This document shows, one piece after another, positions 1-50,659 of a stretch of DNA of 50,659 bases (the first letter of the stretch is position 1; every line of letters starts with the position of its first letter). The stretch is from a virus. Taxonomy: Duplodnaviria > Caudoviricetes. The DNA lies in the IMG/VR virus record IMGVR_UViG_3300020144_000015, positions 1-50,659 of that record, one strand, 5' to 3'. Under the pieces are notes generated by a model. That model saw nothing but the letters and a program-made list of their open reading frames with translations, made no database searches and was not told where the DNA came from. The position numbers and the translations under genes were made by a program.

Positions 1-1071
1 TCAAGAGTTAGAATGCCCCAGCCGCGCCATAGCGGCTTTTGCCAGCTTTTTCTGGTCGGCAGACCGGGTATAACGCTCGACTTCCTCGATAGTCTTGTGA
101 CCGGAAATGGCCATGATTTCCCTAGTGGTGCAGCCGGCCTCGGCCAGGCGGCGGCAAGCGGCCTTGCGCAGGCCGTGGGCATTATAGCCTGTGGGCAATC
201 CAGCCTCGCGGCAGCGATCGCCGAACCAGTTGCCGAAGGATGCTGGCTGGAAGGGCTTGCCGTGCTCGGACAGCAGGAAGGCAGGGATATCGACGGTGAC
301 AGCATCCAGGATCGGGCGCAGATCGTCGTGGATGGGAATATCGAGGTAGGCGCCGGTCTTTTGTTGGCGCACGGAAATCATGCCGTTGCGCACATGCTGG
401 CGACCCATGCGTACGATATCGCTGCGCCGCTGCGCAGTGAACAGTAGCAGGGAGAGTGCCAGGCGCGGCTTGGTGCCGATGGGCCAACGCCGCTGGAAGC
501 TGTCGATATGATGCTCTTCCCAGACCAGGAAGCCCTCGCCATTGCCAACTTTTAGCGCCTTAACCCCGATTGTCGGATCGTCGGTGCGCAGATCTTCCTC
601 AATGGCCAATTTGACCAGGAGCTTGATGGTGCGTAGCCGATTGTTAGCAGCGCCCGGCTTGTCGGCCTTTTCTGCGATCAACGCCTTGACGGCTCGCCGA
701 TCAAGCATGGCGATGGGCTTCGCACCATGTGGGTTGCCCTTGGAGTCCTTCTCGCGGCGAAACTTGTCAATCTCATTGCGATAGGTGGAGCGGGTGATTG
801 CGGCCAATGTCTTGAATTCGGCGGAGGCGTAGAACCGCATGGCAATATCGTCCACGCTGCCTGGAGCAATTCGCGTGCGTTCCACAAGTGACCGGCGCGG
901 CGCCTTCGCGTCGGCTGCATCGAGGCAGACCTGATATACCGCCATAAACTCGCGTGATCCGGGCAGGCCAGGCAGGGCGGTGGAAGGCTCGCCGCGCTTG
1001 TTGAAGTAGTGTCGCCTGTTGCCCAACCGATCAGTATAGCTCTTTATGTATTTGAGCTTGATCGTGGCCAT
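1..1071 (-). CDS. int: Tyrosine recombinase (phage integrase)
   Basis: Catalytic motifs TAQRRSD (R), HGLRK (H-x-x-R), SGH and ERYT (Y). Start chosen at ATG 1071 (MATIKLKY). Confidence 0.95.
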   Translation of the reverse strand: MATIKLKYIKSYTDRLGNRRHYFNKRGEPSTALPGLPGSREFMAVYQVCLDAADAKAPRRSLVERTRIAPGSVDDIAMRFYASAEFKTLAAITRSTYRNEIDKFRREKDSKGNPHGAKPIAMLDRRAVKALIAEKADKPGAANNRLRTIKLLVKLAIEEDLRTDDPTIGVKALKVGNGEGFLVWEEHHIDSFQRRWPIGTKPRLALSLLLFTAQRRSDIVRMGRQHVRNGMISVRQQKTGAYLDIPIHDDLRPILDAVTVDIPAFLLSEHGKPFQPASFGNWFGDRCREAGLPTGYNAHGLRKAACRRLAEAGCTTREIMAISGHKTIEEVERYTRSADQKKLAKAAMARLGHSNS

Positions 1072-1091
1072 TGCTCTACCCCTGCCGGCGT

Positions 1092-1337
1092 TTAGTGCCA
1101 AGGGTTGTCATCCTTCTCCATCTCGCCCTCAATTGGCAAGGCCCGGAAGGCAGCGTCGATATCGTCGATGTCCCAGACGCGGCGGTTGTCGATCAGGCGC
1201 GGCCGGGGCATGCGGCCGTCGCGCACCAGCTCGGCAAATTTGCTGGCACCTAGCCCGATATAGAGCGCGGCCTCTGCTTCGCCCAGGCCGCGCCGAATGG
1301 GTAACCTCGATGCCACAGCGGCTTTGCGCTCACTCAT
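1092..1337 (-). CDS. xis: Excisionase / AlpA-like HTH protein
   Basis: 81 aa, GLGEAEAALYIGLGASKFAELVRDGRMPRPR..RRVW, directly upstream of int. Confidence 0.8.
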   Translation of the reverse strand: MSERKAAVASRLPIRRGLGEAEAALYIGLGASKFAELVRDGRMPRPRLIDNRRVWDIDDIDAAFRALPIEGEMEKDDNPWH

Positions 1338-1417
1338 TACAGCAGATCCCGGATCAGCAGGCCGAGCAGGGCGCAGGCAACGCAGCCGAAGCCGAAAAGG
1401 AAGGACGGATCGCCCAT
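1337..1417 (-). CDS. 26-aa hydrophobic mini-protein (MGDPSFLFGFGCVACALLGLLIRDLL)
   Basis: Fills the gap exactly, with TGATG and TAATG one-base overlaps at the two ends. Confidence 0.55.
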   Translation of the reverse strand: MGDPSFLFGFGCVACALLGLLIRDLL

Positions 1418-1986
1418 CACTGCACCCTGCCGAACGGCCGCAGTGCGCCCTCGAGGGCGAGGCGGAACTGTTCTTCCACCTTGGGGGTGGGCTGGAAGGT
1501 GATGCGCGTGCGCATGGGCGGCGCCTTGGGCGTCCAGCCCGCGTTGCGGCCCTGGACGATATCGCGGTATTCGGTGGCGAGGGCAATCTGGTCGGCGTTG
1601 TGAACGTCAGCGGCGATTTCCTTGCCGGGCGGGTTGATGCCGAAGGCGGGGAATATAGCCCCGAAGAGGATACGCATTTCGAGACCGAGGATGCCGGCGC
1701 CGGCGTTTTCCAGCCAGAGCTTGAGCGGGGTGGGCAGGTCGCCGATATAGGCCTCCGCCGCGTCGTGCAGCAGGGCATAGACGCGCGATTGCGGCAGGCG
1801 GCAGGCGCTGGCCGTTACCAGGCTGTGCTGGGCCACGGTATAGGTGACCGGCTCGATATTGCCGCCCCAGCGATTGATGCGGGCAAGGCAATACCAGATG
1901 TCATAGAGCGTTACCATTTCGGGCCGGGGCGCGGCGAAGTCGAACATGACGCCGGATGGCATGGTCTTGAGGAATGGGCCGGACAT
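1417..1986 (-). CDS. HD-superfamily phosphohydrolase (YfbR/YfdR-like deoxynucleotidase)
   Basis: VAQHS...ALLHDAAEAYIGDLPTPLK...ADQIALATE motifs; start at MSGPF. Confidence 0.85.
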   Translation of the reverse strand: MSGPFLKTMPSGVMFDFAAPRPEMVTLYDIWYCLARINRWGGNIEPVTYTVAQHSLVTASACRLPQSRVYALLHDAAEAYIGDLPTPLKLWLENAGAGILGLEMRILFGAIFPAFGINPPGKEIAADVHNADQIALATEYRDIVQGRNAGWTPKAPPMRTRITFQPTPKVEEQFRLALEGALRPFGRVQ

Positions 1987-2081
1987 CAGCGGATGCTCCC
2001 GCAGATGAGCGCGAGGACGGCGCAGCCCATGACGAGCTGGCCGATATCGCTTTCGAGGAAGGTGGCGATGCGTTCGACCAT
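1986..2081 (-). CDS. 31-aa mini-protein with hydrophobic C-terminal half (MVERIATFLESDIGQLVMGCAVLALICGSIR)
   Basis: TGATG overlaps with both neighbours. Confidence 0.55.
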   Translation of the reverse strand: MVERIATFLESDIGQLVMGCAVLALICGSIR

Positions 2082-2275
2082 CACTCGATATCCTCGCCGT
2101 CGAAGTCGAAGCAGATGACATCCGGCCCATAGGCTTGCGCGGAGGCGCAGGCATCGCACCATTCTTCCATGGTGAGACCATGGGGCGGATAGGCCTCAAA
2201 CCAGCCTTCGAAGCAGTCAGCCATCGGCGGGCCGCCCTCAACGGCAACCATGGCGCAGATATCGGTGGTGCCCAT
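2081..2275 (-). CDS. Small acidic Cys-rich hypothetical protein
   Basis: 64 aa, coupled to both neighbours. Confidence 0.6.
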   Translation of the reverse strand: MGTTDICAMVAVEGGPPMADCFEGWFEAYPPHGLTMEEWCDACASAQAYGPDVICFDFDGEDIE

Positions 2276-2691
2276 CAGTTAGCCCACCCGGTTTGCCCGT
2301 GGCAGAAGGCCAGGGCCGCCTTGGCGCGAGCCTTGGGCAGGAGAAGGTCGATATGACGAGCCGAGAAGCCGCGCCCCTGGAGTTCGCTGACGATGATCTG
2401 GGCGGGCGGCAGCAGGGAGGCGATGATATCGGCCATCTCGTTCTGCACCGTGGTCAGCGAGCGGTGCGGATCGGCGTCGATATCGCGGACGAAGCGCTTG
2501 TTGGCCATTGCCGTGGCCTTATCCAGCCTGGTTTCGATGAATTGCGGTGACCAGCCCAGCTCATAAAGCCGCCCCTTGGTGGCGCCGCCTTCGGCATTGA
2601 GCGTGATGATGTCCTCGACAAAACGGTCCATCCACTCTTCTTCGGAGAGAGGGCGGTCGTTTTCGGGCGATGTTGGAAAGGTAGCGAGCAT
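2275..2691 (-). CDS. Hypothetical protein, first gene of the leftward early operon
   Basis: 138 aa; GGAGGG RBS; downstream of the PL-like promoter. Confidence 0.75.
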   Translation of the reverse strand: MLATFPTSPENDRPLSEEEWMDRFVEDIITLNAEGGATKGRLYELGWSPQFIETRLDKATAMANKRFVRDIDADPHRSLTTVQNEMADIIASLLPPAQIIVSELQGRGFSARHIDLLLPKARAKAALAFCHGQTGWAN

Positions 2692-2719
2692 GATGCCCTC
2701 CAGTGGTAAAGCTGAAGGG

Positions 2720-2770
2720 ACGCTAAATCGGAATTAAATCCGCGTCAATGAGAAATCGGAATTAAATCCG
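2720..2770 (-). promoter_or_regulatory. PL-like promoter with two repressor operators
   Basis: Exact 18-nt direct repeat AAATCGGAATTAAATCCG at 2725-2742 and 2753-2770. Minus-strand TTGACG (2748-2743)-N17-TAGCGT (2725-2720). Confidence 0.8.
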
Positions 2771-2771
2771 G

Positions 2772-3533
2772 TTATCGGTTTGCTCGGAGGTTCGCATAGG
2801 CGGTAAGCACGACACCGACGATCTTCACTTCGATGCCGTCTCCGTCGACTTCGTGGTCACGCTGCACGACGATGGGGGAGTGATCTTTGTTGCTGGATAC
2901 GGGGCGCAGTTCGTAGCGGTCCTTGAAGAAATGCACCTCTTTGACCGTTAGCTCGCGCTCCGTTCCTTGGTGGCGGGTTCGCTCGACAACAACCAAGTCA
3001 CCACTTCTTATGTCTCCATAAACGTCGATGAAGTCAGAAGCGTCCGCACCCACAACCCACATGCCGTCTAGTATTCCCGCCTCGTTCATACTGTCCCCAT
3101 AGGAGCGCCATGCGTATTGGCGAACTTTGGAATACTTGGGAACGGGCAGAACATGCGATGGAACAGGCTCGTAATCTTGATTGAAATACTCGTCCGTGGC
3201 CACAAATGCACCGGCTTGGACGCGCCCTGCAAATCGAAGGGCTTCGCCATTATGAATGATCGCTGAAGGTGAAAGTACACTTTCACCATCGACAGACTCA
3301 GGGCCTTCGCCTTCCGTCAGCCAGGCAACCGAAGTCTTGAGCGCCTTGGCCAAGCCCCGAAGCGTGCTGATGCGCGGCGCAAAGGGCTCGTGCTTTTTGG
3401 CCTTGTCGTAAATCTTTCGCACAGCGTCCGGCTTACCGGTTGCCTCTTCGGACACCGCAGTGGGGTTCGTTTTGAGCTCGGAAATTCGGCGCTCAATGCG
3501 TCCCGCGAGAGTATTCGGATCAAATTCCATCAT
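2772..3533 (-). CDS. cI: CI-like repressor (XRE HTH + S24 autopeptidase)
   Basis: N-terminal HTH (PRISTLRGLAKALKTSVAWL); AG cleavage site (VQAGAF), GDSM serine and TVK lysine. Start uncertain. Confidence 0.88.
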   Translation of the reverse strand: MMEFDPNTLAGRIERRISELKTNPTAVSEEATGKPDAVRKIYDKAKKHEPFAPRISTLRGLAKALKTSVAWLTEGEGPESVDGESVLSPSAIIHNGEALRFAGRVQAGAFVATDEYFNQDYEPVPSHVLPVPKYSKVRQYAWRSYGDSMNEAGILDGMWVVGADASDFIDVYGDIRSGDLVVVERTRHQGTERELTVKEVHFFKDRYELRPVSSNKDHSPIVVQRDHEVDGDGIEVKIVGVVLTAYANLRANR

Positions 3534-3568
3534 ACCCAACAATAGCTTAGCCAAAAACATCGGGGTAT

Positions 3569-3611
3569 CGGATTGAAATCCGTTGACAGGACGGAATAAA
3601 ATCCGATTATG
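3569..3611 (+). promoter_or_regulatory. PR-like promoter with two operators
   Basis: CGGATTGAAATCCG (3569-3582) and CGGAATAAAATCCG (3592-3605) flank TTGACA (3583-3588). Same CGGA-N6-TCCG consensus as the left operators. Confidence 0.8.
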
Positions 3612-3641
3612 AAGGCGATTTCGCTTTGGAGCGCTTCGTCG

Positions 3642-3887
3642 ATGTCCCTCACACAACAGCTTCTAGCAGTAGCAACCGCGTATTCTGCGGCGACCGGGGT
3701 TTCGATGAGCACCCTCAGCACAAAGCTTCTCAACGGCGGCGGGCGACTTGGAGCGATAGCCTCGGGTGGTGATCTCAACACCCGGAATTTCGAAAATGCG
3801 ATGCGTTGGTTTTCGGACAACTGGCCAGCCGATGTTCGGTGGCCGAGCGGTGTACTGCGCCCCTTTCCCGCTGAGGTCGCGCCATGA
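3642..3887 (+). CDS. Cro-like HTH regulator
   Basis: 81 aa, divergent from cI, GGAG RBS. Confidence 0.75.
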   Translation: MSLTQQLLAVATAYSAATGVSMSTLSTKLLNGGGRLGAIASGGDLNTRNFENAMRWFSDNWPADVRWPSGVLRPFPAEVAP

Positions 3888-4270
3888 GCGCATGGTCCTC
3901 ACTTGTTGACGATATTCTGGGCCCGCGCCTCGCGCGTCAGCGCGAAGTAGTCCTTGAGCTTCTGACGAGCGGCTGCAAGTGCGGGCTCCGCTTCGAAGGT
4001 CTGGAACTGCTGGCCGATGGCCGTGTCATTGCCCGTCGTCAGCTCGACGATATGGCGCTCGATCAGAGCAATGTCGTGCTCGGTGATGCGGCGGCGGCGC
4101 GCCTCGGTGGATATGTCGAGATATGCGCGCTGTATTCCCAACCGAAACACCATTTCGGTCATTTGCTCCGGGGTCTGCGGCACGCTCGTCAAGTCGACGG
4201 GGCTTTTCACGTGATTCTCCATAAGCTCGTTGCCCGCATCAGAACGCTTTTTCGGGGGCGAGTCGAATGA
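3884..4270 (+). CDS. Sense-strand bridging ORF over an antisense gene
   Basis: ATGA overlaps at both ends; fully overlaps minus ORF 3899-4210. Confidence 0.4.
   Translation: MSAWSSLVDDILGPRLARQREVVLELLTSGCKCGLRFEGLELLADGRVIARRQLDDMALDQSNVVLGDAAAARLGGYVEICALYSQPKHHFGHLLRGLRHARQVDGAFHVILHKLVARIRTLFRGRVE
3899..4210 (-). CDS. Antisense moron-like hypothetical protein (103 aa)
   Basis: GGAGAATCAC-GTG start; own promoter-like TCGACT-N17-TCTGAT. Confidence 0.6.
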   Translation of the reverse strand: MKSPVDLTSVPQTPEQMTEMVFRLGIQRAYLDISTEARRRRITEHDIALIERHIVELTTGNDTAIGQQFQTFEAEPALAAARQKLKDYFALTREARAQNIVNK

Positions 4271-4716
4271 TCGGCGCGCCCTTCTCATTCATTGCCCAGA
4301 CCATCGGGCGCCTGGGCAACAGACCGGCGCCACGCGTCGAACGCATGGCCTTTCTGGACGCCCCCGACCTGGTGGTGGATGGCTCAAGCGGGCGTTTTTG
4401 GCGGCTGGCTGATGATGGCCTCGAGCTTGGCGAGCCGGTCCCTGGTGAGGGCCGTGATCTCGGCGCCGGTGGTGGCCTCGCTTCTGTCCAGAATGGCGCG
4501 GGCGCTGTTGAACAATTGCGCGGAGGTCTCGCTGGGATTGGCGGTGATCCCGCTCAGCCCGACGATAAGCTGCATTGTCAGCAGCTCCTGGGCGAAGATG
4601 CGAGCCTTGAGCCCCGTGATTTCCTTTTCAAGCGGCAGGTCAGCCGTGTTCGTCATCTGATTCTCCTTGGGTTGTGCCGGCGGATCAGAGCGGTTTTCCG
4701 GCGAGGTGTCGAATGA
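4267..4716 (+). CDS. Sense-strand bridging ORF over an antisense gene
   Basis: ATGA overlaps at both ends; C-terminus resembles that of 3884-4270. Confidence 0.4.
   Translation: MIGAPFSFIAQTIGRLGNRPAPRVERMAFLDAPDLVVDGSSGRFWRLADDGLELGEPVPGEGRDLGAGGGLASVQNGAGAVEQLRGGLAGIGGDPAQPDDKLHCQQLLGEDASLEPRDFLFKRQVSRVRHLILLGLCRRIRAVFRRGVE
4384..4656 (-). CDS. Antisense moron-like hypothetical protein (90 aa)
   Basis: AAGGAGAATCAG-ATG start; promoter-like TCGACA-N17-TCTGAT. Confidence 0.65.
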   Translation of the reverse strand: MTNTADLPLEKEITGLKARIFAQELLTMQLIVGLSGITANPSETSAQLFNSARAILDRSEATTGAEITALTRDRLAKLEAIISQPPKTPA

Positions 4717-5096
4717 TTGCCTCCCGGAAAACCGTCCACCATGCGCCCGGACGTGAGGGCATCGACAGCGGCTGGCTCCAGGCCGTGTTTTTCCTGCGAG
4801 GCCCCGTCCTCGGCCGTCGCGGGATCGTCGATGCCTTCTCGCCCCGGCGCTGCGGCATGGGCGTCGGGGCCTCCCGACTGGCCGGGATGTGGAGAGACGG
4901 TTTCCGCGTTCTCCGCATCCCGGCGCTTTTTCTCTGCCGCGCGCAGGGCCTCGATGGCCTGGCGCAGGGCCGTGCTCGGCCGGTAGTTCGGAAAGCGGCT
5001 GCTCATCTCGCCCTGTCCCCCAACACGATGATGGTCCGGTTGTCGCGCGCAGCGCGGCGACTGTCACCCTGTAAATGCAGGAGGGTTTACGCATGA
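4713..5096 (+). CDS. Possible bridging ORF, hypothetical
   Basis: ATGA overlaps at 4713-4716 and 5093-5096; not protein-like in composition. Confidence 0.3.
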   Translation: MIASRKTVHHAPGREGIDSGWLQAVFFLRGPVLGRRGIVDAFSPRRCGMGVGASRLAGMWRDGFRVLRIPALFLCRAQGLDGLAQGRARPVVRKAAAHLALSPNTMMVRLSRAARRLSPCKCRRVYA

Positions 5097-5569
5097 GCGA
5101 GCCCCAAGCCAGCCGGCGGCTGCGCGCTGATGTCTATCGCGCCCTCAAGACTGATTTCGGCCTGCTGGTCGATGAAATCGGCACGCAGGGGCAGGCGGCG
5201 GAGCTGACCAATGTCAGCCAGCAGACGCTTTCGTCCTACGAAAACCGCAATCGCGCGGAATTTGCGCCGGTGGACGTGCTGGCCGATCTGCTCGACCGAA
5301 CGCGCTCCACCCATGTGCTGCGCATCCTCGCCGATATCGCCGGCGCCATCGTGGTGCCGTTGCCCCAGGATATCGGCCCCGTCGCCATCGTCGAGGGCTC
5401 GGGCGCCATGGCGCAGGCGCTGGGCAAGGCCATGGTGGCCATCGGCCAGGCGCTCGCCGATGGCGAAATCAGCCCGGACGAGGCCGAGGCGATCCTGCCC
5501 AAGCTGCAATCGATCATCGTCAGCGCCCACAAGCTGATGGAGCAGATCAAGGCGGAGGCGGGGCTATGA
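5093..5569 (+). CDS. Phage CII-like regulatory protein
   Basis: HTH (QAAELTNVSQQTLSSYE) plus C-terminal ALADGEISPDE motif; GGAGGG RBS. Confidence 0.7.
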   Translation: MSEPQASRRLRADVYRALKTDFGLLVDEIGTQGQAAELTNVSQQTLSSYENRNRAEFAPVDVLADLLDRTRSTHVLRILADIAGAIVVPLPQDIGPVAIVEGSGAMAQALGKAMVAIGQALADGEISPDEAEAILPKLQSIIVSAHKLMEQIKAEAGL

Positions 5570-6657
5570 GCGAGCTGGCCGTTTACGAACATGCCCGCGA
5601 GGCCCTGGCCGCCGCCGTCAGCTTCGACGAGGTGACGAAGCTGCATGGCGATGCGCAGAAGGCGAAGGCCTATGCCCGTATCGCCAAGGACCGGAAATTG
5701 CAGGCCGATGCCACCGAGATCGTGGCGCGAGCCGAGCGCAAGCTGGGCATCCTGTTGCGCAAGGTGAAGGATGACGGCCTGCTGAGCCAGGGCGGGCGCC
5801 CGACCAACAGCAATGTTGCGGAGCCGGAAACCGGTGCGGAAGGGGAACCGGTTTTCGACAACACGGCGATGGGCGGGGCGGCTGACAGGCCGTTTACGCT
5901 GGCCGAGATCGGCATCGACAAAAAGCTCTCCAGCCGGGCGCAAAAGCTTGCTGCGCTGGAAGAGGACGATTTCGAGAGCGCGGTGCAGGAAAGCCGCGAG
6001 AAGATCCTTTCCGCCGCCGCGCCGGTGGTCAGCCCGCCCAAGCCGAAGCCGGTCAAGGCGGAAAAGCCCGCCCCGATCGCTCCGCTGCCGCCGCGCAAAT
6101 GGCACCAGTTCGCCTTTTCGGTGCTGGCGCTCAGCCTGTCGAGCGACCGGGTCAGCAGCGATGCGGTGCAGAAGCTGGCCGAGTTCTGCGGCATTGCCGC
6201 GCTCGACGGCGAGACGGTGGATTTCACGCCGGAAGCCATCGAGGCGATGGGCAGCCTGGCCACGGTCGCCCTGAAAGCGCTGGACGGCGAAGAGCATGAT
6301 GAACGTTACACCCAGGATCGGCCGGCAGCGGCTGAACCGAGCGCGGCACCCGCAAGGGACGCCGCAGCGGATGGCAGGCCTGTCGAAGCCACGGCGGAGC
6401 AGCCGCCATCCGCACCCCTTTCCACGGCTGAGGCCGACGCGATCATTCGCGGCGCTTATGAAGGCAATACCACCGGCGGACCGTTGGTCGGGCTGCTGGC
6501 GGCTCAGATCGGCCGGCCCGGCAAGGCCGGCAAGGCCTATGTGCGCAACCGCGCCCGGGTGATGGGGCTGTCGAGCCGCGACAATCAGCGCGCCGCCGCC
6601 TCGGCCTTTGCCACGGCGCAGCATGCAGCGCGGCGCGAAGGGGAGGGGCAGCCATGA
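5566..6657 (+). CDS. Hypothetical DNA-binding protein
   Basis: N-terminus (RAERKLG...TLAEIGIDKKLSSRAQKLA) resembles the domain often found before phage MT-A70 methylases; no methylase motifs seen. Confidence 0.65.
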   Translation: MSELAVYEHAREALAAAVSFDEVTKLHGDAQKAKAYARIAKDRKLQADATEIVARAERKLGILLRKVKDDGLLSQGGRPTNSNVAEPETGAEGEPVFDNTAMGGAADRPFTLAEIGIDKKLSSRAQKLAALEEDDFESAVQESREKILSAAAPVVSPPKPKPVKAEKPAPIAPLPPRKWHQFAFSVLALSLSSDRVSSDAVQKLAEFCGIAALDGETVDFTPEAIEAMGSLATVALKALDGEEHDERYTQDRPAAAEPSAAPARDAAADGRPVEATAEQPPSAPLSTAEADAIIRGAYEGNTTGGPLVGLLAAQIGRPGKAGKAYVRNRARVMGLSSRDNQRAAASAFATAQHAARREGEGQP

Positions 6658-6893
6658 GGCATATGCCCACCTATCGCCCCGACGAGATCGTCGCCCGCGT
6701 CGTGCTGGAGCCCAGCGGCAGCCATCGCCTTGATGTCGAGACCGTCGGCGGCATCATGATCGCGTCCTATGGCGCCGGCGCCGTCGAGCAGATCGAAGCC
6801 GCCTGCGCGCAGTTCCGGGCCATCACCGCCCGCGCCGATGGCGGCCCGCAATTCCACAATCGCAAAATCGTACCGGTCGAGGTGCCCAGATGA
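6654..6893 (+). CDS. Hypothetical protein
   Basis: 79 aa, ATGA-coupled on both sides. Confidence 0.65.
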   Translation: MRHMPTYRPDEIVARVVLEPSGSHRLDVETVGGIMIASYGAGAVEQIEAACAQFRAITARADGGPQFHNRKIVPVEVPR

Positions 6894-7420
6894 ATGCCAT
6901 TGCGACGAACCTGCACGCGCGCGCCCTCCAGGCCGATGCCGAGCACGACCCGCATTTCCTGCATGGATTGCTGCTGATGCTGGAGCGCGACGTGTCCTTC
7001 CCGGTCATGGCGCGCCTGGTGGGCATGCCGGCATCGCGGCTGAAAAGATGCGCGATCGATGCGCGGGCGGGCCTTGCGGGGCGGGCGCGGATCGGTTCGG
7101 GTATCGACAGTGCACCCGAAGCGGCCCGGCCATCGCCCGCCGGGCGCGAGCTGTTCAAGACGCCCTGGCGCCGTGTCGCCATCGAGCTGATGGCGCGCCC
7201 GTCCGGCGCGCTGACCGGCGAGCTCAATATCGTTTTGTGCGATTTCGACATGCTGCAGAGCGGCAAGCTGTTGCAGAGCCTGCGCAAGGGCCTCTGCGCC
7301 GAAGGGTTCGAGGTGAGCATCGAGCCGGACGCGAAGGGCCGGCAGAGCCGCTATTTCTTCGCCGAGGACGTGCGAGAGCGCGTCATCAGCCTCATGGCCA
7401 ATGGCTGGGTGGCGGCATGA
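6890..7420 (+). CDS. Hypothetical protein, possibly winged-helix
   Basis: 176 aa, ATGA-coupled on both sides. Confidence 0.65.
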   Translation: MNAIATNLHARALQADAEHDPHFLHGLLLMLERDVSFPVMARLVGMPASRLKRCAIDARAGLAGRARIGSGIDSAPEAARPSPAGRELFKTPWRRVAIELMARPSGALTGELNIVLCDFDMLQSGKLLQSLRKGLCAEGFEVSIEPDAKGRQSRYFFAEDVRERVISLMANGWVAA

Positions 7421-9333
7421 ACGCTATCGGCTCATTCTCTCGCGCCCGCCGCATCCGGCGCCCATTGCCCTCCTTCGGCCTCGACGATCGCATGACCGTG
7501 GTGCTGTTCGCCGGCATGGGCGGCGGCTGCGACGGGTTGGAAGATGCCGGCTATCATGTGCATCTGGCGATCAATCACGATCCGCTCGCCATTGCGGTGC
7601 ATGAAAAGCGGCATCCGCACACCACCCATATGCGCTGCGACGTGTTCGAGGTCGATCCGCGCCAGGCGACGAAGGGCCGGGGCGTGCGTGCGCTGCATGC
7701 TTCGCCCGACTGCACGCATTTCTCGGTTGCCAAGGGCAGCAAGCCGGTCAGTAAACGCAGCCGCTCGCTCGCCTGGGTGGTGGTTCGCTGGATGGGCCAG
7801 GTGCATCCGGAACTGGTCACCCTTGAGAACGTGCAGGAAATCCAGACCTGGGGTCCGCTGATCGCCAAGCGCTGCAAGAAAACCGGGCGGGTGCTGAAAC
7901 TCGACGGCACGGTGGCGGCCAAGGGCGAGCATGTGCCGGTGCAGAACCAGCAGCTCGTTCCCGATCCGCGCCATAAGGGCCGTATCTGGCGCGCCTGGCT
8001 CAAGCATGTTGCCCGCCTGGGCTATAATTTTGAGGGGCGCGTTCTGGTCTGCGCCGATTATGGCGTGCCTACCATTCGGAAGCGCTATTTCGGCGTGGCG
8101 AAGGCCGATGGCGGGCCCATTGCCTGGCCGGAACGGACGCATGCGCCGCGCAAGCTGGCGCGGAAGCTCGGCCTCAAGCCGTGGGTCGGTGCGCATACGA
8201 TCATCGACTGGTCGCTACCCATGCGCTCGATCTTCGGGCGGAAAAAGCCGCTGGCCGATGCGACGCTGCGCCGGATCGCGCGGGGTGTCATGCGCTATGT
8301 GATCGAGGCGCAAGACCCGTTCATTGTGCCGATCACCCACGCTGGCGGGGACCGGATGACGCCGGTCACCGAGCCCTTGCGGACACTGACCACGGCGAGT
8401 CGCGGCGAAATGATGCTGGTGTCGCCTGTCGTGGCGGGCGTCGGCGGGCGAATGGGGCAAAGCGCGGAGCGCGACACGCGGGAGCCCTTACAATCGCTGA
8501 CCACGAAGCCGGACAGTGTTGTCGTGGCGGCGCATCTAACCAAGTTCTCGGAAAATGCAGTGGGCCTAGACCCGCGCGAACCGCTCAACACGATCATGGC
8601 GGGCGGGCAGGGGCACGCGGTGATTGCCGTGACGATGGTCGATCTGGCGCATGGCGAAACCGGAATGGCCGGCGGAAAAGAGCGAGGGCGCGATCTCCGC
8701 GAACCAGTTGGTGCGCTGCATGCTGGTGGCGGCAACGCGGCGCTCGTGGCGACGTTCCTGGCCCAGCACAATGCCGACAGCCGCCGCATCGGTGGCGTCA
8801 ATCCCGGTCGGGATGCCCGTGAGCCCGTGGCGACGCTGACCATGCAATCGCAGGTTGGCGTGGGCGCGGTGACGCTCGGCCGGCTGCGCGGCGCCGATAT
8901 AGATGGTCAGGATGTGCGCGAGCCCCTGCCGACGCAGACCTGTGGTGGGGGGCATGAAATGCTCATCATGCCGTTTTTGCAGGCCTATTATCAAAGCGGC
9001 TCGGAAGGGCAGCGCGTTGACGACCCGCTCCGCTCGCTCACCGGCAAGGCCAGGCATAGCCTGGTCACGGTCGAAGTCGACGGCCAGACGATGGTCGTAA
9101 CCGACATCCTCATTCGCATGCTCGACTGGAGCGAGGGCGCCCGGGCGCATGGTTTCGATCCCGCCAGCCTGCGGCACGAAATCGAGGTCGTCGACAAAAA
9201 GGGCCGAACGATCAGCCGCCCGCCCACCAAGACGGAGTGCGGTCATCTGATCGGCAATTCGGTGCCGCCGCACATGGTGGAACTGCTGGTTGGCCTCAAC
9301 GCCACGCCCGAGCTGATGGTGGCAGCCGGATGA
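7417..9333 (+). CDS. C5-cytosine DNA methyltransferase (phage orphan type)
   Basis: LFAGMGG (motif I), SPDC (IV), ENV (VI), RKR (VIII), IGNSV (X); repeated D-x-REP-x-x-T units. Confidence 0.92.
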   Translation: MNAIGSFSRARRIRRPLPSFGLDDRMTVVLFAGMGGGCDGLEDAGYHVHLAINHDPLAIAVHEKRHPHTTHMRCDVFEVDPRQATKGRGVRALHASPDCTHFSVAKGSKPVSKRSRSLAWVVVRWMGQVHPELVTLENVQEIQTWGPLIAKRCKKTGRVLKLDGTVAAKGEHVPVQNQQLVPDPRHKGRIWRAWLKHVARLGYNFEGRVLVCADYGVPTIRKRYFGVAKADGGPIAWPERTHAPRKLARKLGLKPWVGAHTIIDWSLPMRSIFGRKKPLADATLRRIARGVMRYVIEAQDPFIVPITHAGGDRMTPVTEPLRTLTTASRGEMMLVSPVVAGVGGRMGQSAERDTREPLQSLTTKPDSVVVAAHLTKFSENAVGLDPREPLNTIMAGGQGHAVIAVTMVDLAHGETGMAGGKERGRDLREPVGALHAGGGNAALVATFLAQHNADSRRIGGVNPGRDAREPVATLTMQSQVGVGAVTLGRLRGADIDGQDVREPLPTQTCGGGHEMLIMPFLQAYYQSGSEGQRVDDPLRSLTGKARHSLVTVEVDGQTMVVTDILIRMLDWSEGARAHGFDPASLRHEIEVVDKKGRTISRPPTKTECGHLIGNSVPPHMVELLVGLNATPELMVAAG

Positions 9334-9662
9334 CAGGCGTTTTAAGACAATCTCGCCGTGTAGTACGGGTTCTCGCCGCAAGAAAGGGCGTAGGCCCCTC
9401 CTTCATTGCGCGTGATCTCCAGCAGGACATTGCCCTTACTCGTCAACGCCTGGACGATCTTGTCGTCGGTAAGGTGCCGCGCAGCGAGAAGCCTAATCAC
9501 TTCCCGCGCCCGCGCCTCGGAAATCGTGACCTCGACTTCGTAGAAAGGTTCAACGCCGTCGTAGCCGGTTATTGTCCATTTGCTGAACATAGAGCCCTCC
9601 TTGAGCAGGGTTGGAACTATCGCCCCGACGCGTCGGAAAAAGCAATTGGGGGTGTATGTTGA
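9330..9662 (+). CDS. Sense-strand bridging ORF over an antisense gene
   Basis: Starts in an ATGA overlap with the methylase stop; its stop overlaps the next ATG (ATGTTGA). Confidence 0.35.
   Translation: MTGVLRQSRRVVRVLAARKGVGPSFIARDLQQDIALTRQRLDDLVVGKVPRSEKPNHFPRPRLGNRDLDFVERFNAVVAGYCPFAEHRALLEQGWNYRPDASEKAIGGVC
9342..9590 (-). CDS. Antisense moron-like hypothetical protein (82 aa)
   Basis: AAGGAGG RBS; lower GC than flanks; protein-like composition. Confidence 0.7.
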   Translation of the reverse strand: MFSKWTITGYDGVEPFYEVEVTISEARAREVIRLLAARHLTDDKIVQALTSKGNVLLEITRNEGGAYALSCGENPYYTARLS

Positions 9663-12289
9663 ACCTCCCCCTCCGCTATGAGGACTTTCTTGCCGCCAAG
9701 GTCGCCATGGCGCCGGTATCGGGCTTCCTGGTCCATGACGACGAGATCAACCCGCTGCTGAACCCGCATCAGCGCGATAGCGTCAAATGGGCGTGCCTTG
9801 GCGGGCGGCGGGCGCTATTCCTGGCCTTTGGGCTGGGCAAGAGCTTCATCCAGATCGAAATCCTGCGCATCATCCGCGCCCGCTTCGGCGGCATGGGCCT
9901 GATCGTGGCGCCGCTGGGCGTGCGCCGCGAATTCATGGCCGATGTGCGCACCCTGGCCACGGGTGACCATCCCGATATCACCGATGCGCAGCGGGCCGCT
10001 CTGGCGGCGTGGCAGGAAGGGCATGCGGAGCGCGTGCCCCAGCTCACCTTCATCCGGACTGATGCCCAGGCCCAGGCGCCGGGGCTCTATATCGCCAATT
10101 ACGAGCCGGTGCGCGACGGCAAGATCGATCCCGCCCGCTTCACCGCGTCCAGCCTGGACGAGGCATCGGTGCTGCGCGGTTTCGGCAGCACCAAGACCTT
10201 CCGCGAATTCATGCGGCTGTTCGACGGGGTGCGGTTCAAGTTCGTGGCCACAGCCACGCCCAGCCCCAATGAGTATATCGAGCTTCTGGCCTATTCGGCC
10301 TTTCTCGAAGTTATGGATGTGGGCCAGGCAAAAACCCGCTTCTTCAAGCGCAATAGCGAAAAGGCCGACACGCTCACCATCCATCCGCACAAGCAACGCG
10401 AGTTCTGGCTATGGGTGGCGAGCTGGGGCCTCTTCGTGCAGAAGCCATCGGATCTCGGCCATAGCGATACGGGCTACGAGCTGCCCGGGCTCGACGTGTT
10501 CTGGCACGAGCTGCCGGCCGATCACTCCACGGCCGGCATGGAAAAGAGCGGGCAGGGACGGTTGCTGCGCAATGCAGCCGCCAGCCTCTCCGACGCGGCG
10601 CGGGAAAAGCGCGACAGCATGCCGGCGCGCATCGCCAAGATGCTGGAGCTGCGCCAGATCGACACCCAGGCGCACCGGCTGATCTGGCACGACCTCGAGG
10701 ACGAGCGGCGCGCCATCGAGGCGGCGGTGCCGGGTGTGGCCACCGTATATGGCAGCCAGGACCTGGCGCGCCGGGAAGAATTGCTGGCAGACTTCGCCGA
10801 AGGCCGGCGGGCCGAGCTGGCCGGCAAGCCTTCCATGCTGGGCTCGGGCGGCAATTTCCAGCGGCATTGCCATTGGGCGGTGTTCCTGGGCATCGGCTTC
10901 AAGTTCAACGACTTCATCCAGGCGGTTCACCGCATTCATCGCTTCCTGCAACGGCACAGGGTGCGCATCGACCTCATCTATACAGAGGCCGAGCGACCGG
11001 TGCGCGATAGCCTCGAAGCGAAATGGCGCCGCCATGACGAGCAGGTGGCGATCATGACCGGCATTATCCGTGAATACGGCCTCACCTCGGCCGCGATGGC
11101 CCAGAGCCTTACCCGCGCCATGGGGGTGGAGCGCGTCGAGGTCGCCGGCGAGGGCTATGTGCTGGTCAACAATGACTGTGTGCCCGAATGCACCGCCATG
11201 GCGGCCGACAGCGTCGACCTGATCGTCACCTCGATACCGTTCTCGACCCAGTACGAGTATTCGCCGAACTATGCCGATTTCGGTCATACCGACGACAATG
11301 CGCATTTCTGGGCGCAGATGGACTATCTGATCCCGCAATTGCTGCGCGTGCTACGGCCCGGCCGGGTCGCCGCCATCCATGTGAAAGACCGGATCGTTCC
11401 GGGCGGCATGACCGGGCTGGGGTTCCAGACCGTCTATCCGTTTTCGGACGATTGCGTGCGCGCCTTCGTGCGGCACGGCTTCGCCTTCCTCAGTCGCAAG
11501 ACCATTACCACCGACGTGGTGCGGGAAAACAACCAGACCTATCGGCTGGGCTGGACCGAGCAATGCAAGGATGGCAGCCGCATGGGCAACGGGTTGCCCG
11601 AATATCTGCTGATCTTCCGCAAGCCGCCGACGGACAATTCCAATGGCTATGCCGATAGGCCGGTGGCCAAGCGGAAAAAGGAATGGAAACAGGGTCAATG
11701 GAGCGAGGCCGAAGGCTATAGCCGGGCGCGCTGGCAGCTCGATGCCCATGGCTATATGCCGGTTTCCGGCAATCGCCTGCTCACCGGCGAAGAGCTGCGC
11801 AGCCTCGATGCCAATGTCATCTTCAAGCTGTGGAAGGCCTACCAGCTCCACGCGGTCTATGATTTCCAGCACCATGTGAAGATCGCGGAAGAGATGGAGG
11901 AATGGGGCTCGCTCCCCTCCACCTTCATGCTGCTGCCGCCCCATTCCAAGCATGACGATGTGTGGACCGATGTGGCGCGCATGCTGAGCATGAACACGCT
12001 CCAGGCGCAGGCCGGGCGGGAAATGCATCTCTGCCCGCTGCAGTTCGACATCATCGATCGCTGCATCACGCAATATTCCGAGCCGGGCGAGATCGTCTTC
12101 GACCCGTTCGGCGGGCTGATGAGCGTGCCCTATCGGGCCCTCAAGCTCAGGCGCCAGGGGCGCGCCGTCGAGCTCAACCCCGCCTATTTCGTCGATGGCT
12201 GCCAATACGTGAAGGCCATGGCCGACGAGCTGGCCATGCCGGACCTGTTCGGCGTGCTGGAGATCGAAGAAGGGGAGCAGGTGGCATGA
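9656..12289 (+). CDS. SF2/SNF2-like helicase fused to an N4/N6 DNA methyltransferase
   Basis: FGLGKS, LDEAS, ATATP, QAVHRIHR helicase motifs; then TSIPF (motif IV-like) and DPFGG (SAM-binding). Confidence 0.88.
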   Translation: MLNLPLRYEDFLAAKVAMAPVSGFLVHDDEINPLLNPHQRDSVKWACLGGRRALFLAFGLGKSFIQIEILRIIRARFGGMGLIVAPLGVRREFMADVRTLATGDHPDITDAQRAALAAWQEGHAERVPQLTFIRTDAQAQAPGLYIANYEPVRDGKIDPARFTASSLDEASVLRGFGSTKTFREFMRLFDGVRFKFVATATPSPNEYIELLAYSAFLEVMDVGQAKTRFFKRNSEKADTLTIHPHKQREFWLWVASWGLFVQKPSDLGHSDTGYELPGLDVFWHELPADHSTAGMEKSGQGRLLRNAAASLSDAAREKRDSMPARIAKMLELRQIDTQAHRLIWHDLEDERRAIEAAVPGVATVYGSQDLARREELLADFAEGRRAELAGKPSMLGSGGNFQRHCHWAVFLGIGFKFNDFIQAVHRIHRFLQRHRVRIDLIYTEAERPVRDSLEAKWRRHDEQVAIMTGIIREYGLTSAAMAQSLTRAMGVERVEVAGEGYVLVNNDCVPECTAMAADSVDLIVTSIPFSTQYEYSPNYADFGHTDDNAHFWAQMDYLIPQLLRVLRPGRVAAIHVKDRIVPGGMTGLGFQTVYPFSDDCVRAFVRHGFAFLSRKTITTDVVRENNQTYRLGWTEQCKDGSRMGNGLPEYLLIFRKPPTDNSNGYADRPVAKRKKEWKQGQWSEAEGYSRARWQLDAHGYMPVSGNRLLTGEELRSLDANVIFKLWKAYQLHAVYDFQHHVKIAEEMEEWGSLPSTFMLLPPHSKHDDVWTDVARMLSMNTLQAQAGREMHLCPLQFDIIDRCITQYSEPGEIVFDPFGGLMSVPYRALKLRRQGRAVELNPAYFVDGCQYVKAMADELAMPDLFGVLEIEEGEQVA

Positions 12290-12507
12290 ACAGGATTGAG
12301 AAACTGCGCTGGCAGCTTGCAGACAACAAAGTTGCCTATGAAGCCGGCCGGCAGGGCAGTCCGGAGCGCGATGGCAAATTTGCCGCGCGGGAACAGGCCA
12401 TCCTCATGCAGTTCCATGTCTATGGCGTAGCACCCTCCTATCCCGAAGGATGGCTGGAGGGCTATCTGAGGGGCGGTGCCGACTGGCACAGGCAGGTCCG
12501 GCCATGA
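12286..12507 (+). CDS. Hypothetical protein
   Basis: 73 aa (MNRIEKLRW), ATGA-coupled on both sides. Confidence 0.65.
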   Translation: MNRIEKLRWQLADNKVAYEAGRQGSPERDGKFAAREQAILMQFHVYGVAPSYPEGWLEGYLRGGADWHRQVRP

Positions 12508-12887
12508 CCGTGCGCCGCGAAATCCTGCCCCAGCGCCGCTATTGCGAGAGCTTCGACCTCGCCTTCCCACCTTTCACCGGCAAGCTCTACACCGTGACGC
12601 TGGGGTGCCATCCCGACGGCAGGATCGCCGAGGTGTTCATCAGCTCGCACCGCAAGGTGGGCAGCGATAGCGACCTGGCCGCGCGCGACACCGCCATCCT
12701 GATTTCGTTGGGCCTGCAACACGGCGCCACGCTCGAAAACCTGACCGGCGCCATGACCCATGACGCCGCCGGCCGCCCGGAAGGGCTGGCGGGGCAGGTG
12801 CTGCTGCACCTGCTCGACTGGCAGCGCGCCCATCCCTTTTTACAGACCGAGTTCAACCAAGGAGACGACCATGAAGACCAAGACTGA
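12504..12887 (+). CDS. Stand-alone TSCPD-like (class II RNR C-terminal) domain protein
   Basis: RREILPQRR...YTVTLG..PDG..AEVFI....K.GS......D.AILISLGLQHG pattern. Confidence 0.7.
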   Translation: MTVRREILPQRRYCESFDLAFPPFTGKLYTVTLGCHPDGRIAEVFISSHRKVGSDSDLAARDTAILISLGLQHGATLENLTGAMTHDAAGRPEGLAGQVLLHLLDWQRAHPFLQTEFNQGDDHEDQD

Positions 12888-13791
12888 CGACGTGCCTTTC
12901 GGCCTTTCCAAGGTCGACCCCACCCGCCCGGCCTTCGAGTGCGTGGGAAACCGCCTGATCGTGGCCGATGCCATCACCGTTATCGGCACGGATGGGACCA
13001 ACCATCATTTCGAAAGCGGGCGGGAAGTGCTGTTCGACGCCGACCATGCAGCGCCGGGCACTGATTTCGCCGTGGTGCTGACCGATGACGGTAATCTCGC
13101 CGCGCTTGCCTGGGCGGGCGATCTTTCCGAGCACGACCATCGCATCGGCGGGTTCCATTTCGCCCCGGGCGGTAATGCGACGGCGCGGCAGGGCGGCGAT
13201 GCCGTGCCGGCGATCAACCCGGACTCGATCTGGGATGATGCGTTCCGTCCGGCCTGCGCCGATCCGCGCGGCATGGCGCTCGATGTGCTGCCCGGTGGGC
13301 GCAAGGTGTGGGGCGACATCTATTTCACCGGTGTCGGGCACCTGGAAAACGGCACCTCGCGCCATGGTGTCGTCATTGCCGATGGCGGCAGCAACTTGCC
13401 CGGAAAGCCAAGCGGCGGGCTGTTCAAGGTGCTGGATTTCCAGGTGGCCCAGCAGATCGCCGCCCATCACGGCAAGCGCCTGTTGAGCTTCGAGGAATTC
13501 GCCTCGGGCGCCTATGGCGTGACCGAACGCAGCAGCGACGACGACAAGGCGGCGCTGACCGGCCTTTCCATGGCCCGCACTTCGCGGCGGGGCTGGCACC
13601 AGGCGACGGGGCAGCGCTGGACCTGGGGCACCGATGGCGATCCGGACGATCCCCGCGCTTCCCTCCTGGGCGGTTCGTGGATCGACAGGTCGGACGCGGG
13701 CTCGCGTTTCGCGCCCCTCGACTACTGGCCGGGCAGCTCGGACGAGGGCCTCGGCCTGCGCCTCGCCAGTGACCACCTGACCGCTGCCTAG
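12871..13791 (+). CDS. mtd: DGR target protein, Mtd-like CLec fold with C-terminal VR (306 aa)
   Basis: AAGGAG RBS; GGFHFAPG, SIWD..FRP...DPRGM, HHGKRL, W.WG, GGSW..., SDHL match remembered BPP-1 Mtd motifs. Confidence 0.9.
   Translation: MKTKTDDVPFGLSKVDPTRPAFECVGNRLIVADAITVIGTDGTNHHFESGREVLFDADHAAPGTDFAVVLTDDGNLAALAWAGDLSEHDHRIGGFHFAPGGNATARQGGDAVPAINPDSIWDDAFRPACADPRGMALDVLPGGRKVWGDIYFTGVGHLENGTSRHGVVIADGGSNLPGKPSGGLFKVLDFQVAQQIAAHHGKRLLSFEEFASGAYGVTERSSDDDKAALTGLSMARTSRRGWHQATGQRWTWGTDGDPDDPRASLLGGSWIDRSDAGSRFAPLDYWPGSSDEGLGLRLASDHLTAA
13655..13773 (+). repeat. DGR variable repeat (VR)
   Basis: 119-nt ungapped match to 14216-14334 with 13 mismatches, all opposite a TR adenine. Confidence 0.97.
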
Positions 13792-13810
13792 CCAGCCCGG
13801 AAGGGCTGGC
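13791..13810 (+). promoter_or_regulatory. DGR target-recognition hairpin downstream of IMH
   Basis: GCCAGCCC-GGAA-GGGCTGGC: perfect 8-bp stem with a 4-nt loop, starting at the target stop codon. Confidence 0.9.
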
Positions 13811-13828
13811 GACGATTTGGAGAAAAGC

Positions 13829-14197
13829 ATGATTGTCAGGGATGAGAACGCCGCCGTTCCGGCCCTGGCAATCGTCGAAAAATACGAGACGCTGGTGGCC
13901 TATCTTTATCCCATATTGCAGAACTGTCCGCGCCGGCACGGCATCGCCCGTGATCGCGCGCTCGATGTGCTGCTCGGCGTGCCCGAGCTGCTATACGGCG
14001 CTTCTGCATCGAAACAGGTCTCGAAACTTTACGCAGTTGATGGCGCGCTGGCCACGCTGCGTTTCTGGCTGCGCTTTTTCGTCCATGCCGACCGCAAGGT
14101 CATCACGCCGCATCAGCAGCGCACCGCCCTGGCCATGCTGGCCGAGGTGGGGCGCATGCTGGGCGGCTGGCAGCGGGCGCTAAAGGGCAGGGGGTGA
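13829..14197 (+). CDS. avd: DGR accessory variability determinant
   Basis: YLYP..Q..PR.HG.AR, QVSKLY..D..LA.LRFWLRF, TPHQ, AEVGRMLGGW; GGAG RBS. Confidence 0.93.
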   Translation: MIVRDENAAVPALAIVEKYETLVAYLYPILQNCPRRHGIARDRALDVLLGVPELLYGASASKQVSKLYAVDGALATLRFWLRFFVHADRKVITPHQQRTALAMLAEVGRMLGGWQRALKGRG

Positions 14198-14215
14198 TCG
14201 GGGTCATGATTTGGG

Positions 14216-14334
14216 GCGCTTCCATCCTGGGCGGTTCGTGGATCAACAGGTCGAACGCGGGCTCGCGTTACGCGAACCTCGACAACTGGCCGGACAACTC
14301 GAACGAGAACATCGGCCTGCGCCTCGCCAGTGAC
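14216..14334 (+). repeat. DGR template repeat (TR)
   Basis: Seven AAC codons in the VR frame; 24 adenines; located between avd and RT. Confidence 0.97.
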
Positions 14335-14528
14335 GGCCATGCCTGGCTGTCGGCTCCGCGACGGTCACGGCCGCGCGGGCCGGCCACGTCAATTATGATT
14401 GGTGGTCAGCCCGGTTATCCTGCTTCGGCGAATACATTGCTCGGTCCGGTACAGCGGGGCGTAGCAGGGCACCTGTCATTGCCTTGTCGAGACCCGCGAC
14501 CGGCTCTCGGCGGTTGCGGGGGCGCCCA
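14335..14528 (+). ncRNA. DGR spacer (3' part of the TR-RNA, IMH*/priming region)
   Basis: Position between TR and RT; GGTGGTCAGCC...TCCTGCTTCGGCGAA.AC resembles the BPP-1 spacer as remembered. Confidence 0.6.
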
Positions 14529-15524
14529 ATGACCAGGCGCTTCCGCAACCTGATCGGCCCGATCACCTCCGACGACAATATGCGCGCCGCTCTGCGCCTG
14601 ACCGCGCGGGGCAAGCGCTGCACGACCGGCTATCTGGAATTCAAGGAATTCGACGCACTCAACCTCGAAGCGCTGGCCCGCGACATGCGGCGCGGCGCCT
14701 ATATCGAGGGCGCGCCGCGCATATTCACCATTTTCGACCCCAAGCAGCGCCTCATCACGGCGCTGCCGTTCCGCGACCGCGTGGCCCAACAGGCGCTGTG
14801 CCTGGTGATCGGCCCAATCTTCGAGCGGACACTGTTGCCGCGCGCCTATGCCTGCCGACCGGGCAAGGGCACCCATAGGGCGGCGCGCGACGTGCAGGCC
14901 GAGTTGCGGCGCATGGGCCGGGACGGCCTGCCGGTCTATGTGCTCAAAACCGATTTTTCCGCCTATTTCTCCTGCATCGAGCGGGATGTGCTGCACCGGC
15001 TGGTTGCCTCTAAGATTTCCTGCGCCGCCACGCTCGACCTGATCGGCCGCATGGTGCCGCGCGCGGGAATCGGCCTGCCCATCGGCTCGCTGACCAGCCA
15101 GATCTTCGCCAATGTCTATGGCGGCGTGGTGGATCGGTTTCTCCAGCAGGAAATGGGGGAGCCGTCCTGGTTTCGCTACATGGACGATATCGTGGTGCTG
15201 GGCCGCTCGGCCGAGCATCTGCACGCGCTGCGCGTCGCCATCGAAGCCATGGCGGCTGAACGGCTCGGCCTGCGTTTTTCCAAATGGTCGGTGCAGCCGG
15301 CCACGCGCGGGGTCAATTTCGTCGGCTATCGCATCTGGCCCACCCACAAGCTCATTCGCCGCGACAGCGTGGTGCGCGCCCGCCGCAAGATCGCCGCCTA
15401 TCGCGCCGCCGGCGATCATCAGCGGCTGGAGCGCTTCCTTGCCGCATGGACGGGCCATGCCAGCCATGCCGATACACGCAATCTGGTGCGCTCGCTGGCC
15501 ATCGATATGGAGGGCACGCGATGA
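14529..15524 (+). CDS. brt: DGR reverse transcriptase (331 aa)
   Basis: FRDRVAQ, KTDFSAYF, GLPIGSLTSQIFAN (DGR-type SQ), RYMDD, NFVGY; no maturase or endonuclease domain. Confidence 0.96.
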   Translation: MTRRFRNLIGPITSDDNMRAALRLTARGKRCTTGYLEFKEFDALNLEALARDMRRGAYIEGAPRIFTIFDPKQRLITALPFRDRVAQQALCLVIGPIFERTLLPRAYACRPGKGTHRAARDVQAELRRMGRDGLPVYVLKTDFSAYFSCIERDVLHRLVASKISCAATLDLIGRMVPRAGIGLPIGSLTSQIFANVYGGVVDRFLQQEMGEPSWFRYMDDIVVLGRSAEHLHALRVAIEAMAAERLGLRFSKWSVQPATRGVNFVGYRIWPTHKLIRRDSVVRARRKIAAYRAAGDHQRLERFLAAWTGHASHADTRNLVRSLAIDMEGTR

Positions 15525-16717
15525 CACTGTCCCCCGAGCTGGCCACGCTGCGCGACGAAGCCATGGCCGTCACCTGCTGGAGTTGGGCCGATTTCAGGGG
15601 CTGGAAGCTCGGCCCCGGGCCGGACAAGGCTGGCCCTTGTCCAAAATGCGGCGGAACGGATCGTTTCGCCATCCATACGACCAAGAACACCTTCCTGTGC
15701 CGCCGCTGCGGCCTTGCCGGCGGTGGCGTCATCGACCTGGTGATGCAGACCGAGGGCCTGAAATTCGTAGCTGCATGCGAGCTGATTACCGGCCGGCGTG
15801 TCGCCGATCCGGTCTCGGCCGAGGAACAGGCGCGCATCCATCAGGAGGCGGCGCAGCGCGAGCGCGAACGTGCCGCCGAAGAGCAGAAGCGTCGCCTGCG
15901 GGCGATCAATGAGGGGCTGGGCATTTGGGAGCGCACAGCGGCGCCGGGACCGCTGGGGCAGGGTGGCGTGGCTGACTATCTCCAGCTGCGCGGCATCGGC
16001 GGTCTGCACCTGGACAAGATATTGGTCCGGGAAATCATGGCTCATCCTTATGTCGTCGAGGTCGAGGATGAGCGCGGCCGCAAGAGCTATCCGACGCTAC
16101 ACACCGGACCCTGCATGGTGGCGGCCGTGGTCCTGCCCAATGGGCAGTTCGGCGCCGTGCATCAGACATGGCTCGACCTGACCCACCCGAAGGGCAAGGC
16201 GCGGCTGTTCCATCCGACCCGGACAGAAAAGGACGGATCGCCCCTGGCGCTGCCGGCCAAGAAGGTGCGGGGCAGCAAGAAGGGCGGCGCCATCAAGCTC
16301 TATTCGCCACGCCATGCGCGCCGCATCGTGATGGGCGAAGGAATCGAAACCACTCTGACCGCCCTGCGGCACAATTTCGAGGCGAACACGGCCTATTGGG
16401 CCGGCGTTGACCTGGGCAACATGGCCGGCCGGGCGCTGCTCGGCGTGGATGGCAAGCGCCATGAGGCCGAGCCGAATCTCGATGATGCCGAATGCTTCCT
16501 GCCACCCGACTGGTGCGCGGAGCTGGTCTATCTCTGCGACAGCGACGAGCCCGAGACTCGGACGGTGGAAAAGGTCACCCGCGGCCTCAAGCGCGCCCAG
16601 CATTTCCGCGATCTGGCACGAGCGACCAAGCCGGACCTCGCACCGCTTGCCACCTCCTTTGTCGAGCCGGTCGGCAACGGCAAGGACCTCAATGATCTGG
16701 TGAGGGCTGACCCGTGA
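15521..16717 (+). CDS. Primase (P4-alpha-type Zn ribbon + Toprim)
   Basis: GPCPKCGGTDRF...CRRC; GEGIETTL; KDLND; ATGA overlap with the RT stop. Confidence 0.85.
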   Translation: MTLSPELATLRDEAMAVTCWSWADFRGWKLGPGPDKAGPCPKCGGTDRFAIHTTKNTFLCRRCGLAGGGVIDLVMQTEGLKFVAACELITGRRVADPVSAEEQARIHQEAAQRERERAAEEQKRRLRAINEGLGIWERTAAPGPLGQGGVADYLQLRGIGGLHLDKILVREIMAHPYVVEVEDERGRKSYPTLHTGPCMVAAVVLPNGQFGAVHQTWLDLTHPKGKARLFHPTRTEKDGSPLALPAKKVRGSKKGGAIKLYSPRHARRIVMGEGIETTLTALRHNFEANTAYWAGVDLGNMAGRALLGVDGKRHEAEPNLDDAECFLPPDWCAELVYLCDSDEPETRTVEKVTRGLKRAQHFRDLARATKPDLAPLATSFVEPVGNGKDLNDLVRADP

Positions 16718-18552
16718 CCGATACGCCCGACGACGAAAACCCGGTCAAAAAGGCCATGGGCAAAAAGAAGACGGTTAAGCTCACCGTTGTGGACGGGGGT
16801 AAGGCCGAAAAGCCCAAGCGCACCCGGAAGCCCGCTGCGCCCAAGGATGAAGCGCCGCCTCCGCCGGAGGAGGGCGACCCCGGGCCAGCCGAGCCCGATT
16901 ATGGTGATGCCGATGACTTCGGCAGTAATGATGGGATGGATGAGGCCGAGCTGATCGTCACCCGATGGTGTGCCGGCCTCGATCAAAACGATCGTGACAA
17001 TGGGCGGCGGCTGGTCGCCTGGTTCGGGCCGGACATCAAATATGTGACGGGGTTGGGCTGGCTGGTCTGGAAGGGCACGCACTGGCAGCGCGACGAGGCC
17101 GACCTCGATGTCCGGTTGCTTGCGCAATGCATCGTCGACAAGATCAAGCTCGAGGCCATTGAGCTGGAAGCGAGTGACCGGCAGAAGCGTATCCTCGAAC
17201 GCTCGACCGAATTGCTGAAAAAGCAGGGTGAATTGAGCGCGGCCGAAGAACGGATCATCAAGACAGCCGGCGAAATCATGACGGCGCTGGGCAAGCGCCG
17301 CTCCTCGCGCATCGCCTGGGCGGTGACCTCCGGCAATTCCGGCCGCACCAAGGCAATGCTGGAGCAGGCACAATCTTTGCAGGCGCTGCCCATCGACCGG
17401 CTCGATGCCGATCATAACCTGTTCAACGTCGCCAATGGTACATTGCGGTTCTGGAAGGAGCTTGATCCTGACCAGCCCGAAGGCGGCAGCCGGATGATCG
17501 GGCGTTTCGAGTTTCTGCCGCATGATCGGGCTCATCTCATCACCAAAATGGCCGATGTCGAGTATCACCCCGAGGCGACAGCTCCATTCTTTCACGAAAC
17601 CTTTCTGGCCAAGGTGCAGCCTGAAGCGCGTTGGCGCACCTTCATCCAGGTGTCGACGGCAGTCGCGCTGCTGTTCGGCGGCAATGATGAGCAGAGGCTG
17701 TTTTTCCACTATGGCACCGGCGCCAACGGCAAGAGCGCCTTCTTCGAGCTGATCGGTCGCCTCGCCGGTTCATATCGGCAGATCGCATCCCCGGAATCGA
17801 TCACCGGCGATGGCCAGCGGGCGGGCCAGCAGGCCAACCCCGACATCGCCCGCCTGCACAACGCACGCCTGGTAACCATCGAGGAACTGCCCAAGAATAC
17901 GCCGCTCAAAGAAGAGCTGATAAAGGCGCTGACCGGCGGCACCAAAATCCTGGCGCGATTCCTCAACAAGGATTTCTTCGAGTTCATGCCGCAGTTCACG
18001 CCCATGCTCTCGGGCAACAACAAGCCGGCGATCTCGGGCACTGACGAAGGCATCTGGCGGCGGTTTCTGTTCGTGATCTGGGGCATCAAGATCCCGGAGG
18101 GCGAGCGCATGCTGCCGACCGAACTGGCGGCGCGCCTCGATGCTGAACGCTCTGGCGCGCTCAACTGGTTGATTGAGGGCGCATTGCTCTATCTCCAGCA
18201 TGGGCTCGATTTTTTCACGCCGCCCGAGGCCAAGGCCTTCGCCCAGGACTATCGGGAAGAGCGCGACAATGTCGGCGTGTTTGCTGAAGTCGCCATTGAG
18301 AAGGCCTTGCCAGCCGATGGCTGCAAGGTGCAGGCGGGCGATCTCTACAAGGCCTATCTGCGCTGGTGCGAGGCCAACCAGCTCAAGCCTGCCAGTAATC
18401 GCAGCTTCGGGGACCGGCTCAGCGATCTAGGTTTCCAGAAAAAGCGCTCGAACTACTATTACTACATCGACATCCGCCTCAAGGATGGCTTGGCCGGCTC
18501 TTCGGGGGGCGATGGTCCGCCACCTCGCGACCCGGACGATCCGGGGCTCTAG
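16714..18552 (+). CDS. D5/P4-family SF3 helicase (primase-associated)
   Basis: YGTGANGKS Walker A; IKALTGG; NNKP; GIWRR; C-terminal winged helix. Confidence 0.9.
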   Translation: MTDTPDDENPVKKAMGKKKTVKLTVVDGGKAEKPKRTRKPAAPKDEAPPPPEEGDPGPAEPDYGDADDFGSNDGMDEAELIVTRWCAGLDQNDRDNGRRLVAWFGPDIKYVTGLGWLVWKGTHWQRDEADLDVRLLAQCIVDKIKLEAIELEASDRQKRILERSTELLKKQGELSAAEERIIKTAGEIMTALGKRRSSRIAWAVTSGNSGRTKAMLEQAQSLQALPIDRLDADHNLFNVANGTLRFWKELDPDQPEGGSRMIGRFEFLPHDRAHLITKMADVEYHPEATAPFFHETFLAKVQPEARWRTFIQVSTAVALLFGGNDEQRLFFHYGTGANGKSAFFELIGRLAGSYRQIASPESITGDGQRAGQQANPDIARLHNARLVTIEELPKNTPLKEELIKALTGGTKILARFLNKDFFEFMPQFTPMLSGNNKPAISGTDEGIWRRFLFVIWGIKIPEGERMLPTELAARLDAERSGALNWLIEGALLYLQHGLDFFTPPEAKAFAQDYREERDNVGVFAEVAIEKALPADGCKVQAGDLYKAYLRWCEANQLKPASNRSFGDRLSDLGFQKKRSNYYYYIDIRLKDGLAGSSGGDGPPPRDPDDPGL

Positions 18553-18961
18553 CTCGCCAACGGAAGGCAGCGGCCGGGACGGTCGCGCCTTCGTCGCCGC
18601 GCCCCGCACCCCATTTTTTCAGAGAAAAGGAAGTCCCAAACCTCCCGCCGCTATCGCGGCGCGATAGAGGTTTGGGAGATTTGCGGGAGGGTGAATGCAA
18701 TTGTCCCGTAACTATTTCAATAGCAAAATCAATGTGTTCCTCTGAAAATTAGAGGGTTGGGACTGTCTCGGGCGCGTAATGTAAGGGGGCAGGGGTGTGG
18801 GGTGAATTGGCGCGAAACGGAATGGCAAAAACGGCTCATGCGTCATTGGCAACTGTCCCAAGCGTTCCATCCTCTACAACACCTTCTATTCGCTTCGCTT
18901 TCTCCGATAGAGGTTTCCAAAAGAACCTCTAAGGACTGTCCCAGATAAGAGGTTTAGAGCC
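18553..18961. other. Structured intergenic region, candidate replication origin
   Basis: Nested inverted repeats, repeated TGTCCC/GGGAC motifs and an AT-rich patch directly after the helicase. Confidence 0.45.
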
Positions 18962-19546
18962 ATGGCTATAACAATAGATGTGGAAGAGCTGGTGATCTGG
19001 GCCTTTCGGGATCAGAAGGTCGAAGCGGTTGCGCGCAACATGATGCCGTCGCTGCCGACATGGTCGTCGGATAGCTCGCTTGCACAGGTGCTGGCGCTGG
19101 GCACGAAGGTGGACACCACGTCGGCTGGGTCGCGCTTCGTCGCATTGCATTGCCGGGAGGATGCAGCGGTCATCTTCGATGCGGTTATGGCCTTGCCATC
19201 CGAGGCGCGCATGCTGGTGGTTAAGCACGCTCGATCCGGAACGCGCCCCGAATGGCACGAAGAGGGGCCAGGTGAGTGGGTGCAGCCGGTCGACAAGCGC
19301 GGCAATCCCAAAAAGCTCTGGCGCGATCCGTCGACGCAGCGTGGTTTCCTCGGTTATGCGCCCAAGGAACTGGTGGGCACGCATCCGACGGTGGTGGAAG
19401 AGGCGCGCCGGGCCTATTGCGTCTGGTGGCTCGCCCTGGGCGACATTGTCGACCTGCTCAATGGGCCGGATGGCCTCACCGAATTCCAGGCTGTTCAGCC
19501 GAAGGATGCCACTCCGCCATGGTTTGTGTCGTGTCAGGTCGCATGA
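18962..19546 (+). CDS. Hypothetical protein at the late-regulator (Q-like) position
   Basis: 194 aa; last gene before the late promoter-like region. Confidence 0.7.
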   Translation: MAITIDVEELVIWAFRDQKVEAVARNMMPSLPTWSSDSSLAQVLALGTKVDTTSAGSRFVALHCREDAAVIFDAVMALPSEARMLVVKHARSGTRPEWHEEGPGEWVQPVDKRGNPKKLWRDPSTQRGFLGYAPKELVGTHPTVVEEARRAYCVWWLALGDIVDLLNGPDGLTEFQAVQPKDATPPWFVSCQVA

Positions 19547-19551
19547 GGGTG

Positions 19552-19643
19552 TTGACGTGTGGGTAAAAATTGACATAGCTTCACCACAACAAATCAGGTC
19601 TTGAGTTAGGCGCTTCGGGAAACCGTAGCGCCTTTGTCGTTTT
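19552..19643 (+). promoter_or_regulatory. Candidate late promoter followed by a terminator-like hairpin
   Basis: TTGACG (19552) and TTGACA (19570); AGGCGCT-TCGG-GAAA-CCGT-AGCGCCT (19608-19633) then a T-rich tract. Confidence 0.55.
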
Positions 19644-19655
19644 CGAGGTGTTGTG

Positions 19656-20033
19656 ATGGGTAGGCTCAAGGTTGTCCCATCGCGCCTTAAGGTGCCAGCG
19701 CCACGCATAGGCTTCGCCAGCGGCGACCAGAGAGCAGGCGACAGGGCGCGCAATGCAGCGGCGCCTTGGCGGGCCTGGTATCGCACTGAGCGGTGGGCCG
19801 ATCTGCGCACTGCTGTCTTTGCGCGCGATGGCTTTCGGTGCCAGCGCACCGGGCAGTTGTGCATGGGAGAGTACCCGGCACCCGACAGCCCGGTCGCCAA
19901 CCACAAGAAACCGCATCGCGGCAACCCGGACCTGTTCTGGGACATCAACAATATCGAGACGGTGGCGAAGTCGGTGCACGACGGCGCCATTCAGGCCGAA
20001 GAGCAGGCAATTCCAACAGGCCGCTGGGACTGA
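19656..20033 (+). CDS. HNH endonuclease (terminase-associated)
   Basis: RDGFRCQ, NHKKPHRG..LFWD.NN, VHD; directly before terS. Confidence 0.88.
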   Translation: MGRLKVVPSRLKVPAPRIGFASGDQRAGDRARNAAAPWRAWYRTERWADLRTAVFARDGFRCQRTGQLCMGEYPAPDSPVANHKKPHRGNPDLFWDINNIETVAKSVHDGAIQAEEQAIPTGRWD

Positions 20034-20120
20034 CGACACGACAGGGGGGGGGGCGGTCGAAAGTCTGGGCGACCTCGGGGCCTCGTACCGGCTTGGGGGT
20101 CACGTGGAGATTTTTTTCTC
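20034..20120. other. Candidate cos region
   Basis: HNH-terS gap with G10-CGGTCGAAAGT...ACCG...GAGATTTTTTT, typical of cos-phage end regions. Confidence 0.5.
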
Positions 20121-20594
20121 ATGGCGCAAGATTTTGACCTGCTCGGGGACCCAATCCCCGAGGGGTTTGGCAAGCGCGGGCGTCCGCCGCACATGCCGAC
20201 AGATGAAAAACGCAGACTTATCATGATGTTAATGCGCGTTGGCAAAACGGATCAGCAGATTGCCGACACGTTCCGCATCTCGCTGCCGACCCTGCGCAAG
20301 CATTATTTTCGGGAACTGCGCGAACGGGCCAAGGCCCGGGACATCGCGGACGGAAAAATCCTTTCCGCGCTGCTCGACCAGGTCGATGCCGGCAACGTCG
20401 CCGCCATCAAGGAGATGAGCCGCATGTTCGAAAAGCATGACCTGGCTGCGCTGGCGGAAGCGATCAAGAACCGTGGCCAGCCCGACCGGCCGCATAATGA
20501 ACCGAAAAAAGGAAAGAAGGAGCAAATTCAGGCGGCGGCCGAGAATGTGACCGGGATTTTTGCCCCGCCGCCGCCACCCGAGAAACTCAACTGA
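20121..20594 (+). CDS. terS: Terminase small subunit
   Basis: [23 protein letters not shown]; coupled to terL. Confidence 0.82.
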
Positions 20595-22330
20595 TGCGGC
20601 ATTGGTCGACGGCTTGCCCGGATTGGGAGACGCGTATCGTTGCCCGCCGGTCATTGGTGCCCTTCGAGCCGCTGTTCCCGAGCGAGGCCGAGGCGGCGCT
20701 GGCCGTATTCAAGTCGCTCAAAATCGTCGATGCGGCATTCGTGGAGGACGTGCGGACCGGCGAGTTGCGTCCGCCCACCTTTGGCGAGGCATGCGAGGAA
20801 TTCGTCTTCGATTTCGTTCGAGCGATCTTCGGCGCCTACGAGGCCAAGACTGCCCGCCGGCATATTCGTGAATTCCTGTTGCTCATCAGCAAGAAGAATT
20901 CGAAGTCGACGATTGCGGCGGGGATCATGCTCACGGCGTTGATCCGCAACTGGCGCCACGCGGCAGAACTGCTCGTCCTGGCTCCCACGCTGGAAGTGGC
21001 GAACAATGTCTTCGGGCCGGCGGCCAACATGGTTCGCTATGACGCCGAGCTGAGCGTGTTGCTCCAGGTGCAGGACCATGTCCGCACGATCAAGCACCGC
21101 ACCACGCTGGCGGAGTTGAAAGTTATAGCTGCCGATGCCGAGACGGTGGGCGGGAAGAAAGCCGCCTTCGTGCTGGTGGAGGAATTGTGGCTGTTCGGCA
21201 AACGCGCCAATGCAGGGAGCATGTTGCGTGAAGCCATCGGTGGTCTGGTCTCTCGCCCCGAGGGCTTTGTGATCTACCTGACCACTCATAGCGACGAGCC
21301 GCCGGCGGGCGTGTTCAAGGAGAAGCTGGAGTATTTCCGCGACGTCCGGGATGGTGTCATCGAGGACAATGAGAGCCTTGGCGTCCTCTATGAATGGCCG
21401 TCCGAGATGCTGGAAAGCGAGGCCTATCTCGACCCCGCGAATTTCTATGTCACCAACCCCAACATCGGACGCTCGGTGAGCCAGCATTGGTTGGAAAGCG
21501 AGCTTCGCAAGGAATTGCGCGGCGAGGGAGAGGGCAGGCAGATCTTCCTCGCCAAGCATCTCAATGTTGAAATCGGCCTCAAGCTGCGACGGGATCGCTG
21601 GAAAGGCGCGAACTATTGGGAGGGCGCCGAGGCTGCCGGCCTCACGCTCGAAGAGGTGATTGCCCGATCCGATGTCGCTGTCGTCGGCATTGATGGCGGC
21701 GGCCTCGACGATCTTCTGGGGCTGGGGGTGATCGGTCGGGATCGGCAGACGCGGGAATGGCTGCATTGGGGGCACGCCTGGGCCCAGACCGACGTGCTGG
21801 AGCTGCGCAAGGACATCGTGTCGAAGCTGCGGGACTTCGAGAAGGCCGGCGAATTGACGATCTGCAGTTTCGCCACGCAGGACCTCGAAGAGGTCGCTGA
21901 TATCGTGGAGCGCTTGAATGACGCCGGATTGCTGCCGGAAAAGGCGGCAATCGGCCTCGATCCGATGGGGGTGACTGCCCTGGTGGACGAGTTGTCGGGC
22001 AGAAATATCACCGACGAGCAGATGGCAGCGGTCTCGCAGGGCTACAAGCTGTCAGGGGCGGTGTGGGGCGTGGAACGGAAGCTCAAGGACGGAACCCTCT
22101 GGCATTGCGGCCAAAAGCTGATGGCCTGGGCAGTGAGCAATGCCAAAGCCGAGCAGCGGGGTAATGCGGTGCTCATCACCAAGCAAATGGCCGGCAAAGC
22201 CAAAATCGATCCTCTCATAGCTGTCTTCAACGCCGCGCAGTTGATGAGCCGCAACCCTTCGGCAGCGGTGGCGGTAACCAGCGTCTACGAAAAACTTGCC
22301 CAGCAAAAAGCTGCGGAGGAAGCGCAATGA
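20594..22330 (+). CDS. terL: Terminase large subunit
   Basis: SKKNSKST Walker A, VEELW Walker B, GIDGG...D, KIDP nuclease motifs. Confidence 0.95.
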
Positions 22331-23607
22331 GCTGGTTTGGAAATATCCTCAATCGGCTGACAGGGTGGGAGCGCCCTGCGGGGACCCGCATTGTTTCATT
22401 TGGGCGGACCGATGCCGGTGTTTTCGTCAATGCCGACACCGCACTGAAAAACGCGACGGTCTGGGCATGTGTCCAGTACCTGACCCGCACGGTGGCCCAA
22501 TTGCCGTGGCATGTGATGGCCAAGGATGCCAAAGGCAATTCGACCATCATGTCGTCCAATCCGGCCGACAGGGTGCTGAACACCCGGCCATGCCCTGACA
22601 TGAGCGCATTCGCGTGGCGTCAGACAATGTTGATGCACGTCCTCCTGCATGGGAATGGCTATGCGGAGATCGAACGGGATAACCGTGGAGCGATTTATGC
22701 GCTTTGGCCGATCCACCCGGGCAGGGTGACCGTACTGCGCGCGGACACAGGCGCGTTGCAGTATGAGGTGAGCGGTCGTTCGGGGAACGTCATCCTCGAC
22801 GCTCAGGACATGTTCCATATTCGCGGGCTCGGCGACGGCCCGGTGGGTTATGGCGTGATCGACTACGCCGCCCAATCCATTGGATGGGCGCAGGCCACGG
22901 AAATTTTCGGTGCATCATTCTTTGGCCAGGGGATGAACCCCAGCGGCATCATCACGACGGACAAGGGACTGTCCATTCCGGCAATGGATGAGCTCCGCAA
23001 GGACCTGAAGCGGCTCTATGGCGGCCCGAAAGGCGAGCGGACGGCAATTCTCGACGCCGGCATGAAATTCGAGAAGCTGTCCCAGGATCAGGATGCGGCG
23101 CAGTTCATCGAGACGCGCCAGCACCAGGTCGAGGAGATCTGTCGGTGGTTCGGCTGTCCTCCGCACAAGGTGATGCACCTGCTTCGCTCGACGTTCTCCA
23201 ATATCGAGCACCAATCCATCGAGGTCGTGGTCGACAGCATCACGCCCTGGGCTCGGGTGTTCGAACAGGAAGCCGATTACAAGCTGTTCGGCTCCAATCG
23301 TCAGGGCCTCTACACCAAGATTTCGGTGCAGGCGCTGATGCGCGGCGACAATGAGAGCCGCATGAAATTCTACAAGGGCCTTATGGAGTTGGGCGTTCCG
23401 CTAAACACGATCCTCGCCCTGGAAGACATGAACGGCATCGGCGCGGATGGCGATGTCAGCTTCGTCAGCAACAACGTCCAGACCCTCAAGCGCGCCATTG
23501 AGGGCAAAACCGTGAAGGCGGCCCCGGCGCCCGGCGACACCATCGAAGAAATTGACCCACCCGAACCCGAGAGGCCCAGCAATGGCATCCTGCTTAACCG
23601 CGCTTAG
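22327..23607 (+). CDS. Portal protein (HK97 family)
   Basis: [32 protein letters not shown]. Confidence 0.95.
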
Positions 23608-24313
23608 CCTGGTGTTGAATGACGCCGGCCAGAAAGTCCCGACTGGCTACTGCGTCAAGGCCAAAGGCAAGGAAGCCGAAATCATGCTCTACGGCGACGT
23701 CGGCGATTCGTGGTTCGGTGGCGTCACCGCCAAACAGTTTGCCGATGATCTGAAGGCTGCCGGCAATGTCGATACCATTCGGCTTCGCATCAACAGTCCT
23801 GGCGGTGACGTGTTCGATGGCCTCACGATCTATCGACTGCTGGTGGACCATAAGGCCAAGGTGATCGTCCATATCGACGGTTTGGCCGCTTCGATCGCAT
23901 CCGTGATCGCCATGGCCGGTGAGGAAATTCACATCAGCGAGTCCGGGTTCCTGATGATCCACAATGCCTGGGGCTTCGCCATGGGCGACAGCGAGGACAT
24001 GCGCACCATGGCCGGCCTTCTGGATCGAACCACTGCCAGTATCCGTGATGTTTACGTGTCGCGCACCGGCAAGACCGAAATCGAGGTCAAGAATTGGATG
24101 GATGTCGAAACCTGGTTCACCGCTCAAGAAGCGGTCGAAAATGGCTTCGCCACCAACATTTCTGACAATATGCGGCTTGCCGCCCGGTTCGACCCCTCCA
24201 AGCATCGCTTCAAGCAGGCTCCTGCTGCCCTCGCCGGCACGCCGAATATGGACGCCGCGCGGGCACGGATCGCGCAGATGAAAGTCAAATATCAGGCCAG
24301 GAAAGCCGCCTGA
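23582..24313 (+). CDS. ClpP-type prohead protease
   Basis: INSPGGDVFDG, GLAASIAS, MIHN, ETWFTAQEA; start uncertain. Confidence 0.93.
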   Translation: MASCLTALSLVLNDAGQKVPTGYCVKAKGKEAEIMLYGDVGDSWFGGVTAKQFADDLKAAGNVDTIRLRINSPGGDVFDGLTIYRLLVDHKAKVIVHIDGLAASIASVIAMAGEEIHISESGFLMIHNAWGFAMGDSEDMRTMAGLLDRTTASIRDVYVSRTGKTEIEVKNWMDVETWFTAQEAVENGFATNISDNMRLAARFDPSKHRFKQAPAALAGTPNMDAARARIAQMKVKYQARKAA

Positions 24314-24372
24314 TCGATCGAAATTCCGGCGGCGTGGTGTCGCCGGTAGGCGCCTTGAATGGCGCGGCCAAC

Positions 24373-24395
24373 GGCTCGCTTCGGCGGGCCTTTTT
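24373..24395 (+). terminator. Intrinsic terminator-like hairpin before the capsid gene
   Basis: GGCTCGC-TTCG-GCGGGCC-TTTTT. Confidence 0.55.
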
Positions 24396-24410
24396 CTTAG
24401 GAGTATAGAC

Positions 24411-25892
24411 ATGGGCAAGCACTTCATGGTGCCCACCAGCGTCTTGGCCGTGCTGGCCATTGGCGCTCTCCCCTACGGCTTCGGCATGTTTGCCGATGGC
24501 CCGAACGATGCAACCATCGATGCTCACCGTGACCGCCAGCAGGCGCTCATGGAATCGTCGCAGGCGATCCTGGCCCGTGCCGAGGGCGAAAACCGCGACC
24601 TCACCGCCGAAGAGCAGCGCGAGGTCGAGGGCCTGACGAACGAGTTCGACGATCTGGAGCGTCAGATTGCCCTGCGTGAGCGCGTCAACAGCCAGAACGC
24701 CGTTCTCACCGCCCCGCGCGGCCGCCAGACCGAGGCCGATGTGGACGCCGATCCGGCCGATATCGCTCCCGCTTCGCCGCGCCCGACGAATGCCGCCCCG
24801 CGCCCGAACAATGCTCGCCCCGTACCGGCCCAGCCGAATGCAACGGCGCGCGGGACCGCTGGCTTCCGCCACCTGGGGGACTTTGCCAATGCCGTGCGCC
24901 AGGCCTCCATGCGCGGCGGCGACATGGACCCCCGCCTGCGCAACGCGGCGGTGACCACTTATGGAAACGAGGGCACCGGCGCCGACGGCGGTTTCGCCGT
25001 CCCGCCCGACTTCCGCACGGAAATCCTGGCCCCGGTGTTCAACGAGGATAGCCTGCTGGCGATGACCGACCGCCTGCAGTCGAGTTCGAACACCATCACG
25101 CTGCCCACCGATTCCACCACGCCGTGGCAGACTTCGGGCGGTATCCAGTCGTACTGGACGGCCGAAGCCAGCACCAAGCAGCAGAGCAAGCCCGTGCTGG
25201 GCGAGACCACGCTGAAGCTGCATACCCTGGCCACGCTGGTTCCCGTTACCGAGGAACTGCTCGAGGATGCCCCGGCGATGGGCGCCTATCTGAACCGCAA
25301 GGCTCCCGAGAAGATGGACTTCAAGGTGTCCGACGCCATCGTTCGCGGCACCGGCGTCGGCCAGCCCCTTGGCTTCCTGAATTCGCCAGCCCTGGTGACG
25401 GTGCCCGGCGAAAGCGGCCAGCCCGCCGACACGGTCAATGTGACCAACCTCGCCAAGATGTGGGGGCGCCTGCCGGTGTCCTCGCGCCGTTCGGCGGTTT
25501 GGCTGATGCATCCGGATGTGGAAGCCACGCTGCCGCTGATGACCCTGGCCGGCCAGCCGGTTTATCTGCCGCCTGGCGGCGTATCCGGGAACATGTATGG
25601 GACCCTTTGGGGGCGCCCGGTCATCCCGCATCAGGTCGCCGACACCATTGGCGATGTGGGCGACGTGATGCTGGTGGACCTGAAGCAGTACCTCACCGTC
25701 ACCAAGAACGGCAACGGCCGTGACGCCAATGGCATCAAGTCCGATGTGTCGATCCACCTCTGGTTCGACCAGGACATGGTCGCCTTCCGCTTCACCTTGC
25801 GTGTCGCCGGCCAGCCCTGGTGGCCCGCAGCCATTGCGCAGCGCGACGGCGCGAACGCCCAGTCGCCCTATATCACGCTGGCCGCTCGCTGA
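24411..25892 (+). CDS. Major capsid protein (HK97 fold, with delta domain)
   Basis: Coiled-coil N-terminus; DGGFAVP, VTEELLED, GTG.GQPLG, LWGRPV. Confidence 0.93.
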   Translation: MGKHFMVPTSVLAVLAIGALPYGFGMFADGPNDATIDAHRDRQQALMESSQAILARAEGENRDLTAEEQREVEGLTNEFDDLERQIALRERVNSQNAVLTAPRGRQTEADVDADPADIAPASPRPTNAAPRPNNARPVPAQPNATARGTAGFRHLGDFANAVRQASMRGGDMDPRLRNAAVTTYGNEGTGADGGFAVPPDFRTEILAPVFNEDSLLAMTDRLQSSSNTITLPTDSTTPWQTSGGIQSYWTAEASTKQQSKPVLGETTLKLHTLATLVPVTEELLEDAPAMGAYLNRKAPEKMDFKVSDAIVRGTGVGQPLGFLNSPALVTVPGESGQPADTVNVTNLAKMWGRLPVSSRRSAVWLMHPDVEATLPLMTLAGQPVYLPPGGVSGNMYGTLWGRPVIPHQVADTIGDVGDVMLVDLKQYLTVTKNGNGRDANGIKSDVSIHLWFDQDMVAFRFTLRVAGQPWWPAAIAQRDGANAQSPYITLAAR

Positions 25893-25966
25893 GCGTAGCG
25901 CGCCGGTATGATCCGGCGCGTTCCATCCCCCTTTATAGGCGCCGCTGCTGGCGCAGGAGCCCTCCC

Positions 25967-26449
25967 ATGAAACTGAATGCTTTGCTTTCCGAACAGGTCA
26001 AGTTTGTCGAAGGCCTGCTCGGGGTCGTTCCCTCTTCGACGACGCCCGACTATGTGTCGCTCAAGAACTTCGAGCGCATCGCGGTCATCATTCTGGTGAA
26101 GAACGCCACAACCGTCACCGGATCGGAGATCACGCTCAAGCAGGCGACGTCCGTCGCCGGCGGCGCTGAAAAGCCGCTTGCCTTCACCAAGGCCTATCGG
26201 AACCTGGATACGGCGGCCGGCGACGTGCTGACCGAATTTGCAGTGGCGTCCAACACCTTCACGTCGGACAGCACCAACTCGAAGAACCTCATGTACGTCA
26301 TCGAAGTCCAGGCCGAGCATCTCGATGTCAATAACGGCTTCGACTGCATCCGCGCCGGCACCGGCGATGCGACCGCAGCGACGGTCACTGTCCTCTATGC
26401 CCTTTTTGGCGCCAAGTTCGGCACCAAAGCGCCGGCCATCACCGATTGA
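25967..26449 (+). CDS. Head-associated structural protein (possible decoration protein)
   Basis: AGGAG RBS; beta-rich; follows the capsid gene. Confidence 0.65.
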   Translation: MKLNALLSEQVKFVEGLLGVVPSSTTPDYVSLKNFERIAVIILVKNATTVTGSEITLKQATSVAGGAEKPLAFTKAYRNLDTAAGDVLTEFAVASNTFTSDSTNSKNLMYVIEVQAEHLDVNNGFDCIRAGTGDATAATVTVLYALFGAKFGTKAPAITD

Positions 26450-26508
26450 TCGGGATGCGCGGGGTCGCTCGCGCACCTTTTCCCCACACCCATTGAAAGG
26501 TCAGTGCC

Positions 26509-26895
26509 ATGCGCATCCGCTTTCTCTCCGACCAGATTTACGAAACTGGCGGGCCCGGCAAGGGTCCGTCCTTCGCCGCAGGCTCCACCCTCGATGAGGC
26601 TGGCGTCGCCATGGCGCTTGGCCTTCGTTCGGAGCCTTCGCCGCAATGGATTGAGGGTTTCCTCAACAGGTGGCTGCAGCGCGGGGTGGCGGTGGACGCC
26701 GATGCATTTGCCGAAACGCCGCACCTCGCCAAGGATACGCAGCAGGATGACAAGAAGGTCGATCTCACTGGCCTGACGCGTCCCGAACTGGATGCGCTTG
26801 CGGCCGAGCGGGGCGTTGATATCTCCGAGGCCAAAAACAAGGCCGATGTCATCGCCGCCCTGGAATTGGCCGCAGAGTCCAGCCAGTCCGAATAA
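26509..26895 (+). CDS. Hypothetical head protein with C-terminal HeH/SAP-like motif
   Basis: LTRPELDALAAERGVDISEAKNKADVIAALE. Confidence 0.65.
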   Translation: MRIRFLSDQIYETGGPGKGPSFAAGSTLDEAGVAMALGLRSEPSPQWIEGFLNRWLQRGVAVDADAFAETPHLAKDTQQDDKKVDLTGLTRPELDALAAERGVDISEAKNKADVIAALELAAESSQSE

Positions 26896-26914
26896 GATAC
26901 CGATCGAGGTCGAC

Positions 26915-27517
26915 ATGAACGTGATCCGGACTGCCGGCCCCGATCCCATCGTCACGCCCGCGGGCGTGCCGGGGAACCACTCGGCCAGCGATGCTGGCAT
27001 CGCTGCGCTGATTGCGGCGGTGCAGGCGGGCATTGATGGGCCGACCGGATGGCTCGGGCGGTCATTGGGCAAACAGGAGCTGGAGCTGACGCTGGAACGC
27101 TTCAGCCGGATTGTGCGGCTGCCTTATGAGCCGGTGCGGGAGATCGTCAGCATCACCTATCTCGATGAGGAAGGTGAGGAACAGAGTGTAGACGAGGCCG
27201 CCTATCGGCTGGCGGCGGGAAACCGATGCCAGTTCGGAACCGGTTTTGCATTTCCCCGAACCGCTTGCGCACCCGATGCGGTGACGATCCGCTACAAGTC
27301 CGGATATGAGCCGGGCCAGGTGCCCGCCAGTGCCAAGCAGGCCGTCATCATCGGCGTTCAGCAGATCAAGGCCATGAGCGAGCAGAGCCTGTTCCTGCGC
27401 GAAGAGCAGGTGGAGGGCGTCGGCCAGACGGTCTACACAGTTTCGGACGCGACCATGACAGCGGTGAAAGCGGCCACCGACATGCTGTTGCAGCCCTTGA
27501 GGGTGTATTGGCTGTGA
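26915..27517 (+). CDS. Head-tail adaptor (gp6-like)
   Basis: LP..PV..I.SITY.D..G..Q, AVTIRY.SGY, VP...KQA. Confidence 0.8.
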   Translation: MNVIRTAGPDPIVTPAGVPGNHSASDAGIAALIAAVQAGIDGPTGWLGRSLGKQELELTLERFSRIVRLPYEPVREIVSITYLDEEGEEQSVDEAAYRLAAGNRCQFGTGFAFPRTACAPDAVTIRYKSGYEPGQVPASAKQAVIIGVQQIKAMSEQSLFLREEQVEGVGQTVYTVSDATMTAVKAATDMLLQPLRVYWL

Positions 27518-27828
27518 CGCCGGCCCAGGCCATTGCCATGCTCGACCGGCAGATCGTGCGGCACGGGCAGGATATCACTCTTCGCCGCGGCGCCGCCGAG
27601 CAGGACGCTCGCGGCTTCGTGCGGGGATATAGGCCAGAGCAGCTTATTGGCCTCATCACTCAGCATGACCGCATGGTTGTGGTCTCGCCCTCTTCGCTGG
27701 GCGGGTATGCGCCGCGCGAGCAGGATGATTTCAAGTCGATGGGGCGTTTCGGCAAGGTCATGTCCGCCGAGCCGATCCACATGGATGGCGTGGTGGTGCG
27801 CTGGAACCTCAGGGTGGCGCTGACATGA
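27514..27828 (+). CDS. Head closure protein (putative)
   Basis: Position and size; GTGA overlap. Confidence 0.6.
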   Translation: MTPAQAIAMLDRQIVRHGQDITLRRGAAEQDARGFVRGYRPEQLIGLITQHDRMVVVSPSSLGGYAPREQDDFKSMGRFGKVMSAEPIHMDGVVVRWNLRVALT

Positions 27829-28451
27829 CCAGCAACAGGCAGTTGTTCGTGCAGGCGGCGCTCGAGACGCGCGAGGAGACGCAGAAGGCGCTCGTGGCGC
27901 TGGCCAGGCAGGAGCATGGCCGCGTGATGCACACCGAGCCCCGGCCGAGCCGGTTCATGCGGTTTGTGGATGGGGTCCAGGGCGCGCCCGAGGAAAAGGT
28001 GCGGGCAGATGGGCAGATCGAATACCGCTATCCGCGCCTCGACGAGGTTGTGACGGCAGCGATGGACCTGCTGTTCGATCTCTCGCCGGTGCTTTCCGGC
28101 GCCTATCGCATGGGGCACACGCTGTTTGTCGATGGCGTGTCCGCGCGCGATCTCAGCAGGTGGGACGGGCAAGGACGGGTGATGATCTCCAATTTCGTGC
28201 CCTATGCCCGCAAGATCGAGCTGGGCAAAATGGTGATGCGGGTGCCCGGCTCGGACCATGTCTATGAACAGGCCGAATATCTGCTCAAGCGGCGGTTCGG
28301 AAACCAGGCGCGCATCACGTTTACCTTCGAAGGCATCGCCGGCGGTACGGTCGCCGAAGGATACACGGCGGGACGCAGGGGGCGTGGCGCCGGCCTGCTC
28401 AAGAACCAGTCGAATTTGCGCTATCCGGCGCTGCTCATCGAGGAGCGCTGA
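27825..28451 (+). CDS. Neck/tail completion protein (HK97 gp10-like)
   Basis: SPVLSGAYR, N.VPYARKIELG. Confidence 0.7.
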   Translation: MTSNRQLFVQAALETREETQKALVALARQEHGRVMHTEPRPSRFMRFVDGVQGAPEEKVRADGQIEYRYPRLDEVVTAAMDLLFDLSPVLSGAYRMGHTLFVDGVSARDLSRWDGQGRVMISNFVPYARKIELGKMVMRVPGSDHVYEQAEYLLKRRFGNQARITFTFEGIAGGTVAEGYTAGRRGRGAGLLKNQSNLRYPALLIEER

Positions 28452-28452
28452 G

Positions 28453-28923
28453 ATGGGCAGCTACAGGGCGGCGAAGGCAGCGGTGCGGGCGCATCTGGCC
28501 GCGAATTGGTCCACCACCCGGATTGTTTATCAGAACGAGGTGCCTGCCGATCCATGGCCGCCCGTCCGTGCTGGTGAATGGCTGGACGCCTTTGCCTATT
28601 TCGAGATGCGCACCCTGCCGGGGCAGCGTATTCGCGGTGTGGGCCTGCCTGGGTCTCATCTGAGCCAGACCGATGGTTTCATCTATGTCCATGTCTTCGT
28701 GCCGGCCGGCACGGGCGAAGACATGGCAACGCAATATGCCGATGAGATCGGCGAGCTGTTCCGGACGAAGAAACTCTACGAAGCGGACGGGTGCTATCTG
28801 CGCAGCTGGGTGCCGCGCGTCGATGAGGGCGGCGAGGCCGGCGCCGAGATCGCCGGCGTCCATGCCGGCAACTGGTTCCACGTCACCATGTCGGTGCCGT
28901 TCCAATATTTCCACCAGGGCTGA
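28453..28923 (+). CDS. Tail terminator-like protein
   Basis: G.IYVHVFVPAGTG.....YAD motif; position; AGGAG RBS. Confidence 0.7.
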   Translation: MGSYRAAKAAVRAHLAANWSTTRIVYQNEVPADPWPPVRAGEWLDAFAYFEMRTLPGQRIRGVGLPGSHLSQTDGFIYVHVFVPAGTGEDMATQYADEIGELFRTKKLYEADGCYLRSWVPRVDEGGEAGAEIAGVHAGNWFHVTMSVPFQYFHQG

Positions 28924-28957
28924 ACGCCCTTCCTGACATCGTTGAAAGGACCGAGCC

Positions 28958-30145
28958 ATGGCATATCAGTCGGGGCGCAATATCCGCGTGGCCTTTAAGG
29001 CGCAACCGGACAGGGATGCGCTGCCGGGCGCAGCGGACGCCAAGGTGTTCCGCATCAATTCGGGCGGGCTCAATCTCGCCAAGGAACCGATCCAGAGCGG
29101 CGAGCTGCGCGCGGACGGCATGTCGACGCGCGGCCGGCACGGCACGCGCTCGGTGACCGGCAATTACCTGGCCGACCTCAGTGTCGGCACGTTCGATCCG
29201 CTGATCGAGGCGGCGTTCCGGGGCACGTTCAGTCCGGCGCTGGTGCTGGATGGCGATGATTTCACCTCGATCACCACGACCGCGCATGAGATCGTGCTGA
29301 CCTCGGGCGATCCGATCGCGCTGGGGCTGCGCATCGGCGAGATCATCCGCCTCACCGGCGCCGCCACGGTGGCCAACACTAATCGCAATCTTCGCATCCT
29401 CGACCTCGACGCGACCACGATCACGGTGGCGGAGACGCTAACGGTCGACGCTGTCGCCGATGCCGATGCGACGATCACCCGGCCCAAGAAACTGGTGCAG
29501 GGCACAGTGGCCCGGGCTTTTGCCTTCGAGGAATACGAGGCCGATATCGACGGAACCGAGCTGTTCGAATATTGCCGGGTCGGCTCGCTTCAGGTGCAGC
29601 TCCAGCCCAATGGCATGACGACGCTGAATTTCGGCATTGTCGGCCGCGACATGCAGGTGATGGACGCGGCCAATGCGCCCTATTTCATCAATCCGACCAA
29701 GACCACGACCATCGGCCTCACCGCCGTCGAGGCCAAGATCATGCTGGGCGATGAAGAGGTGATGGACGTTTCGGCTATCGACTTCACCCTGGACCTGCGC
29801 GCCTCGGGCGTGCCGGTGGTGGGGTCGAACCTCACGCCCGAGGTGTTCACCAATACGGCGCAGGTGAGCCTTTCGGTGACGGCGCTGAAAAAGGACGTGG
29901 AGCGGGCCCGGCAATATCTCAACGAGGACGAGCTGAGCCTGCATCTGCTGTTCGAGGAGAATGAGACCGGCGCCGCCGATTTTGTCGCCTTCCATATCCC
30001 GAACCTGACGCTGGCCAGCGCCAGCAAGAGCGAAATGGGCCAGGACAATGCCCGCACGCAGACGTTCACCTGCCTGGTGGGCGCGGATGAGCGGGGCGGC
30101 GCCTATGAGCCAACCATGGTGAAGTTTCAAACGAGCGCGCCCTGA
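28958..30145 (+). CDS. Major tail (tube) protein
   Basis: SGELRADG...RHGTRSVTG; 395 aa; position. Confidence 0.85.
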   Translation: MAYQSGRNIRVAFKAQPDRDALPGAADAKVFRINSGGLNLAKEPIQSGELRADGMSTRGRHGTRSVTGNYLADLSVGTFDPLIEAAFRGTFSPALVLDGDDFTSITTTAHEIVLTSGDPIALGLRIGEIIRLTGAATVANTNRNLRILDLDATTITVAETLTVDAVADADATITRPKKLVQGTVARAFAFEEYEADIDGTELFEYCRVGSLQVQLQPNGMTTLNFGIVGRDMQVMDAANAPYFINPTKTTTIGLTAVEAKIMLGDEEVMDVSAIDFTLDLRASGVPVVGSNLTPEVFTNTAQVSLSVTALKKDVERARQYLNEDELSLHLLFEENETGAADFVAFHIPNLTLASASKSEMGQDNARTQTFTCLVGADERGGAYEPTMVKFQTSAP

Positions 30146-30154
30146 TTGCGTCGG

Positions 30155-30346
30155 TTAAACCGACACAATAACCGCCAAGACCTCACGCTTTTGGGAGGGT
30201 TCGTCGGGGCTGCTATATGTAAAACATACAGCAGCCTTTTCATTGTCATCGAGGGCGGAAACTGCCCTGCCGACACCGTTTGAGCTGGTGTGAGTTAAAC
30301 TCACCGCAGCTTTTTCATCGTCCAGGGGTGTAAGTTGAACTTGCAC
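30155..30346 (-). CDS. Small hypothetical protein with internal duplication
   Basis: LDDEKAAVSLTHTSS / LDDNEKAAVCFTYSS; follows 30350-30808. Confidence 0.45.
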   Translation of the reverse strand: MQVQLTPLDDEKAAVSLTHTSSNGVGRAVSALDDNEKAAVCFTYSSPDEPSQKREVLAVIVSV

Positions 30347-30349
30347 CCT

Positions 30350-30808
30350 TCAATCATCCTCGGGCGGGGGATCGCCGGGGAGGGAGGCGCGGGTGAAGTC
30401 CTTCATGCGGCTGCGCAGGTCGCGCACCTGGGCGAGCGCTTCCTCCATGTCGGGGTTTTGCTTCATGGGCAGGTTTTCCGCATCGAGCAGAAGAGAGAGC
30501 CGGAAGAGCTGATCGATCGGCTTGCCCAGAGCCTCGATCTGATCGGCCACTTCGGCGGACATGGCGTCGGGATGGTCCTTCATGGTCGAATAGAGACCGT
30601 AATAGGCCAGGAAGCTGTCGCGCACGATCTCGGCGAGCTTGGTTTCGCGGTCTGCCAGCGCGAGGCCGATTTGGCAGAGGCGTCGAATAGCCTCCCCTCT
30701 GGTTCGAATTCGATTTTGGAAGCCCCATTCATCGATTGCTGCCACCTCCGATGGTGCCATCAGAAGGTGTTGATGATGGGTTTTGGTCTCGCGCGGTAGG
30801 CTTGTCAT
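30350..30808 (-). CDS. Ribbon-helix-helix-type regulator with C-terminal extension
   Basis: HLLMAPSEVAAIDEWGFQNRIRTRGEAIRRLCQIGL; start uncertain. Confidence 0.75.
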   Translation of the reverse strand: MTSLPRETKTHHQHLLMAPSEVAAIDEWGFQNRIRTRGEAIRRLCQIGLALADRETKLAEIVRDSFLAYYGLYSTMKDHPDAMSAEVADQIEALGKPIDQLFRLSLLLDAENLPMKQNPDMEEALAQVRDLRSRMKDFTRASLPGDPPPEDD

Positions 30809-30842
30809 GCCTTGCTTATGGCGAACATGTTCGACCCCAACA

Positions 30843-30918
30843 ATATGTTTATATGCACTTGACACGCGCGCCACAGTGGGCGCAATTTGCACCTATATGT
30901 TGGATATAAACATATAGG
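30843..30918. promoter_or_regulatory. Divergent promoter/operator region
   Basis: Inverted repeats ATATGTTTATAT (30843-30854 / 30904-30915) and CCTATATGTT-N7-AACATATAGG (30892-30918); TTGACA at 30859. Confidence 0.7.
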
Positions 30919-30927
30919 AGAATTTGA

Positions 30928-31116
30928 GTGGCAAAGGAGCGTGAATGCAGGATGCACATCATGCTGTCCCGTGAGGAACTGGAGAGCATCGATGATTGGC
31001 GCTTCGCGAGTCGAGTGCCGACCCGAGCAAAGGCGGTGCGACTGCTTGTCGAAAAAGGATTGGAGGCTTCGGCGTCAGCCAAGGCGTCCGAAGCATCGGC
31101 GGGTCATCAGGTTTAG
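30928..31116 (+). CDS. Small ribbon-helix-helix-type regulator (Arc-like role)
   Basis: HIMLSREELESIDDWRFASRVPTRAKAVRLLVEKGL, a paralog of the divergent gene; AGGAG RBS. Confidence 0.78.
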   Translation: MAKERECRMHIMLSREELESIDDWRFASRVPTRAKAVRLLVEKGLEASASAKASEASAGHQV

Positions 31117-31196
31117 TCGCCAGACCCGCCGATGTCGGAATAGGCAGCCCTGCAAGGCCGCCACATCATCAACCCACGGTTTACGAGGAACCGCAG

Positions 31197-31472
31197 ATGA
31201 CGAAGAGAGAAACTATCACACGCCGCGCCGCTTTGACAGGGCTTGCTGCCCTGCCGATGGCGGCGCTTCCCCTGGCGGCCGACGCATCGGGCAGCGCGCT
31301 GCCGGCCGACCCCGACGAGACGTTTCGGAAGGCGCTGGCGGATTTCAAGCAGGCGGTGCGCGACCGCTGGCCGGAACATCGGCTCACCTTCTCTTCCTCA
31401 TGGGATCAGGACGGCGACCGCTTCCTGTTCAGCGGCATCATGGTGGTCGAAGTGTTTCGGGTGGCAGCATGA
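31197..31472 (+). CDS. Hypothetical protein with twin-arginine-like N-terminus
   Basis: TRRAALTGLAALPMAALPLAADA; GAGGA RBS. Confidence 0.6.
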   Translation: MTKRETITRRAALTGLAALPMAALPLAADASGSALPADPDETFRKALADFKQAVRDRWPEHRLTFSSSWDQDGDRFLFSGIMVVEVFRVAA

Positions 31473-31858
31473 GCGCGACCATGACCGATATCGAGCCGCT
31501 GGTGACGGTTATCAATGGCCGGGCGATGGTGAGCAGCATGGATGTGGCGCGCCGCTTCGGTAAGCTGCACAAGGATGTGCTTCGCTCCATCGATAAGCTC
31601 TTGAAAGAAGAGCCAAAATTACGTGGGCGCAATTTTGCGCCTACGTTCATCGAGCATGCTGGACCCAACGGTGCCGTGCGCCAGGAACGGGCCTATAACA
31701 TGGACCGCGATGGTTTCATTGTGCTCCGCTCCATCGATAAGCTCTTGAAAGAAGATCCAAAATTACATGGGCGCAATTTTGCGCCCATGTTCATGGATGT
31801 TGTCGTCGGCAACGGCGCCGTGCGCCAGGAACGGTATGCGATGGGAGAGGCAGCATGA
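31469..31858 (+). CDS. Truncated Rha-family protein with internal duplication
   Basis: SSMDVARRFGKLHKDVLRSI...Y.MDRDGF, then a second partial copy; lacks the GFTG..A..WK helix. Confidence 0.7.
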   Translation: MSATMTDIEPLVTVINGRAMVSSMDVARRFGKLHKDVLRSIDKLLKEEPKLRGRNFAPTFIEHAGPNGAVRQERAYNMDRDGFIVLRSIDKLLKEDPKLHGRNFAPMFMDVVVGNGAVRQERYAMGEAA

Positions 31859-32748
31859 GCGAGACAATGACCGATATCGAGCCGATGGTGACGGTCGTCA
31901 ATGGCCGGGCGATGGTGAGCAGCGTGGATGTGGCGCGGCGCTTCGGAAAGCTGCACAAAAACGTACTGCGATCGGTTGATAACCTCTTGAAAGAAGAGCC
32001 AAAATTGTATGGGCTCAATTTTGAGCCCATACAATCGGATATCGATCTAGGGATGGGACGGGTTCGACAAGAGCGGGCCTATTACATGGACCGCGACGGC
32101 TTCATGCTGCTGGCGATGGGGTTCACCGGGCGGGAGGCGCTGCGCTGGAAGCTGAAATTCATCGAGGCGTTCAATCTGATGGAAGCGCGACTGCATGCGC
32201 TGGACGATGATGACATGGATTTCCTGCCGGTGGCGGCGGATCGCAGGCTGTGGAATGTCGGCACGGCCAAGGTGAACGCGGCGGCGCGGATGATCGCCGT
32301 GGTAAACCGCATCTATGGACCGGAAGGGGCCAGGCGGCTTTATGAACTCGAGCCGGGCCTGCCGCCGATGAAGGGAGTGTCGGTTGGCGAAATGAGCGGT
32401 TCGCCGACCGACGATCCGCGCGGCTGCCTGAAACACCTGCTGCGGTGCAATAGCGGCAAGGCAAGGTCGTTGGCAGACCTGATCCGCGGCGCCCAGACCA
32501 GTGCGGCACTGGCGGCGGAGCTTAATCAATGCGGCATCCTCATCCGGCCGGACGAGGGCGCCGGTTTCATTGCCATTGCCGCGACCAACCGCTTCCTGGC
32601 GCAGGCCTTTGCCGAAACGCAGTGGGACCTTTCCTGGGATGCCGCCCTGGCCCGCTTGCCGGGATGCCGGATGGGGGCGGCGCGGCAGGTCGCCGGAACC
32701 CGCACCAAGGTCGTGTTGGTGCCGAGAGGTTTGCTTGGCTATGGCTGA
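31855..32748 (+). CDS. rha: Rha-family regulator / antirepressor
   Basis: SSVDVARRFGKLHKNVLR, YYMDRDGFMLLAMGFTGREALRWKLKFIEAFNLME. Confidence 0.9.
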   Translation: MSETMTDIEPMVTVVNGRAMVSSVDVARRFGKLHKNVLRSVDNLLKEEPKLYGLNFEPIQSDIDLGMGRVRQERAYYMDRDGFMLLAMGFTGREALRWKLKFIEAFNLMEARLHALDDDDMDFLPVAADRRLWNVGTAKVNAAARMIAVVNRIYGPEGARRLYELEPGLPPMKGVSVGEMSGSPTDDPRGCLKHLLRCNSGKARSLADLIRGAQTSAALAAELNQCGILIRPDEGAGFIAIAATNRFLAQAFAETQWDLSWDAALARLPGCRMGAARQVAGTRTKVVLVPRGLLGYG

Positions 32749-32762
32749 ACATTGAATGGAGG

Positions 32763-33161
32763 TCAGCGGCTGACAACGGGTCGCACCAAGCCAAGGGCAT
32801 CGGCGCAACCCGCCATATTAAATAGTGTCCAAGTTAAAAGGTCACTCTCAAATTCCGGTCGATACCTGTAGTCCAGAGGATCGGTCAGAACGAAGAACGG
32901 CGCGAAGGGGTCATATCCGCCTGCGCTATTCTTGGAATTGACCCAACCGCAAATGAACTGGCCTCCATTACCCGCTGGGCGAAGTATCAGGCCCTTATAT
33001 TGAGCTGATCGAGGGTCGTTAAACTCGCTGCTGACGAGTTTGTGGACTTCATCAAAGCTTATTTGAGCCTCGGCAGGGTAGTTCCCGTCGAGCAGGGTTT
33101 GCGCGCTGACCGCCAGAGGCGCGCCTAGCCCAAAAAGCAGGCAAAACAGAAATCGCAACAT
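32763..33161 (-). CDS. Exported moron protein
   Basis: Signal peptide MLRFLFCLLFGLGAPLAVSA; DP.SAQY and CGWVNSKNSAGGY motifs; lower GC; opposite strand. Confidence 0.75.
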   Translation of the reverse strand: MLRFLFCLLFGLGAPLAVSAQTLLDGNYPAEAQISFDEVHKLVSSEFNDPRSAQYKGLILRPAGNGGQFICGWVNSKNSAGGYDPFAPFFVLTDPLDYRYRPEFESDLLTWTLFNMAGCADALGLVRPVVSR

Positions 33162-33216
33162 CGGTCCTTGTCCTCCCAGTGGTGAGGGCAGGGACTTTAT
33201 TGTCTTTGGAAGGAAA

Positions 33217-33669
33217 ATGACAATGAGCAAGCCCGACGCAACAATCCCCACCTTTACCCTGGCCGAATTCGACGCGGCGGACACCGCCACGATGGAGGTG
33301 CTGATCGGGGGCAAGCCGAGCGGCTGGTTCTGGGAGTTCGCCGGGCCCGGCCACGAAAAAACCGAAGCGCAGAAGGCAAGGGTGGCCCGCGAGCGGCTGC
33401 GCAAGTCGGCGGAAATCGAACGGGCGCAAGTGAATGGGCGCAAATGGAAGCCGGAAGAGGATGCACCGGAGACCGTCGTGGCGCGGAACGTGGCCGACAT
33501 CGTGGAGCGGATCGTGGGCTGGTCGACGGTCGAGATCGACGGCAAGCCTTTCCCCTTCACGCCGCAAAATGCGACCTTCCTTCTGTCCGACCCGAAGCGG
33601 GTGAGCCTGCTCGAGCAGGCCAGCGAATTCCTATGGAATGAGCAGAGTTTTACGGGGCGCTCCGCCTAG
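33217..33669 (+). CDS. Tail assembly chaperone (G-like)
   Basis: 150 aa, IVGW...DG..FPFT..NA; upstream of the tape measure gene. Confidence 0.8.
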   Translation: MTMSKPDATIPTFTLAEFDAADTATMEVLIGGKPSGWFWEFAGPGHEKTEAQKARVARERLRKSAEIERAQVNGRKWKPEEDAPETVVARNVADIVERIVGWSTVEIDGKPFPFTPQNATFLLSDPKRVSLLEQASEFLWNEQSFTGRSA

Positions 33670-34040
33670 CCCTTTTGGGCTTCGCGGAGCGCGAATTCGC
33701 ACTGACGGCCCCGGACGACAAGGGAAACAGTTACCGGGAGCATCTGGAAGGCCAGCTTGCACGGGCGCGGACGGATACGCGCCGCGCCGAAATCGAGGCC
33801 GAGCTGGCGCTGCCGCCCTTTCCAGCAGAGTTGGCCTATTTGTGGCGGACGTTTGTCCGGCTGCGCCGCCACGTCGGAAATAGCGGCTTTGGCCCAGCCC
33901 GGTTGGGATGGGCGGACATCGACGCCTTCAACCGGATGAGCGGCCTGCGGCTGGCGGCGTGGGAAGTCGAGATCATCGAAACACTGGACGATCTGCTGTG
34001 GGACAGCAGGCAGAAGGATATCGGCAATGAGCACGACTGA
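33648..34040 (+). CDS. Tail assembly chaperone extension (T-like, -1 frame)
   Basis: -1 frame open from 33642; P......YLW..F..L...GFG...W.DI.AF...WEVEII..LD motif. Confidence 0.7.
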   Translation, partial: FYGALRLALLGFAEREFALTAPDDKGNSYREHLEGQLARARTDTRRAEIEAELALPPFPAELAYLWRTFVRLRRHVGNSGFGPARLGWADIDAFNRMSGLRLAAWEVEIIETLDDLLWDSRQKDIGNEHD

Positions 34041-36444
34041 GCGGGTGGTGAAGCTGGTGATCCGTGGCGAAGGCCTGGAAATGCTGGGCCGCATCGAGCA
34101 GGGCATGGCGCGCACCGGCCAGGCCGCCGACGAGGCAACCGGCGGCATGGCGCGATTCGACGCCATCATGCAAAAGCAGCGGGCGGCGCAGGAAAAGGGG
34201 CTGGCGCTGATGACCGAGACCATTGCCCGGAAAAGCCAAGAGCGGTTGGCCTATGAGCGGACGGCCAGCAGCATCAGCAAGGATTTTGCCCTGCGCATCC
34301 GCCTGGAACGGGAGGCGGAGCGCTCGGCGGTGACGCTGAGCAATGCGGTATCGCGCGGCATCGTGTCGGAAAAAGACGCAAGGGCGCTGCTCATGGTGCA
34401 GCAGGAGAAGCATTTGCAAATGCTCACGCGTGCCACGGCGCAGGAGCATGGCATGGCCGAGGCGCTGGACAGGACGGCCGCAGCGGCGGGCCGCGCCACG
34501 CTTTCGGTGCGCCAGCTCAACGCCGCCAACGAAAATCGCCGCGTCGGGAGCAATCCGCAATTCAGCACCGCCAATATCGCGGCGCAGATGTTCGACGTCG
34601 GCGTGACGGCCCCCTTCATGCCGGCCTGGCAGGTGGGCTTGCAGCAGGGCTCGCAACTCGCCCAGGCCTTTGCTGGGCAATCGCTGCGGCAGAGCATCAT
34701 GGGCGTCGGGTCAGCGCTGGTCTCGCTGGTCAATCCGGTGTCACTGCTGACCATCGGCTTCACCACGCTGACGGCGCTGGGCATCCAGGCGTTCATGAAC
34801 CTGTCCAATGCCAATGACGACGCGGTGGGCCGGCTCGAAGCGCATAGGGAGGAGCTGGATCGGCTGCTCGACGGATATGCGGCGGCCCGGGAGGCGGCCG
34901 ATGCGGTGCTCAGCCAGCAAACCAGCCTGCCGGAAGCGTCGCTGATGTCTGATCTGACGGTATTTCGAGACGATGCGCTGCGACGTTACGAGGGTGATCT
35001 CGAACGTGTGCGGCAGGTGCAGGCAGATTGGAAAAGCGTAACTATCGATCTGATGCCGCAAGCCTATGGCGATCCAGTCCTCATCAGTCAAATGCAGCGG
35101 GTCTTCGATATCGTCGATGAAGCCGGGCTGTCCTCGCGCACTACGGCGGCGGAATTCGACATGCTGCACACCACGCTGACGCTTATCAAGAACAGCGGGG
35201 CCGATGACAATGTCGTCGCTATCGCCGATGCGCTGCTCATGGTGGTCAACCAGGCGCGCGAGGGCAAGGCCATGGTGGACAGCCTTGGCGCATCGCTCGA
35301 CGCCTTGCCCAGCAGCGTGACCACCAAGATCAGCATCCAGATGGAGGGCTACAACAGCGCCATCAAGTCGCTGGATGATCTGATGCCGGATTTCCGCAGC
35401 TCTTTCGACCGCGCTCGCGCCGATGCCCAGGCGGCGCTCGACAAGGCCAGAAAGGACGCCACGGATCGCATTCTGGTCGTTGCGGCTGAGCGGAAATTTT
35501 CCGATGTGATGGCGGGTATCGCCCGGCAGGAAGCGGAAGCGAATGCAAAATCGGGCGCGCGTGCAGCGCGGGACGCCCAGCAGCCCTATGACCAGTGGGG
35601 TACTTCTTTGGAAAACATGCAGCAGCGTATTGCCAGCCAGAGGCTGGAGCGCGAGCTGCTGGGGCAATCGACCTATGAGATCGAGCGGCAGAAGGCCGCG
35701 TTCGATCTGCTCAACCAGGCCAAACAGGCCGGCATTCCGATCACCTCGGAAGTGACCGGCCAGATCAGCCAGCTCTCGGCCGAATATGCGCGCGAAACCA
35801 CGGCGCTGGAAAAGGCCGCCGAAGCGCGCCGCAAGGCAGACGAACAACTGAGTTTCTACAAATCGACGGTCAGCGGGTTCGTTCTCGGGCTGGCAGCCAG
35901 CCTGCGCACCGGCGAGGATTTCTGGGAGAGTTTTGCCAATGCCGGTGTCAACGCCCTCGACCGCATCGCCGATCGGGCGCTGTCCATGGCGGTCGACGGC
36001 ATCTGGGACATGATCTTCGGCGCCTTTACCGGTGGGGTTGGAGGCGGCCTCGGCGGCGGGTGGGGTGTTGCTGGCAGCTTTGGGCGCCCGGGCATCTTCG
36101 GCCTGCCGTCGTTCGCCGGCGGCGGTGATACCGGCTATGGCGCGCGCACGGGTGGGCTGGACGGGCAGGGCGGGTTCCTGGCCCTTCTGCACCCGCAAGA
36201 GACGGTCAGCGATCACTATGGTCGATCCTATGCGCCGCCTGCAGCAAACCAGAACCAGAGCAACGACAATGCTCCGCGCAACATCAATATCAACGTCACG
36301 GTGAGCGGCGCCCGCGGTAACGCCGAGGTGCGCCAGATGGTAGCCGAGGGCGTGGAAACCGGGCTGAAGGCCTACGATAGCAGGCTTGGAGACAGCTTTG
36401 CCGACAAGCGGCGGCGGGCGGCTCCTGGAGCCTTGGGGTTATAG
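34027..36444 (+). CDS. Tape measure protein
   Basis: 805 aa, Ala-rich helical; NIAAQMFDV...QQGSQL lambda-type TMP motif. Confidence 0.9.
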   Translation: MSTTERVVKLVIRGEGLEMLGRIEQGMARTGQAADEATGGMARFDAIMQKQRAAQEKGLALMTETIARKSQERLAYERTASSISKDFALRIRLEREAERSAVTLSNAVSRGIVSEKDARALLMVQQEKHLQMLTRATAQEHGMAEALDRTAAAAGRATLSVRQLNAANENRRVGSNPQFSTANIAAQMFDVGVTAPFMPAWQVGLQQGSQLAQAFAGQSLRQSIMGVGSALVSLVNPVSLLTIGFTTLTALGIQAFMNLSNANDDAVGRLEAHREELDRLLDGYAAAREAADAVLSQQTSLPEASLMSDLTVFRDDALRRYEGDLERVRQVQADWKSVTIDLMPQAYGDPVLISQMQRVFDIVDEAGLSSRTTAAEFDMLHTTLTLIKNSGADDNVVAIADALLMVVNQAREGKAMVDSLGASLDALPSSVTTKISIQMEGYNSAIKSLDDLMPDFRSSFDRARADAQAALDKARKDATDRILVVAAERKFSDVMAGIARQEAEANAKSGARAARDAQQPYDQWGTSLENMQQRIASQRLERELLGQSTYEIERQKAAFDLLNQAKQAGIPITSEVTGQISQLSAEYARETTALEKAAEARRKADEQLSFYKSTVSGFVLGLAASLRTGEDFWESFANAGVNALDRIADRALSMAVDGIWDMIFGAFTGGVGGGLGGGWGVAGSFGRPGIFGLPSFAGGGDTGYGARTGGLDGQGGFLALLHPQETVSDHYGRSYAPPAANQNQSNDNAPRNININVTVSGARGNAEVRQMVAEGVETGLKAYDSRLGDSFADKRRRAAPGALGL

Positions 36445-36447
36445 TTC

Positions 36448-37074
36448 ATGCCCGAAAACATGCCGGCCTATGCCTTCACCGATCTGGACGTAACGCCAGC
36501 GTTGGGGACTGCCTTTGCGCGTTCGCAAGGCGGGCTCGTCGTCACGTCTCGCAACAGCGATCCCTATTGGCGCGGCACAATGACCACACAATTGCTCGAC
36601 GTGTTCGGGGCGGACAACCAGCACGCAGATTTTCTTGCGTGGCTGATCCGGTGCTGCGATCTCAATATGCGAGTGGATTTCGTTCACCCCCGTCACACAC
36701 TCCCTCGATCCTACCGCTCTGGTGGATGGCCGATGATTGGGGACGGAACGCTTCTGGACGCCCCTGACCTCCGCACCCTGACCGTGGCCGATATTCCCTC
36801 TGGGGTGCAATTGCGTCGGGGCGACCGGCTAGCGGTCTATCAGGGCGATATCGTGGTGCATCGCTGGGTGGCGGTCGACACATTGGTCTCCAGTGCGATC
36901 AGCCAGGCCGTCCCGGTTACGCCGCGCCTGCCAATCGGCGTCCTGGCACCGGGCGCCATCGTTGCGCTCAAGGAGCCGAAAATGCGCTTCATGATCGTAC
37001 CGGGAAGCTGGGATGCCGCAGAAGTAGCTAATCCGTCCTCCATCAGCTTCGAGGTCATGGAGGCTCTGCGGTGA
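36448..37074 (+). CDS. Distal tail protein (putative)
   Basis: Position after TMP; 208 aa. Confidence 0.65.
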   Translation: MPENMPAYAFTDLDVTPALGTAFARSQGGLVVTSRNSDPYWRGTMTTQLLDVFGADNQHADFLAWLIRCCDLNMRVDFVHPRHTLPRSYRSGGWPMIGDGTLLDAPDLRTLTVADIPSGVQLRRGDRLAVYQGDIVVHRWVAVDTLVSSAISQAVPVTPRLPIGVLAPGAIVALKEPKMRFMIVPGSWDAAEVANPSSISFEVMEALR

Positions 37075-37802
37075 AGCCCTTCTCGCCCGAGCTGCTGGAC
37101 GACCTGGCTGCGGGTCTGGTCGAATATCGGGATGCTGTCGAGCTGGTGCTGGACAGTGGCGTGGTGCGCATGGTGATCGGCATGCGCGGCGCCTTCGTCT
37201 GGGACGATATCGAGGGGTTGCTGCCGCCCTGGCAGGTCGGTCCCGACCCGCTCGGGGATGTCTGGAGCGACGCCGGCTATTGGCGGAACGATGTTCCCTG
37301 GCGCGCCGAGCCTTATCCCGACCCTGTGTTTTATGGTGGCGGCGCCCTGGTCGGCCTCGAATTGCCCGAGAGCACCCTTGGGCCGGAAAGCCGCGCCATC
37401 GTCGTGCGGGTGCTGGAAACCTATCTGGAAGAGGGCTCCGACATTCCGGTGAACGTCTTTGACGATGGCGTCCGGGCGACAATTGATGAAGAGCCCTGGC
37501 AGGGGCGCTTGGCCGTGGCCTCGGTCTTCTGGATCGGCTCGGGCGGGCTGCCCGTCTATCGGGAACAGGTGGCTATTCGGGAATTGGACAGCATGCCCCT
37601 GGAATGGGATGCCGATGGCAATCCGGTGCGGGTGCTGATGCTCGAGGAGCCCGACATCACGCAGCGCGACATCGAGGGCAAAACCGCCAATGCAGCCTTC
37701 CAGGCACTGATCGATCCGGACGACCGAGCCTTCGAGCATGTCGGCACGACGGTGCGCCAGATGCAGAAGATCAATTGGGGTCGGGTGGAGGGCGCTGCGT
37801 GA
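37071..37802 (+). CDS. Tail tip/hub protein (putative)
   Basis: EPWQGR...; Q..IDP.D..FE.V...INWG C-terminus; position. Confidence 0.6.
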   Translation: MKPFSPELLDDLAAGLVEYRDAVELVLDSGVVRMVIGMRGAFVWDDIEGLLPPWQVGPDPLGDVWSDAGYWRNDVPWRAEPYPDPVFYGGGALVGLELPESTLGPESRAIVVRVLETYLEEGSDIPVNVFDDGVRATIDEEPWQGRLAVASVFWIGSGGLPVYREQVAIRELDSMPLEWDADGNPVRVLMLEEPDITQRDIEGKTANAAFQALIDPDDRAFEHVGTTVRQMQKINWGRVEGAA

Positions 37803-38896
37803 TGGGTATTGGAGCAATCGAGAATGGCGGGCCGTGGTGGGGCAAGGTCGAGGCGGCTGTGGACTATTGGTTCGGTCCCGGGGCCTCGGCCGGCTTCGAG
37901 ACCAATGGCGACGCCCTCGCCCGCCTCAACACGATGGCGGATGCGCTTGCGGTGCCGCGCCTCTCGAACCTGGAAAGCCGCCTCTCCTGCCGAGGCAAGA
38001 TCAATGCGATCATCGCCGCGCTCGGCATCCCTGCGGAAGCTGCCTTTTATTTCGATTTCCGCGAGGGGCGCAGTTTTGGCGCGCTGCCGCAACTTGTGCG
38101 CCATACGAAGACATGGGCGCGGGACGCGACGGGCGAGATCCATGAATTCGAGATCGACCAGCTCGCGCGTTTTAATGGGCTGGGCGCTGTGCTGGCGCCG
38201 GCACGGACGCGGTTGTCGCTGGCGCCCGGCAGGGTCGGAGCGTCGCCGTGGAATTCTTCGGGTTCGATTGCATTCACAGAACTCGATCCAGAAGGGTTTT
38301 TCATTCCTTGCCGGATCGAGAGCGGCGGTGCGGCAACGGATCGCCGCCAGTCGGGATTGTTCTCGATGACGGTCAATGCTCCGGTTTCCGTTCTTGCGCG
38401 GTATCGCGCCGGCACCTCGCCGACAACGCGGATTTATGTTCGGTCGGGGGCTCTGGCGATGCAGAGCCTGTTGTCGGGCAATGTTGGGGCTCTCGCACAA
38501 ACTCAATCGCAGGCCGGCTTTTTTTCCAACATCCAGAACCGCCATCTTGGCGATGGCCTCTATGAAGTTGCCGCAACGTTTACCCCTGTCGCCACGCAGT
38601 CGGACTGGCGTCTCAGTATAGGGCCGGGCAGCACCGTCGCGGGTGAATATGTCGACGCGCTGGGCGCGCAGGTCACCAGCGGTCCCGCAGAATGGGTGTT
38701 TGGAGAGCCATCCGCCCAGGTGGCCGTCGCCGCCGACCAGATCTTCGTAGAAGGCCTGGCCGGCAATCATGCTCTCCATATTCTGCTCGCGGACGACATG
38801 GAGATTGCCGTGCTCGGCTGGAATGCGGCTGACCCGGTCCCGCTGGCCGGAATCGATGGGCGGCCGGTCAGATCGATTACGGGCGTTGCATCATGA
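37802..38896 (+). CDS. Putative spike/fibre-like structural protein
   Basis: Beta-rich, 364 aa, TGATG-coupled within the tail-tip cluster. Confidence 0.55.
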   Translation: MGIGAIENGGPWWGKVEAAVDYWFGPGASAGFETNGDALARLNTMADALAVPRLSNLESRLSCRGKINAIIAALGIPAEAAFYFDFREGRSFGALPQLVRHTKTWARDATGEIHEFEIDQLARFNGLGAVLAPARTRLSLAPGRVGASPWNSSGSIAFTELDPEGFFIPCRIESGGAATDRRQSGLFSMTVNAPVSVLARYRAGTSPTTRIYVRSGALAMQSLLSGNVGALAQTQSQAGFFSNIQNRHLGDGLYEVAATFTPVATQSDWRLSIGPGSTVAGEYVDALGAQVTSGPAEWVFGEPSAQVAVAADQIFVEGLAGNHALHILLADDMEIAVLGWNAADPVPLAGIDGRPVRSITGVAS

Positions 38897-39195
38897 TCGA
38901 TATCTATCTGCGCGCCGACACAGCCGAGGCCTTGCGCGCGGCCTGCCCCTGGCTCTGGGATGAAGCGGCCGCCGAATGGATCGGTGACGCGCCCGCCTTT
39001 TCGCTTTCCGTCATCGGGCCGATCCCGCCTATTTTTGATGAGGGTGAGGACGACGCTCCGGGCGATATGCTCAGGGCAGGTGATCCCGCATTCCACGCCA
39101 ACCTTCGGGTGGTCGATATGGGGTTAGTCGGGCTGGTGCCGGTGGACATCATCATTGCGCCAGAGCCGGAGAGCCCGCTGAGGGCCTGGGCTTAA
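38893..39195 (+). CDS. Hypothetical protein (possible fibre chaperone)
   Basis: MIDIYLRA...FHANLR...P.SPLRAWA. Confidence 0.65.
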   Translation: MIDIYLRADTAEALRAACPWLWDEAAAEWIGDAPAFSLSVIGPIPPIFDEGEDDAPGDMLRAGDPAFHANLRVVDMGLVGLVPVDIIIAPEPESPLRAWA

Positions 39196-39208
39196 TCAGG
39201 GAAACTCA

Positions 39209-39658
39209 ATGACCCGAACACTACCGAACATTCCGGCGCGCAAGCCCGGGTGGGAGCGAAGCTTTGTGGCCATCATGGCGCGGCACGTCGCCACGCCGTT
39301 TGCCTGGACCCCAGAGGCGCATTGCCTGGCGGCTCCGGCCGAGCTGTGCCTGGCGATGACGGGCGTTGATCCGATGAAGGGTTTCCGGCGCCATCGCAGC
39401 GAGGCGGGCGCCCTGCTGGCCATGAGGCGTGCGGGCTTCGAGACTGTGGAAGATGCCTTGGCGGCGGTCTTCCCGGAAATCCCCAAGCTGCTCGCCCGCC
39501 GTGGCGATTGCGGGGTGCTGGCGCAGGATGTCGAGGGCCGTCCCTGGCTGACCAGCTTCGTGGTCATGGGCGCCATGGCTGTGGGGAAAAGCGCGCGCGG
39601 GCCGATCTATGTGCCCACGGCCACGCTGAAGCGCGCCTTTGCCATTGGAGCCTATTGA
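39209..39658 (+). CDS. Tail-tip NlpC/P60-like protein
   Basis: PFAW....C......AMTG.DP...ARRGD. Confidence 0.7.
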   Translation: MTRTLPNIPARKPGWERSFVAIMARHVATPFAWTPEAHCLAAPAELCLAMTGVDPMKGFRRHRSEAGALLAMRRAGFETVEDALAAVFPEIPKLLARRGDCGVLAQDVEGRPWLTSFVVMGAMAVGKSARGPIYVPTATLKRAFAIGAY

Positions 39659-42120
39659 TGCCCCAGGTCGCCCCGATCCTCGGTAATATTGCGCTGAACC
39701 TGGTTATCGGTGTCGGCGCCTCGCTGCTATCGAGCCTGATCCGGCCCAAGCGCCAGTCCACCCAGCAGGTGACATCGTCGAGGGGGCTGACCTTCGAGCT
39801 CGAGGTGGGCGAAGGCGTCGCTGTTTCGGGGGTGTTCGGTCTCGGCCGGGCAGCGGGGCAACTGCTCTACGTCAACGAATACGGGCCGGACAACGAATAT
39901 ATCCAATTCACCATCAAGGTCGGCCATGGCTGGCATGACGGGCTCGAGCATTTTCTTGTCGATGAGCAGCCGCGCAGCCTCTCCGGCTCCAACGCCGATC
40001 CTTTCGGCCGCACGGTCGATGACTATGTCGTCGGCGGCTCGCCCTATCTCTGGGTGAAATATTACACGGGCGCGCCCGGCCAGTCCGCCGACCCGCAGCT
40101 TGTGGCGCTGTCCAACCCGGCGGGGCGCTGGACGGCCGCGCATCGCATGACCGGCTGCGCCTACATGATCGTCACCGCCCGGTACAATGCCGACCTCTTC
40201 GGCAATTCGGTGCCGCGCTTCGGCTCCGTGTGGCGCGGCCTGCGGCTTTTCGACTGGCGCGTGCCCGGCGCGCTCTGGGGCGACGTCTCGACCTATGTCT
40301 TCAGCAAGAACCCGGCCGTCATCCGGTACAATTTCCGGCGCGGCATCTATGTCAATGGCGTGCGGGTTCTGGGGCAAGGCTTCTCGGCCCATGCCTGCGA
40401 TATGGCGGGCTATACCGCCGCGGCCAATCGCTGCGATGAAAGCTTTTACGATCCGGTCTCGGGCAAGACGTTCCCGATCTTCGAGTTCGGGCGCTCGATA
40501 TCCGATGACGAAGAAAAGCTCGCCGTGCTGCGCGAGCTGGATGACAGCTATTGCGGCTCCAGCTTCAAGCGGGGCGGGGCGGACGTGCCCTTGCCGGCGC
40601 AGCAGATGGTGCCGGTGCTCACGCTGAAAGATGGAGATCGCCTCTCCGGCCAGCCGATCCGCGTGGACCGAAAAGGTTCGGTCAGCCAGAAAAAGACGAT
40701 GTGGCACGGCCAGTTCATCAGCCATGACCTCGGTTGGACGGACGCGCCATTCACCCCACGCATCGATGCCGATCTGGAAAGCCTGATCGGCGGCCGGCGC
40801 GCGGCGGCGCTGGATCAGCGTTACGAGAGCTTGCAGGAGCGCGCCCAGCTCCGCGCCGAGATCGCGCTGCGCCGGCAGTTCTACCCGGCAACGCGGGTCG
40901 AGACCTTTACGCCCATCGCCCTGGTGCTGGAGCCCGGCGACCCGGTCATCCGAGATTGCGAATGGGGGCCGACGCTCATGGTGGTGGAGAAGGCCGAGCG
41001 CGCGATGCAGGATGGCAAGGTCGTCGGCGCCACGCTCACTTTCAGCGAGTGGAACAACGCTATTGTGCCGGCGAGCGGTGACAGCTTCGTGGTGCTGCCG
41101 AGCGGACCGGGCACCGGCCCCGCCGATCCCAGCCGCACGATCGCTGTTTCGGGGCTGACGGTGACCGCCTATCAGCGTGCCGGCGGCGGGGCCATCCACC
41201 CGCACGCCAAGGCGAGCTGGACGCCGATCACCGACCCGAATGTCGAACAGGTGATGATCCGCATCTGGCCCGATGGCGGCACCGAGGCCAACGACAAGCA
41301 GGATTTCTTCGCTTCGTCCCGGCTGCAATCGAACCTGGTGTTCGGCCCACTCCAGCCGCTCACCAAATATCACCGCAAGGCCATCCCGATCCGCTCCGAC
41401 GGCCGCGCCTGCGTCTGGACCAATGAAGGCGAATTCACCACGGGGCCGCAGGAGGTGCCGGCCGAGGTGGCGGATGGCTCGATCACGCCGCAAAAGCTCG
41501 GCCAGGAGCTGCGCAACGAGCGCGGTTATCTGGTCGGGCCTGGTACCGGCTCTCTGGCCGACCGGCTGGCTGAGTATGAGCAGCGCATGGCGGCGGCCGA
41601 GGCGGCGGCGTTGACCGACCAGGCCAATCTTCGGGAAAACTTCAAACTGCTGAAAGCCCAGAATGGGGCCAGCCTCGCCGCTGTCGCCGTCACCCAGCGG
41701 GCGATTGCCGAACTGAACGCGGCCTTCGCCGCCTTCCAGGTCGAGGTCATGGCCCAGCTCAATGACGTGATGGCGGGCGGCCTCATCAAGATCGAGGCCC
41801 GTATCGATCCGGAATCGGCCAGGGCGGAAATCCTGTTCAAGGCCCGCGCTGATGCCGGCGATGCCTTCCCAGCCGAGGCGGCCTTCGTGCTGGGCGCCGA
41901 GCGCGACCTTGTCGGCGGCACCGCCGATAGCTGGATCGGAATGATGGCCGACCGGATGTATTTCCTCGCCACCGACGGCGAGGTCGTCACGCAGCCGTTT
42001 GCCATCGAAGCCGGCTTTGTGCGGGTCACCGCCCTGCGCTTCGAGCACCTGGCGTCCCTCGATGGCGAAACCATCGTCATGGACGGCGCGTCTGGCGACT
42101 ACAATTTCGGAGCAAGCTGA
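39658..42120 (+). CDS. Central tail tip / host-specificity J-like protein
   Basis: 820 aa; G.RLFDWR...SKNPA, AANRCDE, LEPGD, FN3-like and coiled-coil C-terminus. Confidence 0.8.
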   Translation: MPQVAPILGNIALNLVIGVGASLLSSLIRPKRQSTQQVTSSRGLTFELEVGEGVAVSGVFGLGRAAGQLLYVNEYGPDNEYIQFTIKVGHGWHDGLEHFLVDEQPRSLSGSNADPFGRTVDDYVVGGSPYLWVKYYTGAPGQSADPQLVALSNPAGRWTAAHRMTGCAYMIVTARYNADLFGNSVPRFGSVWRGLRLFDWRVPGALWGDVSTYVFSKNPAVIRYNFRRGIYVNGVRVLGQGFSAHACDMAGYTAAANRCDESFYDPVSGKTFPIFEFGRSISDDEEKLAVLRELDDSYCGSSFKRGGADVPLPAQQMVPVLTLKDGDRLSGQPIRVDRKGSVSQKKTMWHGQFISHDLGWTDAPFTPRIDADLESLIGGRRAAALDQRYESLQERAQLRAEIALRRQFYPATRVETFTPIALVLEPGDPVIRDCEWGPTLMVVEKAERAMQDGKVVGATLTFSEWNNAIVPASGDSFVVLPSGPGTGPADPSRTIAVSGLTVTAYQRAGGGAIHPHAKASWTPITDPNVEQVMIRIWPDGGTEANDKQDFFASSRLQSNLVFGPLQPLTKYHRKAIPIRSDGRACVWTNEGEFTTGPQEVPAEVADGSITPQKLGQELRNERGYLVGPGTGSLADRLAEYEQRMAAAEAAALTDQANLRENFKLLKAQNGASLAAVAVTQRAIAELNAAFAAFQVEVMAQLNDVMAGGLIKIEARIDPESARAEILFKARADAGDAFPAEAAFVLGAERDLVGGTADSWIGMMADRMYFLATDGEVVTQPFAIEAGFVRVTALRFEHLASLDGETIVMDGASGDYNFGAS

Positions 42121-42929
42121 TGGCGGTTCATCGTGGCTTTTCCGGCGCCAATGTCGTCGCCTGCTTCGAAGAGGCGGACGGCGGCGGCTCCCTGCACGAT
42201 ATCGATGCGCCGCGCAATGCGCCGGCAAAGTCGCCGGCGGAACATCTGGACAAGATCATCTGGCATCAGCGCTGCTTTCAATACGAGCTGGCGGCAGGGC
42301 CGGTGGATGTTCCGGTCACGCATACGGCGCTCGCAACAAAGAACACCTATTATGTGGTCAGCACGGGCGGGGGCAGCATCGGGCCTTTCCCGCCCACTGA
42401 CTCCTCTATCGGCTTTTTGGTGCAGGGTGACCAGCGGACAAGCGATATCCTGCTGTTCAGCCACGGCCTGGGCTATGTGCCCAAATTCATGGTCTCGATC
42501 GATGGGCGAAGGGTGCCTGACGGGTTCATCGTGCAGCAGGACAGCCGGGGCGGGCACCGGCGCATTTCCGTGTTCGCAACGGCGGGCGGCATCTATCTGC
42601 GGGAATCGGCGGTCTCCACCGATATCGACCTGGCGACGGTCGCCAGGACCTATCGCGTCATGGTCTTTGCGACCCGCCCGCCGTCGCCCAGCCTGCCCAT
42701 GTGGAGCGGGCAGGACGACGACATGCAGCTGGCTCGGGGCATCATCGACACCAAGCGCCACTATCTGCGGCGCACGGGGGCCGGTGAGACGCCCTTTGCC
42801 CTTAACCTTGGGCCGACCATCGACATCAGGAATGGTGGGGCGCGCTCGGCCAGCGGGGGCGTAGTGACCAGCGAGCCTCGATACAACGGCGCCATGCCGG
42901 CGCCTTCTTTCGTATCGGTGGGCATCTGA
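42120..42929 (+). CDS. Minor tail protein
   Basis: TGATG-coupled; HGLGYVP motif. Confidence 0.65.
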   Translation: MAVHRGFSGANVVACFEEADGGGSLHDIDAPRNAPAKSPAEHLDKIIWHQRCFQYELAAGPVDVPVTHTALATKNTYYVVSTGGGSIGPFPPTDSSIGFLVQGDQRTSDILLFSHGLGYVPKFMVSIDGRRVPDGFIVQQDSRGGHRRISVFATAGGIYLRESAVSTDIDLATVARTYRVMVFATRPPSPSLPMWSGQDDDMQLARGIIDTKRHYLRRTGAGETPFALNLGPTIDIRNGGARSASGGVVTSEPRYNGAMPAPSFVSVGI

Positions 42930-43669
42930 TGGGCCGGGTAAGTGGAAGCAATGGCGCGATCACCCACACTCAGGGGGACCACGTGGTCTGGGCCAATACG
43001 CGCCGGCCGGCGCTCCTGCTGCCCGAAGCAGCGGTGACGCTGACCAATTTCGACATCACCTTTCCCGATTTCACGAAGTCGAACGCCTATGGTTTCACCT
43101 TTGCGACGGTCAGCGGCTTTGATTATTCGGCCTGCGTGTCCTGGGTCAGCATCGATCCGCAGGAGTGGGATAGCGGGTTGAGCTTCGTGTGCGACCTTCC
43201 CGCGATGGCCAATTACTTTGAGATCGAGATGGTCATATCGCGGATCGTCGCGCCTTCCCCGGTCATGCCCCTATCTGAAATTCCAGCCCTCTTGGGCAGC
43301 GGCAAGCACATGCCCGACGGCAATTCGGCTCTGATCGAGGGGATTGGGCCAATCGTTCGCATGTTCGCTTTCGAGCGCGTGGGCAACGCTGTCTATCTGC
43401 GCCGCAAGCAGTCCGTGGCCAATGAGGGCCAGCGCGTGCCCTGGAATTCCGGCAACAACAACAGCACCGGCTCGGGCGGCTACCGCTCTGGCTTCACCTA
43501 TGGCGGCAATCCCAGCGCATGGCCCGCCTATCAGATCGACCAGCGCACCGGCGGGCATATCGACAAGAGGCGCGGCGGCCCCAATGCCTGCTCGCTCTCC
43601 GACCCGACCAACTACGCATCTTTGTGGCGTGGGACCGTGACGGTCACACCCGGATACATCAAGATTTAG
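42929..43669 (+). CDS. Minor tail protein
   Basis: TGATG-coupled; 246 aa. Confidence 0.6.
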   Translation: MGRVSGSNGAITHTQGDHVVWANTRRPALLLPEAAVTLTNFDITFPDFTKSNAYGFTFATVSGFDYSACVSWVSIDPQEWDSGLSFVCDLPAMANYFEIEMVISRIVAPSPVMPLSEIPALLGSGKHMPDGNSALIEGIGPIVRMFAFERVGNAVYLRRKQSVANEGQRVPWNSGNNNSTGSGGYRSGFTYGGNPSAWPAYQIDQRTGGHIDKRRGGPNACSLSDPTNYASLWRGTVTVTPGYIKI

Positions 43670-43678
43670 GAGCGACAG

Positions 43679-45451
43679 ATGAGGCTTTCGACCGGCACGG
43701 TCACCGTTGCCAATGGCGAAACCGCCGTTACCGCCTGGCTGGGCGATGACGATGTGGTGCTTTCCGAAATCACGGCGCCGGCAGGCAGCGCGGTGGTCAT
43801 CGAAGGCTGCGCCAATTTTATCGCCGAGCGATCCAGCACCACGACCTTTTCGCTGCTGCTGCCGCATGCCGGGGCCGGTGGCTCGGGACTGGCAACGGCG
43901 ATCAACGCCGCCGCTGCCGCCGAAACGCAGGTCGCCACGCTCAATGCGCGCACGGCGCGGGTCATCCAGGAGTTGTCCACGCTCGATGCCAATGGGCGCG
44001 GGCTGTTCTTCAACCTCATCGGCGTCACCGGCGACAATGATCCCGGCCCGGGCCGGATGGCCTTCAATGCCGGCGTGCCCGACGACGTGACCGAGATCTA
44101 TTTCGACGTGCTCGACGCCAATGAGGGCGGGCGGGACGTGACCGGGCTTCTCGGGCTCTGGAAGGCCGGCACGGTGCTGATCGTCCGCTCGCTCGCCAGC
44201 ACCGCCTATGCCGCCTTCCAGATCAGCAGCACGCCCGACGCCACGCCGGGCTATCGCAGGATCACGGTGGTCTTTGTCGGCAGCTCAGGCGCCCTGGCCG
44301 AAGAGCCCGTGGGGGTGGAATGGGTCATTTTGGGGGAGGGCATCGAGATCGGCCGCACCGGTCCCTTTGCGGAACGCGCCGGCTTTGACGACGCGCCGGC
44401 CGGCTTCATCTATGCGTCGGTGGATGGGGATGGCGACGAAATCACCACCTCCGTGCTGTTCCAGAAGCGCAGCGCCGCCTCGGCCGACTGGTCGCCCGCT
44501 CTGCCCTTCGAGGGGCGAAAGGGGGACAAGGGCGACATTGGCGATATGGGGCCGATCGGGCCGCGCGGCATCACGCCGCGCGGTTCCTATGACGACGAAG
44601 CCGAATATGACGAAGGGGATTCCGTCCTTGACCACGGCTCCACCTGGGCAGCGCTGCAAACAACCACCGGCAATGCCCCGCCTGTCTTGCCCACAACCAG
44701 CAATGCATGGTGGCAGTTGCTGGCGCGTGCCGGGGAGGACGGGGCCGGCACCGGCGACGTGAAGGGGCCGGTCTCTTCGGTTGCAGGTCGGATTGCCGTT
44801 TTCAAAGATGGCACCGGCAAGGAGATCGAGGACAGCGGCAAGACGCTGGCGGAGCTGGAACCTGCTGACGGGAGCGTCGGCAATGCAAAGCTGGCCGATA
44901 TGGCGGAGGCAACTGTCAAGGGCAGGTCGTCTGGGGATGGATCGGGTGCGCCGCAGGATTTGACGGCTGCCCAAGCGCGCAAATTCCTTGGGCCGCGCAG
45001 CAAGTCAGCACCGCTCTACACGTCCGATGCACTGCTCACCAACCCGATAACATTAGGCAACAGCACGCCGACGTCGTCCATGGGCACAGAAATCCAGACG
45101 GTTGAATTTGCGGCAAACAGCGCGACCAGCAAGGTCGTGGTTGAATTCCACGCATCTGGATCGCACGCATCCAGCGACAGTGCGTTGCTGGCGATCCTGC
45201 TGGTCGACAGCGAAACAACGGCTCGAGCGACATCGCTCCCCGTAAATCCGCCCCCTGCGCCCGGCGGCATCGGATATCTCACGCCACTGTTCTTGCGGTA
45301 CGAATGGGTGCCGGGAGACACCTTGCCGCATATCTACAGGATAAGGGTTGGCGCAGGCGGTGGCTCCATGCGGCTGAATGTGAGTGGCGCCAGCATGGGG
45401 GGCACCGTGGGGGCGACGCTGACGGCCGAAGATACAGGAGAACCTCCCTAG
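43679..45451 (+). CDS. Tail fibre protein
   Basis: TGTVTVANG N-terminus, short collagen G-X-Y run, Y..GD.V...GSTW module, GTGDVKGP, ADGSVGNAKLA. Confidence 0.82.
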   Translation: MRLSTGTVTVANGETAVTAWLGDDDVVLSEITAPAGSAVVIEGCANFIAERSSTTTFSLLLPHAGAGGSGLATAINAAAAAETQVATLNARTARVIQELSTLDANGRGLFFNLIGVTGDNDPGPGRMAFNAGVPDDVTEIYFDVLDANEGGRDVTGLLGLWKAGTVLIVRSLASTAYAAFQISSTPDATPGYRRITVVFVGSSGALAEEPVGVEWVILGEGIEIGRTGPFAERAGFDDAPAGFIYASVDGDGDEITTSVLFQKRSAASADWSPALPFEGRKGDKGDIGDMGPIGPRGITPRGSYDDEAEYDEGDSVLDHGSTWAALQTTTGNAPPVLPTTSNAWWQLLARAGEDGAGTGDVKGPVSSVAGRIAVFKDGTGKEIEDSGKTLAELEPADGSVGNAKLADMAEATVKGRSSGDGSGAPQDLTAAQARKFLGPRSKSAPLYTSDALLTNPITLGNSTPTSSMGTEIQTVEFAANSATSKVVVEFHASGSHASSDSALLAILLVDSETTARATSLPVNPPPAPGGIGYLTPLFLRYEWVPGDTLPHIYRIRVGAGGGSMRLNVSGASMGGTVGATLTAEDTGEPP

Positions 45452-46388
45452 CGACGAGTTATTGGGCAGATGGCGCCTGGTTTCGGCGTCGAATAGCTGG
45501 GATGGCCGCGACGGCGCCGGCCTGTTTTCCATGGGTGGAAATCTCCACATGGTCGGTGGCTGGAACCCGATTGCGTGGAACCCGTATGTGCGCAACGAGC
45601 ACTGGCGATCGGCCGACGACGGCAAGACCTGGGTGCAACTTGCGGACGCGCCATGGGAGGCGCGGCACTCGGCTGGATGGCTCGACCATAACGGCAAATT
45701 CTTCGTCATCGGCGGCGACAACCAGCTTGGTCACTATCAGCGTGATGTCTGGGCCTATGACGATGTGAACGGCTGGGTTCAGAAGGCGGCAACAACACCA
45801 TGGGGCAAGCGCGTGCTGCATCAGGTTGCCAGCCACAACGGCAAAATCTGGGTAATTGCTGGTCAAACGTGGGACGATTTCCCGGTCTCAGACCCGGTTG
45901 GCATGACGCCGAAGCACTACACTGATGTGTGGTCATCCGCCGACGAAGGCGCGACTTGGAGCCTCGAAACCAACGCACTCTCCTTTGGCCCGATGAGCAC
46001 AGTCATCGGAGTGCCGTTCGTGAACGGGAAATTCTGGATGATTGGAGGAGGTCGATACGCCACGGAGGGTTGGCCTGACACCTTCTATGACACTGCATTC
46101 TCATCTCCCGACCTCATTACATGGACCTACGAAAGCACGCTTCCGGTCGGAGCGCTTCGCTACAATGCCGTGGTTGCCTTCAAAGATCATATCGTGAGCA
46201 TCGGCGGTGTGGACGGGGCGAACACCAATAGTCAGTTCGTCATCGCCTCAAAGGATGGCGTGAGCTGGCGCAACTTGTCGCCAGCTCCATGGGCCGCGCG
46301 CCACGCTATGAGCGCGTGTGTGCACAAGGGTGAGGTCTACATGCTGGGTGGCCCGCTCAGCGACACGAGCGTGTGGGCGCTGAGCTAG
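45450..46388 (+). CDS. Kelch-repeat beta-propeller; probably a +1 frameshift extension of the tail fibre
   Basis: Six GG-type blades with PW..R repeats; frame open from 45423; first possible start is TTG 45462 with no well-spaced RBS. Confidence 0.8.
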   Translation, partial: SDELLGRWRLVSASNSWDGRDGAGLFSMGGNLHMVGGWNPIAWNPYVRNEHWRSADDGKTWVQLADAPWEARHSAGWLDHNGKFFVIGGDNQLGHYQRDVWAYDDVNGWVQKAATTPWGKRVLHQVASHNGKIWVIAGQTWDDFPVSDPVGMTPKHYTDVWSSADEGATWSLETNALSFGPMSTVIGVPFVNGKFWMIGGGRYATEGWPDTFYDTAFSSPDLITWTYESTLPVGALRYNAVVAFKDHIVSIGGVDGANTNSQFVIASKDGVSWRNLSPAPWAARHAMSACVHKGEVYMLGGPLSDTSVWALS

Positions 46389-46421
46389 CCCAATCTTTTT
46401 TCACCATCACAGGAGGCCGAT

Positions 46422-47225
46422 ATGGCCCTTAACGAACGGTTCTTCGCGGCCGTGCGCGCAACGCTCTATGGCGGCAAGCTGACAAATGCGCAGGTCGAAG
46501 GCCTCAATGCCATTGCGGCCGCCTTCGAAAAACATGGCGATGGGGACCGGCGCAAGCTGGCATATATTATGGCCACGGCGCACCACGAAACGGGCCGCCA
46601 GTTCGGCCCGCGCGTCGAAAACCTCAACTACACCTCGGCAGCGCGGATCGTGGCGGTGTGGCCGAAGCGGTTCACGCTGGAAACGGCCAAGGCCTATGTG
46701 CGCCGCCCCGTCGCGCTGGCCAACAAGGTCTATAATGGCCGGCTGGGCAATCGTCCCGGCAGCAATGATGGCTGGGATTTTCGGGGCAGGGGGCTCCCGA
46801 TGCTGACCGGGTACGACCACTACGTCTGGTTTGGCAAGGAGCTGGGTGTCGACCTCGCCGGCCAGCCCGACCTCGCGTTGCAGGCGGACATCGGCGCGGC
46901 GGCGCTGGTCATCGGCATGGTGCGGGGCAAGTTCACCGGCAAGGCGCTGGCGCCTGGCGTCCCCGACTATGTGAGCGCGCGGGCGACGATCAACGCCGAC
47001 GCCGGCACGAAGTCGGCCGACGGCAAGACCTTCGGGTCGATGATCGCGGGCTATGCTCAAAAATTCGAGGTGGCGCTGAAGGCGGGGTGGTCTCCCGGCG
47101 CGCCGGCTGGGCAGCTGGAGCCCGTTCCGACGGTGCCGCTGCCCGAGCCGCCCGAGACGCTCCTTTCCATTCTCCTGGCCGCGATTGCGGCCTTTTTCAT
47201 GCGCATCAGAAAGGAAAAGCCATGA
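46422..47225 (+). CDS. Endolysin, GH19 (chitinase/lysozyme-like)
   Basis: LAYIMATAHHETG, ENLNY, FRGRGLPMLTG..Y, PDLA; C-terminal hydrophobic segment. Confidence 0.88.
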   Translation: MALNERFFAAVRATLYGGKLTNAQVEGLNAIAAAFEKHGDGDRRKLAYIMATAHHETGRQFGPRVENLNYTSAARIVAVWPKRFTLETAKAYVRRPVALANKVYNGRLGNRPGSNDGWDFRGRGLPMLTGYDHYVWFGKELGVDLAGQPDLALQADIGAAALVIGMVRGKFTGKALAPGVPDYVSARATINADAGTKSADGKTFGSMIAGYAQKFEVALKAGWSPGAPAGQLEPVPTVPLPEPPETLLSILLAAIAAFFMRIRKEKP

Positions 47226-47461
47226 ACAAGGTTTGGGATTTTCTCGTCCGGTGGCGCACCCGCCTCTTCAATGGGATCGGTGCGTTTCTCGTGCTCGCGG
47301 CGCCGCTGCTCGGCGCGCCCGAAGTGCAGGCGATCATTCCGCCCCAATACTTGCCCTACGTGATCGCGGCGGTGTTCATCATCAATGTCTGGATGCGCCC
47401 CCGGGTCGCCGTGCGTGCTGACGACGTGGAGGCCAGCGTCAGCCGGTCGCGGAGGCGTTGA
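47222..47461 (+). CDS. Small membrane protein (holin-like)
   Basis: Two hydrophobic segments, basic tail. Confidence 0.65.
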   Translation: MNKVWDFLVRWRTRLFNGIGAFLVLAAPLLGAPEVQAIIPPQYLPYVIAAVFIINVWMRPRVAVRADDVEASVSRSRRR

Positions 47462-47865
47462 TGCTGCAAGCTATCCTCAAATGGCTGGGCGGCGGCGTGG
47501 TGAAGCAATTCACCGATCCGCTGCTGGAAGCCTATCGGGCTAAGCTCAGCGCCCAGAACGATGCCGAGCGGCTGGCGGCCGAGCAGCAGATCGCGTTTTA
47601 CCAAGGACAGATCACCCTGGCGCGGGAGGCGGCCCAGAGCGACCGCTGGTATTCTCCTCGGTCGCTGATGGCCTATTGCGCCACCATTGTCGTGGGCAAA
47701 CTGTTGGTATGGGACACTGTGCTGGGGCTGGGCGTAACGCCCGACCCGGGCTCCATCGTCAATGGCATTGTTCTGACCATCATCGGTTTCTATTTCGGCG
47801 CCAAGGCCCTTTCAGACCTGGGCGGGAAGCTGCTCACCGCGGTGCTCTCGGGGAAAAATCGATGA
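47461..47865 (+). CDS. Holin-like membrane protein (3TM-holin-like)
   Basis: R.LMAY...KLLVWD...IIGFYFG. Confidence 0.65.
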   Translation: MLQAILKWLGGGVVKQFTDPLLEAYRAKLSAQNDAERLAAEQQIAFYQGQITLAREAAQSDRWYSPRSLMAYCATIVVGKLLVWDTVLGLGVTPDPGSIVNGIVLTIIGFYFGAKALSDLGGKLLTAVLSGKNR

Positions 47866-48185
47866 CCGACCCTGTTCAGACCTTTTTGGGCGTCAAGGTC
47901 ACCACCCTGGTCGCCTCGGGCATTATGGCGGTTCTGGCCGTGCTGCTCGATATCCGCCGGCATAATCTGGTCACCGGCATCCTGGCTGTGGTGTCCGGCA
48001 TGGCCGTGGCCGTTCTGGCTACCGATCCTATCGTCGCCAACCTCAACCTGCCCGGTGATTGGTCGCACGCCATTGCCGGTGTGCTCGGCATCTCCGGGCG
48101 CAACCTCATCATCTGGTGGGCGCTGGTCAGCAAGGACCCAATGGCGCTCTGGGATCGGATCAGGGGCAAGGGGACAAAGAGTTAG
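47862..48185 (+). CDS. Membrane protein (holin-like)
   Basis: Three hydrophobic segments; ATGA-coupled. Confidence 0.65.
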   Translation: MTDPVQTFLGVKVTTLVASGIMAVLAVLLDIRRHNLVTGILAVVSGMAVAVLATDPIVANLNLPGDWSHAIAGVLGISGRNLIIWWALVSKDPMALWDRIRGKGTKS

Positions 48186-48441
48186 TTGCCGCGACATTGC
48201 CCAACAAAACGACCCCCCGAGCATTGCTCGCGGGGCCGTTCCAGCAGTTCAGAAAGCAGCCATTTGCAGGGCAGCAACTTTTTTACTTTGAGATCGTTTC
48301 GGGTTCAACGGGATAGGATTGCTGGGCAAGGCGCGTAGCGCTACAAAAAGACCGTCTCAGCTGTCGGGACGCTCTGTGGTAGTTGCCGGTCCTGTGGGGC
48401 CTGTTAACACGGCGCGGCGCTTCGGTGCTTAGCCACCAAAT

Positions 48442-48470
48442 AAAGCCAGCTCTCCGGAGCTGGCTTTTTC
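48442..48470. terminator. Bidirectional intrinsic terminator
   Basis: AAAGCCAGCTC-TCCG-GAGCTGGCTTTTT between convergent units. Confidence 0.85.
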
Positions 48471-48472
48471 GT

Positions 48473-49030
48473 TCAGCCCCGACGCCCAATGATTGTGTCC
48501 AGCGGGTCGGGCGGCATGGCCCCGGCAAGCATCATTTCGATTGCGACCTGCACCGGGCCTGTGACTTTGGTTTTTCCCGTGATCCAGTCCTGCACCGATC
48601 TGCCCGGATCGCGGCCACCGAGGCGCAAAGCGCGGGCAAGCTCAAAATTATGCAGGGCGCGCGAGAGGCCCCACATCTCGCCAAGCCGGGTCTTGGCGAT
48701 GATGATCTCAGCGCCAGGATCGGGGCGCAGCTCGTATTCGTCCAACCTTTTTTGCGCGTCAGGCTGGCGTAAGTCGATGTTGTCAACGATCCGAGCGCCA
48801 TCCTTATCCTCAAGGATGCGCAGGGCAGCGAAGGTATCAAGGTTAACCAGGGCGACCAGCTTCTTGCCATCCTTCGTAACCGGCCAGGATGCGACGATGC
48901 TGGGGCGCGGCTGTTCTGCCAGCCAGGCGGCGCGTGGCGCGCCTTCGGGCCGGCGCGATGCGGCTTCGTTGATCCACGCCTTGCCGGCGCGGTAGGCGGC
49001 AAGGGCGGTTTCGAGTTGTAGGTTGGCCAT
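48473..49030 (-). CDS. Hypothetical protein with C-terminal XRE-like HTH
   Basis: ELARALRLGG....RSVQDWITGKTKVTGPV. Confidence 0.7.
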   Translation of the reverse strand: MANLQLETALAAYRAGKAWINEAASRRPEGAPRAAWLAEQPRPSIVASWPVTKDGKKLVALVNLDTFAALRILEDKDGARIVDNIDLRQPDAQKRLDEYELRPDPGAEIIIAKTRLGEMWGLSRALHNFELARALRLGGRDPGRSVQDWITGKTKVTGPVQVAIEMMLAGAMPPDPLDTIIGRRG

Positions 49031-49040
49031 GTCGGTTGCC

Positions 49041-49379
49041 TCAAGCCTTCATCGCATCGATGATGTGGGAGGCATCCGTCTTGGTCAGGCGGCCGCCTGA
49101 CAGAACGTTGAAGTCGTTATTCTTGATGGCGAGCGAGACGATGAAGTCGATCTGAGCCTTGGTGGCGCCGAACTGCTGGGCGGCGCGCGATGCGCTGCTC
49201 AAGGCACCCCGGAGGTCCTCGGCGGGCGAGGCAACCTTGACATTCAACTTTCCGGCAGCGGCGGCGTCCTGAACGAACCAGCGATAGAAGCTGTAGATGC
49301 TCTCATCGTCGCCGTTCCACGAAGCAAGGCTTTCTCGCACGTCGCCAAACACAGCCTTGAGCGCTTCGGTCTTGGTCAT
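49041..49379 (-). CDS. Hypothetical protein
   Basis: GGAG RBS; ATKAQIDFI..L...LTKTDASHIID motif. Confidence 0.7.
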   Translation of the reverse strand: MTKTEALKAVFGDVRESLASWNGDDESIYSFYRWFVQDAAAAGKLNVKVASPAEDLRGALSSASRAAQQFGATKAQIDFIVSLAIKNNDFNVLSGGRLTKTDASHIIDAMKA

Positions 49380-49431
49380 CTTTCGTCTCCATCGAGTGGG
49401 GCGCTGCCCCGTTGCTGATGAATACTTATCC

Positions 49432-49444
49432 CACATTGAATGTG
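49432..49444. promoter_or_regulatory. Palindromic operator in a minus-strand promoter spacer
   Basis: CACATT-G-AATGTG, just downstream of a minus-strand TTGCAA. Confidence 0.5.
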
Positions 49445-49488
49445 TAGTTGCAAGCGCTATATCGTGGTGATGGACTTTCTTTGGTTGG

Positions 49489-49788
49489 CTATTCCATCTC
49501 CGGCACCTGGCCCCATTCATGAATGGTCACGGGGTCGCCGAATTCGCCATTGACCAGATCGGCCGAGCGCCACCAGGCAATGACGCCCTGATATTTTCCC
49601 GAGGCCGCCAGAAGGCGGGCCTGCGTTTTGGCCGCGCTTTCGCTCTGCATCTCGCGCGGCTCGAAAGCGGGCTGTAGCTCACCCTCTTCGTCGCGGGCAA
49701 AGGCCATCAGGACGATGAGCTTCGTCGGCTTCGGGATGTGCGGCTGGCCGGTCGAGCCGTTTTCGGTGGTATAGGAACTGGTGTGCAT
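49489..49788 (-). CDS. Hypothetical protein
   Basis: 99 aa; GGAG RBS; GVIAW.R.AD...GEFGDP. Confidence 0.7.
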   Translation of the reverse strand: MHTSSYTTENGSTGQPHIPKPTKLIVLMAFARDEEGELQPAFEPREMQSESAAKTQARLLAASGKYQGVIAWWRSADLVNGEFGDPVTIHEWGQVPEME

Positions 49789-49830
49789 GTGATCGGCTCC
49801 CATCTTGACTCGCGTTGCCTCTCGGAACGA

Positions 49831-49845
49831 GAACACAATAAGAAC
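49831..49845 (+). promoter_or_regulatory. Alphaproteobacterial LexA (SOS) box
   Basis: GAAC-ACAATAA-GAAC (GAAC-N7-GAAC) between divergent genes. Confidence 0.75.
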
Positions 49846-49866
49846 AAACATGAGCGCGAGGCAAGC

Positions 49867-50064
49867 ATGCTCACTTTCAAAACGACGTTGAAAGGCCGAA
49901 AAGGCCGCAACATCCAGCCGACGCCGGATGAGGCCGCCGAGATGCGGGCGCTGGGGTTCCGGTTCTCGATCTATGAGCCGGCCACCGGCGAGCTGCAACT
50001 GTCGCTGCCCAGCAGCCTGGTCATTGTCACCGGCCGGGATGAGCTGATCTTCGAGCAGCCGTAA
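49867..50064 (+). CDS. Small hypothetical protein, likely SOS-regulated
   Basis: 65 aa; GAGG RBS; 21 nt after the SOS box. Confidence 0.65.
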   Translation: MLTFKTTLKGRKGRNIQPTPDEAAEMRALGFRFSIYEPATGELQLSLPSSLVIVTGRDELIFEQP

Positions 50065-50077
50065 TCGCGGGCCGGTT

Positions 50078-50659
50078 ATGCCTTTCGACCCGCGCACCAT
50101 AACGATCGGGGCCTATCGCCCGGAGAACTGGCGCATCGAATGCACGCGCTGCCGCCGTTCGGCCGTGGTCGAGCGGCACGCCATGCAGCGCCGATTCGGC
50201 GGCGACATTACCCTTGCCGAATGCGCGCGGCAGGTGGCCGCGCAGAGGGGATGCAACCTGGCTTCGCTCGAAGGCGGCCATGGGTGCAGCGTTAGGGTGG
50301 AAGAAACGGAGGTCTGGACCTGGGCCCGGCTTCACCACGCGCGCATGGGCGATTGGCAGGTCTATCTCACTTGCCACCGCAAGATGGCGGGCCTGAAAGC
50401 GGCCGACAGCTGCCCCGAGGCGATCCGCCTCGATATCCTGTCGCTCATAGCATTGCTGGGCGATGATTTTCCCTTGGCCCATGTCCCCGCCAAGCTCAAA
50501 TGCCCGCGCTGCGGCACCGCGCGGATCGATGTCGAATGGCATGTGCCCAGGCCCCCGGAGACGCCGGCGCCGGTTCAAGACCTGCCGGAGCCGATGCGGC
50601 TGCGGCCGCGCGGCGCGGCGCTGGCAAGGGAGAGGTTTGGCGTGGTGAAGGGCGGGTGA
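50078..50659 (+). CDS. Cys-rich Zn-ribbon-like protein (two related halves)
   Basis: CTRC...C..C and CHR..C...CPRC. Confidence 0.7.
   Translation: MPFDPRTITIGAYRPENWRIECTRCRRSAVVERHAMQRRFGGDITLAECARQVAAQRGCNLASLEGGHGCSVRVEETEVWTWARLHHARMGDWQVYLTCHRKMAGLKAADSCPEAIRLDILSLIALLGDDFPLAHVPAKLKCPRCGTARIDVEWHVPRPPETPAPVQDLPEPMRLRPRGAALARERFGVVKGG

What the first reader, a model, noticed from the sequence alone, without database searches (positions are those of the whole stretch)
12871..15524. Complete BPP-1-like DGR embedded in the early methylase/replication operon, not the tail module
Seen: target-hairpin-avd-TR-RT are welded into the early operon. The target start overlaps the upstream gene and the RT stop overlaps the primase ATG (15521-15524). 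The tail fibre is ~28 kb away, the phage has its own tip/fibre genes, and I saw no VR in them. Established: classical phage DGRs diversify late-expressed receptor-binding proteins. Inference: here the hypervariable protein is made early under CI control and may act inside the cell, for example binding host defence or regulatory proteins. That would be a different use of a tropism-switching cassette.
Basis: partly seen in the sequence, partly recalled or inferred. Interest (0 to 1): 0.92.

Follow-up and report, generated by a model that had tools for sequence, protein, structure and literature searches.

The report
Phage DGR inside the early operon
A phage's built-in mutation machine for a binding protein sits among its early DNA-replication genes instead of its tail genes, as it does in a whole group of related phages, so it is an open question whether the variable protein works on the virus particle at all.

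Summary
Window 12871-15524 holds a complete BPP-1-type DGR: Mtd-like target, VR, hairpin, avd, TR, DGR RNA and RT. All 13 TR/VR mismatches lie at TR adenines. The cassette is chained by overlapping start and stop codons into the rightward early gene array. It lies 26-30 kb from the tail fibre genes, and the record holds no second VR.

New here: this is not a one-off. The target belongs to a large family of about 300-aa "short Mtd" proteins of alphaproteobacterial prophages. These lack Mtd's N-terminal prism. Of 79 unique related cassettes, 68 have methylase, ParB, CII, clamp, helicase or primase neighbours. I saw none beside tail genes. The cassette sits either among replication genes, as here, or at the integrase end of the other early arm. 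It co-occurs with unrelated virion modules.

The protein is 35% identical to the virion protein Mtd. I rate a virion add-on adhesin at about 0.5 and a non-virion role at about 0.3.

Earlier notes of this scan concern this same window only. I call this a new variant of a known kind.

The parts
2775..3656 (-). CI-like repressor (context: sets the left border of the rightward early arm)
   Evidence: Pfam Peptidase_S24, 6.7e-12
3573..3610 (+). two overlapping sigma-70-like promoter matches pointing rightwards (candidate early promoter)
   Evidence: 10 of 12 hexamer matches each. These are the best hits in 3500-21000, but they are consensus matches only
5075..5569 (+). CII-like regulator
   Evidence: phrog_101, 6.5e-19; Pfam Phage_CP76
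7432..9333 (+). C5 cytosine DNA methyltransferase
   Evidence: PF00145, 3.6e-20; phrog_116, 2.2e-73
9611..12289 (+). helicase fused to an N6/N4 DNA methyltransferase
   Evidence: phrog_16, 2.9e-108; PF01555
12286..12507 (+). small ORF with ATGA overlaps at both ends; no family match
12504..12887 (+). 127-aa ORF overlapping the target start by 17 nt; only a weak TSCPD match below the cut-off
   Evidence: homologues near DGRs in 6 loci, the window included
12871..13791 (+). DGR target: free-standing short Mtd homologue (beta-sandwich plus C-type lectin domain, no N-terminal prism)
   Evidence: PF21916, 5.4e-8. phrog_11262, 3.8e-67, on profile positions 69-391 of 393. Aligns to Mtd residues 53-379 of 381. 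Foldseek finds only Mtd chains
13655..13773 (+). variable repeat (VR)
   Evidence: 13 of 13 mismatches to the TR lie at TR adenines
13791..13810 (+). post-VR hairpin, 8-bp stem with GGAA loop, starting at the G of the stop codon
13817..14197 (+). avd (likely start is the ATG at 13829, behind GGAG)
   Evidence: Pfam bAvd, 8.8e-24; phrog_3206
14216..14334 (+). template repeat (TR); 24 adenines, 7 AAC codons in the VR frame
14353..14504 (+). DGR RNA spacer element
   Evidence: Rfam RF03022, 86.8 bits, full length 1-127
14529..15524 (+). DGR reverse transcriptase
   Evidence: RVT_1; phrog_1423, 7.9e-105; 53% identical to Brt; YMDD present in the translation
15521..16717 (+). DNA primase; its ATG overlaps the RT stop
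   Evidence: phrog_510, 4.3e-62; zinc-ribbon primase domains
16714..18552 (+). D5/P4-type primase-helicase
   Evidence: phrog_1156, 1.7e-120; D5_N; Pox_D5
18553..18961 (.). 409-nt non-coding gap before the packaging genes; candidate start of the late unit
   Evidence: inference only
39508..42120 (+). central tail fibre-like protein, no VR (context, for distance)
   Evidence: phrog_5616, 1.2e-89; no VR
43679..45451 (+). second tail fibre-like protein, no VR (context, for distance)
   Evidence: phrog_5073, 1.4e-14; no VR

Best explanation
This is a complete and apparently intact DGR of the BPP-1 clade. By homology with BPP-1, RT and Avd copy the TR RNA, priming from the adjoining DGR RNA. Adenines are miscopied, and the cDNA replaces the VR, guided by the 3' end of the VR and the hairpin. 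This rewrites up to 24 adenine positions in the ligand-binding face of the target's C-type lectin domain.

The target is a free-standing, anchor-less member of the Mtd family and has no signal peptide. The cassette is translationally chained into the rightward early array (CII, methylases, helicase, primase). That is the normal state for a large lineage of alphaproteobacterial temperate-phage DGRs. These sit in one of the two early arms and travel with early genes, not with any one tail module.

Shown: the anatomy, the homology, the position and its recurrence. Inferred: activity, early transcription and the fate of the protein. My commitment on function is that the protein is still an Mtd-type adhesin. 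It would be made from the early operon and added to the virion after translation as an accessory receptor-binding module.
For: Anatomy.

Mtd homology: 35% identity over 97% of the target. The target aligns to Mtd residues 53-379. The only fold matches at E<=0.001 are 5 Mtd chains. RT is 53% identical to Brt and Avd 50% to the BPP-1 Avd.

Selection on the VR: all 13 changes fall at codon positions 1 or 2. In relatives, 74 of 79 unique elements show a TR/VR pair. Of 1327 mismatches in 107 pairs, 1221 (92%) lie at TR adenines.

The ORF has a strong Shine-Dalgarno sequence.

In 3 of 3 isolated phage genomes examined (BPP-1, Marinomonas P12026, Synechococcus S-CBS3), Mtd-like genes lie among structural genes. 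The family's known role is therefore on the virion.

Weak hint: the N-termini of two targets in one phage are somewhat more alike, relative to their cores, than those of targets from different phages (ratio 0.60 against 0.46; the pairs are not independent). That would fit a phage-specific docking partner.

Recalled, from no call: Mtd works through multivalent display on the particle, which lets weak binders function.
Against: The N-terminal prism of Mtd is absent. In the AF2 model the first strand starts at residue 11, which leaves no room for an anchor domain. No piece like the Mtd N-terminus or like the BPP-1 fibre Bbp9 exists elsewhere in the record.

The gene is coupled to early genes and lies 26-30 kb from the fibres.

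Among relatives the cassette is in an early arm in all 37 unique elements that I could classify. I saw it beside tail genes in none.

In 32 long viral records that all carry the target, the window's tail-tip proteins are rare: 3, 2, 0 and 0 of 32. Its capsid protein is found in 10 of 32. No conserved tail partner is therefore visible.

No virion data exist for any member. No isolated phage in the phage collection carries the short form: all 14 hit records are BPP-1 relatives or more distant longer forms.
Confidence: 0.5

Rival explanations
1. One reading: the short Mtd never joins the particle. It is an early-made, hypervariable soluble binder that acts in the infected cell, for example on host defence or regulatory proteins, or free after lysis. 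The DGR would let the phage lineage search for binders to variable host factors.
For: Early-arm position with tight coupling: in 25 of 72 loci with a same-strand upstream gene, the gap is 20 nt or less (window). The RT tree needs 3 changes between the two early arms, at least 2 of them forced by well-supported branches, and I saw no change into a tail module. There is no anchor domain. The cassette is not linked to any virion module. The neighbours are DNA methyltransferases, ParB-methylases, DUF5131 and clamp proteins, the part of a phage that deals with host DNA-level defences. Intracellular DGR targets have been proposed for cellular DGRs (abstracts of PMC7517822 and PMC10053308).
Against: No direct evidence of any kind. 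The protein is a plain homologue of a virion receptor-binding protein across both retained domains. Position does not fix a protein's fate, because early products persist until assembly. A soluble trimer lacks the avidity that makes weak DGR variants useful on a particle (recalled). The N-termini of co-resident paralogues are slightly more alike, which hints at a phage-specific partner. The placement could serve the RT, Avd and TR RNA rather than the target.
Confidence: 0.3
2. The position has no bearing on function. The cassette is mobile cargo that persists where insertions are tolerated, in accessory stretches of the early arms and near attP. Alternatively, it sits there because RT, Avd and TR RNA must be made while the DNA replicates, and the target merely rides along.
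For: BPP-1 and the window share only the three cassette proteins, so the cassette moves as a unit. The neighbours vary a good deal between loci. In the commoner configuration the cassette lies next to the integrase and attP. In the circular record G011 that places it 3.5 kb from the lysin gene and 7.3 kb from a tail fibre-like gene, on the other strand. BPP-1's cassette also lies near its att site.
Against: I saw no insertion into the late or tail region among 79 unique elements, although that is where Mtd-type genes lie in the three isolated phages examined. ATGA-type coupling to flanking early genes recurs, which is not what loosely inserted cargo looks like.
Confidence: 0.15
3. The target is a decaying remnant: an mtd gene truncated at its 5' end and no longer used.
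For: It is 75 residues shorter than Mtd at the N-terminus.
Against: The short length is the norm of a large family: 528 proteins at E<=0.001, and the 120 listed are mostly 287-319 aa. The ORFs are intact and have their own Shine-Dalgarno sequence. The VR changes are adenine-specific and limited to non-synonymous codon positions.
Confidence: 0.03

Closest known systems
Bordetella phage BPP-1 DGR (mtd-avd-TR-brt)
   Same: Same parts in the same order. RT is 53%, Avd 50% and target 35% identical. The cassette has the Phage_DGR RNA, a hairpin after the VR and adenine-only mismatches.
   Different: In BPP-1 the cassette directly follows the tail fibre gene at the end of the structural gene string, ahead of the lysis genes. 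Here it lies between a helicase-methylase and the primase. The target lacks Mtd residues 1 to about 50. The phages are otherwise unrelated.
Vibrio cholerae HE-09 kappa-like prophage DGR (passages of PMC3521204)
   Same: A BPP-1-clade cassette (RT, atd, TR, VR and part of mtd) transferred as a unit of about 2.9 kb.
   Different: There the partial mtd is fused in frame to the resident tail fibre gene, which supplies an anchor. Here the partial form stands alone in the early operon.
Mtd-like tail proteins without an RT: Marinomonas phage P12026 gp20 and Synechococcus phage S-CBS3 'mtd'
   Same: Homologous C-terminal domains, 33-36% identical.
   Different: These proteins are longer (about 495 and 387 aa, from the coordinates). 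They are encoded among tail or head-tail genes, and no RT is annotated in either record.
Cellular DGRs with proposed intracellular targets (cyanobacterial signalling proteins, PMC7517822; candidate DGR-based defence, PMC10053308; abstracts and a few passages only)
   Same: They offer the idea that a DGR can diversify a binder that works inside the cell.
   Different: Those are cell-encoded, multi-domain proteins from other RT clades. None is a phage Mtd homologue in an early operon.

Membership tests
Diversity-generating retroelement, BPP-1 clade | DGR-type reverse transcriptase | tested here: met
   RVT_1, 1.3e-12. phrog_1423, 7.9e-105. 53% identity to Brt over 96% of the query. YMDD present.
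Diversity-generating retroelement, BPP-1 clade | TR/VR pair whose differences lie at TR adenines | tested here: met
   119-nt pair with 13 of 13 mismatches at TR adenines.
Diversity-generating retroelement, BPP-1 clade | Accessory protein Avd | tested here: met
   Pfam bAvd, 8.8e-24 (cut-off 40 bits, score 84.5); phrog_3206.
Diversity-generating retroelement, BPP-1 clade | Structured RNA between TR and RT | tested here: met
   Rfam RF03022, 86.8 bits against a gathering score of 50.
Diversity-generating retroelement, BPP-1 clade | cis elements at the VR 3' end (IMH, then a G+C hairpin) | tested here: met
   The hairpin is present. VR and TR are identical for their last 23 nt and then diverge. 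That this stretch works as an IMH is inferred, not tested.
Diversity-generating retroelement, BPP-1 clade | Ongoing mutagenic retrohoming | tested here: inconclusive
   No VR variant appeared in the contigs of four runs or between near-identical loci. Contigs drop rare variants.
Mtd (major tropism determinant) proteins | Mtd second (beta-sandwich) domain | tested here: met
   PF21916, 33.6 bits against a cut-off of 24.6. AF2 pLDDT is 85-91 over residues 11-80.
Mtd (major tropism determinant) proteins | C-terminal C-type lectin domain carrying the VR | tested here: met
   Aligned to Mtd up to residue 379 of 381. Foldseek TM-score 0.63-0.67 to the Mtd chains. The model is weak over the VR itself.
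Mtd (major tropism determinant) proteins | N-terminal prism domain (about residues 1-50 of Mtd; the domain name is recalled) | tested here: not met
   The alignment starts at Mtd residue 53 and target residue 8. No such piece exists elsewhere in the record.
Mtd (major tropism determinant) proteins | Encoded with the tail genes | tested here: not met
   for the window; for relatives.
Mtd (major tropism determinant) proteins | Located at the tail fibre tips and binds the host receptor | not testable with these tools
   This needs virion proteomics, imaging or adsorption assays.

The most novel reading that the evidence does not exclude
A whole lineage of temperate phages of Alphaproteobacteria uses a DGR to diversify an early-expressed, soluble lectin-fold binder that works off the virion, not a tail protein. 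It would be a phage-side 'antibody library' aimed at variable host factors such as defence proteins. This would be the first non-structural use of a phage DGR.
Probability: 0.3. Interest if true: 0.9.

Novelty: new variant of a known kind. Interest (0 to 1): 0.6.

Why it matters
Phage DGRs are read almost by reflex as devices for switching tail fibre tropism. One large survey inferred a tail role for Mtd-type targets from homology alone (PMC5758913, passages). Here an abundant, easily recognised lineage keeps the cassette in early operons, without an anchor domain and without linkage to any tail module.

Two outcomes are possible. In one, these phages load an early-made adhesin onto very different tails, which would be a new assembly route. 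In the other, the variable protein has a non-virion job. Both can be tested directly in cultured Rhizobium, Mesorhizobium or Bradyrhizobium lysogens. The result also matters for annotation: "phage major tropism determinant / tail protein" may be the wrong label for hundreds of database entries.

Tried and rejected
A single-protein scan of viral contigs found no relative. The alignment-based scans did.

In one search only the first 25 of 62 matched families were shown for the 62 unlabelled neighbours. A tail family could hide among the 37 not shown, or among the 42 of 79 elements I could not classify.

Sequencing runs: only contigs were served. One contig spans 11527-15754 with no differences and no VR variants are listed. 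The RNA-library contigs are short and shallow and do not show transcription. I draw no conclusion from a part without cover.

Near-identical locus pairs have identical VRs. The one pair that differs (L024/L051) has 5 differences, all about 500-570 nt downstream of the TR, not in a VR. Many genome and viral loci are the same element, so I removed duplicates. The counts still include duplicates.

A search for a shared promoter motif between the region upstream of the target and the 18553-18961 gap found nothing. ACTGTCCC-like words cluster in the gap, but their total count in the window equals chance: 28 found against 28.1 expected. Terminator-like sites are no more frequent than in shuffles: 14 against 13.2.

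Longer relatives: only 8 were found, at 33-47% identity. One carries DUF2793 and one a ParB N-terminal domain. I did not follow their contexts.

The homotrimer prediction gave no verdict, so I use it neither way. I sent no target-versus-tail-protein complex job, because no candidate partner stood out.

Literature: searches found no paper on a phage DGR in an early or replication operon, or on Mtd homologues of rhizobia. One search was badly framed and uninformative. I read passages of PMC5758913, PMC8144416, PMC10743442, PMC3521204 and PMC10053308, and the abstract of PMC7517822. Supplementary tables of the two large surveys may list these elements and their contexts.
Full report
WHAT IS THERE

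The window is a whole provirus record of 50,659 bases, and CheckV estimates it as 100% complete. An integrase is cut by the left end. The exact target protein also occurs on a 950-kb contig, so this is a prophage.

Nearly all genes from 5075 to 47865 run on the plus strand. In order they are:
- a CII-like regulator, two DNA methyltransferases (one fused to a helicase), the DGR, a primase and a D5-type helicase;
- a 409-nt gap;
- HNH, small and large terminase, portal, protease, capsid, adaptor and tail tube;
- a Rha-like insert, tape measure, two tail fibre-like genes, a Kelch-repeat gene and the endolysin.

A CI-like S24 repressor (2775-3656, minus strand) faces the two best sigma-70-like promoter matches of the scanned stretch (3573-3610, plus strand).

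THE DGR

The target is 12871-13791, with VR at 13655-13773. A hairpin lies at 13791-13810 and avd ends at 14197. TR is 14216-14334, the Rfam Phage_DGR RNA is 14353-14504, and the RT is 14529-15524.

TR and VR differ at 13 positions. All 13 are TR adenines (24 adenines in the TR) and all fall at first or second codon positions. No other VR exists on either strand.

The helicase-methylase, two small ORFs and the target overlap one after another. RT, primase and helicase are joined by ATGA overlaps. Between 9611 and 18552 the only non-coding stretches are the 25 nt that hold the hairpin and the TR/RNA segment.

WHAT THE TARGET IS

The target is 35% identical to BPP-1 Mtd over 97% of its length. 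It aligns to Mtd residues 53-379 of 381. It matches Pfam mtd_2nd and a PHROG tail family from profile position 69 onwards. Its AF2 model (mean pLDDT 66; 85-91 over the N-terminal sandwich; first strand at residue 11) finds only Mtd chains in the PDB.

So it is an Mtd homologue without Mtd's N-terminal domain. Its first residues do not look like a signal peptide (my reading of the sequence; no predictor was run). BPP-1 and this phage share nothing but the three cassette proteins. There is no homologue of the BPP-1 fibre and none of the missing Mtd N-terminus anywhere in the record.

THE WIDER PICTURE

The target has 528 relatives at E<=0.001 in the large protein collection. The 120 listed are 223-445 aa long, mostly 287-319 aa. 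Where named, they come from Mesorhizobium, Bradyrhizobium, Rhizobium, Agrobacterium, Ochrobactrum, Afipia and similar genera. Only 8 longer forms turned up.

An alignment of 36 family members retrieved 39 loci from species genomes and 79 from viral contigs. I called ORFs, clustered them and annotated the recurrent clusters.

Counts before removing duplicates (117 loci with cassette genes, the window included):
- 96 have early-type genes within 10 kb (ParB-methylase, other methylases, CII, sliding clamp, helicases, primase, dNMP phosphatase);
- 43 have an integrase;
- 9 have packaging or structural genes. In 7 of these they are the terminase-portal start of the late genes downstream of the RT. 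In L062 and L075 the gene is an HNH gene upstream on the other strand. L066 is the only one with a further late gene, a lysin on the other strand beyond the integrase;
- 16 have none of these, and most of those are short contigs.

Many loci are the same element sampled twice. After removing duplicates, 79 unique cassettes remain besides the window. Of these, 68 have early-type neighbours, 33 an integrase, 6 packaging genes and 9 none. I saw no tail gene beside a cassette, with two caveats: 42 of the 79 could not be classified, and one search showed only 25 of 62 matched families.

TWO CONFIGURATIONS

In type A, replication or methylase genes and then the terminase lie downstream on the same strand. 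This is the window's type and it covers 10 further unique elements. In type B (27 unique elements), the cassette ends an early arm that runs into the integrase and is divergent from CII.

Three circular type-B genomes show the full layout. The early arm carries the targets, avd, RT and int up to attP. The late operon (terminase through tail to lysin) converges on attP from the other side.

Three near-complete type-A relatives share the DGR plus primase or helicase-methylase with the window. At 1e-6 they had no match to its head or tail proteins covering at least 35% of the query. Two have a lysin match, and a fibre fragment turned up in G002.

On an RT tree of the 46 classifiable loci, the A and B labels need 3 changes, at least 2 of them forced by well-supported branches.

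In 72 of 90 loci the gene upstream of the first target lies on the same strand, and in 25 of these the gap is 20 nt or less. Forty-two of the 90 loci carry two targets and one carries three.

The lineage carries the DGR signature throughout. In 74 of 79 unique elements a TR/VR pair is found, and 1221 of 1327 mismatches lie at TR adenines.

LINKAGE TO VIRION MODULES

All 32 long viral records have the target at 45-56% identity. A PF03354-type terminase is found in 14 of the 32. Matches to the window's own proteins are rarer: capsid protein in 10, central fibre in 3, second fibre in 2, and the two proteins between the fibres in 0 each (positive control). These 32 records were not de-duplicated.

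The cassette thus travels with early genes across phages whose particles differ.

By contrast, in the three isolated phages with Mtd-like genes that I examined, the gene lies among structural genes and the protein is longer. A published Vibrio case has the partial mtd fused to the resident tail fibre (PMC3521204, passages).

HOW IT MOST LIKELY WORKS

The diversification mechanism follows from the anatomy and from homology to BPP-1. Its parts are shown here; its activity is inferred.

The fate of the protein is open. Four lines favour a virion role:
- the homology to Mtd;
- the general rule for phage DGRs;
- the recalled avidity argument;
- a weak signal that the N-termini of co-resident paralogues are more alike than expected.

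Four lines favour a non-virion role:
- the early position kept through several relocations;
- the tight coupling to early genes;
- the missing anchor domain;
- the lack of linkage to any tail module.

An early-operon product can still be present at assembly, so timing alone decides nothing. I put the virion add-on adhesin at about 0.5, an off-virion binder at about 0.3, position as a by-product at about 0.15, and a decaying remnant at about 0.03.

COMPARISON AND NOVELTY

The element meets every sequence-level criterion of a BPP-1-clade DGR. The target is homologous to Mtd but fails two features of Mtd as a tail protein, namely the N-terminal domain and the tail-module location. I therefore do not file it as a tail protein.

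In eight literature searches and the passages I read, I found no description of phage DGRs resident in early operons or of this alphaproteobacterial short-Mtd lineage. I could not see supplementary tables. I call it a new variant of a known kind and score its interest at 0.6.

Noticed in passing
window 12775-12791 and 13795-13811: An exact 17-nt direct repeat. The second copy is the loop and 3' arm of the post-VR hairpin. The first lies inside the ORF just upstream of the target, where it folds no better than shuffles (78 of 200 fold as well). It may be a trace of an earlier target 3' end or of recombination.
   Followed up: partly
window 18553-18961: A 409-nt lower-G+C gap before the packaging genes. 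It holds five or six ACTGTCCC-like words within 250 nt, although the window-wide count of such words equals chance. It is a candidate late regulatory region.
   Followed up: partly
window 45462-46388: The gene after the second tail fibre has Kelch-repeat matches (Kelch_1, 36 bits against a cut-off of 20). The frameshift proposed there was not tested.
   Followed up: partly
window 31855-32748: A Rha-like or antirepressor-type regulator (phrog_518, 6e-32) sits inside the tail gene string, between the tail tube and the tape measure.
   Followed up: no
G031, G003, G021, G005 and G022 (viral records; coordinates): Some relatives carry a further full-length target copy 4-11 kb from the cassette, in one case on the other strand. 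I did not check whether these remote copies have a VR that matches the TR.
   Followed up: no
L024 versus L051, cassette block positions 2859-2941: Two otherwise identical cassettes differ by five T-to-G/C changes within 83 nt, about 500-570 nt downstream of the TR and not in a VR. This could be an assembly artefact or something else.
   Followed up: no
loci (for example L002:7761-8975): A DUF5131 (Gp37/Gp68-type) gene lies within 10 kb of the cassette in 42 of 118 loci and is its immediate neighbour in 21 (17 downstream, 4 upstream). Its role is unknown.
   Followed up: partly
P0121 and P0127: Rare long forms: one joins a ParB N-terminal domain to the Mtd second domain (594 aa), and one joins DUF2793 to it (561 aa, Jiella mangrovi). 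Their contexts were not examined.
   Followed up: no
window 9342-9590 (minus strand): A small minus-strand ORF (82 aa, lower G+C) lies in the only sizeable gap of the early array, between the two methylase genes.
   Followed up: no

What the first reader, a model, noticed from the sequence alone, without database searches (positions are those of the whole stretch)
12871..13791. Mtd-like target appears to lack the N-terminal beta-prism domain
Seen: 306 aa starting MKTKTDDVPFGLSKVDPTRPAF behind a strong AAGGAG. Against BPP-1 Mtd as remembered, similarity begins at the beta-sandwich (K.D...AF, GTD(F/Y)A....DDG, GGFH.APG) and runs through the CLec domain. The first ~50 residues (beta-prism apex of the trimer) are absent, and the loop before VR is cut to TDGDPDDP. 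No signal peptide. Inference: loss of the likely virion-attachment end fits repurposing as a soluble cytoplasmic binder.
Basis: partly seen in the sequence, partly recalled or inferred. Interest (0 to 1): 0.8.

Follow-up and report, generated by a model that had tools for sequence, protein, structure and literature searches.

The report
Phage hypervariable binder lacking tail anchor
A dormant phage carries a targeted-mutation system whose hypervariable binding protein resembles a known tail-tip receptor binder but has no tail-attachment part and sits among early genes, as in many related phages, so it may not work at the tail tip at all.

Summary
Observation confirmed. The ORF at 12871-13791 (306 aa, AAGGAG 6 nt upstream) is a true homologue of Bordetella phage BPP-1 Mtd. 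Residues 8-304 align to Mtd 53-379 (E about 1e-39). It has the beta-sandwich (PF21916) and the C-type-lectin domain, but no beta-prism. No Mtd_N match above cut-off exists anywhere in the 50.6-kb provirus.

It is the single target of an intact DGR (Avd, TR, RT; 13 of 13 VR/TR mismatches at TR adenines).

This is a family trait, not a one-off loss. Of the 120 best homologues, 118 are 329 aa or shorter and none carries Mtd_N. The hosts are mainly Hyphomicrobiales. More distant Mtd-core proteins mostly carry N-terminal extensions; the few with a recognisable family are tail-fibre types.

The short-form cassettes lie among methylase, replication, lysogeny and integrase genes. They occur in phages with unrelated tails and heads.

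"Loss" is unproven because the tree is unrooted. "Cytoplasmic binder" is plausible (about 0.45) but untested. A virion role through unknown docking remains a strong rival (about 0.35).

This scan noted the same pattern earlier on other DNA (e1-5867473, e1-5952973, e1-6178450).

Verdict: a new variant of a known kind, of moderate interest.

The parts
12859..12864 (+). Shine-Dalgarno-like AAGGAG, 6 nt before the target's ATG
   Evidence: Read directly from the sequence.
12871..13791 (+). DGR target gene: 306-aa short Mtd-like variable protein with a beta-sandwich and a C-type-lectin domain but no N-terminal anchor
   Evidence: PHROG 11262 'tail protein' matches residues 6-304 to profile positions 69-391 of 393, so the profile's first 68 positions are unmatched.
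12970..13236 (+). Beta-sandwich domain (Pfam mtd_2nd), residues 34-122
   Evidence: PF21916: 33.6 bits. Six-frame search: 35.5 bits, E 4.5e-10.
13237..13788 (+). C-type-lectin-fold domain, homologous to Mtd about 171-379, carrying VR at its C-terminal end
   Evidence: phmmer alignment to Mtd through residue 379. Foldseek match to 1yu0-1yu4.
13655..13773 (+). Variable repeat (VR), 119 bp
   Evidence: Ungapped match to TR with 13 mismatches, all at TR adenines. It is the only VR-like copy in the window.
13792..13809 (+). GC-rich hairpin directly after the TAG stop: CCAGCCC-GGAA-GGGCTGG, a 7-bp stem with a 4-nt loop
   Evidence: Sequence read. It fits the 7-10 bp GC stem with 4-nt GRNA loop described for phage DGR targets in passages of PMC3240598.
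13829..14197 (+). avd, the accessory variability determinant
   Evidence: PF22296 bAvd: 84.6 bits, cut-off 40. NCBIfam NF033474 DivGenRetAVD: 105.8 bits, cut-off 80.
14216..14334 (+). Template repeat (TR)
14484..15524 (+). DGR reverse transcriptase. The ORF runs from TTG 14484; an ATG at 14529 is an alternative start.
   Evidence: PF00078 RVT_1, E 1.5e-12. It is 61-74% identical to the RTs next to short-Mtd genes in the related viral loci.

Best explanation
Identity (near certain, about 0.95). This is the single variable-protein gene of an intact BPP-1-type diversity-generating retroelement with the order target-avd-TR-RT. The RT copies the TR RNA with errors at adenines. The cDNA then replaces VR (13655-13773), rewriting the ligand-binding face of the C-type-lectin domain. 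The protein is an Mtd homologue made only of the beta-sandwich and lectin domains. About 15 unconserved polar residues stand where BPP-1 Mtd has its beta-prism and where most other Mtd-core proteins have long N-terminal extensions; the few extensions with a recognisable family are tail-fibre types.

Mode of action (inferred; the confidence given refers to this part). The protein is a self-contained hypervariable binder. It travels with its cassette between temperate phages of Hyphomicrobiales and is not built into the tail through a domain of its own. It has no export signal, so it would act in the cytoplasm of the infected or lysogenic cell, or after release at lysis. Its ligand is unknown.

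Shown: homology, domain content, absence of an anchor, the adenine-specific VR/TR pattern, and the genomic context across relatives. Inferred: non-virion location, the trimeric state, and any target.
For: 1. Homology and missing anchor.

2. Intact DGR: 13 of 13 VR/TR mismatches lie at TR adenines. Avd passes both curated cut-offs. A hairpin with a GGAA loop follows the stop codon.

3. The short form is a clade trait.
- Of the 120 best of 528 homologues, 118 are 329 aa or shorter and none carries PF18454.
- In alignment A1, 43 of 46 rows have 28 residues or fewer before the conserved DP.
- Of 166 close-family copies in 132 loci plus the window, 98 have an in-frame stop within 45 codons of core residue 12.
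- Of the other 68, only 6 have their highest GC at the third codon position of the Mtd frame.

4. The wider Mtd-core family usually has N-terminal modules.
- Of 144 representatives that include the start of the core, 101 have more than 60 residues before it, 9 have 31-60 and 34 have 30 or fewer.
- Identifiable modules are tail-fibre types: Phage_tail_fib N-terminus E 7.6e-55 in L119, the Bbp9 N-terminus fused in L122/L123, and Phage_T7_tail, Collar, BppL_N and Mtd_N.
- Two of these genes follow tail or virion-structural genes: L119 (tail protein) and L126 (virion structural protein). BPP-1 mtd follows tail fibre bbp9.

5. Short-form cassettes sit among early and lysogeny genes.
- In the window the flanks are a C5-methylase, a helicase/N6-methylase, a primase and a D5-like primase-helicase. 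The tail fibres lie at 39.5-45.5 kb.
- Among relatives, the nearest upstream genes of 150 aa or more (68 scanned) are CII-like (7), methyltransferases, sliding clamp (5) and repressors.
- The nearest downstream genes (72 scanned) are integrase (19), PHROG 2045 (14; function unknown in PHROGs) and primases.
- No tail family appears among the 25 commonest families on either side.

6. The cassette occurs with unrelated virion modules. In 41 records of 35 kb or more: tail sheath in 7, the window's distal fibre in 2, its central fibre in 4, its major capsid protein in 15. Meanwhile the targets stay 43-53% identical and the RTs 61-74% identical.

7. There is no shared anchor peptide. The 15 residues before the core are 20% identical (median) between paralogues of one phage, against 58% for the core. 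Entropy is highest in residues 1-11.

8. The clade is in active use. Of 133 non-duplicate close-family VR/TR pairs with 3 or more mismatches, none has fewer than half of them at TR adenines, and 86 have 90% or more there. Tandem second and third targets are included.
Against: - Every experimentally characterised relative (BPP-1 Mtd) is a virion receptor binder. Passages of PMC8144416 say viral DGR targets are mostly annotated as tail proteins.
- PHROGs files this protein under a 'tail protein' family.
- The beta-sandwich, which in Mtd is part of the trimer body, is retained and conserved. That fits an unchanged pyramid that could still dock on a fibre.
- The family was found only in phage or prophage settings: 0 matches in 72,556 plasmids.
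- Gene position is weak evidence of function.
- Several loci are exact duplicates of each other, so locus counts overstate independence.
- No expression, localisation or partner data exist.
- The contigs laid could not tell early from late transcription and showed no VR variants.
- 34 of 144 wider-family representatives also have a short N-terminus, and some of those may be truncated gene calls.
Confidence: 0.45

Rival explanations
1. It is still the phage's receptor-binding protein. A trimeric short Mtd docks non-covalently on a tail-fibre or baseplate protein through its beta-sandwich apex or its short N-terminal peptide. The DGR switches host tropism as in BPP-1, and the gene merely sits outside the tail module.
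For: - Homology to Mtd over both retained domains, and the PHROG 'tail protein' family.
- Phage-only distribution.
- Ongoing adenine-directed diversification of one to three paralogues per phage, as expected for receptor binders.
- Passages of PMC10743442 describe even smaller lectin-only phage DGR targets that lack both the beta-prism and the beta-sandwich. Those authors still suppose an Mtd-like role.
- Viral DGR targets are mostly tail proteins according to passages of PMC8144416.
Against: - No anchor domain and no conserved or phage-specific N-terminal peptide.
- No tail family among the 25 commonest PHROG families of the nearest neighbours (68 upstream and 72 downstream scanned). Anchor-bearing relatives checked lie beside, or are fused to, tail or virion-structural genes (L119, L126, L122/L123, BPP-1).
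- The carrier phages have unrelated tail tips, and some have sheathed tails. A docking site would have to exist on unrelated partners.
- No Bbp9 homologue in the window.
Confidence: 0.35
2. The cassette is a largely selfish passenger. The target-avd-TR-RT unit spreads between prophages and keeps diversifying its own target, but the protein gives the phage little or no benefit.
For: - The cassette is found in phages with unrelated structural modules, often at the prophage edge next to the integrase: 19 of 72 nearest downstream genes.
- The immediate neighbours vary from locus to locus.
Against: - The reading frames are intact across about 166 copies, with a strongly conserved lectin scaffold (35 invariant columns among 46 rows).
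- VR mismatches stay confined mainly to TR adenines.
- Tandem duplication of the target is retained in many lineages.
- Together these point to purifying selection on a working protein.
Confidence: 0.08
3. Annotation artefact: the real protein starts further upstream (ATG 12760) or the N-terminal domain is encoded by a separate nearby gene.
For: - The frame is open for 37 more codons up to ATG 12760.
- GC at the third codon position there is about equally high in this frame and in the upstream gene's frame: 0.83 against 0.81.
Against: - The 343-aa form gains no Pfam match.
- The extension overlaps the 3' end of the 145-aa upstream ORF (12450-12887) and has no purine-rich ribosome-binding site, whereas AAGGAG precedes 12871.
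- Mtd_N is absent from all six frames of the provirus.
- Relatives begin at the same place, and 98 of 166 have a stop within 45 codons upstream.
Confidence: 0.02

Closest known systems
Bordetella phage BPP-1 Mtd and its tropism-switching DGR (mtd-avd-TR-brt; PDB 1YU0-1YU4, 2IOU)
   Same: - Same cassette order.
- Beta-sandwich (PF21916) plus a C-type-lectin domain with a C-terminal VR.
- Adenine-specific VR/TR differences.
- A GC hairpin with a GRNA-type loop after VR.
- 34.9% identity over query 6-303.
   Different: - No 50-residue beta-prism (Mtd_N).
- The loop before VR is about 20 residues shorter.
- The gene does not follow a tail-fibre gene; BPP-1 mtd directly follows bbp9.
- It lies among methylase and replication genes.
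- The hosts are alphaproteobacteria, and the carrier here is a phage with a tape-measure gene.
Anchor-bearing Mtd-core tail-fibre proteins, such as Haematospirillum prophage L119 (P2-type Phage_tail_fib N-terminus plus Mtd core), Thiobacillus L122/L123 (Bbp9 N-terminus plus Mtd core) and Marinomonas phage P12026 gp20
   Same: Same beta-sandwich plus lectin core, 32-44% identical to the window protein.
   Different: - They carry 130-330-residue N-terminal modules, of tail-fibre type where recognisable.
- Those checked lie next to, or are fused to, tail or virion-structural genes (L119, L122/L123, L126, P12026 gp20).
- On the tree they form one clade, together with three short forms, that excludes the Hyphomicrobiales short clade (SH-aLRT 99).
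Small lectin-only phage DGR targets (nd4_tgt2 and nd12_tgt2 of gut myoviruses; PMC10743442, passages read)
   Same: Phage DGR targets of 234-294 aa with a C-terminal VR and no beta-prism. The authors note that the prism is presumed to attach Mtd to the fibre.
   Different: Those proteins also lack the beta-sandwich, carry DUF6273, and show no detectable similarity to Mtd by HHpred according to the paper. The protein here is an unambiguous Mtd homologue.
Cellular DGR variable proteins (Treponema TvpA, Legionella LdtA, Thermus TaqVP)
   Same: A C-type-lectin fold displaying DGR-varied residues. This is taken from passages of PMC5758913 and the abstract listing of PMC6328139.
   Different: They are chromosomal, and are described as surface-displayed for Legionella and Treponema (PMC8144416 passage). 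They belong to the FGE-type or other lectin subclasses. Here there is no export signal, the context is phage, and the core is Mtd-type.

Membership tests
Diversity-generating retroelement (DGR) | Reverse transcriptase gene in the cassette | tested here: met
   PF00078 RVT_1, E 1.5e-12. 61-74% identity to the RTs of the related cassettes. DGR-specific RT motifs were not examined. NCBIfam gave only sub-threshold matches to other RT classes.
Diversity-generating retroelement (DGR) | TR/VR repeat pair differing only at TR adenines | tested here: met
   119 bp, 13 mismatches, 13 at TR adenines.
Diversity-generating retroelement (DGR) | Accessory protein Avd | tested here: met
   PF22296: 84.6 bits against a cut-off of 40. 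NF033474: 105.8 bits against a cut-off of 80.
Diversity-generating retroelement (DGR) | GC-rich end of VR followed by a hairpin with a 4-nt GRNA loop | tested here: met
   CCAGCCC-GGAA-GGGCTGG at 13792-13809, compared with passages of PMC3240598.
Diversity-generating retroelement (DGR) | Ongoing mutagenic retrohoming | tested here: inconclusive
   The contigs of 4 runs showed no VR variants, but contigs drop rare variants. The adenine-only mismatches show past activity only.
Mtd (major tropism determinant) family | Second (beta-sandwich) domain, PF21916 | tested here: met
   33.6 bits against a cut-off of 24.6; 35.5 bits in the six-frame search.
Mtd (major tropism determinant) family | C-terminal C-type-lectin domain carrying VR | tested here: met
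   Aligned to Mtd up to residue 379. Foldseek TM 0.81-0.83 to 1yu0-1yu4.
Mtd (major tropism determinant) family | N-terminal beta-prism, PF18454 Mtd_N | tested here: not met
   No match in the protein or in its 343-aa extension. The best match in the whole provirus is 12.6 bits against a cut-off of 26.3.
Mtd (major tropism determinant) family | Intertwined homotrimer | tested here: inconclusive
   The three-copy complex job returned no verdict.
Phage tail-fibre-tip receptor-binding protein | Own N-terminal attachment module, or a gene next to tail-fibre or baseplate genes | tested here: not met
   About 15 unconserved residues precede the core. The flanking genes are methylases, a primase and a helicase. 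The tail fibres lie about 26 kb downstream.
Phage tail-fibre-tip receptor-binding protein | Physical presence on the virion and a role in adsorption | not testable with these tools
   This needs virion proteomics or genetics. None of the 14 records matched in the cultured-phage collection is a phage of Hyphomicrobiales; their alignments begin at query residue 6 or later and the two inspected genes (BPP-1 mtd, 381 aa; P12026 gp20, 494 aa) are longer.

The most novel reading that the evidence does not exclude
The short Mtd proteins are a phage-borne, cassette-encoded repertoire of free hypervariable binders. One to three paralogues per phage are rewritten by one DGR. They act inside the infected or lysogenic cell, or as soluble lectins released at lysis, for example against host defence proteins, competing phages or surface receptors. 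They do not act as part of the tail. This would be the first non-structural role for a phage DGR target of the Mtd family.
Probability: 0.4. Interest if true: 0.85.

Novelty: new variant of a known kind. Interest (0 to 1): 0.55.

Why it matters
Phage DGRs are taken to be tropism switches acting on tail-fibre tips.

Here a large, actively diversifying clade of Mtd homologues (371 representatives at E 1e-30 or better for the wider core family) has no attachment module. It sits in the early and lysogeny genes of temperate phages of soil and plant-associated alphaproteobacteria. It also moves between phages with unrelated virions.

If these proteins are not on the virion, phages use targeted hypermutation for something other than host recognition, and what they bind becomes a directly testable question. 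If they are on the virion, they define a way of attaching receptor binders without an anchor, which would be useful for engineering phage host range in laboratory systems.

Cultured lysogens exist among the loci found (Mesorhizobium, Rhizobium, Bradyrhizobium and Shinella isolates), so the question can be settled by experiment.

Tried and rejected
1. Homotrimer prediction (three copies, alignment A1): no verdict, score 0.15 against a mark of 0.42. It is not evidence either way.

2. Sequencing runs and laid contigs. The two best DNA holders may be the source of the window. One metatranscriptome holds short identical contigs scattered over early and late genes. No VR variants were seen. Contigs cannot rank expression or show rare variants, so nothing follows about timing of expression or current activity.

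3. Single-protein scan of viral contigs: 66 pattern matches, none confirmed. I replaced it with alignment-based scans.

4. The weak Mtd_N match at 5803-5862 inside ORF 5566-6657: 12.6 bits, and control genomes match at the same level. PHROGs give only weak unknown-function matches for that ORF. Rejected as noise.

5. The upstream 145-aa ORF (12450-12887) as a conserved partner: homologues appear in only 5 loci of the first cluster analysis and are not always adjacent. Rejected.

6. The apparent ParB-Mtd fusion (P0121, which is L072 4345-6270). The middle of that ORF reads like out-of-frame sequence, and a GGAGG plus ATG precede the usual Mtd start. I treat it as an ORF-calling artefact.

7. 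Near-identical locus pairs as a natural test of VR turnover: most pairs are exact duplicates, and L063 against L069 differ throughout. Uninformative. It does show that the locus counts include duplicates: L034=L037=L112, L019=L021=L025=L099, L008=L009, L055=L056, L012=L086, L066=L088, L018=L091, L027=L093.

8. My first VR/TR script matched VRs to themselves and was discarded. One search is the corrected version.

9. Promoter and terminator scan of 12000-16000: 0 promoter-like sites and 1 terminator-like site inside the RT gene, which is no more than shuffled sequence gives.

10. Literature (searches; passages): I found no paper describing this short Mtd clade or its early-gene position. One search was badly posed and returned rhizobial papers only. 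Supplementary Table S1 of PMC5758913 and the target-cluster tables of PMC8144416 may list these loci.

11. PDB sequence searches with P0056 and P0134: only the Mtd core matched, nothing for their N-terminal parts.

Full report
**What is there.** The window is a 50,659-base IMG/VR provirus that CheckV rates as complete. The ORF 12871-13791 (+) encodes 306 residues and follows AAGGAG (12859-12864) at a spacing of 6 nt.

It is the first gene of a canonical DGR:
- VR lies at 13655-13773.
- A 7-bp GC hairpin with a GGAA loop (13792-13809) follows the TAG stop.
- avd lies at 13829-14197. bAvd scores 84.6 bits and NCBIfam DivGenRetAVD scores 105.8 bits, both above their cut-offs.
- TR lies at 14216-14334.
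- The reverse transcriptase lies at 14484-15524.

VR and TR align without gaps over 119 bp. They differ at 13 places, all TR adenines, and no second VR-like copy exists in the window. The hairpin fits the 7-10 bp GC stem with a 4-nt GRNA loop reported for phage DGR targets (passages of PMC3240598).

**Check of the observation.**
- phmmer against PDB sequences aligns residues 8-304 to Mtd residues 53-379, with E 6e-40 to 3e-39 for 1yu1, 1yu4, 1yu3 and 1yu2.
- tblastn gives 34.9% identity to BPP-1 mtd over query 6-303.
- Pfam reports only mtd_2nd (PF21916, residues 34-122). The 343-aa form from the upstream ATG 12760 gains nothing.
- PHROG 11262 ('tail protein') matches residues 6-304 to profile positions 69-391 of 393, so the profile's first 68 positions have no counterpart.
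- A six-frame search of the whole provirus with Mtd_N (PF18454) gives at best 12.6 bits against a cut-off of 26.3, and 8 of 14 control genomes match at the same level.
- The loop preceding VR is about 20 residues shorter than in Mtd.
- The N-terminus is polar. No 19-residue stretch exceeds a Kyte-Doolittle mean of 1.27.
- An AF2 model (pLDDT 83.9, pTM 0.86) matches Mtd structures 1yu0-1yu4 at TM 0.81-0.83.

**The short form is a family, not an accident.**
- A search of 5.8 billion proteins gave 528 hits at E 1e-5 or better. Of the 120 listed, 118 are 329 aa or shorter. None has Mtd_N in the precomputed Pfam column. Named sources are Mesorhizobium, Afipia, Bradyrhizobium, Rhizobium, Agrobacterium, Ochrobactrum and other Hyphomicrobiales.
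- In an alignment of 46 of them, 43 have 28 residues or fewer before the conserved DP motif. Residues 1-11 are the least conserved part.
- Scans with that alignment brought 79 viral loci and 53 genome loci.
- Among 166 close-family copies (42% identity or more) with an upstream stop in view, 98 have an in-frame stop within 45 codons of core residue 12.
- Of the other 68, only 6 have their highest GC at the third codon position of the Mtd frame. These are the window itself (ambiguous), L116, L039, L047, L075, and L119, which is a genuine tail-fibre fusion.
- These counts include exact duplicate loci.

**What the rest of the Mtd-core family looks like.**
- A profile search of 1.84 billion representatives found 1015 proteins at E 0.001 or better and 371 at 1e-30 or better.
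- Of the best 150, 144 include the start of the core. Of those, 34 have 30 residues or fewer before it, 9 have 31-60 (the BPP-1 size class), and 101 have more than 60, up to several hundred.
- Of 87 of the 109 extended proteins scanned with Pfam, 85 have mtd_2nd. The few recognisable N-terminal families are DUF2793 (3), Mtd_N (2), Phage_T7_tail, Collar, Laminin_G_3, Collagen and BppL_N (1 each).
- Individual loci show the same pattern. L119 (Haematospirillum) has a P2-type Phage_tail_fib N-terminus (E 7.6e-55) and follows a gene matching PHROG tail and baseplate families. L122 and L123 (Thiobacillus) are 644-aa proteins whose first 146 residues are homologous to tail fibre Bbp9 of BPP-1. L121 (Polaromonas) has Mtd_N.
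- In BPP-1 itself, mtd directly follows tail fibre bbp9. Marinomonas phage P12026 gp20 lies at the end of the tail module.

The beta-prism is thus only one of many interchangeable N-terminal modules. Those that can be named are tail-fibre types, but most extensions have no Pfam family. The short clade is distinguished by having none.

**Tree.** On a maximum-likelihood tree of 95 core sequences, all 11 N-extended rows, plus three short rows (L115, L124, L131), form one clade with SH-aLRT 99. The other 81 short rows, including the window's, lie outside it. The tree is unrooted, so it cannot say whether the short clade lost a module or the other clade gained one.

**Genomic setting.** The window holds these virion and lysis genes:
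- terminase at 20594
- portal at 22327
- protease at 23552
- major capsid protein at 24411
- tape measure at 34027
- tail fibres at 39508-42120 and 43679-45451
- endolysin at 46422

The DGR sits far upstream of these. It lies between a C5-methylase (7450-9333), a helicase/N6-methylase (9611-12289) and a small ORF (12450-12887) on one side, and a primase (15521-16717) and a D5-like primase-helicase (16714-18552) on the other.

In the related loci, tblastn with the window's proteins found only methylases, the helicase-methylase, primase, D5-like protein, HNH and terminase near the cassettes. It never found the window's tail fibres.

Cluster representatives of the commonest neighbours are a methyltransferase, a CII-like regulator, DUF5131, a sliding clamp, GapR, integrases and DUF2303.

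PHROG tallies of the nearest genes of 150 aa or more were as follows:
- Upstream (68 scanned): CII-like 7, several methyltransferase families of 5 each, clamp 5, repressors.
- Downstream (72 scanned): integrase 19, PHROG 2045 (function unknown in PHROGs) 14, primases.
- No tail family appears among the 25 commonest on either side.

Many cassettes carry two or three tandem short-Mtd genes.

**The cassette travels independently of the virion genes.** In 41 viral records of 35 kb or more that carry the short form:
- A tail sheath (PF04984) is present in 7, or 4 of the 19 records that are at least 90% complete.
- The window's distal fibre matches in 2 (0 of 19).
- Its central fibre matches in 4 (1 of 19).
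- Its major capsid protein matches in 15 (7 of 19), only 5 of them strongly.

Meanwhile the targets remain 43-53% identical, Avd 44-61% (one partial match at 69%) and the RTs 61-74%.

The 15 residues preceding the core are not shared between paralogues of one phage (median 20% identity against 58% for the core). No phage-specific anchor peptide is therefore apparent.

No member was found on 72,556 plasmids. Only 14 records of cultured phages match. None is a phage of Hyphomicrobiales, and the two genes inspected (BPP-1 mtd and P12026 gp20) are longer forms. No virion proteome can therefore be consulted.

**The clade is in use.** Of 171 target copies examined, 165 had a TR match. That left 144 after removing 21 duplicates, and 135 of these are in the close family. 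Among those, 133 have 3 or more mismatches. None has fewer than half of them at TR adenines, 86 have 90% or more there, and 39 have all of them there. The proximal and the tandem distal copies behave alike.

**Interpretation.** The identity of the gene is secure: it is a DGR variable protein of the Mtd family without an attachment module.

For its mode of action I favour, at about 0.45, a self-contained hypervariable binder that is not built into the tail. The reasons are:
- Relatives that are demonstrably tail-fibre parts carry, where it can be named, an anchor of tail-fibre type, and those checked sit beside tail or virion-structural genes.
- This clade never has an anchor and was not found beside recognisable tail genes.
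- This holds even though the clade occurs in phages with unrelated tails.

Without an export signal, the protein would act in the cytoplasm or after lysis.

The main rival, at about 0.35, is that it still docks on the virion non-covalently. All characterised relatives are receptor binders, the trimer-body domain is retained, and the family is restricted to phages. Authors of PMC10743442 assume such a role for even smaller lectin-only phage targets (passages).

A selfish-passenger reading (0.08) and an annotation artefact (0.02) are unlikely.

No data on expression, localisation or partners could be obtained:
- The trimer job gave no verdict.
- The laid contigs were uninformative.
- Docking to tail proteins was not tested.

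**Comparison with what is known.**
[quoted passage not shown] They take them as tail proteins and make no mention of a short clade.
- Passages of PMC8144416 describe viral targets as mostly tail proteins.
- My searches found no paper on this clade or on its early-gene position. Supplements that might list the loci are closed.
- Earlier notes of this scan describe the same pattern on other genomes. One of them mentions an enzyme-Mtd fusion.
- Following that lead, I found two close-family gene calls with N-terminal cytoplasmic-type domains. P0056 has a nucleoside 2-deoxyribosyltransferase-like part (Atlas feature score 0.96, a lead only). P0106 has ProQ/FinO in the precomputed Pfam column.
- I could not inspect their DNA. 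They may be merged gene calls, like P0121.

**Verdict.**
- This is a new variant of a known kind: a BPP-1-type DGR whose Mtd-like target lacks any anchor and is encoded among early and lysogeny genes.
- It belongs to a large clade.
- Interest is moderate (0.55), because the decisive question, whether the protein is on the virion or not, is open and experimentally tractable.

Noticed in passing
window 12450-12887 (+): A 145-aa ORF overlaps the target's start by 17 nt. It has weak, sub-threshold similarity to the TSCPD domain and to the C-terminal part of class II ribonucleotide reductase: Pfam TSCPD E 0.0027 at 18.4 bits against a cut-off of 22.8, and NCBIfam PRK07562 E 6e-6, far below its cut-off. 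Homologues appear in only a few related loci.
   Followed up: partly
L006, L007, L012, L013, L023, L024, L027-L030, L035, L036, L039, L041, L045 and others; up to 3-4 copies in L030, L050, L057: Many related cassettes have two or three short-Mtd genes, in tandem or a few kb apart. Their VRs all match the single TR with mainly adenine-site differences, so these are multi-target DGRs with anchor-less paralogues.
   Followed up: partly
L119:9200-10903; L122:9053-10987; L123:9050-10987: These are natural fusions of tail-fibre N-terminal modules to the Mtd core. L119 has a P2-type Phage_tail_fib N-terminus. L122 and L123 have the first 146 residues of BPP-1 tail fibre Bbp9. Together they illustrate module swapping at the N-terminus.
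   Followed up: yes
proteins P0056 (445 aa) and P0106 (434 aa): These close-family gene calls place a nucleoside 2-deoxyribosyltransferase-like domain (P0056; Atlas feature score 0.96, a lead only) or a ProQ/FinO domain (P0106; precomputed Pfam) in frame in front of a short Mtd. They may be real fusions or merged gene calls. I could not fetch the DNA.
   Followed up: partly
L072:4345-6270 (protein P0121): An apparent ParB-domain-Mtd fusion of 594-641 aa is probably an ORF-calling artefact. The middle part reads like out-of-frame sequence, and the usual Mtd start has its own GGAGG and ATG.
   Followed up: yes
window 31855-32748 (+): A Rha/anti-repressor-like gene (PHROG 518, E 6e-32) sits inside the tail gene block, between the minor tail protein (28958-30145) and the tail chaperone and tape-measure genes (33217 onward).
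   Followed up: no
window 45462-46388 (+): The ORF directly after the distal tail-fibre gene matches only a PHROG of unknown function (12615, E 1.3e-8). I did not test that.
   Followed up: no
window 6000-25999, run X4: A metatranscriptome from a different study holds short contigs identical to several parts of the prophage, including avd 13867-14122 and the terminase, portal and capsid genes. The same or a near-identical phage is therefore present there, as RNA or as carried-over DNA.
   Followed up: partly
L115 (Cellvibrionaceae), L124 (Opitutales), L131 (Hydrogenophilales): Three short (317-341 aa) Mtd-core genes fall inside the clade of anchor-bearing forms. L115 follows a DNA methyltransferase and L131 follows a portal-like gene. 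Anchor-less forms may therefore have arisen more than once.
   Followed up: partly
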